From: Gammaproteobacteria bacterium
Lineage (GTDB): Bacteria > Pseudomonadota > Gammaproteobacteria > Tethybacterales > Persebacteraceae
DNA: 64,000 nt
Reading direction: 5' to 3'
NCBI GenBank assembly: GCA_965221835.1
Contig: OZ244916.1
Coordinates: 528,750 to 592,749 of the forward strand
Shown: in pieces, positions 1 to 64,000 of the stretch
Position numbering within the stretch: the first letter of the stretch is position 1
Layout: the number at the start of each line of letters is the position of its first letter
Notes under the pieces: generated by a model
What the model saw: only the letters and a program-made list of their open reading frames with translations
What the model was told of the DNA's origin: nothing
The model's database searches: none
Made by a program: the position numbers and the translations under genes

Positions 1-1440
1 GTCGGACAAAACCGCGAATTTATCGCCGTCTTTGATGAGTCCCATCGCAATGCCGGAAACATGCGCAGACAACGGTACACCGGCGTCCATCATGGAAAGC
101 GAACCGCCGCAAACCGATGCCATGGAACTGGAACCGTTGGATTCGGTAATTTCTGAAACCAGACGCAGCGAAAACGCGAAATCTTCTTTGTCCGGCAATA
201 CTGCCATTAAACCGCGTCTTGCCAAATGTCCGTGTCCAACTTCGCGGCGTTTGGGTGTGCCGGCGCGTCCGGTTTCGCCGGTGGCATAAGGCGGCATATT
301 GTAATGCACCATAAAACGGTCGTATTGCATTCCGGACAAGGCGTCAATTTTTTGTTCGTCGCGTTCGGCACCCATTGTCGTGATTACCAAAGATTGCGTT
401 TCGCCGCGCGTAAATAAGGCGGAACCGTGAGTGCGCGGCAAGACGCCGAGGCGGATGCTAATCGGGCGAATCGTGCGCGTGCCGCGTCCGTCAATGCGCG
501 GATTGCCGGCGAGAATTCGCCCGCGGACGATGCCGGATTCTATTTTTTTCAGTTGCGAACTGACGAGATTTTTTTCGAGCGGCGTGGAATCGGCGGAAAG
601 TACCGCATTTTCGCCGCTGCGGCGGATTTCGGATAACTTCGCGCTGCGTTCTTGTTTTTCGGTGATGTTGTAGGCGTCGGCGAAAGTGTCGGCGGTGGCG
701 GCTTGCAACGCCGATTTTTGCTCATCCGAAAGGGACGGGGCAGTCCAATCCCACGGCGTTCTGCCCGCTTCGCGTCCGAGATGTTCTATTGCGTCAATAA
801 TCGCTTGCATACTTTCGTGTCCGCCCAGTACCGAATTTAACATCGCCTCTTCGGAAAGTTCTTTCGCCTCAGATTCCACCATCAGAACGCCTTCGCGCGT
901 GCCGGCGACGATTAAATCCAGCGACGATTGGGAAAGTGCGCTTTGGTAAGGATTCATAACCGGTTTGCCGTCAATGTAGCCGACTCGCATTCCGCCGATG
1001 GGACCGGCGAAGGGAATGCCGGAAAGATGCAACGCTGCGGATGCGCCGACAATGGCGGGAATATCGGGATTGACTTCCGGATTGAACGACAAAACGCTTG
1101 CTAAAACTTGCGTTTCGTGATAAAAGAAATCGGGAAAAAGCGGGCGGATGGAGCGGTCAATTAGACGGCTGGTTAAAACTTCCTTGTCGCTGGGGCGACC
1201 TTCGCGCCGCAAAAAACTGCCGGGAATGCGTCCCGCCGCGTAATATTTTTCTTGATAATCCACAGTCAGCGGCAAAAATGTCGCGTCCGCTTTGGCATCC
1301 CGCCCTGCGGTGACGGCAACAAGAACGACGGTATCTTCCACATTGACCAGCACGGTCGCCCCCGCTTGTCTGCCGATTTCTCCGTATTCCAAAGTCGCTT
1401 GCCGGTCGCCGAGGGCGAAAGATTTTTTGTAGTGGGGCAT
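1..1440 (-). CDS. pnp: polyribonucleotide nucleotidyltransferase (PNPase), N-terminal ~480 codons; the rest lies outside the window
   Basis: Absent from the ORF track because it runs off the window edge. My minus-strand translation from ATG 1440 reads [32 protein letters not shown]...[38 protein letters not shown], a typical PNPase N-terminus. It lies directly downstream of rpsO, as in the canonical rpsO-pnp operon. Confidence 0.9.
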
Positions 1441-1457
1441 GATGGTTTCCTTGTTGT

Positions 1458-1500
1458 AAAAAAAAATAAAGTGCGCTGTTGCGTTGCCGATGCGGGGCGC
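1458..1500 (-). terminator. candidate rpsO terminator/attenuator in the rpsO-pnp spacer
   Basis: On the minus strand, an imperfect GC-rich hairpin (GCGCCCCGCATCGGCAACGCAACAGCGC) is followed by ACTTTATTTTTTTTT (A9 run at 1458-1466 on the plus strand). The stem is weak. Confidence 0.35.
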
Positions 1501-1501
1501 G

Positions 1502-1780
1502 TTATTTGCGCAAACCCAGAGTCGCGAGCGTTTTGCCGTGCGTTGCCGGATTTGTTCTTTTGAGATAGGCGGTCAGTTTGCGGCGGCGGGAAATCATTGC
1601 AATCAGCCCGCGGCGCGTGTGTTTGTCTTTTTTGTGGACGGAAAGATGGCGCGTCAGTTGGGTGATGCGTTCTGTTAGGCGGACGATTTGTACTTGCGAA
1701 GAACCGACATCTTTGTCGTGCAGACGCAAGGCGGCGATGTGGTCGCCGGAGTTGGGGGAGAGGGAGTGTGTGTCGTTCAT
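1502..1780 (-). CDS. rpsO: 30S ribosomal protein S15
   Basis: 92-aa ORF ...[50 protein letters not shown], a typical S15. Adjacent to pnp. Confidence 0.95.
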
Positions 1781-1913
1781 AAGTGTCGCCTTTTTTCGGA
1801 AAAAATGTTATTATACCGCAAAAAACGCCGAAAGAAGTTTATAATTTGAAAAAGTTTTTATATTTGACGAAAAAAACGGAAAAAAATATGTACGAAAATA
1901 TGCGAAAAATATT

Positions 1914-3218
1914 ATGTCGCCGCCGGTAATGCCCGATAGTGTCGTTTTCCCGTGCGGGACGGATGCCGATTTGTCCGCGTTGGCGGCGTATCGTGCGGCG
2001 GGCGGTTATGAAGTTTTGGAGCGCGTTTTGCGCGAAAAAATCAACCCGGACGATTTGCTGGCACAAATTAAAGAATCCGGATTGCGCGGGCGCGGCGGGG
2101 CGGGATTTCCGACCGGACTTAAATGGTCGTTCATTCCGCGCGGACTGCCGACCGATGTGTATCTCGTTTGCAACAGCGACGAAGGCGAACCCGGCACATT
2201 CAAAGATCGCGACATTTTGCGCCGCAATCCGCACCAATTAATTGAGGGAATGATTTTGGGCGCGTACATTATGGGCGCATCGCGCGGCTACAACTATATT
2301 CACGGCGAAATTTGGGAGGCGTACGAATTGATGGAACGGGCGGTGGACGAATCGCGCACCGCCGGTTATTTGGGCGATGATATTCTCGCTTCCGGATTTT
2401 CGTTTGAGTTGTACAATCATCATGGCTACGGGGCGTATATTTGCGGCGAAGAATCGGCGTTGCTGGAATCGTTGGAAGGCAAAAAAGGGCAGCCGCGCAA
2501 CAAACCGCCGTTTCCGGCGAGTAGCGGATTGTACGGCAAACCGACGACGATTAACAACACCGAAACTTTCGCGTGCGTTCCCTATATTTTGCGGCACGGC
2601 GGCGAAAAATTCGCGGCGCTCGGCAAACCGAACAACGGCGGCACGAAAGTTTTTTCGGTGTCCGGACATGTGGAAAAACCGGGCAACTACGAAGTGCCGC
2701 TCGGCTTTCCCTTCGCCGATTTGCTCAAAATGGCGGGCGGCGTGCGCGGCGGACGCAAACTGAAAGCGGTCATTCCCGGCGGTTCTTCGGTGCCGGTCGT
2801 GCCGGGCGAAAAAATGATGGAACTGACAATGGATTACGATTGTCTCGGCAAAGCGGGAACGATGTTAGGTGCGGGTTCGGTGATTGTGATGGACGAAAAT
2901 GTTTGTATGGTGCGGGCGTTAATGCGCCTTTCGTATTTTTATTTTGAAGAATCGTGCGGGCAATGCACGCCGTGCCGAGAAGGGACGGGCTGGCTGTATC
3001 GCGTCGTCAAACGGATAGAAGAAGGCGAGGGACGCGCGGACGATTTGGACTTACTAAAAAGCGTTTCCGACAACATAGACGGGCGAACGATTTGCGGTTT
3101 AGGCGCGGCAGCGGCAACACCGGTACGCAGTTTTATCAAACACTTCCGCGCAGAGTTTGATTATCATATTCAACACAAAAAATGCCTCCCCGGCACTTGC
3201 GGATTTGGCGATGAGTGA
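1914..3218 (+). CDS. nuoF: NADH-quinone oxidoreductase subunit F
   Basis: 434 aa with [18 protein letters not shown] (NADH/FMN site) and the C-terminal [12 protein letters not shown] 4Fe-4S motif. Confidence 0.95.
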
Positions 3219-3234
3219 GGCGGTTTTCGCCGCC

Positions 3235-3987
3235 TTACTCCGCTTTCACCGATTTGCATTCCGGTAGATAGCGGCGTTTCAGAATTTCATACGGCGACTC
3301 CGGTCGGTAAATGTTGTTTTTGTCTGCGTCTAAACAATGGAAAGCGTAGCAATCTTTCAACAGCGTCTTCGTATTGACGCCAGTGGCTACGATAAAATGG
3401 TAATCCTTGCCCCATCCAAAATGCCGCCCCTTATCGGCTGTTCTGCACGGTGTTCTTCGGCAAAACCGAGGCGAACGTACTAATACTGCAAGTGTAGGGG
3501 GAGGGATAATTTGAGGTTTTTTACGCCTTGATGTCGCATACTCTGCCATTTCCACGACGAATTCGTGTTCTTTCGGAAATTTCATAAAGTGGTAGAATTC
3601 TTTTTCATGATCCATGGCAAAAACAATCTGGTTATCGCAATTAATCGGACGCAAGCAGACCATATTCATATCAGTACACCAGCCGCCGATTTTGCGAAGC
3701 AGTTCCCAGCGAAACCAATCCGAGCATCCGTCCAGCGATCTGCCGATAGAGTAAATTTTGCTTTTCGGCAAAATGTTTTCAGCGTTGCCCATAATCACCT
3801 TTCCCGGTGCCGTGTCGGACGGCAGATTCGGAATGTCGCCGTACGACCAAAGGTGAAAATCATGTCCGTTCGCGCAGAACGAGTGTATGCAAAGCCGTGC
3901 CAAATCAGAAAGCGGCTTGTCTTTGTCGTCCGGAGAAATCCAAAGTCCGTTAAATACTTTATTGTTGGTGGAAAATTTTTCGTTCAT
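3235..3987 (-). CDS. glycosyltransferase-like protein (DXD-motif sugar-binding / capsular-synthesis family), possibly degenerate
   Basis: 250 aa. N-terminal LWISPDDKDKPLSDLARLCIHSFCANGHDFHLWSY and central SDWFRWELLRKIGGWCTDMNMVCLRP match the family pattern I recall (sD..R..lL..yGG.Y.D.D). The DXD position reads D-M-N. AT-rich and on the opposite strand to the nuo genes. Confidence 0.55.
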   Translation of the reverse strand: MNEKFSTNNKVFNGLWISPDDKDKPLSDLARLCIHSFCANGHDFHLWSYGDIPNLPSDTAPGKVIMGNAENILPKSKIYSIGRSLDGCSDWFRWELLRKIGGWCTDMNMVCLRPINCDNQIVFAMDHEKEFYHFMKFPKEHEFVVEMAEYATSRRKKPQIIPPPTLAVLVRSPRFCRRTPCRTADKGRHFGWGKDYHFIVATGVNTKTLLKDCYAFHCLDADKNNIYRPESPYEILKRRYLPECKSVKAE

Positions 3988-4131
3988 AGCGGTCTCTTTC
4001 GTTTCCGCCTGAAAATCGGGCGATCATCCTCGTCATTATACGGAATTTCCTCCGAAATGCATAAAATACGATTCACGCCGCCCAATTTGCGTGTACAATA
4101 TCGGGTGTTTGAGTAGTTTGGAGGAATTATT

Positions 4132-4539
4132 ATGCATATCATTTATTGCGCTGTCTGTATTAATTATGGACCTGATAGGATAAACAAAAAATATATCGGA
4201 CGAACCCGATATATTTATGTCGACACGGGTGGACAGATTATTAGACCGAACCGGCGATCGTTAGACGAAGACCAGCGTACGCTTGTCAAAGTGCAGAATC
4301 GGCATTTGGAGTGTGCGCGTATCCGTGGAAATTGCCTGCATTTTTATAACGCCCTCCGATGCTACGGAAATGACCAGTTCTGTTGGGGCGTTATTGATAC
4401 TGCCGAAACTCGGAAAGAAGCGATTAAAAAAGAAACAGGGTATATCGTCAAGCATAAAACGTACAAGAGAGAATACGGATACAACCTTCTCCTCAATCAC
4501 TCCGATTTGCCGGATGAGCAAGGAGGGCTTTCAATATAA
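4132..4539 (+). CDS. stand-alone GIY-YIG nuclease domain protein (I-TevI-like catalytic domain, no DNA-binding tail)
   Basis: 135 aa: HIIYCAV...KKYIGRT...NRHLE...HFYNALRCYGNDQFCWGVID..ETRKEAIKKETGYI...EYGYNL. This parallels the I-TevI layout GIY..YVGS..RW.RH...LQRSFNKHGNVFECSILEE..E..WI..LNS..GYNI. GGAGG RBS about 8 nt upstream. 18/60 G+C at 4141-4200. Confidence 0.65.
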   Translation: MHIIYCAVCINYGPDRINKKYIGRTRYIYVDTGGQIIRPNRRSLDEDQRTLVKVQNRHLECARIRGNCLHFYNALRCYGNDQFCWGVIDTAETRKEAIKKETGYIVKHKTYKREYGYNLLLNHSDLPDEQGGLSI

Positions 4540-4608
4540 TTCATGCGTGCGCCGTGGATGTGATATGCAAAATGCTGAAAGTTGCGCAAACAGGGTATAA
4601 TATCAACG

Positions 4609-5019
4609 ATGAATGAGCAAGCGCAAACGCCGTTTTTTGCGGAAGTTGTCGCCGCTTTGCGCGAAAGTTTCCGCATTTCCGAAGCGGACAAACAGGCGAA
4701 ATTCGGGGTATTTCGGCGCTTTTTCTTCAATTTAATGCAAATCGGCGGGGCGGTGTTTTATCCTCTGTGGGTTGCGTCAAAAACGCCGCGGCAGTTGTTT
4801 TCGGATAACGCTGATTTATACAATCAAATGGCGGATGTCGGCTTTTGGCTTGTAGCGGCGGGCTGGTTTTTGTGCGCGTTGTTTTGCCGCGTGGAAATGA
4901 ACGACAAAAGCGGGCGCGTTCGTACGATGCATCCCGCCGGACAGTTCGGCGGACGAGTTTTGGCGGCGGGCGCGTTGCTATTAATCGCGGCGATTGCGAT
5001 TGATGCATTTGCGGCATAA
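4609..5019 (+). CDS. hypothetical small membrane protein (about 3 hydrophobic segments)
   Basis: Track ORF 4582-5019 trimmed to ATG 4609 (MNEQAQTPFF...). Hydrophobic stretches IGGAVFYPLWVA, VGFWLVAAGWFLCALF and VLAAGALLLIAAIAIDAF. No homolog recognised. Confidence 0.45.
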   Translation: MNEQAQTPFFAEVVAALRESFRISEADKQAKFGVFRRFFFNLMQIGGAVFYPLWVASKTPRQLFSDNADLYNQMADVGFWLVAAGWFLCALFCRVEMNDKSGRVRTMHPAGQFGGRVLAAGALLLIAAIAIDAFAA

Positions 5020-5059
5020 CGCCGCCTGCAATTTCGGCAAAATCTGATATAATTCCGAA

Positions 5060-5431
5060 ATGGGTGCGATTGCGAAGTTGAAGAATAACGGGCGGGCGGC
5101 GAATTCGGCGGTCGCGGTGCGCGTTAAATCTGCAAAAACGGCGGCGAAATCGGAGGAGTTGCCGGAATCGTATACGGACAAAGTGCGGCGGGGCGGCGGA
5201 CGGACGAAACTCGCCGAGGATGCGGGAGTTTTGTTTGAAAGAATTCAGGATTTTGCCGAAAAACACGAACTTCCGCGCGGATTGAAACGCCGATTGGATA
5301 ATTGCACCGATGCTTTGTGGGATTTGGAAATGGAAGAAGACGCGAAAAGCGGCGCATTGGAGCGCGGCTATGGCGAAGCGGCGAGGCGCGCGCGACTCAC
5401 CGGCGCACGCGGCGAAAATGATCCTTTGTGA
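5060..5431 (+). CDS. putative antitoxin partner (unclassified fold), copy 1
   Basis: 123 aa. Its stop overlaps the downstream GTG start (GTGA). Position and size fit the upstream partner of a type II TA pair. No DNA-binding fold recognised by eye. Confidence 0.45.
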   Translation: MGAIAKLKNNGRAANSAVAVRVKSAKTAAKSEELPESYTDKVRRGGGRTKLAEDAGVLFERIQDFAEKHELPRGLKRRLDNCTDALWDLEMEEDAKSGALERGYGEAARRARLTGARGENDPL

Positions 5432-5694
5432 AACATCGCAAAAATGCCGATTTTGACAAGGCATATTCGCGATTGCCGCCGCGCATACAACATCTTGCGG
5501 ACAAATGCTTTGAAAAACTACGCGAAAATCCGCCGCGTCCGTCCGTCCGTCTAAAACGAGTCGGATTGAATTGGGCGGCGCGAGTTGACGGAAACTACCG
5601 AATGACGGGAACGATGTCTGATGACGGCGAGAGTATTGAATGGTTTGATGTGGATACGCACAAAAAACGCGACAAACTTTTACGGCGGCGATAA
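5428..5694 (+). CDS. RelE/ParE-superfamily toxin-like protein, copy 1
   Basis: 88 aa: FDKAYSRLPPRIQHLADKCFEKLRENPPRPSVRLKRVGLNWAARVDGNYRMTGTMSDDGESIEWFDVDTHKKRDKLL. The pattern (LP..IQ, NP..PS.R.K.V, W.ARV...YR, I.WF......H) matches RelE/ParE toxins as I recall them. Confidence 0.6.
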   Translation: MKHRKNADFDKAYSRLPPRIQHLADKCFEKLRENPPRPSVRLKRVGLNWAARVDGNYRMTGTMSDDGESIEWFDVDTHKKRDKLLRRR

Positions 5695-5796
5695 CGCGAT
5701 TTTCCGCCATTCATAACCGGCGGAAAAAAGCCGCGTTTCGGGCGGGGAATCGGCAAATTGCCGCCGTCCGCCGCAAAAATCAGGTATAATTCCGAA

Positions 5797-6165
5797 ATGG
5801 GTGCGATTGCGAAATTGAAGAATAACGGGCGGGCGAATTCGGCGGTCGCGGTGCGCGTTAAATCTGCAAAAACGGCGGCGAAATCGGCGGAGTTGCCGGA
5901 ATCGTATACGGACAAAGTGCGGCGGGGCGGCGGGCGAACGAAACTCGCCGAGGATGCGGGAGTTTTGTTTGAAAGAATTCAGGATTTTGCCGAAAAACAC
6001 GAACTTCCGCGCGGATTGAAACGCCGATTGGATAATTGCACCGATGCTTTGTGGGATTTGGAAATGGAAGAAGACGCGAAAAGCGGCGCATTGGAGCGCG
6101 GCTATGGCGAAGCGGCGAGGCGCGCGCGACTCACCGGCGCACGCGGCGAAAATGATCCTTTGTGA
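5797..6165 (+). CDS. putative antitoxin partner, copy 2
   Basis: Track ORF 5758-6165 trimmed to the MGAIAKL start shared with copies 1 and 3. Differs from copy 1 by a one-codon indel (RAANS/RANS) and one E/A change. Confidence 0.45.
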   Translation: MGAIAKLKNNGRANSAVAVRVKSAKTAAKSAELPESYTDKVRRGGGRTKLAEDAGVLFERIQDFAEKHELPRGLKRRLDNCTDALWDLEMEEDAKSGALERGYGEAARRARLTGARGENDPL

Positions 6166-6428
6166 AACATCGCAAAAATGCCGATTTTGACAAGGCATAT
6201 TCGCGATTGCCGCTGCGCATACAACATCTTGCGGACAAATGCTTTGAAAAACTACGCGAAAATCCGCCGCGTCCGTCCGTCCGTCTAAAACGGGTCGGAT
6301 TGAATTGGGCGGCGCGAGTTGACGGAAACTACCGAATGACGGGAACGATGTCCGATGACGGCGAAAGTATTGAATGGTTTGATGTGGATACGCACAAAAA
6401 ACGCGACAAACTTTTACGGCGGCGATAA
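6162..6428 (+). CDS. RelE/ParE-superfamily toxin-like protein, copy 2
   Basis: 88 aa, identical to copy 1 except P18L. Same GTGA overlap. Confidence 0.6.
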   Translation: MKHRKNADFDKAYSRLPLRIQHLADKCFEKLRENPPRPSVRLKRVGLNWAARVDGNYRMTGTMSDDGESIEWFDVDTHKKRDKLLRRR

Positions 6429-6530
6429 CGCGATTTTTTGCCATTCATAACCGGCGGAAAAAAGCCGTGTTTCGGGCGGGAAATCGGCAAATTGCCGCCG
6501 TCCGCCGCGAAAATCTGATATAATTCCGAA

Positions 6531-6914
6531 ATGGGTGCGATTGCGAAATTGAAGAATAACGGGCGGGCGAATTCGGCGGTCGTGGCGCGCGTTAAATCTG
6601 CAAAAACGGCGGCGAAATCGGAGGAGTTGCCGGAATCGTATACGGACAAAGTGCGGCGGGGCGGCGGACGGACAAAACTCGCCGAGGATGCGGGAGTTTT
6701 GTTTGAAAGAATTCAGGATTTTGCCGAAAAACACGAACTTCCGCGCGGATTGAAACGCCGATTGGATAATTGCACCGATGCTTTGTGGGATTTGGAAATG
6801 GAAGAAGACGCGAAAAGCGGCGCATTGGAGCGCGGCTATGGCGCGATTGCCCGGTCTTCGGGAAAAAGCATTCCGTTGGAAGAGGCGCTGGAAAAAATGA
6901 AATCTCGGCGGTGA
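6531..6914 (+). CDS. putative antitoxin partner, copy 3 (divergent C-terminus)
   Basis: 127 aa. The first ~104 residues are near-identical to copies 1 and 2. The C-terminus is replaced by AIARSSGKSIPLEEALEKMKSRR. Confidence 0.45.
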   Translation: MGAIAKLKNNGRANSAVVARVKSAKTAAKSEELPESYTDKVRRGGGRTKLAEDAGVLFERIQDFAEKHELPRGLKRRLDNCTDALWDLEMEEDAKSGALERGYGAIARSSGKSIPLEEALEKMKSRR

Positions 6915-7180
6915 TAAAACATCGCATCAAAGAAAAATTTTGGAAGCGGTATAAGAAGTTACCGCCGCGCATACAATCTCTTGTGGATGAATGTTTTGGG
7001 AAGTTGCACGAAAATCCGCCGCGTCCGTCCGTCCGTCTAAAACGGGTCGGATTGAATTGGGCGGCGCGAGTTGACAAAAACTACCGAATGACGGGAACGA
7101 TGTCCGATGACGGCGAGAGTATTGAATGGTTTGATGTGGACACGCACAAAAAACGCGACAAACTTTTGCGGCGGCGATAG
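6911..7180 (+). CDS. RelE/ParE-superfamily toxin-like protein, copy 3 (divergent N-terminus)
   Basis: Track ORF 6770-7180 trimmed to the in-frame GTG at 6911, which overlaps the upstream stop as in copies 1 and 2. The N-terminal ~33 aa differ (IKHRIKEKFWKRYKKLPPRIQSLVDECFGKLHE). The last ~55 aa match copy 1 except for one G/K change. Confidence 0.55.
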   Translation: MIKHRIKEKFWKRYKKLPPRIQSLVDECFGKLHENPPRPSVRLKRVGLNWAARVDKNYRMTGTMSDDGESIEWFDVDTHKKRDKLLRRR

Positions 7181-7245
7181 CGCCCGTTTTTTGTCGCCCG
7201 AAAAACTTTAACTTGCGTTTAACTTGCGGAAATTCGCAAAAAAAT

Positions 7246-7272
7246 CCGTCCGCCGCAAAAATCAGGTATAAT
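7246..7272 (+). promoter_or_regulatory. promoter-like 27-mer CCGTCCGCCGCAAAAATCAGGTATAAT upstream of nuoG
   Basis: Identical 27-mer at 5764-5790 (upstream of TA copy 2). The -10 hexamer TATAAT is at 7267-7272. A related AAAATCAGGTATAATT occurs at 15217-15233, upstream of the 928-aa surface-protein gene. Confidence 0.5.
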
Positions 7273-7297
7273 TTGCCGATGAAAAAGGGGCATCGCC

Positions 7298-9589
7298 GTG
7301 GAAATTGAACTGGAAATTAACGGGCAGAAAGTGCGGGCGCAAGAAGGCGCCACAATTATGCAGGTTGCAACGCAAATGGGGTTGTATATTCCCCATTTTT
7401 GCTGGCATCCGAAGTTGTCTATCGCCGCCAATTGCAGGATGTGTTTGGTGGAAGTGGAAAAATCGCCGAAACCGCTGCCGGCATGCGCTACCGTCGCGTT
7501 GGATGGAATGAGTGTGCAACTTTATTCGCCCAAAGCGAAAGAGGCGCAAAATAGCGTGATGGAGTTTTTGCTGATTAATCATCCGCTGGATTGCCCCATT
7601 TGCGACCAAGGCGGCGAATGTCAATTGCAAGATTTGGCGGTCGGTTATGGCGTTTCCAAATCGCGTTACGCCGAAGAAAAACGCGTTGTGCTGGAAAAAA
7701 ATCTCGGTCCGCTTATCGCTACCGATATGACACGATGCATTCATTGCACCCGCTGCGTCCGTTTCGGGCGCGAAATCGGCGGCATTATGGAACTCGGCAT
7801 GACCGGACGCGGCGAACACGCCGAAATTATGCCGTTCGTGGAACGCACCGTCAATTCCGAATTGTCCGGCAATATGATTGATGTCTGCCCCGTCGGCGCG
7901 CTGACTTCCAAACCTTTTCGGTTTACTGCGCGTCCGTGGGAGTTGTCGCATGCGCCCGGCATTTCGCCGCACGATTCGTGGGGCGCAAATCTGACTTTGC
8001 AAACCAAAGACGGAAATGTTATGCGCGTTGTCCCGCGCGAAAAAGAGGACATTAACGAATGCTGGATTTCGGACCGCGACCGCTTTTCATATCCCGGATT
8101 GGCAGCGGCGGATCGCGCGAAAACGCCGATGCTCCGCGCCCCCGATGCGCGACAATTTTCCGATGCGGGCTGGCGCGAATCTGTTGCCGTTGTCGTCCGC
8201 GAATTGCGAAAACGCGCGCCCGAAAAAACCGCGTTTTTTATTTCGCCGCACGCGACATGCGAAGAAATGTTTTTGTGGCAAAAACTCGCCCGCGCCCTCG
8301 GATGCGAAAATATCGATTCGCGATTGCGGCAACGCGATTTTTCGGCGGAAACGCCGTCCCGATTCGGATTTTCCGTTTCCGCGTTAGAAAAGGCGGGGGC
8401 GGTGTTGTTTGTCGGCGCGGATCCGGCGCGCGAACAGCCGCTTATCGCGCCCCGGTTGCGCAAACGCCGCCGCTTGTTTTCGGTCGGGGCGCGCAATATC
8501 GGCGGCGTTTTTCCGGCGGCGACTCAACAAATCTGCCGCCCGTCCGAAATCGCGATGCATTTGCGGCACATCAACGGACTTTTGAACGAAGCGCACCGTC
8601 TGGAAACATTGTTTGACGAAGGCAAAACCGTCGCCGAAGAAATCAAAACAATTGCGAAAAGTTTTGCCGCGCCGGCGAAAGGCGAAAAACACATTATCCT
8701 CGGCGATGCGGTTTGCGGCGCGGAAGATTTTGGCGATATTTTTCGGGCGGCGCAAATACTCGCCGAAACGACCGGCGCGAGTTTGGGGACGCTTTCTGCC
8801 GGTGCGAACGGCGCAGGCGCGCGACATTTCGGGGCGTTCGCGCGCGAGGGCGGAATGCCGGTCGGCGCGATGTTGCGCGCCGCACCCGATGCGGTAATGT
8901 TGTTCGGTTGCGAACCGCGCGATTTTGCCGAAAACGCGCTTGCAAAACAGACATTTGCCGCCGCCGGTTTTGTCTGCGTGCTCGCGCCTTTTAGCGGCGG
9001 CGTACGCGATTTTGCGCATGCGATTTTGCCGCTCGCGACATTCGGCGAAAACGAAGGAACGCTGATGAACGGCGAAGGAAAAATGCAACAATTTTCCGCT
9101 GTTGCCGCACCGCCCGCCGAATCGCGTCCGGGCTGGAAAGTGTTGCGTGTATTAGGAGAAGCGTTGGGTTTGGATGGATTCAAATTTAATACTTTGAACG
9201 AAGTGCGCGAAATGATGAAAGACGCGCCGCAGTTTTCGCCCGCGCTTTTGCAAAACGAAACCGCCGAATCGCTCGCGGATTCTTTGGAAGTTATCGGCGG
9301 CGTGCCGATTTACGATTCGGATATGCTCGTTCGCCGCGCGACTCCGTTGCAAAAAACGGCGCGCGGGGCGGAATCGGCGACCGTGCGAATGCATCCGGAC
9401 GATATGGCGCGACTCGGATTTGCGGACGGGGCGGCGGTTATTCTCGGCGACGGTGAAGCGGAAGAAGAATCGCGCGCGTTTGCGGATTCCGCCGTTGCGC
9501 GCGGGGCGATTGCCGCCTATCCGTCCGGGTTGTGCGGTGCGCGGCTTTGCGTGTCGGCGGCGGAAGTGCCGCAACAGGCGGCGGGTTGA
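7298..9589 (+). CDS. nuoG: NADH-quinone oxidoreductase subunit G
   Basis: 763 aa. N-terminal 2Fe-2S/4Fe-4S region INGQKV...[21 protein letters not shown]...[18 protein letters not shown]...[13 protein letters not shown] start with a GGGG Shine-Dalgarno 7 nt upstream. Confidence 0.95.
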
Positions 9590-10644
9590 TGCAAGAATGG
9601 ATGCACGAAATGCTGTCGCCTTTTTTGGGCGATTATGCGGAGTGGGGGGCGATATTTTTCGCGACATTGGCGAAAATTGTGGCGATTGTCGCTCCGCTGA
9701 TGTTGTGCGTTGCCTATCTGACTTACGCCGAACGCCGCGTTATCGGCGCGATTCAATTGCGCATCGGACCGAATCGCGTGGGACCGTTCGGACTTTTGCA
9801 GCCGATTGCGGATGCGTTAAAACTTTTGCTGAAAGAAATTATTCTCCCCGCCGAATCCAGCCGTTTTTTGTTGCTAATTGCCCCGGCAATTTCGCTTACT
9901 GCGGCGTTGGCGGCGTGGGCGGTGATTCCGTTCGCGCCCGAAGTGGTTTTGGCGGATGTCAATGCGGGTTTGCTTTTCGTATTGGCGGCGACTTCGGTCG
10001 GCGTTTATGGCGTAATTATCGCGGGCTGGGCGTCTAACTCAAAATACGCGTTTTTGGGTTGCTTGCGTTCGGCGGCGCAAATTGTATCGTACGAAATTGC
10101 GATGGGTTTTGCGTTGGTGGTGGTTTTGATGGCGGCGGGCAGTTTAAATTTTTCCGAAATTGTAGAGGGGCAAGCGGGGGCGACTTTTTTGTCGTGGTAT
10201 TGGTTGCCGCTGTTTCCGATGTTTATCGTGTATTTTATTTCCGGCGTTGCCGAAACGAATCGCGCACCGTTTGATGTGGCGGAAGGCGAATCGGAAATTG
10301 TCGCGGGTTTTCATGTGGAATATTCGGGGATGGCGTTTGCGATATTTTTTCTCGCCGAATACGCAAATATGATTTTAATTTCCGCGTTGACGGCGGTGAT
10401 GTTTTTGGGCGGATGGCTGCCGCCGTTTGATTTTGCGCCGTTTACATGGGTGCCGGGAATGATTTGGTTGTTTATAAAAATCGCGTTTTTATTATTTTGT
10501 TTTTTGTGGTTGCGCGCGACATTTCCGCGTTATCGCTACGACCAAATCATGCGCCTCGGCTGGAAAGTTTTCATCCCCCTCACCATCGTCTGGCTCGTCA
10601 TCATCGGACTCTGGATGCAAACCCCGCTGTGGTTTTGGGATTGA
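9589..10644 (+). CDS. nuoH: NADH-quinone oxidoreductase subunit H
   Basis: Track ORF 9532-10644 trimmed to ATG 9589, which overlaps the nuoG stop (ATGA). [33 protein letters not shown] and [28 protein letters not shown] are NuoH/ND1 signatures. Confidence 0.93.
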
Positions 10645-10729
10645 TAAAATTGATAAATGCGATGAAACGGACGGATTTTATTATCTAATTGAACTCCGAA
10701 AATAAAAATTATCAGACGAAGCGCAAAAA

Positions 10730-11449
10730 ATGTTTTTGACCGATGAAGAGCGGGCGTATGAACGCGGACGAGAGGGCGAAGACGCGGTGGGTTTGGAATT
10801 GATGCAACTGCCGGAAAACGACTACGCCGTTTTGCATAATTTGCTGCTACCCATCGGGCGGGGCTACACCCAAATTGATCATATTGTATTTTCCCGCAAA
10901 GGCGTTTGGGTTTTGGAAACCAAAACGGTGGGCGGCAACATTTACTGCAAAGCCGGCGACAGAACATGGACGCAAGTTATGCGAAACGGACATAAAACGG
11001 TGTTCCAAAATCCGATTCGGCAAAACTATAAACATGTACTTGCCGTGCAGAGAATAACCAGATTGCCGCGGGGTGCAATTTACGATATTATCGTTTTTGC
11101 GGGCGCCGCGATATTTCGGACACCGCGCCCGGAACAAGTTGTCATGTGCGATGAATTGCTGGATGAAATTTTTTCGCGCCGGGATGATTCGCTTTCGGTG
11201 ATGCAAATTAAGCGCGCCATTGCGGCGATATATTATGCCGACAAACAGAACAATGAAGAGGCGGTTAATAGACATTTGACGGATGTGCGGCAACGCAAGG
11301 AACGGAATGAACAGCGCCGCGCCCGGCGACTTGCCGCCCGGGAAATGCGCACGCAATATGCCGAAGGCAGTTCGTCTGCATATAACGGGAAAGGGTGTTT
11401 TTGGATTATAATCGCGGCATTAATATTCTTGTTTTTGTTTATTCGTTAA
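10730..11449 (+). CDS. NERD (nuclease-related domain) protein with C-terminal hydrophobic anchor
   Basis: 239 aa: GREGEDAVGLELMQL..YAVLHNLLLP..GYTQIDHIVFSRKGVWVLETKTVGGNIY...QNPIRQNYKHV fits the NERD pattern as I recall it. Basic RRARRLAAREMR stretch followed by CFWIIIAALIFLFLFI. Confidence 0.65.
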   Translation: MFLTDEERAYERGREGEDAVGLELMQLPENDYAVLHNLLLPIGRGYTQIDHIVFSRKGVWVLETKTVGGNIYCKAGDRTWTQVMRNGHKTVFQNPIRQNYKHVLAVQRITRLPRGAIYDIIVFAGAAIFRTPRPEQVVMCDELLDEIFSRRDDSLSVMQIKRAIAAIYYADKQNNEEAVNRHLTDVRQRKERNEQRRARRLAAREMRTQYAEGSSSAYNGKGCFWIIIAALIFLFLFIR

Positions 11450-11451
11450 AT

Positions 11452-12519
11452 ATGCGCCGAAAAATTTTCCCGTCCGTCAATCAAAATCGCCGCCGTCTGT
11501 TGCGGATGTTGGGGGCGGTGGTGGCGATTCCGTTTGTTGGGAAAAGCGGGCGGGGCGGGGCGGCGGAAAATCTGCCGTTTCATCATTTGCCGAACGGGGA
11601 GTTTCGCAACAACTTTATCGGGCAAATCAATAAACCGTTCGCCGATTTATTAAAATGGCGGCGCGAGGCACCTGTTCGTCCGCTATTATCGTTTCCGCTT
11701 GCCGCAAACGATTCCGCATTTTTGCGCGACAACCGCACGCGAAATACGATTACTTGGATAGGGCATTCAACTCTTTTGTTGCAAATCGGCGGCGCGAATA
11801 TTCTCACCGACCCGCATTTTTCGGAACGCGCTTCGCCGTTTTCTTTCGCCGGTCCGAAACGCGGTACGCCGCCGGGAATAAATATAAACGATTTGCCGAA
11901 AATTGATGCGGTCGTCATTTCGCACAATCATTATGATCATTTAGATTCCGATTCTATTAAAATGTTGGCGCGTAAAAATCCGGCGGCGCGATTTTTTTGT
12001 CCGCTTAAAAACGGGGCATTTTTGTCGGCACGAGGTGCGCGCGATGTTCGCGAATTGGATTGGGGCGAGTTTGCCGAATTTAACGGCGTGCGATTTACTG
12101 CCGCACCGTGTCAGCATTGGAGTTCGCGTTTTCCGTGGGACCGCAATCGGGCGTTGTGGGCGGCGTGGATTTTGGAATCGCCGTCTTTTCGTTTTTTGTT
12201 TGTCGGCGACACCGGCTATTCGCCCGATTTCGCCGCACTCGGCGAAAAATACGGCGGTTTTGATTGGGCGGCAATTCCGGTTGGCGCATACGAACCGCGA
12301 TGGTTTATGCGGCAGGCGCACATTGACGGGCGCGAAGCGGCGCAAATTTATTTGGACACAAAAACGAAAAACGCGGTCGGGATTCATTGGGGGGCTTTTC
12401 AATTGACCGACGAACCGATGGACGAACCGCCGCAAAAACTGCGACAAGCGGCGGCGGAAATCGGCGCGCAAAACTTTCATTTATTTCAACACGGCGAAAC
12501 GCGCGTTTTGGATTCTTGA
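11452..12519 (+). CDS. MBL-fold metallo-hydrolase (NAPE-PLD-like), Tat-type signal
   Basis: Track ORF trimmed to MRRKIFPSVNQNRRRLLRMLGAVVAIPFV. Contains ISHNHYDHLD (the metallo-beta-lactamase HxHxDH motif) and VGDTGY. The start lies 3 nt after the NERD gene stop. Confidence 0.8.
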   Translation: MRRKIFPSVNQNRRRLLRMLGAVVAIPFVGKSGRGGAAENLPFHHLPNGEFRNNFIGQINKPFADLLKWRREAPVRPLLSFPLAANDSAFLRDNRTRNTITWIGHSTLLLQIGGANILTDPHFSERASPFSFAGPKRGTPPGININDLPKIDAVVISHNHYDHLDSDSIKMLARKNPAARFFCPLKNGAFLSARGARDVRELDWGEFAEFNGVRFTAAPCQHWSSRFPWDRNRALWAAWILESPSFRFLFVGDTGYSPDFAALGEKYGGFDWAAIPVGAYEPRWFMRQAHIDGREAAQIYLDTKTKNAVGIHWGAFQLTDEPMDEPPQKLRQAAAEIGAQNFHLFQHGETRVLDS

Positions 12520-12521
12520 CG

Positions 12522-13355
12522 ATGTGCGCGGAAAATATCCGGCGGTGGCGTTGCGGCGAGTTTGTTTTTTTTCTGAATCGCCCGCTGATTATGGGAATCG
12601 TCAACGCGACTCCCGATTCGTTTTCGGATGGCGGATGTTTTGCCGCCGCCGCAGATGCTATCGCACACGGGCGCAAAATGTTGGAAGACGGCGCGGATAT
12701 TTTGGATGTCGGCGGCGAATCTACGCGCCCGAATGCGATTCCGGTGGATGCCGAAACCGAAAAACGCCGCATTTTGCCGGTGATTGAATCGCTGGCAAAA
12801 GAGGGCGCGGCGATTTCCGCCGATACGATGAAACCGGCAGTAATGCGCGGGGCGTTGGAATCGGGCGCTTGCATTCTCAACGATGTGTGCGGATTTTCGT
12901 CCGCCGATTCGCGCGCCGTTGCTGCCGATTCCGATTGCGGCGTTGTCGTAATGCACATGAAAGGCGACCCGCAAACGATGCAAAATGCGCCGGTATATGA
13001 CGATGTTTGCGCCGAAGTTGCGGCATTTTTGCACAATCGCGCCGATGAATTGCAATCCGCCGGAATCGCGGCGGAACGAATTTGCATAGACCCCGGAATC
13101 GGTTTCGGCAAAACGGCGGCACATAATTTGCAATTAATGCGCGGGCTTTCGCGGCTGGACGAAAAATATCCGCTATTGTTGGGCGCCTCCCGCAAATCGT
13201 GGTTGCGCGCGATGTGCGGGGAAGATATGCAAATGCGCGATATTGCGGGCGCGGCGGCGGCGGCAATTTTGGCATCTCGCGGCGCGGCGATATTGCGCGT
13301 ACATAATGTTGCGGCAACGCGAGTCGCATTGCAAATCGCGGCGGCGTTAGAATAA
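12522..13355 (+). CDS. folP: dihydropteroate synthase
   Basis: Trimmed to ATG 12522. Contains IMGIVNATPDSFSDGG, DILDVGGESTRP and IDPGIGFGKT. Confidence 0.9.
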   Translation: MCAENIRRWRCGEFVFFLNRPLIMGIVNATPDSFSDGGCFAAAADAIAHGRKMLEDGADILDVGGESTRPNAIPVDAETEKRRILPVIESLAKEGAAISADTMKPAVMRGALESGACILNDVCGFSSADSRAVAADSDCGVVVMHMKGDPQTMQNAPVYDDVCAEVAAFLHNRADELQSAGIAAERICIDPGIGFGKTAAHNLQLMRGLSRLDEKYPLLLGASRKSWLRAMCGEDMQMRDIAGAAAAAILASRGAAILRVHNVAATRVALQIAAALE

Positions 13356-13399
13356 TCCGCGGTTATCGCATAATGCGCGGTTAGCGAAATAATCCGCGA

Positions 13400-13900
13400 T
13401 TATCGTGAACGGTTGGGTTTTTGTTCGCCGAAAATATCGTCAAACTCGCAGGGCGATTCTTCTTTTTTTTGCGGTTTCTTTCCCGCCGAATCGTCATAAC
13501 CGGAATCGTAAAATACCGTTTCCGGCGGCGGCGGCGGGGGCGGCGGCGGAATGTTTTCGGCTTCTTGCGGGAGCGGCGGCGGCATATTTTTTATGGACAA
13601 CGCGCTTTTTGTCGGCGGCGTATTTGGCATCGGCGGGGCGGTTTGTATCGGCGGAGATTTTTTGGGCGGGGAGATATTTTCCCAATCTGCTTCGTCCATT
13701 TCGGTTTTTTTGCCGGGCGTAATGCGATGCCATTTTTTAACATTCGGATTGAATCGTTCGGCGAGTGCCATTGACAAATAAATGAGCGCGGCGAGACAAA
13801 TCAGCATCGCGAAACCGGTGATGAAACTTGCTTCTTTGGCGCCGACATCAATAAATGTGGTGGCGGCAACTAAAACGAGAATGGCGACAATTTCGCGCAT
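13400..13900 (-). CDS. hypothetical membrane protein with proline-rich tail (PPPPPPPPP)
   Basis: 166 aa. Two N-terminal hydrophobic helices, then SPPKKSPPIQTAPPMPNTPPTK...IPPPPPPPPPETVFYDSGYDD. Its start lies 1 nt after the LysR-family gene stop. Confidence 0.5.
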   Translation of the reverse strand: MREIVAILVLVAATTFIDVGAKEASFITGFAMLICLAALIYLSMALAERFNPNVKKWHRITPGKKTEMDEADWENISPPKKSPPIQTAPPMPNTPPTKSALSIKNMPPPLPQEAENIPPPPPPPPPETVFYDSGYDDSAGKKPQKKEESPCEFDDIFGEQKPNRSR

Positions 13901-13901
13901 G

Positions 13902-14888
13902 TTAGTTGGCGGTGGTTTGGAACATTGCGATGTCGCTTGCCGCTTCTTCGGTCAACCATTCGCGCAACGCGGCAATTTTGGGCGATTCCCAGATTTCTTT
14001 GCGCGCGCACAAATAGCAACCGGATTGGACTGGTACGCGAATGCCGAGCGGGTCGGTTAGCAATCCTTTTCGCACATCGTCTGCGGCGAGCGACGAACGC
14101 GCGATGGCGATTCCGTGTCCTTCTATCGCCGCTTGCAGAGTCAAATCGCTTTGGGTAAAAAGTCGTCCGTCGCGGATATTGATTTTTTGACCGGGGGCGG
14201 CGATTCGCATCCATGCGTGCCAATCCAGATTTCGTTTGCTGGCGATTTCGGTTTGGTCGTGCAAAAGCGTATGAAAACGCAAATCGTCCGGCGTGCGCAA
14301 GGGGCGGGCGGCGTCTTGCAAATACGCCGGGCTGCATACCGCAAATAATGTTTCGCGCCATAAAAGTTGCGAACGCAACGCCGCGGAAGCGGGGGCGGAC
14401 GGCAGATTAATTGCCGCGAGTTCCACATCTTCGCGTTCCACATCAATGGTGTGATTGTACGAGCGGATAATCATCGGCAAATCGGGGTGTCGGCGGTAAA
14501 AGCGGTGCAGACGCGGAATTAGCCATTTGGCAGTAAAAGACGAAAGCGCGCCGAATACGGTGCTGCCGCCGAGTTGCCCGGAAACGATTTGCGCGATGGC
14601 GCGGTCAATATCGGACATTGCGCGGGAAAGTTTTTCGTACAAAAAACGCCCTTCGGCGGTGAGGGCGATGCCGCCTCTTCGCCGCGACATCAATCCGCAT
14701 CCGACGCTTGTTTCCAGTTGTTTGATTCGCTGGCTGACGGCACTCGGCGTTACTTGCAGATATTCGGCGGCGTGTGTGAAACTGTCGCGGCGGACGACTT
14801 CGCAAAAAACGCGAATGGCGGATAATGAATAGGCGCGGTTGTCCTTGCCGTCGTCGTGAATAATGTGCGCTGCTGCGGTTGCGGTCAT
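13902..14888 (-). CDS. LysR-family transcriptional regulator
   Basis: Track ORF 13902-15041 overlaps tRNA-Leu, so it is trimmed to ATG 14888 (MTATAAAH...). HTH region FCEVVRRDSFTHAAEYLQVTPSAVSQRIKQLE. 328 aa is a typical LysR length. Confidence 0.85.
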   Translation of the reverse strand: MTATAAAHIIHDDGKDNRAYSLSAIRVFCEVVRRDSFTHAAEYLQVTPSAVSQRIKQLETSVGCGLMSRRRGGIALTAEGRFLYEKLSRAMSDIDRAIAQIVSGQLGGSTVFGALSSFTAKWLIPRLHRFYRRHPDLPMIIRSYNHTIDVEREDVELAAINLPSAPASAALRSQLLWRETLFAVCSPAYLQDAARPLRTPDDLRFHTLLHDQTEIASKRNLDWHAWMRIAAPGQKINIRDGRLFTQSDLTLQAAIEGHGIAIARSSLAADDVRKGLLTDPLGIRVPVQSGCYLCARKEIWESPKIAALREWLTEEAASDIAMFQTTAN

Positions 14889-14982
14889 GGCGTTGGATTG
14901 TTGCGGCAATATTACCATTAATCGGGCGGGAATGTGCAAATTGGTATTGCGGCGGCAATTTGCGTTATAATTTCGGAAGGAT

Positions 14983-15066
14983 GCCGAGGTGGCGGAATTG
15001 GTAGACGCGCCGGACTCAAAATCCGGTGTCGGAAACGGCATGAGGGTTCGAGTCCCTCCTTCGGCA
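14983..15066 (+). tRNA. tRNA-Leu (anticodon CAA)
   Basis: GCCGAGGTGGCGGAATTGGTAGACGCG-CCGGA-CTCAAAA-TCCGG, a long variable arm, then GAGGGTTCGAGTCCCTC-CTTCGGC-A. Folded by hand into a cloverleaf. Closely resembles E. coli tRNA-Leu. Confidence 0.9.
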
Positions 15067-15070
15067 CCGC

Positions 15071-15144
<74 letters not shown>

Positions 15145-15284
15145 CGGTTTTGCGCATTCCGGCGAAACGCGGCGATTTTTTTCTTAAATTGATCGCCCCG
15201 ATTTTGCCATCGCGCCCAAAATCAGGTATAATTTCCGATATATTTTTCGAGGGGATTTTTGGGGGATTAATGGGAGTAAAAACG

Positions 15285-18068
15285 ATGAATAAATGGCAAA
15301 AAGTTATCGGCAAATCCGCCGCGTTTTTTCTTATCCTTTTCGGGAGCGGAATTGACGATGCGCATGCGTACGGCGCGGCAATACGCCTTGACGACGGAAG
15401 TTTTTCCATCGTGGCAAACTACGAATCCGAACAAATCGCACAAGATTCGGTTATCGCCGCTTGCACAGACACCGCGAATATCGAAAATCCGGAAAACGTA
15501 CAAAGATGCAGACCGTCGGCGATTGTGGACACTTTCAGCGATGAAGTATTTCTTTACGCACCTTTTGCGGACAGTTTCGGCAGAGGGGCGGACACTGAGG
15601 CGGCGGTGTATGACGCCATTGACGATTGCGTTGTAAATAGTTTTTTGTTTTCCTTCCTCCCCGACCCGTATCAGGCGTGTCAAGAGGCGGTTCTCGGGCT
15701 GGAATCGAGAGAGATTACGGTGATTGTTGACGCCGACGAAGGCACTACCCGCGTTCATCGGGTTGAGAATATATTGGCGAATAATAACCCGGCTTTCGCC
15801 CCGATTTTTTGCGGAGACGGCTCTGTTGCGGATGATATTTCCAGCAGCGTAGAAACGCTTGATGTTACGCAAATAGTCGGCGATACGAACAACGATGGCA
15901 CCATTTCCTTGGACCCGGCGGACGGCGAAATCACGACAATTCAGCGACAACTCACCGTTTTGATTCTCGGCACGATTACTGTTGAGGTGGCGGGACCGCT
16001 TTCTTATACCCCGAACTGCGACCGGGTGGATCCTGCTTGTGCCACTGGTACGACTCTCCAAGTTAGCAACAATACTTGCGTAGCAGATTCAACCGCTATG
16101 TGTCCGGACGGGCAACGAAGAGATCCCGTTAATAACGAATGCGTACTGCAGTGCGATGCGCATTTGGTGTTGCAACCGAATCCCGATAATCCCGGCAATT
16201 CGGGTAATGAAAATATGGCATGCTTTCCGCGAACGGCGGATTTGTGCGGGTATTGGGAAACTTTTGAAGCAAATCCGGCGGGGGTTGGCGGATTTTGCGT
16301 GCCGACAACACAGGCGGATTGCGAGGCGGACGGGCTTATATTAAAATACCGGTTTGGCGACAGCAGCAGAGAAGGGCGGGAATGTCTTCCGCCGATTCGC
16401 GAAGAATGCGTATTCGGGACAAGATTCGTGCCGGACGACCCCGCAGTTGCGGAAAATGATGCGGCGGCGGTCGGTCGTTGCGTTCCAATACAAGGCGCAC
16501 AAGATTGCGAAGAATATGAAAGATTCGACAATGGCGGTTGCATCCCCAGAAGTATGGAAAATTGTATGGACGATGAAGTATTTTCTCCGAGGTTAAACGA
16601 TGATGGTACACCGGCTAACAACGGCGGCGTTTGCATTTTTGCGGGCGATTTTTTGCTGACGACATCCGTCACGCCGGATTCCCACGAATACACTTCCGAT
16701 TTTTGCGATGAGGATTGGCAATCAAGATTTATATTAAGCAATGACGGGCAAAATGCGGCGGAAGTTTGCGAAATTCCCTTAGATTTGGGCGATTCATTGC
16801 AAATTACTGTGACAGTAACAGATACAATGGAGACGTTGACATTAAATTTGGGCGGAAACTTCCAATTTAGACCGGATGAGAATGGCAACGCCCGTGTGGA
16901 CGGATGTCTTATCCGGGAATCCGCCCATTTTTCCGGAATAGTACCTTGCAACAACCCGCGATTGTTCGGCGAAATCGGCGGATTTCCGCAAATGCCCCCC
17001 AGTTTTGTGCCGGGAGACAGATTAACGGTTGCGGTATCGCTAATGACAACGAACATAGGCACTACTAACGATGTCATATCCGCCATCCAAATCACTCACA
17101 ACAATCAAGAAATTGGTCGTGTTGAAATGCTGACTTGCGACGAAAATGAAGAGGCAATCAATGGTATGTGCGTATGCGGCAATGGATTTGAGCGTGAGGG
17201 CGGAGATGGCAGAAACGCATGCGTAGAAATCATGTGTGAAGCAAATGAAGTAGTAGACGAGCAAAATATGTGCGTATGCCAAAATGGATTTGATCGTGAA
17301 AATCCGGATGGCACCGGCGCATGCGTGAGAACCGGAACCGGGTGTGGCACAAATGAAGTGCCAAGCGGGAGTGCATGTATATGCCTTCCGGACCATAGCC
17401 GGGATAGCACCGGCGCATGCGTGAGAGACAGCGGCGGCGACACGGGTAATCGTCCGACACTTCCGACACCTCCGACAACAAGCACCGGTCCTGTTGTCGT
17501 TGATTTCCAAAGAGACACGGCGAAAGATTCGCAAGTTATCGCCGGTGCCGTTGTCGGCGGTTTTGCGGTTTTCTACGGAATGTCGTATTTTCTCGGCGGC
17601 GATATTTTATACACCCCCGATTTCGGCTATTCCGTCACCGAAAACGGCTACTCCATAAACGGCGGCGGACGGGCGTCTTTCCGCAAAGACGGATGGCATT
17701 TTTATTATTCCGCAAAACAAACAAATCGGGACGGCGAATTCGGCGATTTACGCTACGCCAGCGGCGGCAAATACACCGGAGATATATTTACGGCGGCGTT
17801 TTCCGAATCCGTCAGCGGCAAAACGGTGAATTATAATGTGTCATTGTCCGCCGATATTTCGGGCGGCGTTTGGAATATATCGCCCGTCTATCGCATGCGT
17901 TCCCGCTTTCACGAAGGCGAAACAACCACCCGCAACTCGCTGAATTTGCAAAGCGAATTCCGCTATAACGGCTGGCGAATCCGCTCCTCCGCCGGATTCC
18001 GGTGGCGACAAACAAACGAATTCGCCGACAGCGGCAAATTCCGCATAGACGCAATTCATCGTTTCTAA
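15285..18068 (+). CDS. secreted Cys-rich repeat protein with C-terminal beta-barrel-like anchor domain (family member 1)
   Basis: Track ORF 15108-18068 overlaps tRNA-Val, so it is trimmed to ATG 15285 (GGGAG 9 nt upstream; ATG 15270 is also possible). Signal peptide MNKWQKVIGKSAAFFLILFGSGIDDAHA. Three CxxNE...C(V/I)C...ACV modules. Hydrophobic VIAGAVVGGFAVFYGMSYFL. The last ~155 aa show an alternating pattern ending FRIDAIHRF. Confidence 0.8.
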   Translation: MNKWQKVIGKSAAFFLILFGSGIDDAHAYGAAIRLDDGSFSIVANYESEQIAQDSVIAACTDTANIENPENVQRCRPSAIVDTFSDEVFLYAPFADSFGRGADTEAAVYDAIDDCVVNSFLFSFLPDPYQACQEAVLGLESREITVIVDADEGTTRVHRVENILANNNPAFAPIFCGDGSVADDISSSVETLDVTQIVGDTNNDGTISLDPADGEITTIQRQLTVLILGTITVEVAGPLSYTPNCDRVDPACATGTTLQVSNNTCVADSTAMCPDGQRRDPVNNECVLQCDAHLVLQPNPDNPGNSGNENMACFPRTADLCGYWETFEANPAGVGGFCVPTTQADCEADGLILKYRFGDSSREGRECLPPIREECVFGTRFVPDDPAVAENDAAAVGRCVPIQGAQDCEEYERFDNGGCIPRSMENCMDDEVFSPRLNDDGTPANNGGVCIFAGDFLLTTSVTPDSHEYTSDFCDEDWQSRFILSNDGQNAAEVCEIPLDLGDSLQITVTVTDTMETLTLNLGGNFQFRPDENGNARVDGCLIRESAHFSGIVPCNNPRLFGEIGGFPQMPPSFVPGDRLTVAVSLMTTNIGTTNDVISAIQITHNNQEIGRVEMLTCDENEEAINGMCVCGNGFEREGGDGRNACVEIMCEANEVVDEQNMCVCQNGFDRENPDGTGACVRTGTGCGTNEVPSGSACICLPDHSRDSTGACVRDSGGDTGNRPTLPTPPTTSTGPVVVDFQRDTAKDSQVIAGAVVGGFAVFYGMSYFLGGDILYTPDFGYSVTENGYSINGGGRASFRKDGWHFYYSAKQTNRDGEFGDLRYASGGKYTGDIFTAAFSESVSGKTVNYNVSLSADISGGVWNISPVYRMRSRFHEGETTTRNSLNLQSEFRYNGWRIRSSAGFRWRQTNEFADSGKFRIDAIHRF

Positions 18069-18229
18069 CACCCACCCCCCGCCCAACAAATAATCGGAAA
18101 GCGGGGGATTTCCCGCATCATCCCGCCCCCGTTTGCGGAGGCGGAAGATGTTTGCTTTTTTCCGATTTTTGTTATAATCGGAAGTATGCATTTATGCGCT
18201 TGCTATTTTTTAATAAAGGAGACAAAACA

Positions 18230-19273
18230 ATGAAAAAATCCCTCGTTATTTCTGTTGCGCTGGCGGCGGCGATGCTTTCCGCCCCCGCACATGCCAAGCC
18301 GGTATTGTTAAAAACGCCGGTCGCATTCGGTTCGCACTTGCCCGCATTGGGAAGTCCGATTAAATTTATTTCGCGCGAGTTGGAACGCGTATCCGGCGGC
18401 GACATCAAAATGCGGTTTTACGAACCGGGCAAACTTGTCGCGCCGTTTGAGATTTTGGATTCGGTTTCTTCCGGCAAAATCAATTCCGGCTACACGACTT
18501 CCGGTTATTGGTACGGCAAAATGAAAGCCGCGGCGCTTTTCGCCGCCGTTCCGTTCGGTCCCGAAGCGCCTGAATATATGGCGTGGATATATTACGGCGG
18601 CGGGCTGGAACTGTGGCAGGAAACGTACGACCGCGCCGGCTACAATGTCAAAGTGTTGCCTTGCACCATCATTTCGCCGGAAACTTCCGGCTGGTTCAAA
18701 GAAAAAATGAATTCGCCCGCGCAGTTTCAAGGATTGAACATTCGCTTTTTCGGATTGGGCGGCGAAGTGATGAAGGAAATGGGCGCAAATCCGTCTTTGT
18801 TGCCGGGCGGCGAAATTTTCGGCGCGCTGGAAAAAGGGCAGATTGATGCAACGGAGTTTTCCATGCCGGCGATTGATGAGCGTTTGGGATTTTATAAAAT
18901 TGTCAAAAACAACTATTTTCCGGGCTGGCATCAGCAGGCGACGATATTTGAATTGATGATCAACAAAGATACATGGAACGAGATGAGCGAACAACAGCGC
19001 GCCATCGTGGAAATCGTATGCAAAGCGTCCATGACCAACTCCCTCGCCGAAGCCGAGTCGGCGCAACCGCCCGCCCTTAAGCGGCAATCCGAAGAAAACG
19101 GCGTTTCGCTGGAATATTGGAGCGACGAAATGCTGGACGCTTTTCATTCGGCGTGGGAGCGGGTGCTTGCCGAACAGATTAAAGATCCGCAATTTAAGCG
19201 GGTGTGGGACAATTTGGACGCTTTCCGCAAAGATTACGATATTTGGGAGAAAAAAGCGTTTCTGCCCCGGTAA
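18230..19273 (+). CDS. TRAP transporter substrate-binding protein (DctP family, COG4663-like)
   Basis: Trimmed to MKKSLVISVALAAAMLSAPAHA (AAGGAG RBS). FYEPGKLVAPFEILDSVSSGKINSGYTTSGYWYGKMKAAALFAAVPFGP is typical of this TRAP SBP class. Confidence 0.85.
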   Translation: MKKSLVISVALAAAMLSAPAHAKPVLLKTPVAFGSHLPALGSPIKFISRELERVSGGDIKMRFYEPGKLVAPFEILDSVSSGKINSGYTTSGYWYGKMKAAALFAAVPFGPEAPEYMAWIYYGGGLELWQETYDRAGYNVKVLPCTIISPETSGWFKEKMNSPAQFQGLNIRFFGLGGEVMKEMGANPSLLPGGEIFGALEKGQIDATEFSMPAIDERLGFYKIVKNNYFPGWHQQATIFELMINKDTWNEMSEQQRAIVEIVCKASMTNSLAEAESAQPPALKRQSEENGVSLEYWSDEMLDAFHSAWERVLAEQIKDPQFKRVWDNLDAFRKDYDIWEKKAFLPR

Positions 19274-19295
19274 TGCGCGGGGCGCAAACGGCGCA

Positions 19296-19886
19296 ATGAA
19301 TTCTCCCGGTGCGCAAACAAACGGCGCGCGGCGTCCGTCTCTTCTTTGCGTTATTGCCGATAAAATGGACGGAATCGTCCGCCGAATCGGATATGTTTTC
19401 GCCGCTTTCAATGTCGTTCTCATCGCGGTTATTCTCGCGCAGGTGGGAATGCGCCATTTGTTCGCCGGCGGTCATCAAATCGTACTCGGCGAGTTGGAAT
19501 GGCATTTGTATGCGACCGCGATGCTATTCGGAATGGCGTATTCGCAATCCGAAAACGCGCATGTGCGAGTGGATGCGCTGGCGCGTAACTGGACGGCGCG
19601 GCGGCGGGCGGCGGTGGAAATTTTCGGCGCGCTGTTTTTTATGGCGCCGTTTATCACAATCGTATTTTTGCACGGGCTGGATTATGTCGCCGATTCGTGG
19701 CGGGTGTCGGAGCGTTCGGATTCGCCGGCGGGACTGCATTATCGCTGGTTGATTAAAAGCGTCATTCCGGCGAGTTTCGCGCTGTGGTTTTTCGCGTTGA
19801 CGGCGCGATTATTGCGCGACATCGCGATTTTGCGCGGAGATGATTTTGCGTCTTCCGCCGCACCGAAAAACGCGGATGAACATTAA
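19296..19886 (+). CDS. TRAP transporter small permease (DctQ-like)
   Basis: Trimmed from 19167. Four hydrophobic segments. Sits between the SBP and large-permease genes. The start is uncertain (ATG 19296, or a later Met). Confidence 0.7.
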   Translation: MNSPGAQTNGARRPSLLCVIADKMDGIVRRIGYVFAAFNVVLIAVILAQVGMRHLFAGGHQIVLGELEWHLYATAMLFGMAYSQSENAHVRVDALARNWTARRRAAVEIFGALFFMAPFITIVFLHGLDYVADSWRVSERSDSPAGLHYRWLIKSVIPASFALWFFALTARLLRDIAILRGDDFASSAAPKNADEH

Positions 19887-21264
19887 CGAAGTTCTTGTTT
19901 TGGGAATGTTCGCCGCGTTTATGGCGGCTTTGTTTACCGGCTATCCCGTCGGGTATGTGCTGGCGGGAATCGGCGTGTGGTTTGCTTTGGTCGGATGGTG
20001 CGCGGATATGTGGTTCGGTGCTGCGACCGGGTTGGATTATCTGACGATGGGATTGGTCGTGAACCGGATTTATAAAGGCGTCGTGGAAAACTGGATTTTG
20101 ATAGCGTTGCCGATGTTTATTTTCATGGGAAGTATGCTGCATCATTCGGGAGTCGCCGAACGGATGATGCACGCTTTTCAATCGCTTTTCGGCGGATTGC
20201 GCGGCGGATTGGCGGTGACCGTGGTGGCAATCGGAATGATATTGGCGGCGTCCACGGGAATTATCGGCGCTTCCGTGGTGTTGCTGACGGTGATGTCGCT
20301 GCCGCTGATGTTGAAGCAGGGATATCCGGCGCCGCTGGCGACCGGCACTATCGCCAGTGCGGGAACGCTGGGAATTTTATTGCCGCCGTCCATTATGTTA
20401 ATTTTGATGGCGGATCAGATGGGGTTGGCGGTCGGCGATTTGTTTGTCGGCGCGATTTATCCGGGGCTTTTGTTGGGCGGATTGTATATCGCGTTTATCA
20501 TCGCAAAAGGTTTTTTGCATCCGGCACAATTGCCGTTGCCGGCGAATGTCCGCCCGCCGGGATGGCGCGCGTTGGCGGAAGTGGCGACGGCGACATTGCC
20601 GGCGCTTGCGCTGATTTTCGCGGTGCTGGGTTCCATTTTTTCGGGCGTCGCGACTCCGACCGAAGCGTCCGGAGTCGGCGCGCTGGGCGCGATTTTATTG
20701 ACGGTGTATTACCGCCGTTTTTCAATGAAAATATTGCGCGAAACGACGATGGAAACATTTCGCACGACAGCGAACATATTCGCAATTTTTATCGGTGCGA
20801 CATGTTTTGCGCTGGTATTGCGCGAACTCGGCGGCGACCGGGTGATAGAAGACGCGTTGTCGGCGTTGCCGTTTGACAAATATGGCGTGGTGATTTTTAT
20901 TTTGTGCATCGTGTTTATTTTGGGATTCTTTTTGGACTGGATAGAAATTACATTAATCATTCTGCCGCTGATGGGACCGGTGGTGGAAGGATTGGGATTC
21001 GGTTTTGACGGGCGCGGGGCGGTGGATTTTCCGGATTTGTTGTGGTTTGTGATGCTGGTGGCGATTACGCTGCAAACTTCGTTTCTTACGCCGCCGGTCG
21101 GATTTGCGTTGTTTTATATGAAAAGCGCCGCGCCGCCGCAAATAAAAATTACGGACATTTACCGCGGCGTCTGGCCGTTCGTGATCATTCAACTAATCGT
21201 CATCGCGCTGGTCGTGGCGTTTGAAGATTTAGTGATTTCATTGCCCGCGCTGGTGTACGGATAG
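19876..21264 (+). CDS. TRAP transporter large permease (DctM-like)
   Basis: Trimmed to MNINEVLVLGMF. About 462 aa and polytopic. Overlaps the small-permease end by 11 nt. Confidence 0.85.
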   Translation: MNINEVLVLGMFAAFMAALFTGYPVGYVLAGIGVWFALVGWCADMWFGAATGLDYLTMGLVVNRIYKGVVENWILIALPMFIFMGSMLHHSGVAERMMHAFQSLFGGLRGGLAVTVVAIGMILAASTGIIGASVVLLTVMSLPLMLKQGYPAPLATGTIASAGTLGILLPPSIMLILMADQMGLAVGDLFVGAIYPGLLLGGLYIAFIIAKGFLHPAQLPLPANVRPPGWRALAEVATATLPALALIFAVLGSIFSGVATPTEASGVGALGAILLTVYYRRFSMKILRETTMETFRTTANIFAIFIGATCFALVLRELGGDRVIEDALSALPFDKYGVVIFILCIVFILGFFLDWIEITLIILPLMGPVVEGLGFGFDGRGAVDFPDLLWFVMLVAITLQTSFLTPPVGFALFYMKSAAPPQIKITDIYRGVWPFVIIQLIVIALVVAFEDLVISLPALVYG

Positions 21265-21292
21265 CGCGCGCCTTAAACAATTCACCGCCGGT

Positions 21293-22612
21293 TCAATAGC
21301 GATAATGTGCTGGTTTGAACGGTCCTTCTTTTTTAATTCCGAGATACGCCGCTTGTTTTTCGGTCATTTCGGTAAGCACGGCGCCGACATGTGCGAGGTG
21401 CAGGCGGGCGACTTTTTCGTCTAAATGTTTCGGCAGAACATAAACATCCGCGGCGTATTTTCCATGATTGGAAAATAATTCAATTTGCGCCAGTACCTGA
21501 TTGCAAAAAGAGTTGCTCATTACAAAACTCGGATGTCCGGTCGCGCAACTTAAATTGACCAGACGCCCTTCGGCGAGAACGATGACGCGTTTGCCGTCCG
21601 GAAAAATAAAATGGTCGACCAGCGGTTTGATTTGTTCTACTTTGCATTCTTCGCGCAATTCGGCAATTTGAATTTCGGAATCGAAATGTCCGATGTTGCA
21701 TAAAATTGCATTTTCTTTCATTTTTCGCGCGTGTTCGCAAGTGATGACATCCACATTGCCGGTGGCGGTGACGAAAATATCTGCGCGCCCGCACATTTCG
21801 TCCATTGTCGCAACGCGATAACCTTCCATCGCCGCCTGCAACGCGCAAATCGGATCTATTTCGGTAATCCACACCGCCGCACCCAACGCCCGCAACGATT
21901 GCGCGCATCCTTTGCCGACATCGCCGTAGCCGCAAACGACAGCGGTTTTGCCGGCGATCATCACATCGGTCGCGCGTTTAATTCCGTCCAGCAACGATTC
22001 GCGACAGCCGTAAAGATTGTCAAACTTGCTTTTGGTTACCGAATCGTTGACATTAAACGCCGGACATAAAAGTTCGCCTTTGTCGCGCATTTCGTATAAC
22101 CGCTGCACGCCGGTGGTGGTTTCTTCGGAAATGCCGTACAATCGTGCGCCGACATCGCGAAGTTTTCCGTGTGCGAGAATTGTCGCATCGCCGCCGTCAT
22201 CCAAAATCATATTGGGCGTCCAATCGTTCGGACCGGCGAAAGTTTGTTCCACGCATTGCCAATATTCTTCTTCGGTTTCGCCGCGCCATGCGAAAACCGG
22301 AATTCCAACTGCCGCCATTGCGGCGGCGGCATGATCCTGAGTGGAAAAAATATTGCAAGACGACCAGCGAACTTCCGCACCCAACGCCCGCAAAGTTTCA
22401 ATCAGCACCGCCGTTTGTATGGTCATGTGCAGACAACCGGCGATGCGTGCGCCCGCCAAAGGTTGCGTTTTTGCGTAGTCGCGCCGCAATTGCATCAATC
22501 CCGGCATTTCGGTTTCGGCAATGACGATTTCGCGGCGCCCCCATTCGGCGAGGGACATATCGGCGACGGCGAAGTCGTTTTGCGAATCAATTTTTACAGC
22601 GGCAACGGTCAT
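21293..22612 (-). CDS. ahcY: adenosylhomocysteinase
   Basis: 439 aa: [48 protein letters not shown] and a C-terminal PFKPAHYRY. Confidence 0.95.
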
Positions 22613-22705
22613 TTTTTTCTCCTTTTCGTTTTGTTAAATTTGCGGCAAAATCCGCGCACCGCATTATACCACCGCCGCCGCAAAAACCATATTTTCGCCG
22701 GCAAA

Positions 22706-24349
22706 CTATGCGGCGGGGCGGGCGGCGAGAACGCCGTCCAGCCAGCCGGGATTCATGTCGGGGACGGACGACAATAATAATTCGGTGTATTCGTGATGCG
22801 GCGGTGTAAAAATTTTATCGCGTTCGCCCGATTCCGCAACTTTTCCGTTGTGCATTACCGTCACTTCATCCGCAATCGCGCGCACCAACGAAATGTCGTG
22901 CGTGATAAAAAAATAACACAGCGAAAACTCGTCTTGCAATTTTTGCAATAAACGCAAAATTCCTTCTGCGACAAGTTGATCCAACGCCGAAGTAATTTCA
23001 TCGCAAATAATTAAACGCGGATTTGCCGCCAATGCGCGGGCGATGCAAACGCGTTGTTTTTGTCCGCCCGATAACTCATCAGGTGCGCGTTCCAAAAATT
23101 GTTCGGGCGGCAACTCTATCTGTTCCAAAAGTTCGCAAACGCGAGTATGCAATTTTTTGCCGGAAAGCCCGAGATAAAATTGCAGCGGTCGTCCGACAAT
23201 ATCGCGTACGCGATGACGCGGATTTAACGCAGTATCGGGCGTTTGATAAATCATCTGAATATTTTGCAATAAAGTTTTGTCGCGCGCCGTATAATGCGGC
23301 GGCAACAATTCGCCGTCCATTAAAATGCGTCCGGCGGAAGGCGGTAAAAGTCCGGCGATGCATCGCGCCAATGTGGATTTTCCCGAACCGGATTCGCCCA
23401 CGACAGCAGTCGTCCGCCCGCGATATAGCGACAACGAAACATCCGACAACGCGCGCGCATCGCCGTAATGCGCCGATATATTTTCCGCCCGCAAAAGCGG
23501 TTCTTCGGGCGGCGGCGGTTTCGCGATTTTTTGCATTTGTCGCACCGCCCACAACGATTTTGTATAATCGGCTTTCGGTGCGGAAAGTATTTCGCGGGTA
23601 TCGGCTTCTTCTACTTTTTTTCCGTCTTTTAGTACGAGAATGCGATTTGCCATTTGTGCGACAACTGCCAAATCGTGCGTGATATACAACGCCGCGGTTT
23701 TATATTCGCGCACAATATCGCGAATCGCGGCGAGTACTTCTATTTGCGTAGTGACATCCAACGCGGTAGTCGGTTCGTCAAAAACTATCATATCGGGGCG
23801 GCAAAGCATCGCCATCGCAGTCATCGCGCGTTGCAATTGTCCGCCGGAAACTTGATGCGGATAGCGAAATCCGATTTCGTCCGGCGAAGGCAGATGCAGT
23901 TTGCGATATAATGCGATTGCATCTGCATCCGCTTCGGCGCGCGATTTAATGCCGAATAATACCGCGCTTTCGCGGCATTGTTTTATGAGGCGGTGCGCGG
24001 GATTGAATGCTGCCGCCGCCGATTGTGCGATATAGGCGATTCGCGCACCGCGAAGTTTGCGGCGTTGTTCTTCGCTGCAACGAACGAGATTCGCGCCGTC
24101 AAATAAAACTTCGCCGCCGGTAATGCGACAACCATCGCGCGTATAACCCATTCCCGCCAATCCCAGCGTGGATTTTCCCGCCCCCGATTCGCCGATAAGT
24201 CCCAACACTTCACCGCGCCGCAAAGACAAACTAACGCCGCGAATAATAGGCGTCGTTTCATCACCGCCATCAATATGCAAATCATTAATTTGCAACAACG
24301 GCGCCCCCAAATCAACATTTTTCATTTTGTCATCATCACTAATTTTCAT
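22706..24349 (-). CDS. ABC transporter ATP-binding protein, duplicated ATPase (peptide/nickel type, YejF/DppDF-fusion-like)
   Basis: 547 aa with two Walker A motifs (GESGAGKST, GESGSGKST), two LSGGQ signatures (VSGGQLQR, LSGGQKQR) and two Walker B motifs (IVFDEPTTALD, IICDEITSALD). Confidence 0.9.
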   Translation of the reverse strand: MKISDDDKMKNVDLGAPLLQINDLHIDGGDETTPIIRGVSLSLRRGEVLGLIGESGAGKSTLGLAGMGYTRDGCRITGGEVLFDGANLVRCSEEQRRKLRGARIAYIAQSAAAAFNPAHRLIKQCRESAVLFGIKSRAEADADAIALYRKLHLPSPDEIGFRYPHQVSGGQLQRAMTAMAMLCRPDMIVFDEPTTALDVTTQIEVLAAIRDIVREYKTAALYITHDLAVVAQMANRILVLKDGKKVEEADTREILSAPKADYTKSLWAVRQMQKIAKPPPPEEPLLRAENISAHYGDARALSDVSLSLYRGRTTAVVGESGSGKSTLARCIAGLLPPSAGRILMDGELLPPHYTARDKTLLQNIQMIYQTPDTALNPRHRVRDIVGRPLQFYLGLSGKKLHTRVCELLEQIELPPEQFLERAPDELSGGQKQRVCIARALAANPRLIICDEITSALDQLVAEGILRLLQKLQDEFSLCYFFITHDISLVRAIADEVTVMHNGKVAESGERDKIFTPPHHEYTELLLSSVPDMNPGWLDGVLAARPAA

Positions 24350-24474
24350 ACTATATGCCTAACTATAACAAATCCGGGCGGCAAAAACATTTTCGCCCGA
24401 AATGTCGCGAAAAACTAATTCGCAAAAATGGTTGACAGATACTTTTTATTTTATAATGCCGCCTGATATAGATT

Positions 24475-24551
24475 TGCAAGACAGCCCCGATTGCCGGGCG
24501 CTGTCTGAATACAATACCTCCGGGGAAACGGGCAGCGGAATCTTTCTTGCA
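24475..24551 (+). ncRNA. candidate structured RNA motif, copy 1 (class unknown)
   Basis: Closing stem TGCAAGA/TCTTGCA encloses CCCCGATTGCCGGG..CGCTG-TCTGA..ACCT.CGGGGAA..GGG-CAGCG.ATCTT. Homologous to 27055-27134 with compensatory stem changes. Begins 17 nt after a TATAAT (24452-24457). The strand assignment is tentative. Confidence 0.4.
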
Positions 24552-24558
24552 GATGTTA

Positions 24559-25725
24559 TCAAACGGACGCAAGTTCGCGTTCCACCAGACGCGTCCAATA
24601 GGCGGCGCCAACGGGTAGAATGTCATCGTTAAAATCAAACCGGGGATTATGCAATGCGGGGCTGTCTTTGCCGTTGCCGATGAACATAAAACAGCCGGGT
24701 TTTTCTTTGAGCATCCGTCCGAAATCTTCCGAAAACATCATGCGCGGGCAGTCGCCGTCAACGCGGCTTTCACCGGCGATTTCGCGGGCGGCGGCAATTC
24801 CGGCGCGCGTTTCGGCGGCGGTGTTTGCAGTTATGCCGAAGCAATGTTGATACGAAAAATCGGCGACCGTCGCGCGGTGCGCATCGCAAACGCCGTCCGC
24901 GATTCGTTTAATTGCGTTGCGAATTTCGCCGCGAGTCGCATCGGAATAGGCGCGCGCGTCTCCGCGCAATATCACGCGTCCGGGGATGACATTTTGCGCG
25001 CCGTCCGTTTGGAATTCGGTTACCGAAACTACTCCGCCGAGGGAGGGATTAATCACCCGCGACACCACGGTTTGCAGCGCGCCCACAATTTCGGCGCCGG
25101 CAACTAATGCGTCCGCGCACAAATGCGGCAACGCCGCATGTCCGCCGCGACCTTTGACGGTAATTTGAAAATGATCTTCGCATGCCATCACCGGTCCGGT
25201 GCGAGTGGCAAAATGTCCGGCGGGCAGGGAGGGCAAATTGTGCATCCCGAATATCCGCTGCATTGGAAATTTCCGCAATAATCCGTCGTTCAGCATGGCT
25301 TCCGCGCCCAACCCGTTTTCTTCATCGGGTTGAAAAATAAAAACCGCAGAGCCGTCAAATTTTCCGTCCGCCGCCAATTGCCGCGCCGCGCCCAGCAACA
25401 TCGCCGCGTGACCATCGTGTCCGCAGGCATGCATTTTGCCTTCATAAACGGAGCGATGGCGAAACCGGGATTCTTCGGCAATCGGCAGCGCGTCCAACTC
25501 CGCGCGCAAACCGATGGCGCGCTTTTTTGTGCCGCGGCGCAAAACGCCGACAACGCCGACATCGGCAACGCGGCGGGGATTCGCGCCGCATTCGCGCAAA
25601 ACATTTTCCACTATCGCGGCGGTTCGTTCCACCGCGAATCCCGTTTCCGGATGGCGATGAAAATCCCGCCGCCAGACGGTCATTTGCCGCCGCAACTGCG
25701 CGGCGATTCGCGGAGGCGAAACCAT
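24559..25725 (-). CDS. M20-family amidohydrolase (hippurate hydrolase / N-acyl-amino-acid amidohydrolase-like)
   Basis: Trimmed to MVSPPRIAAQL...WRRDFHRHPETGF. Contains MHACGHDGH, IFQPDEE and HNPRFDFND. Confidence 0.85.
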   Translation of the reverse strand: MVSPPRIAAQLRRQMTVWRRDFHRHPETGFAVERTAAIVENVLRECGANPRRVADVGVVGVLRRGTKKRAIGLRAELDALPIAEESRFRHRSVYEGKMHACGHDGHAAMLLGAARQLAADGKFDGSAVFIFQPDEENGLGAEAMLNDGLLRKFPMQRIFGMHNLPSLPAGHFATRTGPVMACEDHFQITVKGRGGHAALPHLCADALVAGAEIVGALQTVVSRVINPSLGGVVSVTEFQTDGAQNVIPGRVILRGDARAYSDATRGEIRNAIKRIADGVCDAHRATVADFSYQHCFGITANTAAETRAGIAAAREIAGESRVDGDCPRMMFSEDFGRMLKEKPGCFMFIGNGKDSPALHNPRFDFNDDILPVGAAYWTRLVERELASV

Positions 25726-25736
25726 TCGTTTTTGAA

Positions 25737-26762
25737 TCAACGCATCGGCGGCGCGTACAAAATGCCTCCCCGCGACCACAGCGCATTCGGACTGCCCGCG
25801 CGCGGAATGCCGATGGGCGTATTTTCGCCCACATTGGCTTCGTAAATTTCCCCGTAGTTGCCGACTTGCCGAATGACCTGATAAAAACAATCATCCGCCA
25901 ATTTATCGCTCAGAAATTCGCATAAGCCGCTTTCCACCCCCAACAAACGCCGTATTTGCGGATTGTCGGATTTTTTCATTTCCGCCGCGTTTTGCGAAGA
26001 CACGCCCAATTCTTCGGCGTTAAGCATCCCGTAAATTGTCCACCGCACGATATTCGCCCACACATCGTCGCCCTGCCGCACCACCGGCCCCAAAGGCTCT
26101 TTGGAAATGGTTTCGGGCAAAATCACCGCCGCCGACTGATCGCGCAACTCGCTGCGAATTGCCGCCAGTTGCGATTTGTCGGAAGTCAAAACATCGCAGG
26201 ATTCTTTCTCAAATGCTTCGCGGGTTTGCGCCGTATTGCCGTACGATTTGGGGGTAAAGGTCATGCCGTTGGTGCGAAAATAATCGGCGAGATTGCCTTC
26301 CGAAGTCGTTCCCGCCAAAACGCAGACGCGCGCGCCGTCCAGATCTTTGGCGCTGTCCGCCCCCAGCGATTTGCGGACCAAAAATCCCTGCCCGTCAATG
26401 AAGTTGTAATAGGTGAAATTCATTCCCAGCGAACCGTCGCGGTTGAGCGTGTGCGTCGTCGCAAACGGCAAAACATCCACTTCGCCCGCCACCAGCGCGG
26501 TGAGCCCCGATTTGAAGTCCATCGCGACAAATCGCGCCTTTTCGGCATCGCCAAACACCATCGCGGCGATCGCGCGGCAAGTATCGCTGTCCAAACCCGA
26601 ATATCTGCCGTCATCGCCGACCGCGGAAAAACCGGCGATAGTTCCCAGCGCGCCGCATTTTACTTCGCCGCGCGCCAGCACTTCTTCCAGCAAACCCGCC
26701 TGGGCGGCGTTCGCCGACATCGCTATTGCCGCCATCGCAATTCCCGTAATCGCTTTTTTCAT
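25737..26762 (-). CDS. amino-acid ABC transporter substrate-binding protein (AapJ/BztA-like)
   Basis: 341 aa. Signal peptide MKKAITGIAMAAIAMSANAAQA. Contains KCGALGTIAGFS..DDGRYSGLDSDTCRAIAAMVFGDAEK and a C-terminal LWSRGGILYAPPMR. Confidence 0.85.
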   Translation of the reverse strand: MKKAITGIAMAAIAMSANAAQAGLLEEVLARGEVKCGALGTIAGFSAVGDDGRYSGLDSDTCRAIAAMVFGDAEKARFVAMDFKSGLTALVAGEVDVLPFATTHTLNRDGSLGMNFTYYNFIDGQGFLVRKSLGADSAKDLDGARVCVLAGTTSEGNLADYFRTNGMTFTPKSYGNTAQTREAFEKESCDVLTSDKSQLAAIRSELRDQSAAVILPETISKEPLGPVVRQGDDVWANIVRWTIYGMLNAEELGVSSQNAAEMKKSDNPQIRRLLGVESGLCEFLSDKLADDCFYQVIRQVGNYGEIYEANVGENTPIGIPRAGSPNALWSRGGILYAPPMR

Positions 26763-26930
26763 CGTTCATTACTCCTTGTTGCGCCAACAAAATGATGGCG
26801 TTTTTAGAGTTTAATGCAATTTACAGAAAAAGTTGAGAAATTTGCGAAAAATTTTGCCGCATTGTTGCTTTTCGTAATTCTCCGATTCACCTCCGATTCC
26901 ATTCTCGCGTTCGCAAGAATGAAAGAAAAA

Positions 26931-26963
26931 CCGGCGGAGATTCCATTTCCCCGCCGTTTTTTT
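26931..26963 (+). terminator. Rho-independent terminator cassette (copy 1, one stem mismatch)
   Basis: GGCGGAG-ATTCCATTT-CCCCGCC followed by T7. The same hairpin family recurs at 27996, 29584 and 32800. Confidence 0.5.
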
Positions 26964-27009
26964 GCGAGTTTTTTTCGGCAAGCAAAAGTTCGCATTCGCC
27001 GACGGTTTT

Positions 27010-27038
27010 TTGCATTTTCGGGCGGGATATGTTATACT
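27010..27038 (+). promoter_or_regulatory. sigma70-like promoter with conserved spacer box (TTGCAT-N17-TATACT)
   Basis: -35 TTGCAT at 27010-27015, a 17-nt spacer containing TTCGGGCGG, and -10 TATACT at 27033-27038. The box TTCGGGCGG..TATACTTTCGC recurs at 48537-48563 and 62380-62407. Confidence 0.55.
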
Positions 27039-27054
27039 TTCGCCCGAGTTGTTT

Positions 27055-27134
27055 GTGAAGTTCCCCCGATTGCCGGGGGTGCCGTCTGATAGAACACCTG
27101 CGGGGAATGGGCGGCGGTATCTTTACAACTTCAC
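27055..27134 (+). ncRNA. candidate structured RNA motif / 5' leader, copy 2 (class unknown)
   Basis: Closing stem GTGAAGTT/AACTTCAC, inner helix TGCCG/CGGCG, and the same conserved single-stranded blocks as copy 1. Begins 16 nt after the TATACT and ends 68 nt before the lipoprotein ATG at 27203. Confidence 0.45.
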
Positions 27135-27202
27135 GATACAACTCAACGCCCGGCGGTGTCGGGCATCGTGCGGGCGATTTCCCGTTATTAACCTGAAAGG
27201 AA

Positions 27203-27604
27203 ATGAAAATGAAAATTAAAACTATTCTTTTGCCGCTGTTTGCGGTTTTGTTGGCGGGATGCGGCGGTGGTCCCGCACCCGGGCATTTTGTAAAACCGAA
27301 TACATCGGCGGATTATGGACTTTCCTGCGATGCTATACAAGGAGAGATTCATGCGAACGACACACAACTTCGTCAAGCACAAGCGGGAGGGGTAATAAGT
27401 GGCTTTTGCAGTTTCAATAAGGAAGCGTGTTCCCGTGATATTCGGGCTCGCAACAATGTGTTGCAGGGATTGTTGTACCAGAAAGGGTGCGTGAATCCGA
27501 ATGCTGCCGGTGCGGGTGCGAATTCGGGTACGCAACAGCCCGAATCAAAAGAAAAATCGCGAGTGATTATCTGCAACGATGACCAAACATGCGTTGTTGA
27601 ATAA
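27203..27604 (+). CDS. small lipoprotein, paralog A
   Basis: MKMKIKTILLPLFAVLLAGC has the lipobox LLAGC. Conserved C-terminus SKEKSRVIICNDDQTCVVE. The start may be ATG 27209. Confidence 0.7.
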   Translation: MKMKIKTILLPLFAVLLAGCGGGPAPGHFVKPNTSADYGLSCDAIQGEIHANDTQLRQAQAGGVISGFCSFNKEACSRDIRARNNVLQGLLYQKGCVNPNAAGAGANSGTQQPESKEKSRVIICNDDQTCVVE

Positions 27605-27614
27605 TGGGAAAATA

Positions 27615-27980
27615 ATGAAAAAAGCGATATTAATTTTCTTATGCCCGGGATTGTTTGGATGTGCGGGTGCTTTTGTTGAGGCACGCCAGAATTCTGACTA
27701 CGCGCTCACTTGTGATTTGATTGATTACGAGATTATTGAAAACGAATCTGAGATTCTTCGGGGATACGATATTCCCGGAGTTCTCGGCACGGGCAACAAT
27801 ACTTGGATATTAATGCAAAGACGGGATCTTCAAGCAAGATTGAATGTTCTGCATCAACTTCGTAGCGAAAAGAAATGTGGACAAAATACGAACAAACCTG
27901 CGGCATCTAATAATCCCGATTCTAAAGAAAAATCACGCATTATTATTTGCAAAGACGACCAAACCTGCATTATTGAGTAG
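27615..27980 (+). CDS. small lipoprotein, paralog B
   Basis: Trimmed to MKKAILIFLCPGLFGC (lipobox-like). Shares SDYALTCD.I..EI and the C-terminus SKEKSRIIICKDDQTCIIE with paralog A. Confidence 0.65.
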   Translation: MKKAILIFLCPGLFGCAGAFVEARQNSDYALTCDLIDYEIIENESEILRGYDIPGVLGTGNNTWILMQRRDLQARLNVLHQLRSEKKCGQNTNKPAASNNPDSKEKSRIIICKDDQTCIIE

Positions 27981-27995
27981 ACAGAAAACAAAAAA

Positions 27996-28029
27996 CCGGC
28001 GGGGGATTCCGTGTCCCCGCCGTTTTTTT
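27996..28029 (+). terminator. Rho-independent terminator cassette (copy 2)
   Basis: GGCGGGG-GATTCCGTGT-CCCCGCC (7-bp stem) plus T7. Confidence 0.7.
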
Positions 28030-28228
28030 GCGGGGTTTTTCGGCGGCGAAAATGCGTAAATTTATGAATTCCCGTGTTTGCGGCAAATTACAGAACTGTT
28101 ATTGCAAATTACAGAACTGTAAAATGGAATGCTAATGTAAAAACTTTCGCAATTCGGGCGGAAGTTTGTATTCCCCGCCGTTTTTTCGTATAATCTTATT
28201 TTTTACAAAACCGAAAGGGAAAATCATT

Positions 28229-29578
28229 ATGAAAATCAAGACCGTTCTTTTGCCGCTTTTCGCCGCCGTTTTGTTTGCGATTTCGCCGCCCGCTTTTGCT
28301 GGAGAAATTCCATTACTACTCCCTTGTGATGATATAGATAGAAAACACAATAAAAAGCATTATTCAAGAAAAGGAGACAACTCCTCCCACGGCGTGCTTA
28401 TTAGCATGGCTAAATGCTCTGACTCAGAAAATGAAAGAAGGCGGCTTTTGCAAATTGTTTCGGATAGAGGCATTCCTGCAGGAAAATATCTTTTGGCTTG
28501 GCTTGAGTATTCAGAAAATTGGGATGTAGAAGAAACAACAGATTTAGAAAATCTGAAAAAATCTTATGATTTATTTATGGAAACTTTGGAAAGTATTCAA
28601 GATCAGCCCGACTACCCTTATGTAAGTGAAATTGGTGATAAAGAAGTATATAATGACAGTTACTATGAGATGCGATTTGGAATCTTACCCCATTCTTGTA
28701 TTTCTAAAAGTTATGCACTATACGAAATGCAACTTCAAGTACCAATTGAAACTATCAATCAAATCAATAGATACGAAGATCTTCAAAAACAAATTTGCGG
28801 TAGTTTGGATGAAAACAATCAACCATTAGAAACTGCTATCAGTTATAGAAATAAAATTAAAGAACGTGTATTAGAAAAAAGAGGACATAGAATCAGCGGC
28901 TTTGATGAAAGATATGAAAGAAATTTCAATAAATTAGATAATGAAGAACTTGTAAAATTTTTTAGAGATTTGTTATCTTTTGCATTAAATCCAACAGATA
29001 ATACTGATACACAATCAAAATCGGAATATGCGGCGGCGGCGTTTGCGGCGATGTCGGAAAATGAACAGGCGGAGTTTTGTATTTCAATTCGCAGTCCGCA
29101 AAGACCGTGTTTTTGTACAACTGGAATTGTCTGCACGGAAAATTATTGCATAGATAGACCGAATTGCATTGAACCCGAAGATGTGGATTATGGGCATTTG
29201 CTAAACGATTATACGCCGTCCGAAAAATCGGCGGAAGAATCAGCGGCGGAAGAACCGGCGAACGAATCGGCGACAGATGAATCGGTTGCGGACGAATCGG
29301 TGAACGAATCGGCGGCGGAAGAATCACCGGCGGAAGAACCGGCGGAAGAAATAGCGGAAGAACCGGCGGAACCGGAAACAAAAACCGTATGCCGTTCTTT
29401 TGCAAACGGCATAAATCCCGACAATACGGAATGGGGAAGAATTGGTGCAAGCGAAGCGGGAGTAGGCGAAACGGAATATGCGGCTATCCGTGCGGCAATA
29501 AGAATATGCGAAAATGACGGCTTAACAGAATGTCAAACCGATTTGGAAGTCAAATGCGAGGAAGTTGCGGTACAATAA
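28229..29578 (+). CDS. secreted hypothetical protein: AT-rich unique N-terminal part plus shared acidic/Cys-rich C-terminal module
   Basis: Trimmed to MKIKTVLLPLFAAVLFAISPPAFA. The N-terminal ~270 aa have no homolog I recognise (18/60 G+C at 28321-28380). The C-terminal ~175 aa are near-identical to the C-terminus of 31610-32794. Confidence 0.7.
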   Translation: MKIKTVLLPLFAAVLFAISPPAFAGEIPLLLPCDDIDRKHNKKHYSRKGDNSSHGVLISMAKCSDSENERRRLLQIVSDRGIPAGKYLLAWLEYSENWDVEETTDLENLKKSYDLFMETLESIQDQPDYPYVSEIGDKEVYNDSYYEMRFGILPHSCISKSYALYEMQLQVPIETINQINRYEDLQKQICGSLDENNQPLETAISYRNKIKERVLEKRGHRISGFDERYERNFNKLDNEELVKFFRDLLSFALNPTDNTDTQSKSEYAAAAFAAMSENEQAEFCISIRSPQRPCFCTTGIVCTENYCIDRPNCIEPEDVDYGHLLNDYTPSEKSAEESAAEEPANESATDESVADESVNESAAEESPAEEPAEEIAEEPAEPETKTVCRSFANGINPDNTEWGRIGASEAGVGETEYAAIRAAIRICENDGLTECQTDLEVKCEEVAVQ

Positions 29579-29617
29579 CAAAACCGGCAGGGATTCCATT
29601 TCCCCGCCGTTTTTTTA
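29046..29617 (+). repeat. ~570-bp dispersed repeat, copy 1 (3' coding module plus terminator)
   Basis: Near-identical to 32262-32832 at the nucleotide level, with small indels in the GAAGAA/CCGGCG acidic tract. Confidence 0.85.
29584..29616 (+). terminator. Rho-independent terminator cassette (copy 3)
   Basis: GGCAGGG-ATTCCATTT-CCCCGCC (one mismatch) plus T7. Confidence 0.6.
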
Positions 29618-29640
29618 CAAAACCAAAAGGAGAAATTATA

Positions 29641-30777
29641 ATGAAAATCAAATCTATTATTTTATCGCTGTTTGCGGTTTTTGCGTTGGCAGTTTCGCCC
29701 GTTTCTTTCGCCGATAAATGCTCGTTATGCGGTCCTGCCTTTAATGGCGACATTGCTGAAATTAATCGTCTGCTTGCTGGCGGGGCGAATGTGGATGCGA
29801 CAAGTGAGACCGGCTGGACGGCTTTGATGTTTGCGACAATACAGGGACATGCCGAAGTTACCGAGATTCTGTTGGCGGCGGGAGCGGATGTGAATATGGC
29901 GGATAATGGCGGTGGGACGGCTTTGTATAATGCGGTAATACGAAGACATGCCGAAGTTGCGAAAATGCTCATAGCGGCGGGTGCAAATCCAAATGCGGTG
30001 GGTAAAGACGGTATAACGAGTTTGATAATGGCGGCAAGAAACGGATATACCGAAGTTGCCGAGATTCTGTTGGCGGCGGGGGCGAATCCGAATGCGGCAG
30101 AAGAGGATGGCGAGACAGTTTTGATAGCGGCGGCAAGAAACGGACATGCCGAAGTTGCGAAAATTCTCATATCGGCGGGGGCAAATGTGAATGTGGCGAG
30201 TAAGTCCGGCTGGACGGCTTTGATAGCAGCGGGATTCGGACATGCCGAAGTTGTTAAGATTCTGTTGTCGGCGGGGGCGAATCCGAATGCGGAGGATAAT
30301 GGCGGCTGGACGGCTTTGATAGTGGCGGCAAGATACGGACATGCCGAAGTTGCGAAAGTTCTAATTGCGGCGGGGGCGAATGTGGATGCGGCGAGTAATG
30401 ACGGCAAGACGGCTTTGTATTTGGCGGAAGATAACGGACATGCCGAAATTATTAATATCTTGGAATGTTATAAGTCCGATTTAACTTCGCTTCCGCCCGA
30501 AGTGTATGCCGACCGAAAACTGGTAGAAGTGGAACGGCAAATCGGCGAGGGCGATTATGCGGCGGCGGCGTTGACGATGGGATTTATCGCTTGTTATAGC
30601 GAAAAAAATGATGTCGCCCTACCGACAGAGTTTCATTTTAAGAATGCGCAGATATTGCAACTTGCCGGCGACAATAAGAGGGCGTTGACGGCGATTACCG
30701 CCTATTTGAAGGAAGCGGGGCGGGAAGGCGAAAACTATTTGGCGGCATTGCAAATGTTGGATGAGTTGGAAAAATGA
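29641..30777 (+). CDS. secreted ankyrin-repeat protein (about 8 repeats) with helical C-terminal region
   Basis: Trimmed to MKIKSIILSLFAVFALAVSPVSFA. Repeated G.TAL..A...GH.EV...LL.AGAN.N units. Confidence 0.9.
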   Translation: MKIKSIILSLFAVFALAVSPVSFADKCSLCGPAFNGDIAEINRLLAGGANVDATSETGWTALMFATIQGHAEVTEILLAAGADVNMADNGGGTALYNAVIRRHAEVAKMLIAAGANPNAVGKDGITSLIMAARNGYTEVAEILLAAGANPNAAEEDGETVLIAAARNGHAEVAKILISAGANVNVASKSGWTALIAAGFGHAEVVKILLSAGANPNAEDNGGWTALIVAARYGHAEVAKVLIAAGANVDAASNDGKTALYLAEDNGHAEIINILECYKSDLTSLPPEVYADRKLVEVERQIGEGDYAAAALTMGFIACYSEKNDVALPTEFHFKNAQILQLAGDNKRALTAITAYLKEAGREGENYLAALQMLDELEK

Positions 30778-31562
30778 TGAACAAAACAGCGTTTATCGTT
30801 TTCATATTATCATCGTTTCTTTTTGCATTTCCTGCATCGGCGGCGGGAAAGGCGAGAAGCAGTTTGCTGTTGCTGATTGATTCGTCCGGCAGTATGGGCA
30901 ATTCTATCAGTAGCACGAATCCGGAAATAAAAATAGAAGCCGCAAAAGCGGCGGCACAGGCGGCAGTTGCACAGGCGACACAAAAGGGATTGGTAGAAGT
31001 GGCGGTTTTGGCATTTGAGGGCGGATGCGAAAATCCCGTGCCGAGATATTTGGATTTTACGACTGACACGGACGATTTGATTGATTTTATTTGGTCTTTG
31101 CAGCCGGGCGGCGGAACGCCGATGGCAGATGCGGTTTTGTTCGCGAACGATTTTATGAAACGCAACAGCGTTCCCGAAGCGGTATCGCAATTAATTGTTT
31201 TGCTTGCGGACGGGCAAAATGGTTGCGGTGATGTAAAAGAGGCGATGCGGACTTTGCAAAATAGCGGGGTTATATTTCGGCATGAAACGGTCGGATTCGG
31301 TATTGAACCGCTTTCGCAGGCGGCGGAAGATTTGCAGCATATCGCCGAAAAAACGGGTGGCATATATCATCATGCGAATAATGCGAATCAATTGGCGAAT
31401 GTCTTTATGGAGTTGGTGAATACGCTGACGGTTTTGGATATTATCGGAAAGACCGGCGGAATTAGTGCAACGATGAATATATCAAATCAGAGAAATACCG
31501 TGCAAATCCAAAATAAAAAAGGGATTACACGGGAATTGCTTGACGGATTGAAGTTGCCGTAA
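30774..31562 (+). CDS. secreted von Willebrand factor type A (vWA) domain protein
   Basis: 262 aa. Signal peptide MMNKTAFIVFILSSFLFAFPASA. MIDAS motif LLLIDSSGSMG, then GGGTPMADA and VLLADGQNGCGD. Its ATG overlaps the ankyrin gene stop (ATGA). Confidence 0.85.
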   Translation: MMNKTAFIVFILSSFLFAFPASAAGKARSSLLLLIDSSGSMGNSISSTNPEIKIEAAKAAAQAAVAQATQKGLVEVAVLAFEGGCENPVPRYLDFTTDTDDLIDFIWSLQPGGGTPMADAVLFANDFMKRNSVPEAVSQLIVLLADGQNGCGDVKEAMRTLQNSGVIFRHETVGFGIEPLSQAAEDLQHIAEKTGGIYHHANNANQLANVFMELVNTLTVLDIIGKTGGISATMNISNQRNTVQIQNKKGITRELLDGLKLP

Positions 31563-31609
31563 ATTTTGTATAATCTCGTTTTTTTTACAAAACCGAAAGG
31601 GGAATTATT

Positions 31610-32794
31610 ATGAAAATCAAATCTATTATTTTGCCGTTGTTTGCGGTTTTTGCGTTGGCAGTTTCGCCCGTTGCGGTTGCCTCTGAATGCCCGTTATGCA
31701 AACCCGCCAAAAACGGCGATATTGCTGAAGTTAAGCGTTTGCTTGACGGCGGGGCGAATCCGAATGCGGTGTCTTATGACGGCTTTTCTACGGCTTTGAT
31801 GTATGCGACATTTTTCGGACATGCCGAAATTGCGAAAATACTGTTGTCGGCGGGGGCGAATCCGAATGCGGCGATTATTAACGGCGAGACGGTTTTGATA
31901 TTGGCGACAATCAAAGGACATGCCGAAATTGCGAAAATGTTGTTTTCGGCGGGGGCTAATCTGGATTTGGCAGACAACAACGGCGTGACGGCTTTGATGA
32001 TTGCGACAGAGAAAGGACATGCTGAATTTGTAAAAGTGTTATTAGAAAGCGGGGCAAATCCGAATGCGGTGGATAATGACGGCTGGACGGCTTTGGAGAT
32101 TGCGGAACATTATGGACATACCGAAGTTATTTCTATTTTGCAGAATTTTCGCCCGTCTATTTCGCCGGAGGATATTGAGTTTGCGCCGTTTGATGAAAAT
32201 AACATAGATTTGCAGGATGAAATTATTAAGGATAAATCAGAATATGCCTTTCGTCAATTTTCGGCGATGTCGGAAAATGAACAGGCGGAGTTTTGTATTT
32301 CAATTCGCAGTCCGCAAAGACCATGTTTTTGTACAACGGGAATTGTCTGCACGAAAAATTATTGCATAGACAGACCGAATTGCGTTGAACCCGAAGATGC
32401 AGATTACAAACATTTGCTAAATGATTATACGCCGTCCGAAAAATCGGCGGAAGAATCAGCGGCGGAAGAACCGACAAACGAATCGGCAGCAGATGAATCG
32501 TCAGCGGAAGAACCGGCGGAAGAACCGGCGGCGGAAGAATCACCGGCAGAAGAACCGGCGGAAGAAATAGCGGAAGAACCGGCGGAACCAGAGACGAAAA
32601 CGGTATGCCGTGCTTTTGCAAACGGCATAAACCCCGACAATACGCAATGGGGAAGAATTGGTGCAAGCGAAGCGGGAGTGGGCGAAACGGAATATGCCGC
32701 TATCCGTGCGGCAATAAGAATATGCGAAAATGACGGCTTAACAGAATGTCAAACCGATTTGGAAGTTGAATGCGAGGAAGTTTTGGTACAATAA
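31610..32794 (+). CDS. secreted ankyrin-repeat protein (about 4-5 repeats) fused to the shared acidic/Cys-rich C-terminal module
   Basis: 394 aa. Signal peptide MKIKSIILPLFAVFALAVSPVAVA. Ankyrin units. The C-terminus from SAMSENEQAEFCISIRSPQRPCFC to ...ECEEVLVQ duplicates that of 28229-29578. Confidence 0.9.
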   Translation: MKIKSIILPLFAVFALAVSPVAVASECPLCKPAKNGDIAEVKRLLDGGANPNAVSYDGFSTALMYATFFGHAEIAKILLSAGANPNAAIINGETVLILATIKGHAEIAKMLFSAGANLDLADNNGVTALMIATEKGHAEFVKVLLESGANPNAVDNDGWTALEIAEHYGHTEVISILQNFRPSISPEDIEFAPFDENNIDLQDEIIKDKSEYAFRQFSAMSENEQAEFCISIRSPQRPCFCTTGIVCTKNYCIDRPNCVEPEDADYKHLLNDYTPSEKSAEESAAEEPTNESAADESSAEEPAEEPAAEESPAEEPAEEIAEEPAEPETKTVCRAFANGINPDNTQWGRIGASEAGVGETEYAAIRAAIRICENDGLTECQTDLEVECEEVLVQ

Positions 32795-32832
32795 CAAAAC
32801 CGGCGGGGATTCCATTTCCCCGCCGTTTTTTT
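32262..32832 (+). repeat. ~570-bp dispersed repeat, copy 2 (3' coding module plus terminator)
   Basis: See 29046-29617. Confidence 0.85.
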
Positions 32833-32833
32833 T
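32800..32833 (+). terminator. Rho-independent terminator cassette (copy 4)
   Basis: GGCGGGG-ATTCCATTT-CCCCGCC (perfect 7-bp stem, 9-nt loop) plus T8. Confidence 0.75.
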
Positions 32834-32947
32834 GCGGGGATTTTCGGCAATTCGGGCGGGAGTTTGTATTCGTTGTTGGTTTGCTGTATAATCGGTGCAG
32901 GGCGGGGGGATGGCTTTTCGCTGATATTCAAATGAGGAGATAATACG

Positions 32948-33895
32948 ATGAAGAAAAATTTTATTAATGCTATTTTTGCTTGCACTATTTTGGTGATGCC
33001 GTTCGCACCGGCGAACGCGGCACCGGAAAACTGCCGCAAACCGCGTTTTTCCAATGTCGGATGGACGGACACCATCGCGACAACTTCCACGGCGAAGGCG
33101 ATTTTGTCGGCGATAGGGTATGAGCCGGTGGAAATAAATCTTTCTATTCCCATTACTTATGCGTCCATGAAAAATGGCGATATTGATATTTATCTCGCCG
33201 ATTGGGAACCGAGTATGCAAAGCGATCGCGCACCTTATGTGGATGCCGGCGATGTGGAAGTGCTGACTCCGGCGGCGATTACCGGGGCGAAATATACCAT
33301 TGCTGTGCCGAAATATGTCGCCGATGGCGGAGTGCGAGATTTCGCCGACATTGCCGCACATGCGGAAAAGTTTGACCGCAAGTTTTACGGTTTGGAACCT
33401 GGTGATTCGGGCGGCGGATTGATTTTGGATATGATTTCCAAAAACGCGTTCGGACTCGGCGAATTTGAACTTGTCGAATCCAGCGAACAGGGAATGTTGT
33501 CGCATGTCAATCGGTCGGTTAAACGCGGCGAATGGGTTGCTTTTCTTGCATGGGAACCGCATCCGATGAATATTGAATACGACCTCGTTTATCTTACCGG
33601 CGGCGATGATTATTTTGGTCCCGATTTGGGCGGTGCGGAAATTTTTATTAATGTGCGACGCGGGTATCGGGAGGAATGCGAAAATCTTGGCGTGTTTTTG
33701 GAAAATCTTAAATTCTCTCTCGCGATGATGAACGAAGTGATGGGAGGAATTTTGGAAAACGAACAGGAGCCGGAAGAAGTTGCGTTGGCGTGGATGAAAA
33801 ACAATCCGGCGGATGTAGATAAATGGCTTGCGGGCGTTTCCACATTTGACGGCGGAGATGCGCGCGCGGAATTCCGAAAAGTACACGGATTTTAA
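32948..33895 (+). CDS. quaternary-amine (glycine betaine/choline/carnitine-type) ABC substrate-binding protein, orphan
   Basis: 315 aa with a signal peptide. FSNVGWTDTIATTSTAKAILSAIGYEPVEINLSIPITYASMKNGDIDIYLADWEPS matches ProX/ChoX-type SBPs. No adjacent permease or ATPase. Confidence 0.8.
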   Translation: MKKNFINAIFACTILVMPFAPANAAPENCRKPRFSNVGWTDTIATTSTAKAILSAIGYEPVEINLSIPITYASMKNGDIDIYLADWEPSMQSDRAPYVDAGDVEVLTPAAITGAKYTIAVPKYVADGGVRDFADIAAHAEKFDRKFYGLEPGDSGGGLILDMISKNAFGLGEFELVESSEQGMLSHVNRSVKRGEWVAFLAWEPHPMNIEYDLVYLTGGDDYFGPDLGGAEIFINVRRGYREECENLGVFLENLKFSLAMMNEVMGGILENEQEPEEVALAWMKNNPADVDKWLAGVSTFDGGDARAEFRKVHGF

Positions 33896-33898
33896 TTC

Positions 33899-35011
33899 GT
33901 GAAAACGGAAGCGTTCGTTTTGCGCGAAGTCGGTGTTCCGATGCGCGCGGAGGATATATTTTTGGAAGATCCCCGCCCCGGCGAAGTTTTGGTATCCATC
34001 GTTGCCGCCGGATTGTGTCGCTCCGATTTGCATTCCATTAACGGGCATGATGTTTCGCCGAAACCGATTATTCTCGGACATGAAGCCGTTGCAATTGTCG
34101 AGAAAAAAGGGGATGACGACATTGCGTTACAAATCGGCGACAGGGTAATTTTGTCGTGGATGCCGGGGTGCGGCAGTTGCGGCGGATGCGTTCGCGGTCG
34201 TCCCGCATTGTGCGAAGTCGCCGACCGTTGTTTTGCAAGCGGTGAGTTGCCCGGCGGCGGTACGCGAATGCGCGACAAAAACGGCAAGGAAGTTTATTAT
34301 TATTCAAGTTTGGCGTCGTTCGCCCGTCATGCGGTTGTGCCCGCAAACGGATGCATTCCGTTGAAAGATGAAAGCATTAGCAGCGTGTCCGCCTCCGCCA
34401 TTGGTTGTGCGGCGATCACCGGCATCGGTGCGGCGATGAATGCGGGGCGGGTGCGTCCCGGCGATTCGGTTGTCGTGTTCGGTTTGGGCGGAGTCGGATT
34501 GAATGTTTTACAAGGCGCGAAACTTGCGGGTGCGGCGATTATTGCGGGCGTGGATACAAATACGAAAAAGGCGGCGATTGCCAAACAATTCGGCGCAACG
34601 CATTTTTTTGACGGCGCGCGCGCGGATATTCTTCCCGCCTTATCCGATGTTTGCGGCGGCGGTGCGAATGTCGCATTTGATGCACTCGGTCATCCCGCGC
34701 TTATCCAAAAATCGTTTGATGCGATTGCGCCGGGCGGTCGGGTTGTTTGCGTAGGAATTTCGCCGGACGGAACACAGGTGCAGATTCCCGCCGATGTTAT
34801 TGTCGGTACCGAAAAAGAAATTGTCGGCTGTTATTACGGCGGTGCGAATCCCGCGCGGGATTTTCCGATGCTGATTAATTTGTTTCGCAACGGACGAATT
34901 CTTTTGGACGAATTGGTGGAAGAAGTAATTCCATTTTCGGCGATTGCGGACGGATTCGTCAAAATGCGGGAAGGAAATATTTTCGGACGGCTGGTGGCGA
35001 AGTTGGATTGA
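33899..35011 (+). CDS. zinc-dependent alcohol dehydrogenase family oxidoreductase
   Basis: 370 aa, GTG start 3 nt after the SBP stop. Contains GLCRSDLH, GHEAVAIVEKKG, CGSCGGCVRGRPALC and GLGGVGL. Confidence 0.85.
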   Translation: MKTEAFVLREVGVPMRAEDIFLEDPRPGEVLVSIVAAGLCRSDLHSINGHDVSPKPIILGHEAVAIVEKKGDDDIALQIGDRVILSWMPGCGSCGGCVRGRPALCEVADRCFASGELPGGGTRMRDKNGKEVYYYSSLASFARHAVVPANGCIPLKDESISSVSASAIGCAAITGIGAAMNAGRVRPGDSVVVFGLGGVGLNVLQGAKLAGAAIIAGVDTNTKKAAIAKQFGATHFFDGARADILPALSDVCGGGANVAFDALGHPALIQKSFDAIAPGGRVVCVGISPDGTQVQIPADVIVGTEKEIVGCYYGGANPARDFPMLINLFRNGRILLDELVEEVIPFSAIADGFVKMREGNIFGRLVAKLD

Positions 35012-35133
35012 CGGGCGGGAAGAGAATTAGAAATTTGGAGTGTCGCCTTGCAACGACAAGATTCCTGCTTTCGCGAGAATGGTATTTTTTTGCAAAAAAT
35101 TCGGCGATGAAAATGCGGACAATTGCGGCAGTT

Positions 35134-35949
35134 TTATTTTTTCAATCCGCTGACGAGATGTAAAAACCAGTCTACGACGAAGTTGACGGCGATTGTGAGA
35201 AGTGCGATGGCGCCTGCCGGAAGAAGGGGCGTGATGTCGCCGAAAGTGATGAGAGTCGCGTTTTCGCGTACCATCGCGCCCCAATCGGCGGTCGGCGGTT
35301 GCAATCCCAATCCCAAAAACGACAACGCGCTGATAAACAAAAAAACGAAAATAAAACGCAATCCGAATTCCGCCACCAGCGGCGGGGCGGCGTTCGGTAA
35401 AATTTCGTGCGCCATAATCCATCCCAAACTTTCCCCGCGTAAACGCGCGGCTTCCACATAATCCATCACCGCCTGATTCATCGCCGCCGCCCGCGCAATG
35501 CGAAATACGGGCGGCGTTTGTATGGCGGCAATCACGGCAACTAACGCCCATGCGCCGGTGCCGGTAATTGTCAGCATCAGCAACGCAAAAATCAATGTCG
35601 GCACCGCCATCATCACATCCGCCAAGCGACCGAGAATTTGATCCGTCGCACCGCCTTTCGCTGCGGCGAGCAATCCCAGCGAAGTGCCGCCCAAAAATGC
35701 CAGCGCGGTAATGGCAAACGCCAAACCCACCGTGTTGCGCGCGCCGTATAACATTCGCGTGAGCATATCGCGCCCCAAATTGTCGGTGCCGAAAACAAAC
35801 TCTTCGCCCCACGGCGCAAACGCATCGCCGACAATTTCGGTTTCCGAAAAGGCGGTGAGTACCGGCGCGAAAATGCCGGCGAACAAATACGCCGCAATAA
35901 CAAACATTCCGAACTGCGCGGACGGCGGTGCTTTTCGCGCAAGATTCAT
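35134..35949 (-). CDS. peptide/nickel-type ABC transporter permease (DppC/OppC-like)
   Basis: 271 aa, polytopic. Contains GTDNLGRDMLTRMLYGARN and EAARLRGES. Confidence 0.85.
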   Translation of the reverse strand: MNLARKAPPSAQFGMFVIAAYLFAGIFAPVLTAFSETEIVGDAFAPWGEEFVFGTDNLGRDMLTRMLYGARNTVGLAFAITALAFLGGTSLGLLAAAKGGATDQILGRLADVMMAVPTLIFALLMLTITGTGAWALVAVIAAIQTPPVFRIARAAAMNQAVMDYVEAARLRGESLGWIMAHEILPNAAPPLVAEFGLRFIFVFLFISALSFLGLGLQPPTADWGAMVRENATLITFGDITPLLPAGAIALLTIAVNFVVDWFLHLVSGLKK

Positions 35950-36905
35950 CGCGGATGCAAAAGGCGCGGATTGGTCGCAACCGAAATAATATCGGCGGCG
36001 AGATTGAGCGAAATATATGCCGCCGCAAAAATCAAACTCGTCGCTTGCACCACCGGAATGTCGCGTTTGGAAACCGAATCTACCATCAGTTGACCGAGTC
36101 CGGGATAAACGAAAACTACTTCCACGACCACCACGCCCGCTACCATATAAGCGAGATTGACCGCGATAACATTGACAATCGGCGCCGCCGCGTTCGGCAG
36201 CGCATGAAATAATATGATGTGCGCCGCCGGTAATCCTTTTAATCGCGCCATTTCAATGTAGGGCGAGGCGAGCAAATTGATAATTGCGGCGCGCGTCATT
36301 CGCATCATGTGCGCGGCGACCACCAGCGTTAATGTAATCGCCGGTAAAAATGTTTTGTGAATTTTTTCGGCGAAAGATGAGTCCGGCGAAATGTTGGACA
36401 AACTCGGAAACCACGGCAAAGACACCGAAAACGCCAGCACCAGCAAATAGGCGACAAAAAACTCCGGCAACGAAATCGCCGACAACGCGCCGACATTCGC
36501 CGCGCGGTCAAACCATGTATTGCGATATAACGCGGCGGCAACTCCCAACGCCAGCGCCAGCGGCACCGCAATCAGCGCGGCATAGCCCGCCAAAAAAAGC
36601 GTATTGCCGAGTCGCCCCGAAACGAGCGCGGAAACTTCCCGCCCGTTCGCGAGCGAGTTGCCGAAATCGCCCGTCAACATATTTCCCGCCCATTCCAAAA
36701 AACGTTCCAGCGGCGGTTTGTCCAAACCGAGTTCTTTGCGAAACGCCGCCACCGTCTCCGGCGTCGCGCTTTGCCCCAAAACTTCCTGTGCCAAATCGCC
36801 GGGCAACAATTCCACCACCGAAAAAATAAAAACAGCAACAACCGCAAGAGTCATAAATCCGAAAAGCAGGCGTTTTGCAATCATTTTAGATAACGGGATA
36901 TTCAT
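35946..36905 (-). CDS. peptide/nickel-type ABC transporter permease (DppB/OppB-like)
   Basis: 319 aa. Contains LGLDKPPLERFLEWAGNMLTGDFGNS and YIEMARLKGL. 4-nt overlap with the downstream permease. Confidence 0.85.
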   Translation of the reverse strand: MNIPLSKMIAKRLLFGFMTLAVVAVFIFSVVELLPGDLAQEVLGQSATPETVAAFRKELGLDKPPLERFLEWAGNMLTGDFGNSLANGREVSALVSGRLGNTLFLAGYAALIAVPLALALGVAAALYRNTWFDRAANVGALSAISLPEFFVAYLLVLAFSVSLPWFPSLSNISPDSSFAEKIHKTFLPAITLTLVVAAHMMRMTRAAIINLLASPYIEMARLKGLPAAHIILFHALPNAAAPIVNVIAVNLAYMVAGVVVVEVVFVYPGLGQLMVDSVSKRDIPVVQATSLIFAAAYISLNLAADIISVATNPRLLHPR

Positions 36906-37495
36906 CGCGGCAATGCGGGCGCGCGTTCGCCGAGGTCGTTTACGATTTTTGCCAGATAGGGCGCGATATTTTCCGCCACCGCGCGAACGCCCGCCGCGTT
37001 TGGATGCACATCATCGCCGGGCAGCAGCAGAGACGGGTCGGAAACGACACCGCCCAGAAAAAATGGATACAACGGCGCCTCGCATTCGTCCCGCAACGAT
37101 TCGTACATTGCCGCGAGATTTTTTTCTTCGTTTGCCGTTGTGCCGGGCGGGGCGTGAATTCCGGCGAGCAATGTCCGCGCGCCCGATTGTTTTATGCGGG
37201 CGAGAATCGCCGTCAAATTTTGTTTGAGCGATGCGAGCGGCGCGCCGTAATATAAATCGTTGTAGCCGAATTGCACGATGACAATATCGGGATTTTGCCG
37301 CAACATTTCATCCGCGCGCGCGAGTCCGTCTGCGGAAGTGTCGCCGGAAACGGCGGCGCAAAAAATTTCCGCCCGTATTCCCATGCGCGACAAAGTATTT
37401 TGCAAAACGGGCGCGAATCCCTCGCGGGTTTTCAATGCATAAGCGGCGGACAAACTGTCGCCGAATGCGGCGATTTTAATCGCAATGTCCGCCAC
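36902..37495 (-). CDS. SGNH/GDSL hydrolase (arylesterase/TesA-like), no signal peptide
   Basis: 197 aa. Contains FGDSLSAAY, VSGDTSADGL, FGYNDL and DDVHPN. Embedded in the peptide ABC operon with a 4-nt overlap. Confidence 0.8.
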   Translation of the reverse strand: MADIAIKIAAFGDSLSAAYALKTREGFAPVLQNTLSRMGIRAEIFCAAVSGDTSADGLARADEMLRQNPDIVIVQFGYNDLYYGAPLASLKQNLTAILARIKQSGARTLLAGIHAPPGTTANEEKNLAAMYESLRDECEAPLYPFFLGGVVSDPSLLLPGDDVHPNAAGVRAVAENIAPYLAKIVNDLGERAPALPR

Positions 37496-37508
37496 GGCGA
37501 CAAGCGGT

Positions 37509-39101
37509 TTATGCGAACCACCAGCGTTCGGGCGCTTTGAATCCGTCGCCTTCCCAATTGATGGCGATATTGCCGTCGTTCGCTACTTTTTTGCTGTTGA
37601 CATCCAAATAGTTGGCGTACATTAAATTCGGCGTGCCGCCTTCGTCGCGAACGATGCCTTGCATTTCCACATACATTTCGCGGCGTTTGGCGTCATCCAA
37701 TTCGGCACGGGCGGCAACAAGCAATTCGTTAAACCGGTTGTGCGACCAATAGGCGTCGTTCCATTTCGCGCCTTCGGCGTAGGCAACCGAAAACATCGCG
37801 TCTTCGGTCGGGCGTCCGCCCCAAAAACACATACACCAATCTTTTTTCAGCCAGACATTGGACCAATAGCCGTCGTTCGGTTCGCGCACGACTTCTATGT
37901 TGATGCCGCATTTTTTCGCGCTTTCTGACCATAATGTGGCGGCGTCTACCGCGCCTTCAAAGGCGGCGTCCGCGCTGCTGAGTTTTACCGAAAGCGAATC
38001 CAGCCCCGCTTTTTTCAAATGATATTTCGCGCGTTCCGGATCATATTTGCGTTGTTCCAACTCCGCCGCATAATAACGATTCGCCGGTGCGATGGGATGA
38101 TCGTTGCCGGGCAAACCGTGTCCGCGCAGGACTTTTTGCACGAGTTCTTCGCGATCCACCGCATATTTCAGCGCGAGACGGATATTGTTGTCGTCAAACG
38201 GCGCATTTGTCGTAATCATCGGCGCGGTGTAATGTTGCGTGCCGGTGGTTTCAATGACATAAATATCGGGATTGCGTTCCAAAAGATGCAGCGTTTTGCG
38301 GTCGGCGCGATTGATGGCATCCACTTGTCCGGTGGTCAGCGCGTTGGTGCGGGCGGCAACATCGGAAATGGCGGTAAGTTCCAACGCGTCAAAATGCGCC
38401 CGTCCCGATTTCCAATAGTTTGCGGCGCGTTCTAAAGAGGCGCGAACGCCCGGTTCAAAATCGCGCAAAACATAACCGCCCGCGCCGACACCTGATTGCC
38501 AATCCATCGTGCCGTCTTCGTTGGCGGGGCAGATTCCGAGATGATAATCGCTCATCAAAAACGGAAAATCGGCGTTGCCGGACGACAATTTGAAGACGAC
38601 ATAATCGCCGTCAACGCGGATTTCGTCCACTGCGTCAAAATAGGGTTTGGCGGCGGATTTGGTATTTTCGTTGCGGTGGTGATTGACGGAGGCGACAACA
38701 TCTTTCGCTGCGACCGTCCGCCCGTTGTGGAATTCTACGCCGCGGCGGATTTTGAATCGCCATACTTTGGCGCCGTCTTCCGCCTCCCAACTTTCGGCGA
38801 GTTGCGGAATGACTTCGTTTTTGTGATTGATTTCGGTCAATTCGCAACGCGAAACGGACGACAATGTTTGCATAAAGAAATCGGTGATTTGCCCGGGATC
38901 CAGCGAATCGGTTGTGGAACCGCCGCCGAGTCCGTAGCGGAAAGTGCCGCCTTTTTGCGGCGTTTGCGCCAGCGCGGAAGCGGAAAATAACGCGCCCGCA
39001 GTCGGGGCGGCAACGCCCAGAAGGGCGGCGCGGCGCATAAATTCGCGGCGCGATATTTGGCTTTGCGCGGCGATAAATTGTTGGATTTGATTTTTATTCA
39101 T
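37509..39101 (-). CDS. ABC transporter substrate-binding protein, family 5 (peptide/nickel), Tat-type signal
   Basis: Trimmed to MNKNQIQQFIAAQSQISRREFMRRAALLGVAAP (AAGGAG RBS). About 530 aa. Confidence 0.85.
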   Translation of the reverse strand: MNKNQIQQFIAAQSQISRREFMRRAALLGVAAPTAGALFSASALAQTPQKGGTFRYGLGGGSTTDSLDPGQITDFFMQTLSSVSRCELTEINHKNEVIPQLAESWEAEDGAKVWRFKIRRGVEFHNGRTVAAKDVVASVNHHRNENTKSAAKPYFDAVDEIRVDGDYVVFKLSSGNADFPFLMSDYHLGICPANEDGTMDWQSGVGAGGYVLRDFEPGVRASLERAANYWKSGRAHFDALELTAISDVAARTNALTTGQVDAINRADRKTLHLLERNPDIYVIETTGTQHYTAPMITTNAPFDDNNIRLALKYAVDREELVQKVLRGHGLPGNDHPIAPANRYYAAELEQRKYDPERAKYHLKKAGLDSLSVKLSSADAAFEGAVDAATLWSESAKKCGINIEVVREPNDGYWSNVWLKKDWCMCFWGGRPTEDAMFSVAYAEGAKWNDAYWSHNRFNELLVAARAELDDAKRREMYVEMQGIVRDEGGTPNLMYANYLDVNSKKVANDGNIAINWEGDGFKAPERWWFA

Positions 39102-39306
39102 TTGTGTCTCCTTGTTTATTTTGCGAGTCATTCGCAAACCTATTATATGCATATTTTTCGTTTTTATGCATTTTTTTTTCGCGGATGTAAAACTTTTTTC
39201 GCTTGCGCATTGCCGGAAAATGCGCCGCTAAAAATGCCGGAAAAATATAGAGTTTATAATAATAGTTGAAAATATAATACTGAATTGGCGAAAATAATAA
39301 AATGTT

Positions 39307-40026
39307 TTATTGTGCGATTTTTCCGTCATTTTCCGCGAGAATTTCCGCCCAGTGGTAAAAAGTGATATTTTTGCCGAGGCGGCGGATGCGCCCTTCCAAA
39401 TGCAGAATGCAGCCCAAATCGCCGAGGAGGGCGGTGTCGGCGGCGGCGGCGATATTGTCGCATTTCCGGTCGGCGAGAGAGACGGACAAATCGCCGAACT
39501 TCACAGAAAACGCACCGCCGAAGCCGCAACATTCTTCGCAATCGCGCATTTCTACGATTTCCACGCCCGCCCGGGTCAGCAAATCGCGCGGTCCTTGTTT
39601 GATTCCGAGTTCGCGCAATCCCGCACAACAATCATGATAGGTCGCGCGAAAAGGGCGGCGGAGTCGGCGGGGGGCGTAGTTCATTTTTAACAAAAACTCG
39701 CTCAACTCCAAACATTTGTCGGCGAATAATCGCATTTTTTCGTTTTCCGCGCCGAAGATTTCGCGCCAGTGGACGCGGAAAAATCCGCAACAAGAAGCGG
39801 AAGGAAATACGACCGCATCGCATTCGGCGAATAAATCGGCGCATTTTTCCGCCAATATTGCGGCGTCTGCGAAGTTGCCGCTGTTGAAAGCGATTTGACC
39901 GCAGCAAGTTTGACGGGGCGGATAAAACGGTGTTGCACCTGCCGCACGGATAAGATGCGAGGCGGCGGCGGCGATTTGCGGACGAAAAACATCCGCCAAA
40001 CAAGTCGCAAAAAGTCCGGTTTTCAC
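39307..40026 (-). CDS. lutA: (Fe-S)-binding CCG-domain protein, LutA/YkgE-like
   Basis: 239 aa: KTGLFATCLADVFRPQIAAAASHLIRAAGATPFYPPRQTCCGQIAFNSGN...PSASCCGF. No LutB or LutC is adjacent. Confidence 0.75.
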   Translation of the reverse strand: MKTGLFATCLADVFRPQIAAAASHLIRAAGATPFYPPRQTCCGQIAFNSGNFADAAILAEKCADLFAECDAVVFPSASCCGFFRVHWREIFGAENEKMRLFADKCLELSEFLLKMNYAPRRLRRPFRATYHDCCAGLRELGIKQGPRDLLTRAGVEIVEMRDCEECCGFGGAFSVKFGDLSVSLADRKCDNIAAAADTALLGDLGCILHLEGRIRRLGKNITFYHWAEILAENDGKIAQ

Positions 40027-40203
40027 GGACGCATTTTATCATTTTATATCGCCGCCTTCGCGCACCGCCGCCAATTCGCACCCGCCCGCAAACCGAAAAA
40101 AAACGCCGTCTAATGGCAACAGACAAAAAACATTTTTTGGATAGTTTGGAATTTGTCGCCCGAATCTGCTACAATTGAATTTTTTGCGAAAGGAGAAATT
40201 TTA

Positions 40204-40452
40204 ATGTCAACAGCAGAATCGTTAGAAACACGTCTTAAAAAGATAGTGTCCGAAGAACTCGGAGTAGAAGAATCCAAAATCAATCCGGAATCGAAATTTA
40301 TAGACGATCTCGGCGCCGATTCCTTGGATGTGGTGGAATTGGTTATGAATTTGGAAGAGGAATTTCAATGCGAAATTCCGGACGAAGAGGCGGAAAAAAT
40401 CGTCACCGTTGGCGACGCCTTGCGCTACATAGAAGCCGTCAAGTCGGAGTAA
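40204..40452 (+). CDS. acpP: acyl carrier protein
   Basis: Trimmed to [15 protein letters not shown].... Contains the [20 protein letters not shown] phosphopantetheine site. Confidence 0.95.
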
Positions 40453-41694
40453 ATGACGCGGCGTAAGGTTGCCGTAACCGGTCTGGGGATTTTATCTCCG
40501 GTCGGCAATACGGTGGCGGAATCGTGGCGCGCCGTGATGGCGGGCGAATCGGGAATCCGCAAAATCACCCGCTTTGACGCATCCGCTTTTTCCACCGGCA
40601 TCGTTGGCGAAGTGCGCGATTTCAATGTCGGCGATTTCATCCCCGAAAAACGCGCGCGTCACATGGATTTATTTATCCATTACGGCGTCGTTGCCGCAAT
40701 GCAGGCGGTTGCGGACGCGGGATTGACCGATTCCGAATCCGACCGCGAGCGCATCGGAGTCGCTATCGGTTCCGGCATCGGCGGCTTGCGGATGATAGAA
40801 AAAGTGCAAGATATTTATCGCGAAGGCGGTCCCCGCCGCATTTCGCCTTTTTTTATTCCGTCCACAATTATTAACATGATTTCCGGGCATGTTTCCATTC
40901 AATATAACTTTTTGGGACCGAATATTTCTATGGTATCTGCCTGCACGACCGGCGCGCACAATATCGGCGATGCCTACCGCATGATCGCTTACGGCGACGC
41001 CGATGCGATGATTTGCGGCGGCGCCGAGGCGGCAATTACGCCGCTCGGACTCGGCAGTTTCGCCACGGCGCGCGCGCTTGCAACCGGTTACGATGAAACA
41101 CCGGCGCAAGCATCTCGTCCTTTCGATTCCCGCCGTTGCGGTTTTGTGTTGGGCGAGGGGGCGGGCGTATTGGTGCTGGAAGAATACGAACGGGCGCGGG
41201 CGCGCGGTGCGAACATATATGCGATGATGGCAGGTTACGGAATGAGCGCGGACGGTCATCACATCACCGCCCCGCCGGAAGACGGCGCGGGCGCGGCGCG
41301 GGCAATGACAAACGCCATGCGGGATGCGGGAGTCGCGGCGGACGAAGTCCACTACATCAACGCGCACGGCACTTCCACGCCGCTGGGAGATGCCGCCGAA
41401 ACCCGCGCGATTCGGCGGGCGCTCGGATCATCCGCCGACAAAGCAATTATCAGTTCCACCAAATCCATGACCGGACATTTGTTGGGGGCGGCGGGCGGCA
41501 TAGAAGCCGTATTTTCGGTTCTGGCGTTGCGCGACCAGACCGCACCGCCGACGATCAATTTAGAATCGCCTGATGCGCAATGCGATTTAGATTATGTGCC
41601 GGGCGCGGCGCGGCGGGCGCGGATGAAAATCGCACTCAGCAACTCCTTCGGTTTCGGCGGCACAAACGCGACTTTGGCTTTTGCCGCAGTCTGA
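40453..41694 (+). CDS. fabF: beta-ketoacyl-ACP synthase II
   Basis: 413 aa. Contains the active-site SACTTGAH, HGTSTPLGD and SNSFGFGGTN. Immediately follows acpP. Confidence 0.95.
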   Translation: MTRRKVAVTGLGILSPVGNTVAESWRAVMAGESGIRKITRFDASAFSTGIVGEVRDFNVGDFIPEKRARHMDLFIHYGVVAAMQAVADAGLTDSESDRERIGVAIGSGIGGLRMIEKVQDIYREGGPRRISPFFIPSTIINMISGHVSIQYNFLGPNISMVSACTTGAHNIGDAYRMIAYGDADAMICGGAEAAITPLGLGSFATARALATGYDETPAQASRPFDSRRCGFVLGEGAGVLVLEEYERARARGANIYAMMAGYGMSADGHHITAPPEDGAGAARAMTNAMRDAGVAADEVHYINAHGTSTPLGDAAETRAIRRALGSSADKAIISSTKSMTGHLLGAAGGIEAVFSVLALRDQTAPPTINLESPDAQCDLDYVPGAARRARMKIALSNSFGFGGTNATLAFAAV

Positions 41695-41705
41695 ACGACA
41701 CCGCC

Positions 41706-44700
41706 ATGCGCCTGACCGCAATTTATCTGACGGGTTTTAAGTCGTTTTGCGACCGCGCCGCCGTGACGGTGCGAGAAGGAATTACCGGCGTTGTCGGTCC
41801 AAACGGCTGCGGAAAATCCAATATCGTGGACGCCTTGCGTTGGGTACTCGGCGAATCGCGCGCCGCCCGATTGCGCGGAGATGCGTTGCAAGATGTTTTA
41901 TTTAACGGCGGCGGCAATCGCCCGCCCGGCGATTGGTGCGCGGTTGAAACGCGTTTTTCTGCGGAAGAAAACGACGATTTGGGAATGTGGAAAGGATGCG
42001 CCGAAATTGTCGTAAAACGCGAACTCGCGCGCGATGGACAATCGTATTTTTACATTAACGGGCAAACCGTGCGGCGGCGCGATGTCGTTTCGCTTTTTCG
42101 CGGCACCGGCGTTTCGCCCCGTTCTTATGCGGTCGTAGAACAAGGCGTTGTCGGTTCCATCGCCGAAGCGTCCGCGGACGAGTTGCGGCTTTTTTTGGAA
42201 GAGACGGCGGGCGTGTCGCACTACAAAGACCGCCGCAAAGACGCCGAAAGACGGCTGGCGAGTTGCCGGGCAAACTTGGAACAATTGGCGCGATTGATAG
42301 AAGACGCCCGCCGTCAACAAGAATCGCTCAAACGGCAGGCACGGGCGGCGCGACGGTATCGGGAGTTGGGCGAATCGGTCAACGATATGGAAGTCGTTTT
42401 GATTTTGCGAAACCGCGAAATCACCGCGCAAAAAATTAACAAAAAAGATGAAGAAATAACCGTATTAGACGGAAAAATCGCCGAATTGCAAACGCAATGC
42501 GATTCGTTGCGGCAACGCGCCGAAGACGCCGGCAAACAGCGGGACGAATGGCGACAAAAAGCGGGCGGGTACGAAGCGGAACTCGCCCGGACACAAGAAG
42601 CGGCGCGCCGCATTCGCGAAGATTACGAACAAAGCGGACAAAAACGCGCCCGATTAATTGAACGGGGCGAGATTGAAAAAGCGGAACTTGGCGAAGTTGA
42701 AAACGCCGCCCGTCAATGCGCCGAAGAATTGCAAAAAACTTCCGCCGATTTGGACGACATCGCCGCGCAACTCAAAAAACACGAAAGCGAATCGCAAGAC
42801 AAATCCGCGGCGCTTAAAGATTTTCAGAAAACATTGCGCGCGGCGGAAGCAGAAATGGAATCCGCCCGTCAAGGTTTGCAGCAAATTGAACACCGGCGGG
42901 CGACAGCGCAAATGGAAACGCAAATGGCGGAAGAAAAACGCGCCGCATTGCGCGGGCGATTGGACAAATTGCGCGCGGCGGAATCCGGATTGGCGCCCGG
43001 TGATGCGCCGCCGCCTGCGGACGAATCGGAAGTCGCGCGATGCGAAAACGCTTTGCGCACCGCCGAATCGGCGTGCAAACAAAACGCGGAAGAGTTGGAA
43101 AATGCGCGTGCGGCGTTGCGCAAAGCCGAAAATACGCATGTCGCCGCCGCCGCCGAACGAGACGCCTTGCATTCTATGGTGCAAAAACACGAATGGAAAG
43201 TTGCCGCGACTCCGCCGCGTTTGTCCGAATTGTTGCAAGCCGAAGCCGGCGAATGGTCGCGCGCATTGGATGCCGCATTGGGGCGTTTTGCCGATGGTTA
43301 TGCGGTGGAATCGCTGGACGATTTTTTGCGCGAACACGGTTTTCCGCCCGCCGGGGCGGGAATTGTGGAAATGCGCGCCGACAACGCCGTCGCCGAATCG
43401 CGCGCGGGATGGATTCCGTTGTTGTCGCACATTGATGCGCCCGCCGCCGCGAAAAAGTTTTTGTCCGCGAGATTGCGCGGCGTTTATGCTGCCGAATCGG
43501 CGGCGGAAGCGCGACAAATTCGCGATTCGCTGGCGGATGATGAAATGCTGATTACCCGCGATGGCGCGATATTTATGAAATGCGCGGTTTTTTCGGTCGG
43601 CGAAGTGCGCGGCGGTTTTGATTGGCGGCGGCGACTCGCGGTGCTGGACGATTCGCTTGCCGATTATGAAAAAAAGTTGCAGGCGGCGCGGCAACGCGAA
43701 GAAGCGAGTATTTTAAGGCGGACGAAATCCGATTCCGCGCGCGATTCGGCGGCGGCGGCATTGTCTGCGGCGCGCGGCGAAATGTCTGAACGCCGCATTG
43801 CGGTCGGGCAGTGGGAAGAACGGCGAATGGCGGCGGATGCGCGCCGCGAAGAAATGCGCGCCGAAATGGATTTTATCGCGGCGGAGTTGCAGCGGCTGGA
43901 TGATGAAACGGCGCGCCGTGCCGATGGCGACAATTTGCGCGGCGAATACGATTCGGCAGCGGCAGCAGCGGCGGCGGCAAAATCGTCCGCCGAAACGGCA
44001 GCGCACAATTTAGAAACGCGCCGCGCCGAAGCCGCACAATCGGAAATGGCATTGCGCGAATTGCAAGTGCGCCGCGAAAATTCGGGACGGCAAAAAGAAT
44101 CGTTAAACGGGCGCGCCGATGAATTGAAACGCCGTCATGCCGCATTGACGGAACAAATCGCGCACACCGAAAAAGAAATCGCGGAGTTGTCGCAGTTGGC
44201 GACCGGCGAGACGCTTTCTAAATATGATGCCGATATTGCGGCGGCAAAAAACGCGTTGCAAGAAACCGCCGCCGCAGAATCGAAATGGTCGGCAAAAATG
44301 ACCGCGCACGGCGAAGAACGCGAAAAACAATTGCAGCAATTGCAAATATTGCGCGACAAAAACACCGCCTTGCAATTAGAAAAACGCGAGTTGCGCGTTT
44401 CGGCGGAAGGAATGGATAACTCGCTGGAAGAATACGAAAAAGATGAATCGCGACTTTCGTCATTGCGCGAACGCGATATGTCGTCTGAAGAGTTGCGCGC
44501 ACAAATCGCCGAGTTGCGCGGACGGCGCGACCGTCTCGGCGCAATCAATTTCGCCGCCGAACAAGAACTCGGCGAAGGCGAAGCGCGGCTGGAAGGAATG
44601 CAAATGCAAAAAAACGATGTGGAAACAGCGGCGGACGATTTGCAAAAAACTATTCATCGCATAGACGATGAAACGCGCACTCGCATGCGCGGCGTTTACG

Positions 44701-45142
44701 AAGCGATTAATCGCGAATTTGGCGGACTCTTCAAAAAAATGTTCGGCGGCGGGTCGGCGGAGTTGGCAATGCGCGGCAACTCTTTTTTGGATGCCGAGTT
44801 TGAAATTCGCGCCCGTCCGCCGGGCAAACAAATGTTTCCGGTGCGGATGTTGTCGGGCGGCGAAAAATCGGCGACCGCGCTGGCGTTTGTTTTTACTTTA
44901 ATGCGTCATACGCCGCCGCCGTTTTGCGTTATGGACGAAGTGGATGCCGCGTTGGACGATTCGCGTTCCGATTTATTCGTTGGTTTGTTGCGCGAAATGG
45001 CGCAACATTTTCAATGTCTCGTCGTCACGCACAACAAAAATACAATTGAAGCGGCGGACAATCTCATCGGCGTCACGCAGGAAGAAAAAGGCGTTTCCAA
45101 AATCGTTTCAGTCACGCGCGCGGAGGCGGCAAAGGCGGCGTC

Positions 45143-45146
<4 letters not shown>
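41706..45146 (+). CDS. smc: chromosome partition protein Smc
   Basis: Trimmed to MRLTAIYLTGFKSFCDR...GPNGCGKSNIVDALRWVLGE. Long coiled coils. The C-terminus has LSGGEKSATALAFVF and MDEVDAALD. Canonical smc-zipA-ligA context. Confidence 0.93.
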
Positions 45147-48519
<3,373 letters not shown>

Positions 48520-48536
48520 CGAATTTTGGAATCGTT

Positions 48537-48558
48537 TTCGGGCGGAATGTGTTATACT
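48537..48558 (+). promoter_or_regulatory. conserved promoter box TTCGGGCGGAATGTGTTATACT
   Basis: The same box and spacing as at 27017-27038 and 62380-62402. About 30 nt upstream of the RBS of family member 2. Confidence 0.5.
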
Positions 48559-48586
48559 TTCGCAAATACAAAAGAGGAGAAAATAA

Positions 48587-50641
48587 ATGAAAAACACCAT
48601 CAATAAAATCATCTTTTTCGCCGCTGTTTTGTTTGCGGCGGGATTGTCTAACATTTCCGCAAATGCACAACAAACGTACAGCTATTATCTTGCTGATACC
48701 AATTCCGGTGTCGGTTTTAATGTTCTCTATACGGCAACGGGTTATCCATCTGCCGATGACGCAGAAGATGCGGCTGAACAGAATTGCGCCGACGGGGGTT
48801 CAGGTTCTATTGATGATTGCCGAACACATTTTATTGGAAACAGAGGCGTGTTTGGAGACACGGAGACAAATCAAGTGATTGTTTGGTCTAATGAAACTGT
48901 TTTTGGTTTAAATTTTACTGGTTTGGGTGTTGATATTGCTGCCGCTCATGCAGATTTATTTGCGAAATGTGTGGCTTCCCGAGGCATGGCGGCTTGCGCA
49001 GATACCGCTTATGCGGAAGAAAATGTATTATCTTGCGGTACCGGTACGGCGGAAGATTTAACGGATGATTGCGGCGAACGATTTACTCCGCCGCTGAATT
49101 GCGATGGCGGAAGCACGACCTGAGTGGATGGAGACGGCGATGGAAACTGCGATTGTTTGGAAGATGCTCAGATTCAGGTAGATGCGGAGAATTGCCGTTC
49201 GCCGGAAACTTTGCAAGATTGCGTAAATGCAGGGTTCACTTCTTTTAATCCAGAAACAGTAATGTGCACAAACACCGCCCCGAATTGCACCGACAATGCA
49301 ACATTAAACGATGCGGGAGTTTGCGAATGTGACCCCGGATTTCCGATTTTGGAGGAAGAGGGCGAAAATACATTTGCCTGCCGTGCCCCCCTTGTCGCAA
49401 CCGATTGCGGTGACGATTTACCGGATTTTTATGACGGTTCCACATGCGTTTCAGATTGCGGTGAGGGATTTAGAAATCCTGCAAATGCGGGCGAAACTTG
49501 CATTGAGATTACCGCCGCCGATTGCGGACAAAATAACATGCCGGATTTTTATGACGGTTCAATGTGCGTTGCCGATTGCGGGGATAATTTTGTAAATCCT
49601 GCAAATGCGGGCGAAACTTGCCGCCCGATTGCCGAAGTTTTGGCAACCGTCTCCGTTTCGCCGACATATACCGCCGAATCATGCGAAAACGCACGATGGG
49701 AAACGGAATTTGTATTCAGCAACAACAAACAAGAAGTCGCCGAAGTTTGCGGAATTCCTGTTGAACGAAACGATAATCTTCCCGCCGCCGCCCGAGAATC
49801 GCAACCGCAAATCGCAAACGGCGAAATGGCAAACGGATGCATAATTAGAATGTCGGACGATTTTGACAAGGAAAACTCCACGCCCGACATTTCCGCCGCC
49901 GTGCGTTGCGATGACCCGGAACTTTTCGGCAATGACGGATTTCCGCAAATGCCCGAAAATTTTAATCTCGCAACCGACCGGTTAATAATTGTGGTTGCAG
50001 ATGGCAGAAATCGGATTTTCTTTAACGACAACGAGATTCGGATTGCCGTTGCATCGCCGAGAAACAACGATGCCGAAGTTGCGATTATCGGGGCGGTCGG
50101 TGTTGCGATGGCGATGTATGCGATTGCCGATTTCTTGCACGACGGTCGCCCCGCCGATGCTTTCGCATTTTCGCCCGAATTCGGCTACCGCATCAGCGAA
50201 AACGATTATTTCGTGCAGGCAGGCGGCAAAATAGAATACGCCGTTAACGAAAAACTGCGGATGCAATGGTCGGCGGGGCAGACAAACACCGGCGGCGATT
50301 TCGGCGATTTCCGCTATTTATCAAAAGCGGAATATAAAGCGGATTTTTGGGCGGCGACATTTTCGGAATCGGTCAGCGGCAAAACCGCCGATTATGATTT
50401 TTCCCTTTCCGCCGATTTACAAAACGGAATCTGGAAAATCTCCCCCGTTTACCGAATGCAATCCGAATGGAAAGAATCCGATTCCGGCATAAAAACCGAA
50501 ACGCAAAACGAATTAAATCTGGAATCCGAATTCCGCTACAACAATTGGCAAATCCGCCCGTCTGCCGGTTTCAAATGGCAAAATTTCGGGAATTTCACCG
50601 AAAACGGCAAACTCCAAATGAACGCGGTTTATCGGTTTTAA
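48587..50641 (+). pseudogene. Cys-rich repeat / beta-barrel-anchor family member 2, interrupted by one in-frame TGA (49121-49123)
   Basis: Track ORFs 48587-49123 and 49124-50641 are in the same frame, separated only by TGA and then GTG. Joined, they reproduce the member-1 architecture: signal peptide MKNTINKIIFFAAVLFAAG, an N-domain, Cys modules, hydrophobic VAIIGAVGVAMAMYAIADFL, and a beta-domain ending LQMNAVYRF. Confidence 0.6.
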
Positions 50642-50662
50642 TTTCGGGAGAAAAAAAGAAAA

Positions 50663-50690
50663 GGCGGCGGGGAAACTCGCCGCTTTTTTT
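50663..50690 (+). terminator. Rho-independent terminator
   Basis: GCGGCG-GGGAAACT-CGCCGC followed by T7. Confidence 0.65.
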
Positions 50691-50692
50691 GG

Positions 50693-50860
50693 TTTACTCG
50701 CCCCCGACATTTGTCGGGGGCGAAACAAGCCGCAGCAGTTTACTGCTGCAAAACCCGGCATTTTCCGCAAACGATAGACAGCGGCGGAAAAGCGGAAATT
50801 GCGGGGCGGAGTAAACTCCGCCGAACTCGTTTCGCCCCCGACAAATGTCGGGGGCGAGTC
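50693..50860. repeat. MITE/REP-like element: 30-bp perfect terminal inverted repeats flanking ~100 bp with two internal hairpins
   Basis: CTCGCCCCCGACATTTGTCGGGGGCGAAAC at 50697-50726 is the exact reverse complement of 50829-50858. Each arm is itself a palindrome (CGCCCCCGACA/TGTCGGGGGCG). Inner hairpins are GCAGCAG-TTTA-CTGCTGC (50732-50749) and CGGAGT-AA-ACTCCG (50807-50820). Confidence 0.8.
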
Positions 50861-50924
50861 GGGAAGGCGGAAATGACGGCGGGCGGGAATTTGGGAGGCG
50901 TTTGCCCGTGTTATAATCTTTTGT

Positions 50925-51824
50925 ATGCTGAATGAAGTTTTTATTACTTGTGCGGTAACCGGCAGCGGCGATAGTGTTGCAAAATCGGAACATGTGCCGA
51001 TTACGCCGAAACAAATTGCGGATGCCGCAATTGATGCGGCGAGGGCGGGGGCGGCGATTGTGCATTGTCATGTTCGCGACCCGAAAACCGGAAAACCATC
51101 GCGAGATCCGGAATTGTACCGCGAAACGACAATGCGCATTCGCGATTCCGCCGAAGATGTTGTTTTGAATTTGACTGCCGGACACGGTGCGGATTTGGTG
51201 TTGCCCGGTGCGGAAACGCCGCTGCCGCCCGATGCGGCGAAAACCGATATGGCGGGTGCGACCGAAAGATGCAAACATTTGGAGTTGTGCCGCCCCGAAA
51301 TCGCGACATTGGATTGCGGCACGATGAATTTCGGCGAGGGCGATTATGTGATGACAAACACGCCTGCGATGTTGCGGGCGATGGCGGTGCGCATGCGCGA
51401 ACTCGGAGTCAAACCGGAAATGGAAGTTTTTGATACCGGGCATTTGTCGTTTGCCAAAAAACTCGTCGCCGAAGGATTGATAGAATCGCCGCCCCTCGCG
51501 CAGTTTTGCACAGGAATTCCGTGGGGCGCGCCGGACGATTTAAATACGCTTCTCGCGTTGGTCAACAACACGCCCGCCGGATGGATTTATTCGGCGTTTT
51601 CCATCGGGCGAATGGAGTTGCCGTTTGTCGCCGCCGCGACTCTTGCCGATGGCAATGTGCGGGTCGGGCTGGAAGATAACTTATATTTGCAAAAAGGAAT
51701 TAAGGCGACAAATCAAATGTTGGTAGAACGCGCGGCGACAATTTTATCGGCGATGAATGTTCGCATTTTGTCGCCGCAAGAAGTGCGCGAAAAATTGCAA
51801 GTTCAAAAACGCGCGCCGATTTAA
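50925..51824 (+). CDS. BKACE-family (3-keto-5-aminohexanoate cleavage / DUF849) enzyme, probable dehydrocarnitine cleavage enzyme
   Basis: 299 aa: ITCAVTGSGDSVAKSEHVPITPKQIADAAIDAARAGAAIVHCHVRDPKTGKPS. Adjacent to a carnitine-dehydrogenase-like gene. Confidence 0.8.
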   Translation: MLNEVFITCAVTGSGDSVAKSEHVPITPKQIADAAIDAARAGAAIVHCHVRDPKTGKPSRDPELYRETTMRIRDSAEDVVLNLTAGHGADLVLPGAETPLPPDAAKTDMAGATERCKHLELCRPEIATLDCGTMNFGEGDYVMTNTPAMLRAMAVRMRELGVKPEMEVFDTGHLSFAKKLVAEGLIESPPLAQFCTGIPWGAPDDLNTLLALVNNTPAGWIYSAFSIGRMELPFVAAATLADGNVRVGLEDNLYLQKGIKATNQMLVERAATILSAMNVRILSPQEVREKLQVQKRAPI

Positions 51825-51853
51825 TTTTTTGCGGACGGCGGGCGAAATGACGA

Positions 51854-53284
51854 ATGATTAAACGGGTGGCGATTATCGGCGGCGGCGTTATCGGTGCGGG
51901 ATGGACGGCGCGGCTGGCGTTAAACGGAGTTGAAACGCGCGTATATGATCCGGATTCGGATGCGCCGCGCAAAGTCGGAGAGACGATGCAAAATGCCGCC
52001 GCTGCTATCGGCAAACTGACTTCCGCGCCGTTGCCGCCGCCGGTTGCGCCGTTGTTTGTCGATTCTATCGCCGCCGCTGTTGCCGATGCCGAATGGATTG
52101 TGGAAGCCGTGCCGGAACGCGCTGAATTGAAAAAAAATGTATACGCGGAAATTGAATCCGCTTGTCCGGCAGACGCGCTGATTTCTTCGTCTACTTCCGG
52201 TTTTCGTCCGAGTATGTTGCAAGAAGAAATGACGAATCCGGCGCGTTTTATTGTTGCGCATCCGTTCAATCCGGTGTATCTTTTGCCGCTGGTGGAAATT
52301 GTGTGCGGCGAAAAAACCGCGCCGCAAACGGGCGAAAATGCGGCGGAAATATTAACTGCATTGGGAATGCGTCCGTTGCGAGTCAAAAAAGAAATTGACG
52401 CTTTTATCGCGGATCGTTTAATGGAAGCGTTGTGGCGTGAGGCGTTGTGGCTTGTGCATTCCGGTGCGGCGACGACCGCCGACATAGACGATTCCATTCG
52501 TTTCGGTTGCGGATTGCGATGGGCGCAAATGGGGACATTTGAAACTTTTCGCATCGCAGGCGGCGAAGGCGGAATGGCGCATTTCTTAAAACAATTCGGA
52601 CCGTGTTTGCAATGGCCGTGGACGAAACTTACGGATGTGCCGGAATTGACCGATGATTTTGCGGAAGAAATCGCGGCGCAATCAGATGCGCAATCGTCCG
52701 GCTATTCGGTGCGCGATTTGGAACGAATTCGCGATGACAATCTCATCGCTTTTTTGCAAGGATTGAAAGCCAACAATTGGGGGGCGGGCGAAACGCTGGC
52801 GAAATGGGAAAACCGTTTGCATTCGTTAGCATCCGCACCGGAAAATATTTCGCCGCCGTTGCGCACTTTGACGAGACGGGCGCCTCGCCATTGGACGGAT
52901 TATAACGGACACATCAACGAAAGCCGCTATCTGGAATGTTTCAGCGATGCATCGGATGCGGTCATGCGCATTATCGGGGCGGACGAAAAATATGTTGCCG
53001 CCGGAAATTCTTATTTTACGGTAGAAACGCGCATTCGCAATCTGCAAGAAATGCGGGCGGGAGATGCGATATTTTGCGATTCTACGATACTTTTCGCCGA
53101 AGGAAAAAAACTAAAATTGTTGCACGAATTGAAAAACGAACAAGGCGAAATATGCGCGACCGGAGAACATCTTTTAATTCATGTCAATTTAAACACGCGC
53201 CGTTCTTCCTTTCCTGCGGACGATATATTGCACCGCGCCCAAAAAATTGCCGCCGCCTGCGCCGCATTGCCGCCGTCCGATTAA
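51854..53284 (+). CDS. L-carnitine dehydrogenase-like 3-hydroxyacyl-CoA dehydrogenase family protein fused to a C-terminal thioesterase domain
   Basis: 476 aa. Rossmann motif VAIIGGGVIGAGW, then FIVAHPFNPVYLLPLVE. The C-terminal ~150 aa are hotdog-like (WTDYNGHINESRYLECFSDA). Confidence 0.75.
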   Translation: MIKRVAIIGGGVIGAGWTARLALNGVETRVYDPDSDAPRKVGETMQNAAAAIGKLTSAPLPPPVAPLFVDSIAAAVADAEWIVEAVPERAELKKNVYAEIESACPADALISSSTSGFRPSMLQEEMTNPARFIVAHPFNPVYLLPLVEIVCGEKTAPQTGENAAEILTALGMRPLRVKKEIDAFIADRLMEALWREALWLVHSGAATTADIDDSIRFGCGLRWAQMGTFETFRIAGGEGGMAHFLKQFGPCLQWPWTKLTDVPELTDDFAEEIAAQSDAQSSGYSVRDLERIRDDNLIAFLQGLKANNWGAGETLAKWENRLHSLASAPENISPPLRTLTRRAPRHWTDYNGHINESRYLECFSDASDAVMRIIGADEKYVAAGNSYFTVETRIRNLQEMRAGDAIFCDSTILFAEGKKLKLLHELKNEQGEICATGEHLLIHVNLNTRRSSFPADDILHRAQKIAAACAALPPSD

Positions 53285-53492
53285 CAGAAATTTTGATGCA
53301 AAATAAAATCGGCGAAAAAAGTAATTTTATTTTTAATTACGGAATTCTGCCACATTTTTTAATTGCGACAAAAACGAAGTTTTCTGAAAATTCCGCCGAA
53401 CTTTTTAATTCCGAAAAAAACGAAGTTTTCTGAATTTTCCGAAATTTCAATTGAAAAACTTAAAGTGATTTCGGTGTTCGGGAATGGCGAAG

Positions 53493-56003
53493 TTATTCGT
53501 TGCGGATGATGGCGAGCGGAGGTTGGCGCACCCATTTGGCGATTCCGGCGCAACCGAAAATGAGAAATAATGTCACGCCGCCGCAAGCGACAACAAGCGG
53601 GGAACCGTCGCCGATATTCCAATGCAAATCAAAAATATGTTCCACCACGAGTTTGCCGGCGATGAGTCCGAAAATAATCGCCGGCAAAAGTGCCGCCGCC
53701 GCCATTGCCGCAAACTCCGCCATTCCTTTTATGATTAATGCGCCGGTCGACGCGCCCAACAATCTTAAAGTAATAGCATCGCGCACGCGCCGCCGTTGCC
53801 CGTCCATCAGCGAGGCGACAATGACGGGTGCCGCACCAAACAACATAAACAACGCCGCCGCTTGCAACAACAGCGACACATTTTCCAGAAGTCGCCGCCC
53901 GACTTCAAACACCGCGCTCATCGCAATCGGGGTGATGTTCGGAAACGCGCGGACGATTTCCAGTTTGGCGCGATTTTCGTCTTCGGGCGGCAAAAACGCC
54001 GCGCCCATCAGCGAATAAGGCGCATCGCCGAACGGGCGGCGGTCCAAAATGACGACAAAATTAATGTCAAAACTCTGCCAATCAATTTCGCGAAAACTCG
54101 TAATGACGGTCGTCAAACGCCGCCCCAAAATTGTCAGTTCCAACTCGTCGCCGAGTTCCAGCCCGAACGCATCCGCCGCGCCGCTGTCAAAAGATGCTTG
54201 CGGGCGGGTTTCGGAATCGTCCCACAAAACGCCGTCCGATACTTTGCTCGCGCCGATGTAGTCGCCGTTTTCGGTCCAGGTCAGGGCGCGGTCGTTGCCG
54301 AGTATCCAGCGAAAATCGGACGGCGCATCAATGTCGGCGGAATCGCGTCCGCCGATAGCGGCGATTTTTCCGCGCAAAAACGGAATCGTCCGCAAGCGCG
54401 ATTTTTCGCTTACCGCCGTCAATGTTTTTTGTAGCGATTCGCGTTGTTCGGTGCGCGCGCCGGTCAGATAAAAAGTCGGTGCTTCTTGCCGCAGTGTGTC
54501 GTTGATGCGGGCGGCGAAGTTGCCTTCAATATTGAGAATCGCGACCAGCAACGCCATTCCGACCCCGAGTGCGACAACGCCGGTTGCGGTTTGACGGCGA
54601 TTGCGCGCGACCGCCGACAAACCCCACGAAAAGGGCGGCGGCAAACGCCGTGCCGCCGCACCCGCCATTCCCGCACATGCGGCGGAAAGCGCGTACAATA
54701 CCGCCGCCGCCAACGCAATCGCGCCCGCCGCAAACTTTTCGCGCCATTCCAAAGGCAAAAACAGCAACGCCGGAATCCAGACGGCGGCGGCAATTAAAAT
54801 GTCGCGGCGCGAATAGGGCGGCGAATCTTGTTCGTTGCCGCCCGCATTGAATAATGCCAGCGGATTGACTCTGCCGGCGCGCGAAACCGGCAACACCGCA
54901 AACGCCGCGCCGGTCGCTGTTGCAACCAAAATTGCTTTGAAAAACGCCGCCCATGGCCAATGCGGCGAAAGCGGCAACGGCAACGCCGAAGACAAATACG
55001 GCGCCGCCTGATAAGAAAGTGCCGCCCCGCAAATCGCGCCCGCCAACGCGCCGCCGGCAATGAAAATCGCCGCAATTTTCAGATAAACGCGGGCGACAAG
55101 CGTCTCGCTTCCGCCCAACATTTTAACGACCGCGATGGCGCGCATGCGGGCGCGCAAAAATGCCGAAGTCGCGCCGCCGATTCCGATTCCGGCGGTGAGA
55201 ATTGCGGCGAGCGACATGATGGACAAAAACGCGCGCATTCGTTCCACAAAACGGCGCAAACCCGGCATTGCCGCCGCCGCCGCGCGCACATTCCAGCCCG
55301 CTTCGGGAAAGGCGGTCTGCAATCGCGCCGTCCATTCGTCGACGCTTTCGCCTTCGGCAAGACGGACGCGCGCAAATCGGGACGACAACATTCCCGCACC
55401 GGAAAAGTTGCCGCCCGCCGCCGCCGATTCGCCCGCCAAAATGAGCGGTGCCGCCATCCACATTCGCGGGTCGGGGTCGGGTTCGGCGGTGACCACCTCC
55501 GCGATTCGCATCGTCAAACCGGCGGCGGAAAAAGTGTCGCCGGGACGCAAGTTTGCCAACTCCAAAAAATCCGTATCCACCGCCGCCGGATAAACGCCGT
55601 CCGCATCCTCCGCCGATAACAATGCTTGCAAATCGCCGCCGCCTTGCAATTTTAATTCGCCGTACAGCGGATAGGCGGAATCGGCAATTTTGACGCGCGT
55701 CATTTGCGCGTTGTCATCTGCAACCGCCAGCACGGCGGCGACACGGACAAACGAAACACCGGCGGCATTGTCGCGCAACCATTCTTCTTCGGGCGGAGAA
55801 AAATCGCGCGCGCGCAAACGCACCGAAACATCGCCGCCCAGCAAAGTCCGCGCCGAAGACGCAAACGACCGTTCAAAAGTATCGGCAAGTGCCAGCACCA
55901 AAGTCAATGCGGCGGCGGCAAAAGCGGTCGTCAATGCGGCGAGGGCATACAGGCGCGTTTCGCCGCGCAACTCGGCGCGCAAAAGCGAAGATTCAGCCGA
56001 CAT
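53493..56003 (-). CDS. ybbP: FtsX-family ABC transporter permease (YbbP-like, duplicated FtsX domains)
   Basis: About 836 aa and polytopic. Downstream of, and overlapping, the ybbA-like ATPase gene. The start is ATG 56003 or 56039. Confidence 0.8.
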   Translation of the reverse strand: MSAESSLLRAELRGETRLYALAALTTAFAAAALTLVLALADTFERSFASSARTLLGGDVSVRLRARDFSPPEEEWLRDNAAGVSFVRVAAVLAVADDNAQMTRVKIADSAYPLYGELKLQGGGDLQALLSAEDADGVYPAAVDTDFLELANLRPGDTFSAAGLTMRIAEVVTAEPDPDPRMWMAAPLILAGESAAAGGNFSGAGMLSSRFARVRLAEGESVDEWTARLQTAFPEAGWNVRAAAAAMPGLRRFVERMRAFLSIMSLAAILTAGIGIGGATSAFLRARMRAIAVVKMLGGSETLVARVYLKIAAIFIAGGALAGAICGAALSYQAAPYLSSALPLPLSPHWPWAAFFKAILVATATGAAFAVLPVSRAGRVNPLALFNAGGNEQDSPPYSRRDILIAAAVWIPALLFLPLEWREKFAAGAIALAAAVLYALSAACAGMAGAAARRLPPPFSWGLSAVARNRRQTATGVVALGVGMALLVAILNIEGNFAARINDTLRQEAPTFYLTGARTEQRESLQKTLTAVSEKSRLRTIPFLRGKIAAIGGRDSADIDAPSDFRWILGNDRALTWTENGDYIGASKVSDGVLWDDSETRPQASFDSGAADAFGLELGDELELTILGRRLTTVITSFREIDWQSFDINFVVILDRRPFGDAPYSLMGAAFLPPEDENRAKLEIVRAFPNITPIAMSAVFEVGRRLLENVSLLLQAAALFMLFGAAPVIVASLMDGQRRRVRDAITLRLLGASTGALIIKGMAEFAAMAAAALLPAIIFGLIAGKLVVEHIFDLHWNIGDGSPLVVACGGVTLFLIFGCAGIAKWVRQPPLAIIRNE

Positions 56004-56673
56004 GCAATTGGCCGCCGCGCAAAGTGTAGACCGTGTCAAATCGTTTTAAGATATCGTGATTGTGCGTGACAAACAACAGCGTGGAGTTGTGTTCGCGCGC
56101 CGCACCGAGCAACAAATCCAATACTTCGCGCCCGGTGTCGTAATCTAAATTGCCGGTTGGTTCATCTGCCAGCAAAAGTTCGGGGCGCACCGAAAATGCG
56201 CGGGCGATGGCGACCCGCTGCCGTTCGCCGCCCGACAACTGCGAAGGAAAATGTCCCGTGCGCGCCGCGAGTCCGACTGCTTCCAAAGCGCGCGCGGCTT
56301 CTTCGGCGGCGTCTGTTCGTCCTTGCAATTCCAGCGGCAGCGCGGCGTTTTCCAGCGCGGTCATTGTTTCCAAAAGATGAAAATGTTGAAAGACAACGCC
56401 GATTTTGTCGCGCCGCAAATCGGCGAGACCGTTTTCGTTTAGCGCATTTAAGTTTTCGCCTAATGTGCGTACTTCGCCGCTGTCCGGGCGCAACAATCCG
56501 GCGATAACGGCGAGCAAACTCGTTTTGCCCGCACCGGACGGACCGGTCAGCGCGACCGATTCGCCGGCGGCGACGGAAAGAGTCGTTTGGTTGAGAACAT
56601 GTACCGAGGCGCCGAAAGAAAGAGAGACGTCCGATAACTTCACCGCCTCGGATGGTATAGAATCTTGTTTCAT
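55993..56673 (-). CDS. ybbA: ABC transporter ATP-binding protein (YbbA/LolD-like)
   Basis: 226 aa. Contains GPSGAGKTS, LSGGERQRVAIARA and LLADEPTGNLD. Confidence 0.9.
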   Translation of the reverse strand: MKQDSIPSEAVKLSDVSLSFGASVHVLNQTTLSVAAGESVALTGPSGAGKTSLLAVIAGLLRPDSGEVRTLGENLNALNENGLADLRRDKIGVVFQHFHLLETMTALENAALPLELQGRTDAAEEAARALEAVGLAARTGHFPSQLSGGERQRVAIARAFSVRPELLLADEPTGNLDYDTGREVLDLLLGAAREHNSTLLFVTHNHDILKRFDTVYTLRGGQLHVG

Positions 56674-57292
56674 GAGAAATTTAATTATAACACTAATTTT
56701 CGCCGCCGCTTTCGCCGCGATTTCAAATGCCGCAGACGGCGTTCGCGTTGCCGCGTTCGGCGATAGTTTATCGGCGGGTTACGGCTTGCCGGAAGAAGAC
56801 GGATTCGCGCCCGCTTTGCAAAAAGAGTTGCGCGCAGCGGGAGTCGCCGCCGAAGTTTTTAACGCCGCCGTTTCCGGCGATACTTCCGCCGATGGATTGT
56901 TGCGGGTAGATTGGATGTTGCGACAAACGCGCCCCGATATTGTTGTGGTGGAATTCGGCGCGAACGATATGTTTCGCGGTTTTCCCGCACCGCTAATTCA
57001 AAAAAATCTTGCGCAAATCATAACGCGAATTCGCGAAAGCGGCGCGCGCGTTCTGCTCGCCGGCATGCGCGCCCCGCGCAACTATAACGCGCAATACCGG
57101 CGGGAGTTGGCGGAAATGTACGACAATCTCGCCGCGCAGTTTGACATTTCGCTGTATCCGTTTTTTTTGGAAGGCGTAGCGTTAAATCCGGAATTGAATC
57201 TCGCGGACGGCATCCATCCGAACGCGGCGGGCGTGCGTAAAATTGCGGGCAATATCGCGCCGCTAATCGCCGAAATGGTGCGCACACAATGA
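56672..57292 (+). CDS. tesA: periplasmic SGNH arylesterase/thioesterase I (TesA-like)
   Basis: Trimmed to MRNLIITLIFAAAFAAISNA. Contains FGDSLSAGYGL, VSGDTSADGL, FGANDM and DGIHPN. Divergent from ybbA-ybbP, as in E. coli. Confidence 0.85.
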   Translation: MRNLIITLIFAAAFAAISNAADGVRVAAFGDSLSAGYGLPEEDGFAPALQKELRAAGVAAEVFNAAVSGDTSADGLLRVDWMLRQTRPDIVVVEFGANDMFRGFPAPLIQKNLAQIITRIRESGARVLLAGMRAPRNYNAQYRRELAEMYDNLAAQFDISLYPFFLEGVALNPELNLADGIHPNAAGVRKIAGNIAPLIAEMVRTQ

Positions 57293-57768
57293 TGCGTTTG
57301 TCGTGTTTGGGCGGGGCGGGCATTTGTTTTGCGTCTTTGGCGATTGCCTATTTTTATATGGAGCGTTATTTGCTTTTGGCGCCGTGTCCGCTATGCATTC
57401 TTGACCGCATTGTGGTTGCGGCGATGGGATTTACATTTTTGGCGGCGGCGTTTTTGCCGAATTGGCGGCGCGTTTTGTGGGGGGCGAATGCGTTGTTTTT
57501 GGCGGCGGGTTTTGTTTTTGCCGGTCGTCATATTTGGCTGCAAAATCGTCCGCCGGACGAATCGGCGGGATGCCTTTCCGATTCCGCCGCCGCCGAATCT
57601 TTGATTGAAATTGTCCGTCTCGCGTTTGATGCGTCCGGCGATTGCGGCGCGATATATTGGGAATTCGCCGGATTAAGTATTCCCGAACAAGTGTTCATTT
57701 TGTTTCTGGCATTCGCGGCGTTGCTGGCGTGGCAGGGATATGCGTTGTTTGTCGCCCCTAAAAAATGA
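57289..57768 (+). CDS. dsbB: disulfide bond formation protein B
   Basis: 159 aa, four TM segments, CPLCILDR motif and a second Cys pair (GCLSD...GDC). Confidence 0.8.
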   Translation: MMRLSCLGGAGICFASLAIAYFYMERYLLLAPCPLCILDRIVVAAMGFTFLAAAFLPNWRRVLWGANALFLAAGFVFAGRHIWLQNRPPDESAGCLSDSAAAESLIEIVRLAFDASGDCGAIYWEFAGLSIPEQVFILFLAFAALLAWQGYALFVAPKK

Positions 57769-58871
57769 CGCCGTCCGGCGTGAGTAAAGTACGCGAAATT
57801 GTCGGCGAAATCGCCGCCGGACGAATGATTGTACTGGTCGACGACGAAGATCGCGAAAATGAAGGAGATTTGCTGATTGCCGCGAATTTTGCGGATGCGG
57901 CGGCGATTAATTTTATGGCGGCGGAAGGGCGCGGTTTGATTTGTCTGGCGTTGACTGCCGAACAGTGCGACCGATTAAAATTGCCGCTGATGTCGCCGGC
58001 GAATCAATCCGCATTCGGCACAAATTTTACCGTTTCCATAGAATCCGCTTGCGATGTGACGACCGGCATTTCCGCGCATGACCGCGCCCGCACAGTGGCG
58101 GCGGCGGCAAATCCCGCAGCACACGCCGAAGATATTGTGTCGCCCGGGCATATATTTCCGTTGCGCGCCGATCCCGGCGGCGTATTGGTACGCGCCGGAC
58201 ACACCGAAGCGGGATGCGATTTGGCGCGATTGGCGGGTTTGTTTCCCGCCGCCGTAATTTGCGAAGTAATGAACGGCGACGGCACGATGGCGCGATTGGA
58301 AGACCTTAAAATTTTCGCCGCCCGTCATCATCTAAAAATCGGTACTATTAAAAGTTTAATAGAATACCGTTTGCATAACGAAGCGTTGGTGCGGCGCGAA
58401 TCGGAAACGACAGTAGACACCGCCGCCGGAGAATTCAAACTCGTTTCTTATCGCGATTCGGTTGCCGGACATTTGCATCTCGCGTTTTGTGCGGGAAAAA
58501 TGGATGCGCAAACGCCCGCCGCAGTGCGGGTTTTGGTTGCGCCGACTTTTTTGGATGGCATTCTCGCGGAGTTGCCGGAACGGTCGTGGAGCATATTGGA
58601 ATCGTTGCGCCGCATTGCCGAAGACGGCTGCGGCGCTTTGGTTTTGCTCGGTGCGGACGAAGTAAATGTGGAGCAAATTTGTGCGCAGTTGCGTTCGCTG
58701 TCGCAAGAAACGCCGTCCGTGCCGGTTGCGGGGCGGTTGCGTACTTACGGAATTGGCGCACAAATTTTGCGTGATTTGGGGGCGGGCAAAATTCGCCTGC
58801 TATCCAGCCGCCTGACAATTCCGAGTTTGGAAGCGTTCGGATTGGAAATTGCGGAAGTAATTGAACGATGA
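57765..58871 (+). CDS. ribB: 3,4-dihydroxy-2-butanone-4-phosphate synthase with degenerate GTP-cyclohydrolase-II-like C-terminal domain
   Basis: 368 aa. Contains GRMIVLVDDEDRENEGDLLIAA and RAGHTEAGCDLARLAG. The C-terminal domain lacks the Cys zinc ligands; VRVLVAPTFLDGIL sits where VHSECLTGD..CDCG is expected. Confidence 0.85.
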   Translation: MTPSGVSKVREIVGEIAAGRMIVLVDDEDRENEGDLLIAANFADAAAINFMAAEGRGLICLALTAEQCDRLKLPLMSPANQSAFGTNFTVSIESACDVTTGISAHDRARTVAAAANPAAHAEDIVSPGHIFPLRADPGGVLVRAGHTEAGCDLARLAGLFPAAVICEVMNGDGTMARLEDLKIFAARHHLKIGTIKSLIEYRLHNEALVRRESETTVDTAAGEFKLVSYRDSVAGHLHLAFCAGKMDAQTPAAVRVLVAPTFLDGILAELPERSWSILESLRRIAEDGCGALVLLGADEVNVEQICAQLRSLSQETPSVPVAGRLRTYGIGAQILRDLGAGKIRLLSSRLTIPSLEAFGLEIAEVIER

Positions 58872-59269
58872 AAGCCGCGGTGGTTGTCGCCGATTTTTAC
58901 GCCGATATTGCCGGCGCGCTTTTGGAATCGTGCGAAACCGCGCTTGCCGCAGCGGACATTAAAATGATGCGGATAGTGCGCGTGCCGGGGGCGTTAGAAA
59001 TTCCATTTGCGTTGCAAACCGTCGCGGCACAAAATTTGCCGCAAATGATGATTGCGTTGGGATGCGTTATTCGCGGCGAAACTTATCATTTTGAAACCGT
59101 CGCCGACATTTGCGCGCGCGGTATTTTGCAAGTGCAATTGCAAACAAACATTCCTGTCGGCAACGGCGTTCTGACCGTGGAAAATATGGCGCAGGCAATT
59201 GCGCGCACAAACAAAGGCGCAGACGCCGCGCGCGCCGCGATATGTCTCGCCGAAATTCGCAATGCCTGA
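58868..59269 (+). CDS. ribH: 6,7-dimethyl-8-ribityllumazine synthase (short form)
   Basis: 133 aa. Contains VPGALEIPFA, LGCVIRGETYHFE and GNGVLTVENMAQA. Confidence 0.85.
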   Translation: MKAAVVVADFYADIAGALLESCETALAAADIKMMRIVRVPGALEIPFALQTVAAQNLPQMMIALGCVIRGETYHFETVADICARGILQVQLQTNIPVGNGVLTVENMAQAIARTNKGADAARAAICLAEIRNA

Positions 59270-60074
59270 ACGACACAAATGGACAAAAGAAGACGACATT
59301 CTCGTACTGGATTTGTATTTTCGCGCGCCCGATTTATCCGCGGCGCATCCCGAAGTACAACACACGGCGAAAACAATTAAAACGACCGCGGCGAGTGTGG
59401 CAATGCGCGCAAAAAACTTCGCCGCATTAAATCATTTACATTCCGGCGCGGGATTGCAAAATATCGCCGTTTCAAGCCGGGAAGTGTGGGCGGAATATTG
59501 TTATGATGATCGCTGGATGTTGCAACAACTCGCGCAAACTCCGGCGCGCAATTTTGGCGAAGCATGTCGGGATGCGGAACGATTGCAGCGGGACGCGAAG
59601 GCGATTTTGCGCCGCCGATTGCCGCCGCCGAATGTGTCTCGGCGCGAGGCGCGGCGGGCGGCGATGCATTCGTTGTATGCGGCGGCAATGCAAAATATCA
59701 CAGCAACAGCGGCGCTTTCGCAACTGTGTGCGGCGACTCATTCGCTGCGGAAGAAAGCGGCGTTTTCCGATTCGTTGCCGCGTGCTGTTGCCGATTTTGC
59801 CGATTCGTGCGGCGAAGAAATTGCACGACAAATTACTGCCGCCGCATCGCGCGCACCGGAACGAATTAGCGCGGTAGAATCGGCAATTTTACGCGCCGCC
59901 GTTGCCGAATTGTTGTTGCCGCAAACGCCGCCGGTTAATGTGATAATTAACGAAGCCGTGGAACTCGCAAAAGAATTCGGTGCGGAAGGCGGACACAAAA
60001 TTGTCAACGGCGCGTTGGACAAAATCGCCGCCCGATTGCGAGAAAACGATTCGCCGGACGATGCGCGAGAGTGA
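59262..60074 (+). CDS. nusB: transcription antitermination factor NusB with an unusual ~125-aa N-terminal extension
   Basis: The NusB core runs from about 59634 (SRREARRAAMHSLYAA...INEAVELAKEFGAEGGHKIVNGALDKIA). The frame stays open upstream to ATG 59262, which overlaps the ribH stop. A GTG at 59634 is an alternative start that would give a normal-length NusB. Confidence 0.75.
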   Translation: MPERHKWTKEDDILVLDLYFRAPDLSAAHPEVQHTAKTIKTTAASVAMRAKNFAALNHLHSGAGLQNIAVSSREVWAEYCYDDRWMLQQLAQTPARNFGEACRDAERLQRDAKAILRRRLPPPNVSRREARRAAMHSLYAAAMQNITATAALSQLCAATHSLRKKAAFSDSLPRAVADFADSCGEEIARQITAAASRAPERISAVESAILRAAVAELLLPQTPPVNVIINEAVELAKEFGAEGGHKIVNGALDKIAARLRENDSPDDARE

Positions 60075-61002
60075 AGTTATCGCCCGTTTTTTTCGTTTCG
60101 CGTCCGGTGCGCGGACGATAATCGGGGCGGGAGAAGACGATGCGGCGGTATTGTCGCCGCCGCCGCGAACGCGTTTGGTTTGCAGCAGCGATTCGCTAAT
60201 TGAAGATGTGCATTTTTTCGCCGATGCGGATTCGTATTTTCTGGCGCGCAAATCGGCGGCGGTCAGTTTGTCGGACATTGCCGCGATGGGCGCGCGCCCG
60301 CTGTGGATGACGGTCGCGCTGGCGGCAAACGACAAAAAAACGAAATGGTTCGCGCGTTTCGCCGAAGGATTGAAAAGCAGCACCGCCGAATTCGGTTATG
60401 CAATTGTCGGCGGCGATTTGTGTCGTGCCGCGAAAGTGCATATTACGACAACCGTTATCGGCGCGCTAAAACATCCGCCGTTGTTGCGAAGCGGTGCGCG
60501 GGCGGGCGAAGATGTATGGATTTCGGGCGCGCCGGGAGAAGCGGCGTTGGCGGTGCATTGTCGCAAAAACGGCGCGGACAAAATCCCGCCGAAACATTTG
60601 CGGGCGGCAAACGAAAGATTGCATAATCCGTCTCCGCGTTTAAGTTTGGGATACAAACTCGCAAAAATCGCATCGGCGGCGATTGATATGTCGGACGGTT
60701 TGGCGGCGTGCGCGAACGCGATTGCGGCACGGTCAGGCGTGAAAATTATTTTGCATTTGCGCGACATTCCGCCGCCGCCGTGTTTGGAAAATTTACCGCC
60801 GGATTTGCGACAAAATTTAATGTTGTGCGGCGGCGACGATTACGAGTTATTTTTTTGCGCACCGCAAAATGCCCGCCGCAAACTATCGCACACAAATGCG
60901 ATTCGCATCGGCGAAACTGCGGTCGGCGGCGGCGTAAAAATTGTCGGCGAAAACGGTGCGACTTTCGCCGCACGAGGTTATGAACATGACTTCGGCGGAT
61001 AA
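60061..61002 (+). CDS. thiL: thiamine-monophosphate kinase
   Basis: Trimmed to MRESEVIARFF...GAGEDDAAVL. Contains LSDIAAMGARP and GGDL. Confidence 0.85.
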   Translation: MRESEVIARFFRFASGARTIIGAGEDDAAVLSPPPRTRLVCSSDSLIEDVHFFADADSYFLARKSAAVSLSDIAAMGARPLWMTVALAANDKKTKWFARFAEGLKSSTAEFGYAIVGGDLCRAAKVHITTTVIGALKHPPLLRSGARAGEDVWISGAPGEAALAVHCRKNGADKIPPKHLRAANERLHNPSPRLSLGYKLAKIASAAIDMSDGLAACANAIAARSGVKIILHLRDIPPPPCLENLPPDLRQNLMLCGGDDYELFFCAPQNARRKLSHTNAIRIGETAVGGGVKIVGENGATFAARGYEHDFGG

Positions 61003-61456
61003 AAAATTCGTTTTCGGAGACGCGGGCAATTGCATCGCTTTCGGATTCGGACTCGGACTCGCACCGAAAATGCCGGGGACGGCGGGGACTTTGGCGGCGT
61101 TTCCGTTGTATTGGATTTTTTGCGAATCGCCCGCACGATGGGCGGTGTTTGTTTTGCTTTTCGGTGCGGGCGTTTATCTTTGCGGGCGGGCATGTGCGAT
61201 GTTAAAAAAACACGATGACAGCGGAATCGTGCTGGACGAAATCGCGGCATTTTACGCAGTTTTACTTTTAACACCGGCGGAAACCGAATGGCAAGCGGCG
61301 GCATTTATTTTGTTTCGCATTTTTGATGCGACAAAACCGCCGCCGATTGGCTGGCTGGACAAAAATATGCACGGCGGTTTCGGCGTGATGATTGACGACA
61401 TTGCGGCGGCGGCGTTGACTCTCGCAGTTTTGTCGGCAATAAAATACGCGTTATGA
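60986..61456 (+). CDS. pgpA: phosphatidylglycerophosphatase A
   Basis: Trimmed to MTSADKKF...GFGLGLAPKMPGTAGTLAA.... Contains DDSGIVLDEIAAF, FRIFDATKPPPIGWLD and GFGVMIDDI. Confidence 0.85.
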   Translation: MTSADKKFVFGDAGNCIAFGFGLGLAPKMPGTAGTLAAFPLYWIFCESPARWAVFVLLFGAGVYLCGRACAMLKKHDDSGIVLDEIAAFYAVLLLTPAETEWQAAAFILFRIFDATKPPPIGWLDKNMHGGFGVMIDDIAAAALTLAVLSAIKYAL

Positions 61457-61929
61457 TTTGCCCGCCGGCATTGCTGAAAATCGCGTGCGAGGCGGGGGCG
61501 GCGGCGAAAAAACGCGGCGTTTTATTGTCGGCGGCGGAATCTTGCACCGGCGGTTTGATTGCGGCGGCATTGACGCATTTTCCCGGTTCGTCGGAATGGT
61601 TTTGCCGCGGAATCGTATCGTATTCTAATGCGGCGAAAATGGATTTATTGAATGTGCCGGAAAAAACTTTGCGACAATTCGGGGCGGTCAGCGAAGAGAC
61701 GGCGGCGGCGATGTGCATCGGAATCGGCGATTTTTCGCTTGCCGTCAGCGGTGTCGCCGGACCGGCGGCAAGCGAAAACAAACCCGCCGGAATGGTATGT
61801 TTCGGCTTTCGTTGCGGCGGCGAAGTGCGCACCGAAACACGACATTTTGCGGGCGACCGCGATTCCGTCCGCCTCGCCGCCGCCTGTCATTCTCTGCAAA
61901 CAATAACAAAAATGTTGCGACAAATTTAA
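61453..61929 (+). CDS. pncC: CinA-family nicotinamide-nucleotide amidohydrolase (PncC domain)
   Basis: 158 aa. Contains AESCTGGLIAAALT..PGSSEWF.RGIVSYSNAAK and VSGVAGP. Confidence 0.85.
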   Translation: MICPPALLKIACEAGAAAKKRGVLLSAAESCTGGLIAAALTHFPGSSEWFCRGIVSYSNAAKMDLLNVPEKTLRQFGAVSEETAAAMCIGIGDFSLAVSGVAGPAASENKPAGMVCFGFRCGGEVRTETRHFAGDRDSVRLAAACHSLQTITKMLRQI

Positions 61930-61974
61930 TTTTTCGCCGATTTTATAAGTTAAAAATCTCCGATTTTATTCCCC

Positions 61975-62305
61975 GCCTCCCCGCCGTCATTTTTTACCAT
62001 TCCGATGTAAATCGGAATCTCCCCCGCCGCCGTAATTTTCGCCGACAAAATCCCGCCTTCCCCGCTGTCATTCCCGCGAACGCGGGAATCCATTTTCGCC
62101 GATAAATTCCCGCGTTCACGCCGTTTTTTGCGAAAAAAATGCGCGGGAATTCCAAAATTAATTTTCGCGTAAAATGTGCCGCCTCCCCGCCGTCATTCCC
62201 GCGAAAGCGGGAATCCATTTTTACCGACAAATTCCCGCGTTCACGCCGTTTTTTGCGAAAAAAATGTGCGGAAATTCCAAACTTAATTTTCGCGTAAAAT
62301 GTGCC
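61975..62305. repeat. intergenic hairpin-repeat array: two 125-bp tandem units plus a related upstream hairpin
   Basis: ATTCCCGCGAACGCGGGAAT at 62070-62089 and ATTCCCGCGAAAGCGGGAAT at 62195-62214, exactly 125 bp apart. Related ATTCCGATGTAAATCGGAAT at 61999-62018. The units 62056-62180 and 62181-62305 are near-identical. Confidence 0.85.
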
Positions 62306-62379
62306 ACCCCCGATTCCATTCCCGCCCGTTTTTTCGCGGAATTACCGCCGCCCCTTTTTCCATTTCCGCCTTTTGCGAA

Positions 62380-62402
62380 TTCGGGCGGGATTATGCTATA
62401 CT
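62380..62402 (+). promoter_or_regulatory. conserved promoter box TTCGGGCGGGATTATGCTATACT (TTGCGA -35 candidate at 62374-62379)
   Basis: The same box as at 27017 and 48537, followed by TTTCGC, then AGAGGAG RBS and ATG 62436. Confidence 0.5.
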
Positions 62403-62435
62403 TTCGCAGACATTTTTAATCAGAGGAGCAAAACC

Positions 62436-64000
62436 ATGAAAAACACAATCAATAAAATCATTCTTTTCGCCGCTGTTTTGTTTGCGGCGGGATTTACCGT
62501 TTCGGCGGCGAATGCGCAACAACAGGTTGTTTTTGGTCCGCCGCCGCCCGAAGGAGACCATATTGTCGGAACGCAATGGGTTCCAGAAGGACAATCGGCA
62601 CTGATATATGAATTTACCGATTCTATTCAAGAACATTACAGAAGGAATTCAGGGGCAATATCATGGACAACATGGATGAGATTTTTGGCTATTAACAACG
62701 CCCCGGTAAGAGTAACCAATAATCTTCCCGTATTTCAGATATCCGCTACTGAAATGCGTGAGATACAACCGGGCGACAATTTGATTTTGTATGACCAATT
62801 GGAACAGAGTCATAACTTGACTCTTATCGTTTATATTCGGGCAGACAACGAGTATGGGTTGGCGATGAGTTTAAGTGTGGCAATTAATCCCATGCCTTTA
62901 TCGCCTCCGAATATATTTTTGAATTCCTTAACTTTTCGTTCGACTTCACAGCCCGCCGCAACAAATATCAGACCGGTAAATATCATATTGCCGGATTGCA
63001 CCGGCGGTGCAACGCTGAATGGAAATGTTTGCGAATGTGCAACTGACGCATTGCCGATATTGCAAGACGATGGCGGAAACTCCTTTTCCTGCCGTGCCCC
63101 TAACTCCGCAACCGAATGCCCGGACGAATTTTTTAACAACGCCGTTTCACCCGCCCGATGCGACCCGATTCCGACTTGCGACACAACAACGGAATTAAAT
63201 ACCGGTACGAATATGTGCGATTGCAGAACCGGATTTTCCGGAAGAGTAAGCCCGACAATGTGCGAAAGAAACGCAGCGGATTGCACGGGAGCGACTCCTG
63301 TTTTGTTTAACGGCATTTGCGTAGCCGCTTGTGAATCGGACGAAGCAAGAAACGCCGCCGGAAACTGCGTACCGAATCCTGCAAATTGCGAGGCGAATGC
63401 GATTACTAACCCGGACGATGATATGAATTGCATTTGCATTGACGACATGCATCAATTTGTTGCAGGTTCCACAACGGAATGCGAACCGATTCCCGCAACT
63501 TGCGGGGCGAATGCGATAAATGACCCGAACGATAATACGATGTGCGTTTGCGTTGACGAAATGCATAGATTTGTTGAAGGTTCTACGACAATGTGCGAAC
63601 CGAATTCGCAAGATAACATGGAAGAAACCGAAATGGGAAACGAAATGGAAACCGAAATGGAAGAATCGCAAAATCCGCAATTGCAACCGCAAAACATTGG
63701 AAGCGGCAGACCGAAAGAGTTTGCGTATATCGGGGCGGGCGTTTTTATTATCGGTTTTGCAGCAAGTTATATTGCAGGCGGCGATTTTCCGATATTCACT
63801 TATTCCCCCGATTTTGGATATTCGTTAACCGAAAGCGGCTATTCCGCAAATGTCGGCGGACGGGCGGATTTCCGAAAAGACAATTGGCATTTGTATTATT
63901 CCGCAAATCAAACAAACGCAAACGGCGAATTTGACGATTTCCGTTATACATCGGGCGGCAGATATAACGGCGATTTATTTGCGGCGGCATTTTCCGAATC
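62436..64000 (+). CDS. Cys-rich repeat / beta-barrel-anchor family member 3 (3' end outside the window)
   Basis: Absent from the ORF track because it has no stop in the window. I translated it codon by codon with no stop: MKNTINKIILFAAVLFAAGFTVSAANAQQ..., Cys modules (CEANAITNPDDDMNCICIDDMHQFVAGSTTEC twice), hydrophobic FAYIGAGVFIIGFAASYIAGG, then PDFGYSLTESGYSANVGGRADFRKDNWHLYYSANQTN..., matching the C-domains of members 1 and 2. Confidence 0.85.
   Translation, partial: MKNTINKIILFAAVLFAAGFTVSAANAQQQVVFGPPPPEGDHIVGTQWVPEGQSALIYEFTDSIQEHYRRNSGAISWTTWMRFLAINNAPVRVTNNLPVFQISATEMREIQPGDNLILYDQLEQSHNLTLIVYIRADNEYGLAMSLSVAINPMPLSPPNIFLNSLTFRSTSQPAATNIRPVNIILPDCTGGATLNGNVCECATDALPILQDDGGNSFSCRAPNSATECPDEFFNNAVSPARCDPIPTCDTTTELNTGTNMCDCRTGFSGRVSPTMCERNAADCTGATPVLFNGICVAACESDEARNAAGNCVPNPANCEANAITNPDDDMNCICIDDMHQFVAGSTTECEPIPATCGANAINDPNDNTMCVCVDEMHRFVEGSTTMCEPNSQDNMEETEMGNEMETEMEESQNPQLQPQNIGSGRPKEFAYIGAGVFIIGFAASYIAGGDFPIFTYSPDFGYSLTESGYSANVGGRADFRKDNWHLYYSANQTNANGEFDDFRYTSGGRYNGDLFAAAFSE

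Follow-up and report, generated by a model that had tools for sequence, protein, structure and literature searches.

The two structured elements in the window (the whole 64-kb stretch of DNA that was analyzed) represent a family of structured 5′-leader RNAs that had not been catalogued before. The earlier note had described a two-copy motif; instead, the elements belong to a multi-copy family with at least 15 distinct copies from ∼7 metagenome or MAG sources, six of the copies being found within one MAG. The hosts are uncultured marine, partly sponge-associated Gammaproteobacteria. According to the literature, the source JAAGOD01 originates from a sponge holobiont, and a literature search for the leader motif and the source assemblies yielded nothing beyond this origin. 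We suggest that the family is a new cis-regulatory leader, namely a riboswitch-like attenuator that responds to an effector, and we assign a probability of about 0.55 to this reading. The term riboswitch stands for one hypothesis among several.

The copies were collected by protein-guided retrieval and by pattern scans; as the scan patterns were built from the first copies, part of the core was fixed in advance. A covariance model (R1) was trained on 14 of the 15 copies, L021 being the sole copy outside the training set. With this model the 15 copies score 51–94 bits with E-values of 1e-10 to 1e-22, and L021 reaches 68 bits. The chance pattern matches L009 and L011 obtain only 14–16 bits, and together with L012, L015, and L016 (five loci from the genome and metagenome pattern scans) they were rejected as chance matches according to the covariance model. 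In the window the model matches copy B with 86.3 bits (27049–27141, E 3e-20) and copy A with 51.2 bits (24470–24556, E 9e-11), and a third copy was not detected in the 64 kb. A search of viral contigs for the leader motif gave no match.

Both copies contain the sequence CCCCGATTGCCGGG, which occurs exactly twice in the window (24485 and 27064, both on the + strand), and the shared sequence blocks reported before are located in both copies where they had been placed. The ∼80-nt element as delimited previously is real, but its closing stem extends outward past a small internal loop, so that the structured domain spans 27046–27144 in copy B and 24465–24560 in copy A. Copy B (+ strand) was delineated by MFE folds, the covariance-model match, and the covariation of the closing stem P1. 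Its P1 consists of an outer part (27046–52/27138–44), an internal loop UU/GAU, and an inner part (27055–62/27127–34). P2 (27063–68/27074–79) with the loop AUUGC is followed by P3 (27080–88/27108–16), which has an 8×3 internal loop and the mini-hairpin CC-UGCG-GG (27097–27104), and by the linker J3/1, GGUAUCUUUAC (27117–26). The orphan copy A, likewise on the + strand and delineated by folds, the covariance-model match, and its flanking genes, has an outer P1 (24465–68/24557–60), an inner P1 (24472–81/24545–54), a P2 shortened to 4 bp (24486–89/24495–98), and P3 (24499–507/24529–37) with the mini-hairpin CC-UCCG-GG (24517–24). The + strands of both copies fold into one common architecture with conserved U-G pairs; the − strand folds worse.

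The covariation in the closing stem is very strong. P1 has a length of 15–20 bp with one bulge or internal loop, and although its sequence is wholly different between copies, pairing is always kept. All 14 P1 pairs covary with changes on both sides, giving 87 double changes, and pairing amounts to 100% compared to 52% in shuffled sequences, with none of 500 shuffles reaching the observed values. The result is unchanged with a model-fitted alignment. Cognate P1 strands average −25.6 kcal/mol as opposed to −12.3 ± 3.4 kcal/mol for non-cognate combinations. U-G and G-U pairs are conserved in P1, P2, and P3, which supports the assigned strand. The idea of a conserved structured RNA with compensatory stem changes is thus borne out: the closing stems of copies A and B pair in spite of their unlike sequences, the inner helix shows compensatory changes (UGCCG/CGGCG in copy B, CGCUG/CAGCG in copy A), and the additional homologs, proposed as a check, strengthen the covariation instead of lacking it.

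These data essentially refute the view that the elements have no function as RNA and are duplicated promoter regions, a mobile DNA repeat of the MITE or Correia type, or chance similarities. The family does occur only in a narrow lineage, and the genes behind its copies differ and are non-orthologous, as though the module were mobile, but MITEs conserve their terminal inverted repeats, whereas the P1 strands are unrelated between the copies. Moreover, neutral duplicates would not have kept all 14 P1 pairs intact over 87 double changes next to a fixed core, and the covariance-model E-values given above speak against this view as well.

All 15 copies have a −10 hexamer followed by 6–7 nt, which are GC-rich, and then by the G that opens P1. 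For copy B a sigma-70-type promoter was identified by promoter scan at 27009–27038 on the + strand (−35 TTTGCA, 18-nt spacer with TG, −10 TATACT at 27033–27038), and on reading the sequence the GC-rich discriminator TTCGCCC (27039–27045, +) lies between the −10 and the putative +1, G27046. Copy A has the −10 TATAAT (24452–24457, +) and TTGACA 14 nt upstream (24432–37), and the promoter scan calls nothing at this copy because of the short −35/−10 spacing. The RNA of each copy would accordingly begin at the first G of P1. A start of the structure near +10, 16–17 nt past the −10, as had been assumed, does not hold, since with the extended stem the structure begins 7–8 nt after the −10, at +1.

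A long duplex at the very 5′ end could also serve as a constitutive stability or processing module without any sensing. The duplex at +1 would then block 5′-end-dependent decay in an ompA-like manner or constitute an RNase III site, and the conserved core together with the P1 bulge would be a recognition surface for a nuclease or a chaperone. The 15–20 bp of P1 starting exactly at +1 and the recurrent bulge rAUrC on its 3′ strand are in line with such a role. So are the downstream genes, which encode envelope and secreted proteins, a class with long-lived mRNAs (ompA, lpp), as well as the weak or missing U tracts of half of the copies. We nevertheless regard this explanation as unlikely, as a simple stabilizer needs neither a 62-nt core with ∼85–90% identity nor an invariant 11-nt block nor conserved alternative pairings, and as the arrangement of block and hairpin looks like an attenuator.

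The core of ∼62 nt is ∼85–90% conserved, while P1 is saturated with change. Its layout is best drawn as a three-way junction clamped by P1, in which P2 is a C5G/CG5 hairpin, P3 a 9-bp stem with the 8×3 internal loop AUAnAAnA/RAA and a CC-UNCG-GG cap, and J3/1 a GUAUCUU linker. The P3 module AUAnAAnA-CC-UNCG-GG-RAA is present in 14 of the 15 copies; L021 deviates with CCCUUGAG. The core can take two mutually exclusive folds, Fold I, which comprises P2 and P3, and Fold II. Both are ∼91% pairable and in 10 of the 15 copies they are at most ∼3 kcal/mol apart. Covariation is not significant for either fold, nor was significant covariation detected in any core helix of the 15-copy family. Fold I may be the active one, the sole argument being that P3 resembles the hairpin module of sRNA-Xcc1 (see below). 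In addition, a 5-bp complement of the J3/1 pentamer is found in the 3′ strand of P1 in 7 of 14 copies where 1.04 are expected (p ∼3e-5), including one doubly compensated variant. On the strength of this enrichment and of the doubly compensated variant an alternative conformation of the core seems to be under selection.

The pseudoknot between CCCCG and CGGGG that had been put forward for the core is not supported: it shows no covariation, L021 retains only two of its five pairs, and 10 of 14 copies have a mismatch at the fifth. The simplest partner of CCCCG is the CGGGG next to it, with which it forms hairpin P2. Several other candidates were rejected. A coding function of the core is out because of TGA-TAG stops and indels of 1–2 nt between copies. 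The similarity to the RfaH ops element (GGCGGTA in GGCGGCGGTATCT) is lost in the alignment, where this stretch varies (GCAGTAT, GCAATGT) and the ops G8 is missing. A Neisseria DNA-uptake sequence, for which GCCGTCTGA in copy B is a look-alike, is not present, as GCCGTCTGAA occurs zero times in the window. A pairing of the P3 loop CGGG with CCCGG of the block is not supported in view of L021, in which the loop becomes UGAG and the block is unchanged. Likewise not supported is a pairing of the loop GAUA with UAUC in J3/1, where all changes observed are merely compatible with wobble pairs.

Directly 3′ of P1 lies the block AACGCCCGGCG (27145–27155 in copy B, + strand), which provides the 5′ half of the hairpin downstream. 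Of the 13 leader platforms examined, 12 have the identical block, and L008 has AGCG.... The pairing partner of the block is always present downstream, in a register that differs between copies (CCGGCG/CGCCGG, CGGCGG/CCGCCG, CCGGC/GCCGG, GCCCG/CGGGC and, with G-U pairs, CCGGCG/CGUUGG). According to the folds, the platform of copy B (27147–27189, +) comprises hairpin 1 (GCCCG 27148–52/CGGGC 27160–64) or an alternative hairpin (CGCCCG 27147–52/CGGGCG 27171–76), and then the U-rich AUUUCCCGUUAUU. All 14 leader copies have a hairpin after P1, usually with 3–5 U. Intrinsic terminators were defined by a GC-rich stem of at least 5 bp, a loop of 3–8 nt, and at least 5 U within 8 nt; the terminator scan called the hairpins in L004 and L014 and did not call those in copy B and L018. 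About 7 of 13 hairpins carry a canonical U tract, and L013 and L021 have none. The hairpin energies are modestly below those of shuffled sequences (z −0.1 to −2.8). The distance from the hairpin to the ATG is only 20–45 nt, too short to accommodate a second promoter.

In the attenuator that we propose, each copy would be transcribed from its own sigma-70-type promoter into an RNA that opens with P1. The folded core would bind an effector, which may be a small molecule or second messenger or else a dedicated protein, and depending on the state of the core, the RNA polymerase would either terminate at the hairpin with its U tract or continue into the gene. One signal could then govern scattered genes for envelope and secreted proteins. 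The riboswitch-like layout described before holds insofar as a conserved 5′-leader domain is followed by a GC hairpin; on the other hand, unlike in the usual riboswitch layout, P1 does not overlap the downstream hairpin, with no simple strand exchange from core to terminator being visible, and a canonical U tract is absent in about half of the hairpins. Further findings speak against the attenuator: P1 exceeds a typical riboswitch P1 by far in length and stability, the alternative fold in which GCCGGG:CCCGGC would sequester the block is weaker than the closed fold by 11–27 kcal/mol, the hairpin energies differ only modestly from those of shuffled sequences, no core helix covaries significantly, copy A is devoid of both block and downstream gene, the downstream genes give no hint of a ligand, and the motif is absent from the orthologs of one regulated lipoprotein, that of L008, in all four other assemblies in which these were inspected.

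The first gene behind copy B codes for a small lipoprotein (27203–27604, +) with signal peptide, lipobox LLAGC, and ribosome-binding site AAGGAAA. The 68 nt between the ∼80-nt element and its ATG, with GC hairpins in between, had been given correctly. The protein has no Pfam match, and its family comprises only ∼10 clusters among 5.8 billion proteins. A tandem paralog (27615–27980, +) is probably co-transcribed with the first gene. In the family the hairpin is followed by a ribosome-binding site and then by an ORF for an exported protein; the genes behind the leaders all encode signal peptides and comprise the lipoprotein family, ankyrin-repeat proteins, an OMP beta-barrel, and others. No ligand can be inferred from these genes.

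The placement in a leader, as described before for copy B, is right and holds for 14 of the 15 copies altogether, but copy A leads no + strand gene. This orphan is situated between two − strand genes, antisense to the 3′ end of a convergent M20 peptidase gene, and its 3′ end overlaps the stop codon of that gene by 2 nt. The hairpin after it, GGACGC-AAGUUC-GCGUUC (24565–24583, +), lies within the antisense peptidase coding region and is devoid of a U tract and of AACGCCCGGCG. Since both a gene downstream and the block are missing from copy A, the domain may also work outside leaders.

Copy A, a promoter plus domain standing alone with no gene behind, would fit with the family being mainly small RNA genes. 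The hairpin stop would then free a stable RNA of ∼130 nt, protected by the 5′-terminal P1, which would act in trans through base-pairing or protein sequestration, and expression of the downstream gene would be due to leaky read-through. The hairpins with U tract in L004 and L014 that are called terminators and the stability of the closed fold (−52 to −65 kcal/mol) would suit such a gene. For sRNA-Xcc1, the nearest relative in Rfam, an RNA of ∼88–100 nt has been detected and described as a trans-acting sRNA (PMC2996969; Chen et al. 2011). Against this stands the ORF with a ribosome-binding site and without an own promoter within 20–45 nt in 14 of the 15 copies, so that read-through must matter. 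The U tract is missing in several copies, and at least six copies per genome with identical single-stranded segments would be unusual for a base-pairing sRNA. We give this explanation a low probability.

The earlier note could not match the elements to known riboswitch classes and asked for an Rfam scan. Consistent with that, no Rfam 15 family reaches its threshold: at the gathering threshold only two tRNAs are found in the whole window, and scans of both copies and nine homologous loci at permissive E-values did not bring any family to threshold. Weak matches to the ylbH, mgtC leader, RF_site1, and miRNA models lie off the motif or are isolated and were dismissed. The sole recurring weak match is sRNA-Xcc1 (RF02221), which aligns in the same register in three copies (copy B 15.0, L010 17.7, and L014 20.3 bits, at a gathering score of 53). 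True sRNA-Xcc1 members score 69–73 bits with RF02221 and their closing helix covaries. With filters off, the model R1 gave no + strand match on four true members (L028–L031). The Xcc1-type closing helix would correspond to GCCGGGGG and CGCCCGGC in the new family, which are complementary and never vary; their pairing crosses the covarying P1 and costs 11–27 kcal/mol.

A further explanation is a switch of the sRNA-Xcc1 type, with an aptamer formed at the junction of GCCGGGGG:CGCCCGGC, P3, and a pairing of GUAUC with GAUAC in the 3′ strand of P1. The aptamer would hide the 5′ half of the terminator and turn the gene on; P1, P2, and the terminator would be the off state. RF02221 aligns in exactly this register in the three copies, the P3 module is common to true sRNA-Xcc1 members with their covarying closing helix, GCCGGG and CCCGGC are invariant and complementary, the other partner of the block being the 3′ half of the hairpin, and the complement of the GUAUC-type pentamer in P1 is far above chance with one double compensation. 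Yet this fold crosses P1 topologically, and with the block sequestered in GCCGGG:CCCGGC it is weaker than the closed fold by 11–27 kcal/mol. As the 5′ strand of P1 is transcribed first, P1 should win kinetically, too. GCCGGG:CCCGGC never varies, so covariation cannot probe its pairing; furthermore, R1 misses the true sRNA-Xcc1 members and RF02221 reaches only 15–20 bits versus a cut-off of 53. Taken together, we think that such a switch is very unlikely.

A more far-reaching reading is that the family is a new riboswitch class with an aptamer evolutionarily akin to sRNA-Xcc1, senses a second messenger or a host-derived signal, and turns on a scattered regulon for exported host-interaction proteins (secreted ankyrin-repeat proteins, lipoproteins, and outer-membrane proteins among them) in Gammaproteobacteria that live with sponges or as other marine symbionts. 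Taken as a whole, we put this forward as a tentative and rather doubtful proposal. The main candidates for the means by which uncultured marine symbionts handle their hosts are exported proteins, those with ankyrin repeats among them, and a shared, strongly conserved leader before the genes of such proteins points to a single governing signal. Ligand binding, if it occurs, would make the RNA a new riboswitch class of unusual design, having a very long P1 clamp from +1 and a bistable core. Should the whole reading with an sRNA-Xcc1-like aptamer be true, then the sRNA-Xcc1 of integrons and mobile elements would also be cis-acting sensors and not trans-acting sRNAs; already the partial likeness would prompt a fresh look at this widespread RNA. 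As a synthesizable object of ∼140 nt, the leader is amenable to in vitro study without culturing the organism.

The comparison with sRNA-Xcc1 reveals common as well as distinct traits. sRNA-Xcc1, with ∼88 nt, was first found in Xanthomonas campestris and often resides in integron cassettes and other mobile DNA, where it precedes symE or BRO/KilA-N-type genes. Both RNAs have a stem, a 5′ loop AUAcAAuA, two to three C-G pairs with a stable tetraloop, a 3′ loop GAA, and again the stem, and in copy A AAUACAAUACC and GGGGAA are identical to the sRNA-Xcc1 consensus. The two RNAs also have in common a G-rich stretch on the 5′ side whose complement is a C-rich stretch on the 3′ side, and an ORF that follows after ∼40 nt. 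In contrast, the tetraloop is UNCG in the new family and GNRA in sRNA-Xcc1 (CCC-GNAA-GGG), and the new family adds the 15–20 bp of P1 from +1, the P2 hairpin, and the invariant block with its hairpin. The closing helix of the sRNA-Xcc1 type is invariant in the new family, crosses P1, and is energetically disfavored. The gene context also differs, with exported proteins on marine symbiont-like chromosomes in the new family and toxin or antirepressor genes on mobile elements in the case of sRNA-Xcc1.

With transcription-terminating riboswitches the family shares a folded 5′ UTR domain with covarying stems around conserved junction and loop nucleotides, a GC hairpin with U after the domain, and multiple copies per genome that precede genes of related function. 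Closest by context among these riboswitches are second-messenger classes such as c-di-GMP-I (GEMM), present in many copies per genome upstream of secreted or surface proteins. It is set apart from them by the much longer P1, which has no overlap with the terminator, by having no match among the Rfam 15 riboswitches, and by downstream genes that imply no ligand. Antitermination leaders are either protein-dependent or RNA-autonomous and include the RAT/BglG-type leaders, ANTAR targets, HK022 put, and EAR. As in these, a structured element near the promoter is followed by a terminator-like hairpin which has to be passed for expression; unlike these, the new family has no RAT consensus, no dual hexaloops of the ANTAR type, and no two-stem layout as in put, and no cognate regulator gene was identified. 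Finally, the Correia and MITE repeats, for example, the promoter-bearing, RNase III-cleaved hairpins of Neisseria, are also short and multi-copy elements with self-complementary ends that form a long duplex upstream of genes. In these repeats, though, the terminal repeats are conserved and the interior varies, whereas in the new family the interior is conserved and the ends vary.

Two elements with a series of short blocks in common had been described in an earlier note and are found where it placed them: exactly two instances of the 14-mer CCCCGATTGCCGGG exist in the window (24485 and 27064, + strand for each), and a covariance-model search of the window returned exactly two copies. Folding of the + strand gives one architecture for both, namely a long closing stem (P1), a hairpin of a C-run and a G-run (P2) and P3, a longer hairpin in which U-G pairs are conserved; folds of the - strand are poorer. 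The original boundaries were too short, as P1 extends outward beyond a small internal loop, and the true extents are 27046–27144 for copy B and 24465–24560 for copy A, both on the + strand. The compensatory changes proposed earlier are real, both in P1 (GUGAAGUU/AACUUCAC versus UUGCAAGA/UCUUGCAA) and in P3 (UGCCG/CGGCG versus CGCUG/CAGCG), while the proposed pseudoknot is without support.

Copy B has a promoter called by the promoter tool (TTTGCA, 18 nt, TATACT at 27033–38, + strand) and is directly followed by a small lipoprotein gene (27203–27604, +) and its tandem paralog (27615–27980, +). The two products share the C-terminus ..SKEKSR(V/I)IIC(N/K)DDQTC(V/I)(V/I)E and have no Pfam match; downstream of both paralogs, secreted ankyrin-repeat and other signal-peptide proteins are encoded. 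Two ankyrin-repeat proteins and a vWA-like protein belong to this cluster of signal-peptide proteins (28166–32794), as do two proteins with an acidic repeat and a Cys-rich C-terminal domain in common. Such gene content is typical of host-associated bacteria. Several other secreted-protein genes are preceded by a second repeated element (around 26925–26975, 28100–28230 and 29530–29640), a terminator-like hairpin GGAATTCC..CCCCGCCGTTTTTTT followed by a conserved ribosome-binding region, which is seen in ORF translations as a common pseudo-peptide, PFPRRFFTKPKGEIIMKIK. Copy A has a TATAAT but lies between two - strand genes, for an M20 peptidase (24559–25890), whose stop codon is overlapped by the outermost P1 pair, and for a double ABC ATPase (22706–24349). 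As no + strand gene follows, copy A is not a leader. An S-adenosylhomocysteine hydrolase gene (21293–22612, -) lies downstream of the ATPase gene.

The motif had been regarded as two-copy, but retrieval of contigs and scans of genomes and metagenomes gave further copies. The small lipoprotein has few relatives (5, later about 10, clusters in 5.8 billion proteins, every one of metagenome or MAG origin), and on their contigs the motif lies upstream of each first paralog (loci L003, L004, L005, L014, L020/L021), each time with a different P1 sequence. A pattern scan of 185,579 species genomes yielded five copies on five contigs of one MAG, 'Gammaproteobacteria bacterium MAG_seacave_91', and three chance matches; a sixth copy of this MAG (L021) was reached via the protein route. 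Three further copies came from the metagenome scan, all in JAAGOD01, a sponge holobiont assembly from an Okinawa Trough vent (PMC8518922). With the covariance model built from 14 copies all true copies score 51–94 bits and chance matches at most 16; the only true copy outside the training set, L021, scores 68 bits. The viral contigs searched held no copy. As far as these searches reach, the family is confined to a narrow group of uncultured marine Gammaproteobacteria, which are at least partly sponge-associated. The orthologs of the lipoprotein of locus L008 in four other assemblies (L024–L027), one of them from the same sponge metagenome as three motif copies, have ordinary short leaders lacking the motif; therefore the leader behaves as a module present or absent, gained or lost, gene by gene.

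The duplex energy of cognate P1 strands averages -25.6 kcal/mol, as compared to -12.3 +/- 3.4 kcal/mol for 132 non-cognate combinations. In a hand-made structural alignment (A5), with gaps treated as N, all 14 P1 pairs show changes on both sides (87 cells versus 24.9 expected), and pairing is 100%, a value inflated by fitting the alignment to per-sequence duplex predictions, versus 52% in shuffles; none of 500 shuffles reached the observed values, and sliding the P1 partner by 1–3 columns lowers pairing to 36–41%. In the model-fitted alignment A9, P1 is 94% paired; again covariation is seen in 14 of 14 pairs, and none of 500 shuffles attains the observed values. Both this alignment and the independent energy test agree with A5 on P1, which is thus a strongly supported helix, and the claim that the closing stem keeps pairing despite its changed sequence extends to the added homologs. 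The strand is fixed by about 15 G-U cells in P1 and by the U-G pairs that are conserved in P2 and P3. We are nearly certain that the family is a real, multi-copy structured RNA with a real P1. A non-functional repeat is essentially excluded, as MITEs have conserved ends and a variable interior whereas the family shows the reverse: its core of about 62 nt is highly conserved, with 34 invariant alignment columns.

For this core two mutually exclusive folds can be drawn: Fold I consists of P2 and P3, and in Fold II CCGGGGGUG is paired to CACCUNCGG and CCCCCG to GGGCGG. Each is about 91% pairable, neither convincingly above shuffles, and in 10 of the 15 copies their constrained energies differ by at most about 3 kcal/mol. 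Weak arguments favor Fold I, since in copy A two double changes preserve P3 and Fold II is disrupted, the P2 loop varies in length (4–5 nt) as fits a hairpin loop, L021 keeps P2 through a register shift, and P3 resembles a covariation-supported hairpin of sRNA-Xcc1.

Each of the 15 copies has a -10 hexamer, then a GC-rich spacer of 6–7 nt and the opening G of P1, so that the RNA should start with the first base of P1. The spacer (27039–27045 and 24458–24464 in the window, same place in L003–L021) reads for example TTCGCCC, GGCGGC or GCCGCTT; such GC-rich discriminators are a typical feature of promoters under stringent (ppGpp/DksA) control. P1 comprises 15–20 bp with one bulge or internal loop. 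Directly 3′ of P1 follows the block (A)CAACGCCCGGCG, which is missing only in the orphan copy A and identical in 12 of 13 leader platforms examined (AGCG... in L008). Its complement follows after a loop of 4–5 nt in a register that differs by lineage: CCGGCG/CGCCGG, CGGCGG/CCGCCG or CCGGC/GCCGG, GCCCG/CGGGC in copy B, GGCGGG/CCCGCC in L021, and CCGGCG/CGUUGG or CAACGC/GCGUUG in the sponge copies. After this hairpin come 0–6 U, a Shine-Dalgarno sequence and, at 20–45 nt, the ATG. A signal peptide or lipobox opens each of the downstream ORFs, whose products are the small lipoprotein family, two ankyrin-repeat proteins, an OMP beta-barrel/OmpA-like protein, another lipoprotein and several unknowns. 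The family is associated with exported proteins, among them secreted ankyrin-repeat proteins.

As there is no space for another promoter, the gene would have to be transcribed through the hairpin. In addition, the 5′ half of the hairpin is invariant while its partner drifts between registers, a pattern typical of segments with a second role. For these reasons we suggest as the best-supported reading, with a probability of roughly 55%, that the leader is a cis-acting attenuator. Weaknesses of this reading are that only about 7 of 13 copies carry a canonical U tract and that the hairpins surpass shuffled sequence only modestly. A rival explanation is an element that constitutively stabilizes the message or serves for RNase III processing. 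A further weakness is the orphan copy A, which shows that the domain can exist without a platform; a trans-acting small RNA derived from the 5′-UTR is the rival here. A cis-regulatory role of the family as such is probable. The layout had been called riboswitch-like, and of this the structured 5′ leader with a downstream hairpin is supported; a ligand-binding riboswitch we consider rather unlikely.

The alignment with sRNA-Xcc1 suggests a second conformation: GCCGGGGG would pair with the block and release the 3′ half of the hairpin, acting as an antiterminator, and a pentamer resembling GAUAC in the 3′ strand of P1 would be the partner of the linker GUAUC. A complement of the pentamer is present at the P1 bulge in 7 of 14 distinct copies versus 1.04 expected from shuffles (p ~3e-5), and L006 has a doubly compensated version, AUGUC/GGCAU, which points to selection on an alternative pairing of some kind. 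Nevertheless, this global fold crosses P1 topologically, in every copy falls 11–27 kcal/mol short of the closed fold in stability, and is disfavored by the P1 5′ strand being made first during transcription. This fold, and with it an Xcc1-type switch as a rival to the attenuator as proposed, is therefore kept as a sub-hypothesis and not regarded as an established switch.

At gathering threshold Rfam 15 has no match on the motif, the only such matches of the window being two adjacent tRNA genes (14983–15144, +), and E-value scans of larger stretches gave nothing relevant; the confident Rfam match that the earlier note had named as refutation was thus not found in these scans. L019 has long AT-rich hairpins (1486–1565, 3170–3290) that match several models of miRNA precursors below threshold; these are probably inverted repeats and unrelated. 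When only leaders were scanned, one family recurred, RF02221 (sRNA-Xcc1), with 15.0, 17.7 and 20.3 bits in three copies and alignments always spanning GCCGGGGG to the CGCCCGGC block. These scores are far below the cut-off of 53 bits, whereas true members taken from plasmid and chromosome records reach 69–73 bits. (Two PLSDB 'plasmid' records are chromosome-sized, 4.9 Mb and 2.2 Mb, and Neisseria gonorrhoeae, L030 1710–1780, carries an additional, weaker Xcc1 copy (34 bits), located 140 nt downstream of the other one.) As the architectures otherwise differ and, in the reciprocal search, our model does not detect true Xcc1 members, membership in sRNA-Xcc1 is rejected.

The likeness resides in P3: both have a stem, an 8-nt 5′ loop AUAcAAuA, 2–3 C-G pairs with a stable tetraloop, a 3′ loop GAA and a stem, and copy A matches the sRNA-Xcc1 consensus exactly over AAUACAAUACC and GGGGAA. 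The tetraloop is GNRA in sRNA-Xcc1 but UNCG in the new family, where N is the sole freely varying base in ACCUNCGGG because it is the variable position of the loop. A distant kinship, or a common module, is plausible. Xcc1 RNA has been described as a trans-acting sRNA (PMC2996969; Chen et al. 2011 via citing paper). The ORFs that follow the true elements at about 40 nt are of BRO, KilA-N or unknown type, and in Xanthomonas integron cassettes symE lies downstream; the position is like that of a cis-acting leader, which suggests a cis-regulatory role for Xcc1 as well. The family presented here is new, being absent from Rfam 15, and of a kind already known, the structured 5′ leaders and riboswitch candidates; unusual are its very long P1 beginning at +1, the bistable core, the invariant block after P1 and the module common to sRNA-Xcc1.

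Follow-up and report, generated by a model that had tools for sequence, protein, structure and literature searches.

A strain-variable hotspot of modular, putatively exported ankyrin-repeat and vWA proteins, probably host-directed, in a likely member of the Tethybacterales

Results

Genes of the island

The window analysed here is a 64,000-nt stretch of DNA. ORF calling places in it an island of six intact plus-strand genes (27203-32794), flanked by genes that match the Pfam families SBP_bac_3 and OpuAC. A preliminary description, made from the letters alone, had reported six consecutive plus-strand genes with signal peptides between an amino-acid and a betaine-type substrate-binding protein gene, with no secretion-system genes nearby, and all of this agrees with the present results: no secretion-system family was matched among the roughly 40 large ORFs of the window. 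GC content is 0.35-0.50 in the island vs about 0.52-0.57 in its flanks.

Signal peptides were judged by a rule-based check of the n-region, the hydrophobic core and the cleavage site or lipobox. All six proteins have 1-3 Lys/Arg among residues 1-8 and a hydrophobic core whose Kyte-Doolittle mean over 10 residues is 2.65-3.07. The predicted AxA-type cleavage sites are AFA↓G, SFA↓D, ASA↓A and AVA↓S, so that by this rule-based check alone the Sec/SPI pattern (positive n-region, hydrophobic h-region, small residues at -3 and -1) is present. The mature proteins have even numbers of cysteines (6, 4, 14, 4, 2 and 12), consistent with disulfide-bonded exported proteins, and all six are predicted to be exported.

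lipoA (27203/27209-27604) encodes a small lipoprotein rich in Cys (133 aa, or 131 aa if translation begins at the MKIK of 27209) with the lipobox LAGC, which fits the canonical [LVI][ASTVI][GAS]C. Its paralogue lipoB (27615-27980; 121 aa) is 39-42% identical and has a lipobox-like LFGC, where the F at -2 is atypical and fits a relaxed pattern only. Both share the C-terminal motif SKEKSR(V/I)IIC(N/K)DDQTC. The earlier reading of two paralogous lipoproteins holds, and the lipoB gene is real, but its implied start was slightly off; the ATG at 27615 gives MKKAILIFLCPGLFGC. lipoA has no match in Pfam, NCBIfam or PADLOC.

orph449 (28229-29578) encodes a putatively exported 449-aa protein with a helical N-terminal domain (GC 0.35) and a Cys-rich C-terminal module. 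Like lipoA and lipoB it has no Pfam match, and none was found in the PDB. Its 36 homologues all come from the same narrow clade, as befits the orphan it was first taken for. The AF2 model is poor (pLDDT 41).

Ank8 (29641-30777) has a signal peptide, a CxLC N-cap, eight ankyrin repeats and a 104-aa helical tail. It matches the Pfam Ank families with an E-value of 4.5e-54 (Ank_2, 181 bits; Ank, 175 bits; above the cut-offs), and its AF2 model (pLDDT 80) has eight helix pairs, equal to the eight repeats reported before, plus five further helices; the nearest folds are DARPin and ankyrin structures. The second ankyrin gene, Ank4C (31610-32794), also encodes a signal peptide and a CxLC N-cap, followed by about four repeats and the C-terminal module shared with orph449 (32258-32794). 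It matches the same families with an E-value of 4e-37 (Ank_2, 127 bits; Ank, 107 bits; above the cut-offs). Both are members of the ankyrin-repeat proteins (Pfam Ank, Ank_2-5), and the DNA that encodes the repeats has a period of 99 nt.

The vWA gene (30774-31562) encodes a putatively exported vWA protein whose MIDAS (D-x-S-x-S, T, D) is intact. It scores above the Pfam cut-offs for VWA_2 (54.7 bits, cut-off 27) and VWA (47 bits, cut-off 23.8). Among 20 homologues D36, S40, T115, D146 and a Cys pair do not vary, while S38 is kept in at least 90%, which makes the protein a member of the VWA-with-MIDAS family. The Ank and VWA assignments of the preliminary description are thereby both borne out by HMM searches.

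Repeated cassettes

The island genes are pieced together from repeated 5' (RBS and signal peptide), C-terminal and terminator cassettes, much as had been described. The 5' cassette at 28184-28287 (plus strand; repeat families D6, D7 and D17) contains a TATAAT box, a T-rich leader, an AAGGGA ribosome-binding site and the coding sequence of an MKIK... signal peptide. A pattern search of the window found further plus-strand copies at 27190-27249, 29611-29699 and 31564-31668, making four copies vs zero expected by chance, all of them in the island.

The terminator hairpin is likewise confined to the island, with 3-4 copies in the window vs zero expected by chance. On the plus strand it lies 3' of lipoB (27997-28029), between orph449 and Ank8 (29585-29616), where it is 25 nt upstream of the Ank8 start codon, and at the right edge of the variable segment described below (32801-32832). 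The pattern search also found an orphan plus-strand copy with one mismatch at 26929-26963, where an upstream plus-strand gene is absent; this hairpin is terminator-like on the minus strand as well.

In the shared C-terminal module an acidic (SAEEP)n linker joins a 6-Cys subdomain to a 4-Cys subdomain of about 65 aa. Copy 1 (29042-29578, plus strand) ends orph449, and its DNA matches 32258-32557 at 91%. The final 200 aa of orph449 and Ank4C are 83% identical (91% in DNA), and the module is nearly invariant among 17 family members. The cassettes are found at other loci of the same genomes too (L081-L083), and the same protein family occurs at other loci of the sister genomes.

The Ank8-vWA gene pair

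Ank8 and the vWA gene form one operon, in which the stop codon of the first and the start codon of the second overlap by 4 nt (ATGA). The tail of Ank8 (30463-30774, plus strand) is a TPR-like five-helix module of 104 aa, proposed here to be the partner of the vWA protein. It has no Pfam match at E<=10. An exhaustive search at E<=1e-3 gave 722 clusters of this family, which has no annotation and in which the tail is fused to FGE-sulfatase, Ank, PG_binding, PDZ or LRR domains; at vWA-paired loci the tail is N- or C-terminal and the fusion is to Ank, FGE-sulfatase or a coiled coil.

A gene with this tail adjoins a gene of the vWA subfamily (less than 2 kb away, same strand) at 10 of the 11 loci with usable flanks, mostly from sponge metagenomes (the window, L084/85, L086, L098, L099, L100, L102, L103, L104 and L105; L106 is the sole exception). 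The vWA homologues are 55-65% identical across genomes whose GC ranges from 0.33 to 0.64. Ank8-vWA belongs to a gene pair kept across unrelated lineages and is not a product of local duplication, so the local expansion suggested earlier does not account for it. Gene neighbourhood suggests that the tail and the vWA protein interact, and the pair is possibly a new element.

Variation among sister strains

The window was compared with six sister contigs (L092-L097) from two samples. Flanking DNA is 98-99% identical among them (about 98.7%), with dN/dS of 0-0.12, and the gene content between the flanks is different in all seven alleles. L092 has lipoA, lipoB and two different Ank genes; L093 has lipoA, lipoB, orph449 and a hybrid Ank gene; and L097 has lipoA, lipoB and a frameshifted, pseudogenised orph449. 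An Ank gene, an HExxH-Ank gene and an Ank4C ortholog are present in L094, this ortholog having a transmembrane anchor in place of the signal peptide. L096 has a lipoprotein, a DUF4189 protein and an Ank gene, and L095 has an EcoRI-type methylase and GmrSD, without Ank genes. lipoA is kept at 99-99.7% in L092, L093 and L097, and lipoA and lipoB together are 99-100% conserved among alleles. The locus is thus a hypervariable recombination hotspot, with a different content in each of the sister strains.

The variable unit extends from 24380 to about 32850 and is larger than the 27203-32833 first given for the island. Its left part, 24380-26981, carries on the minus strand an M20 peptidase gene (24559-25683/25890) and the gene for the SBP_bac_3 amino-acid binding protein (25737-26762), and is bounded by two direct copies of a leader element of about 190 nt (71% identical). 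This segment is found in the window, L092 and L093 and is missing from L094-L097; L096 and L097 have the exact junction 24379/26982. Collinearity with L092 ends at 28056, just past the lipoB terminator, while that with L093, L095 and L096 resumes at 32820-32855, at a terminator. Other breakpoints lie just 3' of the signal-peptide cassette (31652) and within an ankyrin repeat (30123), and the majority are on cassettes. L097 can be explained by recombination between the two C-terminal modules (91% identical), since it is the deletion that such a crossover predicts. In-situ expansion, as first proposed, is right about the repeated cassettes but too simple for a hotspot that differs per strain and has its cassettes at other loci.

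Two of the island genes, orph449 and Ank4C, also evolve faster than the flanks. Their dN is 0.05-0.10 vs about 0.003 in the flanks, and the dN/dS of orph449 is about 0.4 vs 0-0.12. This value indicates a relaxation of selection rather than positive selection, and gene conversion between paralogues may have raised it. Since orph449 is a pseudogene in L097 and L095 lacks ankyrin genes, no single gene of the set is required.

Relatives and habitat

The closest named genomes, MAG_seacave_91 and _22 (o__AqS2;f__AqS2), share 85% identity in OpuAC and 80% in vWA; their bins come from cave sediment and seawater, not sponge tissue. The order AqS2 is the sponge-symbiont order Tethybacterales (PMC8546597), and the organism is most likely a member, with a genome of about 2 Mb. 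One ankyrin and one VWA protein have already been reported as strain-unique genes of a Tethybacterales symbiont (PMC8546597), an AqS2/Tethybacterales MAG is enriched in Ank, and in sponge-associated MAGs 37% of the eukaryotic-like proteins have signal peptides (PMC12625764).

Of the nine closest metagenome matches to the vWA protein (49-70% identity), one is VSKX01 and the other eight derive from sponge metagenomes (Petrosia, Sarcotragus, Aplysina and an Okinawa Trough sponge). The preliminary description had held that conservation of the island in free-living relatives would speak against a host-associated role; in the marine-cave sediment/seawater relative L001 the island is absent from the matching locus, where TRAP and BKACE genes precede OpuAC.

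Discussion

Comparison with known systems

The ankyrin proteins that sponge symbionts export (Nguyen et al. 2014, cited in bioRxiv 10.1101/608950) resemble those predicted here in having ankyrin arrays behind Sec signal peptides. The lineage is related to the Tethybacterales/AqS2 genomes of PMC8546597 and PMC12625764, a strain-unique Ank protein and a strain-unique VWA protein have been noted in a Tethybacterales symbiont (PMC8546597), and genes for eukaryotic-like proteins are reported to cluster in genomic contexts that vary. Unlike in those cases, a syntenic hotspot is resolved here into seven alleles among strains about 98.7% identical, known from sequence alone; its recombination cassettes are defined, and one ankyrin protein appears to be linked to a vWA partner by a dedicated tail domain.

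The Dot/Icm ankyrin effectors of Legionella and Coxiella are also bacterial ankyrin-repeat proteins turned on eukaryotic cells. Their delivery depends on a T4SS and C-terminal signals, whereas the island proteins have predicted cleavable Sec signals, with no T4SS genes in the window, and the matches to NCBIfam equivalogs reach 25-109 bits against cut-offs of 450-1400. The Ankyphage protein ANKp of sponge viromes, proposed to be secreted and to damp eukaryotic phagocytosis, is similarly a short ankyrin protein that starts with a signal peptide and lacks a transmembrane domain. The present locus is chromosomal, has no phage genes and has no close relatives in IMG/VR.

BatA/BatB-type operons, such as the aerotolerance locus of Bacteroides and Leptospira, likewise place a MIDAS vWA beside a helical-repeat protein of the TPR type in the cell envelope. 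Bat vWA proteins have a membrane anchor and are encoded in an operon of five genes, whereas the vWA protein here is predicted to be soluble and exported, and its partner would be a single portable tail of about 100 aa fused to variable cargo. BatA is its best NCBIfam match, at 35.3 bits against a cut-off of 380, and its N-terminus resembles a cleavable signal peptide and not an anchor.

DUF4189 proteins (Rv1813c, XAC2611) are small exported disulfide-stabilised domains. In a low-confidence model, the final 65 aa of orph449 and Ank4C have their elements in the same order as each beta-beta-alpha-beta lobe of DUF4189, but the module has no WACN motif and would correspond to one lobe at most. It has no Pfam match to PF13827 at E<=10, and hhalign gives a probability of 3.9% over 19 columns. 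As for anti-phage defence, PADLOC matched only Ank-containing models (PDC-M72A, Ankyrin, MzaA) over the ankyrin repeats, plus TerY at E 0.006.

Alternative explanations

The exported ankyrin, vWA and TPR-like proteins could work in the bacterium's own periplasm, either helping assembly or chaperoning other proteins, or forming a Bat-like vWA/TPR complex. The ankyrin protein AnkB of Pseudomonas aeruginosa is reported to be an assembly/chaperone-type factor, the island has Sec signals only, with no dedicated secretion system found nearby, and in most proteins with the tail domain the other domains are enzymatic or related to peptidoglycan (FGE-sulfatase in 42 of 127; also PG_binding and OmpA). 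The BatA match of the vWA protein points the same way, but its score is far below the cut-off and the protein has no membrane anchor. Presence/absence and full reshuffling among strains about 98.7% identical are hard to square with housekeeping, the pseudogene in L097 does not fit, and the vWA subfamily is strongly enriched in sponge metagenomes; such a role is unlikely, though it deserves some weight. Slightly less credible is a surface-variation or kin-recognition locus driven by phages, predators or neighbouring bacteria and not by an animal host, with the variable exported proteins serving as decoys for receptors or as exclusion factors comparable to XAC2611, a periplasmic DUF4189 protein. 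Frequency-dependent selection predicts that all seven alleles differ, as they do. Restriction/defence genes occupy the same site in L095, L096 encodes a DUF4189 protein, relatives of the vWA protein are fused to DUF4189, and in Xanthomonas a DUF4189 protein is reported to mediate kin protection (bioRxiv 10.64898/2026.05.09.723464). Against this, PADLOC yields generic Ank matches only, no T4SS genes are seen in the window, and the Cys-rich C-terminal subdomain is not significantly DUF4189-like. Further, ankyrin arrays are not known to serve as phage receptors.

Two other explanations concern the origin of the alleles. Chimeric assembly of a mixed-strain metagenome across repeats, or decay of non-functional genes, could be suspected from repeats of 90-575 nt that are 80-95% identical, from several strains occurring together in one sample and from the frameshifts in L097. 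Yet the alleles lie on long contigs from two samples with coverage labels of 133x-630x, one of them labelled circular (1,999,211 bp), and the intact window ORFs, the conservation of lipoA and lipoB and the almost invariant C-terminal module leave an artefact very unlikely. Least plausible of all is a horizontally acquired mobile island, or an 'Ankyphage'-type prophage remnant, as the source of the secreted ankyrin genes. Low GC would fit it, as would the phage-encoded secreted ankyrins in sponge viromes, and the identity of the vWA protein across lineages of very different GC suggests transfer. However, no integrase, transposase, phage gene or adjacent tRNA lies at the locus (the tRNAs of the window are only at 14983-15145), viral contigs in IMG/VR match Ank generically at 38% identity and vWA not at all, and the breakpoints are on internal cassettes, not att-like ends.

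Proposed role of the locus

On balance, the window probably carries one allele of a strain-variable hotspot for modular exported proteins that are directed at a host. The hotspot would be a store of modular genes whose products cross the inner membrane by the Sec pathway and are cleaved by signal peptidase I or lipidated at the lipobox. New alleles would arise by homologous recombination between common cassettes, namely the 5' leader/RBS/signal peptide, the 99-nt ankyrin repeats, the Cys-rich C-terminal module and the terminator hairpin, resulting in different repertoires in co-occurring strains. The vWA protein may use its MIDAS site to bind the TPR-like tail of Ank8, either in the periplasm or on the cell surface, and the ankyrin array would thereby be docked as a cargo domain that can be exchanged.

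By analogy with sponge systems, where secreted ankyrin proteins reduce phagocytosis according to the summary of Nguyen et al. 2014 in bioRxiv 10.1101/608950, a host-directed role of the exported ankyrin proteins is most likely. They would presumably be released to the animal host and have a target there, and may act in evasion of phagocytosis or in recognition of the bacterium as a resident. Against this stands that the window showed no secretion system able to take them past the periplasm. Loci of this type, encoding exported eukaryotic-like proteins of sponge symbionts, are already known, and the present one would add to them in unusual detail.

Anatomy of the island of predicted exported proteins

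The ORF list bears out the six consecutive plus-strand genes of the preliminary description, namely lipoA (27203-27604, with an alternative MKIK start at 27209), lipoB (27615-27980), the 449-aa orphan orph449 (28229-29578), Ank8 (29641-30777), the vWA gene (30774-31562) and Ank4C (31610-32794), all in a region where GC drops to 0.35-0.50. The neighbours that it named are also in place, with an SBP_bac_3 gene on the minus strand on one side and an OpuAC gene on the other. A rule-based check finds the proposed signal peptides in all six products, each of which has a positively charged n-region, a strongly hydrophobic core and either an AxA-type site or a lipobox, and the six mature proteins all have an even number of cysteines (6, 4, 14, 4, 2 and 12). 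Pfam agrees with the domain assignments, as Ank8 and Ank4C match ankyrin models strongly and the fifth gene scores above cut-off for VWA_2 and VWA, while lipoA, lipoB and orph449 have no Pfam match even at E<=10 with their subdomains searched separately. The AF2 model of orph449 had a pLDDT of 41 from a shallow alignment of 17 sequences and was therefore left out of the fold search. PDB sequence searches returned nothing meaningful for orph449 or for the C-terminal tail of Ank8 (see below) and weak matches only for vWA, and an exact look-up of the window's OpuAC and of P0017 found neither on record.

Both ankyrin arrays have a C-x-L-C motif at their N-cap, directly after the signal-peptide cleavage site (29713-29730 and 31682-31699). 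The motif also occurs in the sister contigs L093 and L096, and takes the forms DKCSLCGPA, SECPLCKPA and AECPLCEPA. In protein L096_2636 it appears again internally, where the second ankyrin block begins. This conserved motif could be a disulfide or metal site.

Rfam identified two tRNAs as the sole finds in the window, and 24300-33000 has no credible match. A sigma-70 promoter scan gave 12 sites against 10.2 expected from shuffled sequence, which is no better than chance, and its top-scoring site, which overlaps the start codon of Ank8, was rejected as the promoter of that gene. A GCCGTCTGA-like string at 27081 prompted a search for Neisseria-type uptake sequences, and no DUS variant was found.

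Cassettes and leader elements

The preliminary description saw the island as built from repeated cassettes, and repeat analysis and pattern searches confirm this with four kinds of repeat. A 5' cassette, consisting of a T-rich leader, an RBS and the MKIK signal peptide, precedes four genes; a terminator hairpin is present in 3-4 copies; the ankyrin repeats have a 99-nt periodicity in the DNA; and orph449 and Ank4C have in common a C-terminal module of ~575 nt at 91% DNA identity. Within the 64-kb window the cassettes are confined to the island.

A leader element lies at 24380 and 26982 in two copies of ~190 nt that are 71% identical. On the minus strand each copy is upstream of a transporter gene (ABC ATPase and SBP_bac_3, respectively), followed by a terminator-like hairpin. 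The conserved core of ~65 nt (24440-24550 and 27040-27135) reads CCCCGATTGCCGGG.GC.GTCTGA...CGGGGAA.GGGC.GCGG.ATCTTT, contains one compensatory pair and has no Rfam match. It may be a cis-regulatory leader.

A strain-variable hotspot

The OpuAC ortholog was located on six further contigs (L092-L097), and the locus was fetched from each. These sister contigs, whose coverage labels range from 133x to 630x, belong to the ENA analyses ERZ25072152 and ERZ25070530; the window's own contig is 1,984,335 bp, and the L094 contig is labelled circular at 1,999,211 bp. The flanks are collinear at 98-99% DNA identity, with DctPQM, AdoHcyase and an ABC ATPase on the left, and OpuAC, Zn-ADH, ABC permeases, GDSL, SBP_5, ACP, KAS and SMC on the right. 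The gene content between them is different in every contig. The window allele carries lipoA, lipoB, orph449, Ank8 with its tail, vWA and Ank4C. L092 has lipoA, lipoB, a lipoprotein-Ank and an anchored Ank with the last C-terminal subdomain only, L093 has lipoA, lipoB, orph449 and a hybrid Ank, and L097 has lipoA, lipoB and an orph449 split into three ORFs. L094 encodes an Ank, a 596-aa HExxH-plus-Ank protein, and an Ank4C with a transmembrane anchor replacing the signal peptide. L096 encodes a coiled-coil lipoprotein, a DUF4189 protein preceded by the same MKIK signal cassette, and an Ank. L095 has no ankyrin genes, and carries an EcoRI-type methylase and a GmrSD/HNH protein. Such alleles are unlikely to be assembly chimeras, since the contigs are long, have high coverage and come from two samples.

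Two of the alleles have further features of note. The 596-aa exported-type protein (L094, 6688-8478) has an HExxH metalloprotease-like N-terminal region (HEIAHHLNAH), a part without Pfam match, joined to ~10 ankyrin repeats. L095 belongs to an abundant strain (coverage label 367x), and at 5675-8506 it encodes the EcoRI-type methylase, the type IV restriction protein of GmrSD/HNH type and a 211-aa orphan. In this allele restriction genes replace the exported proteins, so the hotspot also takes in defence genes.

The M20 and SBP_bac_3 genes (24380-26981) are absent from L094-L097, which extends the variable segment from 24380 to ~32850. The bounds first drawn for the island were too narrow. Breakpoints between alleles coincide with the cassettes: they lie at terminators (28056 and 32820-32855), just past the signal-peptide cassette (31652), within an ankyrin repeat (30123), and between the leader-element copies at 24380 and 26982. 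Recombination between the two leader copies accounts for the deletion of M20 and SBP_bac_3 in the sister strains, and a breakpoint between the C-terminal modules of orph449 and Ank4C accounts for the L097 allele.

The island evolves faster than its flanks. By the Nei-Gojobori method, ten flanking genes have dN of ~0-0.005, dS of 0.02-0.07 and dN/dS of 0-0.15, whereas orph449 and Ank4C have dN of 0.05-0.10, dS of 0.13-0.25 and dN/dS of ~0.4. lipoA and lipoB are 99-100% conserved in every allele carrying them. The orph449 family has 36 relatives only, all from the same clade, and it is also found at other loci of the same genomes beside further ankyrin genes. At two such loci (L081 and L083, 6852-9747) a copy lies just downstream of Cu-oxidase/cytochrome c (NirK-like), FGE-sulfatase and SCO1 genes, and after it come MarR and a number of very large Peptidase_S8 genes.

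The Ank8 tail and the adjacent vWA gene

Ank8 and vWA have 4 nt in common at their junction, where the stop codon of the first overlaps the start of the second. The C-terminal 104 residues of Ank8 lie outside the ankyrin repeats and form five helices in an AF2 model (pLDDT 80 overall, 70-82 across the tail); a fold search with this model was dominated by DARPins and is uninformative on the tail. In MAG_seacave_91 and a second assembly, a 70% identical tail follows a Cys-rich coiled-coil protein without ankyrin repeats, and the tail gene overlaps the start of a vWA gene that is 80% identical. On a 1.7 Mb contig of another organism the tail is the N-terminus of a 16-repeat ankyrin protein, whose gene closely precedes a vWA gene of 62% identity.

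A word-indexed homologue search with the tail scored four candidates and gave two matches, and an exhaustive profile search was used instead, which yielded 722 clusters at E<=1e-3. In most cases the domain comes straight after a signal peptide. Among 127 of these proteins the fusions are to FGE-sulfatase (42), Ank (~11) and weak TPR matches (19), with a few each to PG_binding, PDZ, PPC, LRR and OmpA.

When all fetched loci encoding a close vWA relative were scanned with the tail HMM, a same-strand tail gene was present no more than 2 kb from vWA in the window, L084/85, L086, L098, L099, L100, L102, L103, L104 and L105. L106 is the sole judged locus where the HMM found none, a count that leaves out four contigs too short to judge. 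Distant vWA domains within proteins of >1000 aa have no tail gene. Across genomes with GC of 0.33-0.64, members of the vWA subfamily are still 55-65% identical, their MIDAS is invariant and a Cys pair is conserved; a DUF4189 extension is frequent. Sponge metagenomes supply eight of its nine closest metagenome matches; the ninth, VSKX01, is not counted as sponge, and a seawater assembly deposited in the same study supplies none of the nine. In L098 (5086-5997), from another organism with GC of 0.40, the tail-Ank and vWA genes are separated by a gene of the Exo_endo_phos (EEP) nuclease/phosphatase family, which suggests that the module is accompanied by other kinds of cargo as well.

Lineage and other features of the window

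The best genome matches for the flanking OpuAC are MAG_seacave_91 (85%) and MAG_seacave_22 (69%), both classified as c__Gammaproteobacteria; o__AqS2; f__AqS2; g__JAHRAH01 and binned from marine-cave sediment and seawater (supplementary table, PMC12954392). In the cave MAG, it is TRAP and BKACE genes that precede OpuAC and not the island. The GTDB order AqS2 corresponds to Tethybacterales, sponge symbionts of broad host range whose genomes span 1-2.3 Mb, and the unique genes of one of these symbionts include one for an ankyrin protein and one for a VWA protein (PMC8546597). Ank enrichment is reported in an AqS2/Tethybacterales MAG, together with signal peptides in 37% of eukaryotic-like proteins and clusters of their genes in variable contexts (PMC12625764).

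The window also encodes a pair of large, paralogous, Cys-rich proteins, one of 986 aa (15108-18068, +) and one of 505 aa (49124-50641, +), the former with a signal peptide at MNKWQKV. They have in common a C-terminal region of ~150 aa that ends in YRF or HRF in the manner of an outer-membrane beta-barrel. Pfam and NCBIfam have no match for either, and both may be additional proteins of the surface or facing the host. The nuo operon is interrupted. A low-GC 250-aa orphan (3235-3987, -) follows nuoF (1914-3218), and a two-gene unit in three tandem copies (5039-7191, +; period 734 nt, 94-99% identical) is inserted between nuoF and nuoG (7298-9589). The unit consists of a gene for a ~125-aa protein and one for an 88-aa product that, in our reading, resembles a RelE/ParE-type toxin. 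Long ORFs on the minus strand (4727-5710 and 5680-6444) are unlikely to be real genes. After nuoH (9532-10644), genes for a NERD nuclease, a metallo-beta-lactamase-fold protein and a pterin-binding (folP-like) protein occupy 10730-13355 in place of nuoI-N. A BKACE gene and a 3-hydroxyacyl-CoA dehydrogenase-thioesterase fusion (50925-53284) form, in our reading, a carnitine-type catabolic cluster, which together with the OpuAC betaine-type binding protein would fit the use of host-derived quaternary amines.

Possible functions of the hotspot

The island belongs to a known kind, the clusters of exported eukaryotic-like proteins in sponge-associated bacteria. Its proteins fall outside the Legionella ankyrin effector families and are not DUF4189, and its vWA is not BatA-type. 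Nor is it one of the defence systems covered by PADLOC. As far as checked, a strain-resolved allelic series at one syntenic site, the definition of the recombination cassettes, and the pairing of vWA with tail genes, whose domain family is unannotated, go beyond published descriptions.

The most likely account is that the proteins cross the inner membrane via Sec and fold with disulfides in the periplasm. In this account the vWA MIDAS would bind the TPR-like tail, which would dock the ankyrin arrays here and other cargo in other organisms. Some proteins would reach the host through vesicles, through a secretion system encoded elsewhere, or by release within the phagosome, and by analogy would then hinder uptake or mark the cell as resident. 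A passage in bioRxiv 10.1101/608950, citing Nguyen et al. 2014, states that sponge-derived secreted ankyrins lower phagocytosis. Cassette recombination most likely gives each strain its own repertoire. We tentatively suggest, as a reading that is on the unlikely side, that the tail and MIDAS vWA are an undescribed extracytoplasmic docking system and that the hotspot is a strain 'barcode'.

If the proteins had only a housekeeping role within the periplasm, their presence in some near-identical strains and absence from others would be difficult to explain. A mobile-element or Ankyphage origin finds no support, and the island ankyrins differ from the Ankyphage ANKp. The locus might instead be one of surface variation driven by phage, predator or kin, to which the defence genes of the L095 allele and the DUF4189 link both point; we consider this quite improbable.

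If the docking and barcode reading holds, one conserved vWA may bind a TPR-like module of ~100 aa that serves as a portable tag, and may in this way display or switch on exchangeable cargo, which may include ankyrin arrays and FGE-sulfatase-like, PDZ, LRR or peptidoglycan-binding domains. Such a system may be widespread among sponge-associated bacteria of many lineages, and the barcode of host-facing proteins may be kept by frequency-dependent selection inside a single host. The tail-vWA pairing is a concrete, testable protein-protein hypothesis, and the unannotated tail family, with its 722 clusters, could become the basis of a Pfam model. The question at stake is how sponge symbionts escape digestion by a bacteria-feeding host, for which exported ankyrins are leading candidates. 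Seven alleles on nearly identical backgrounds, one of them without ankyrin genes, are a natural allelic series whose frequencies can be related to the host individual, the location in its tissue or transmission, and the cassettes offer a mechanism for rapid change of the repertoire.
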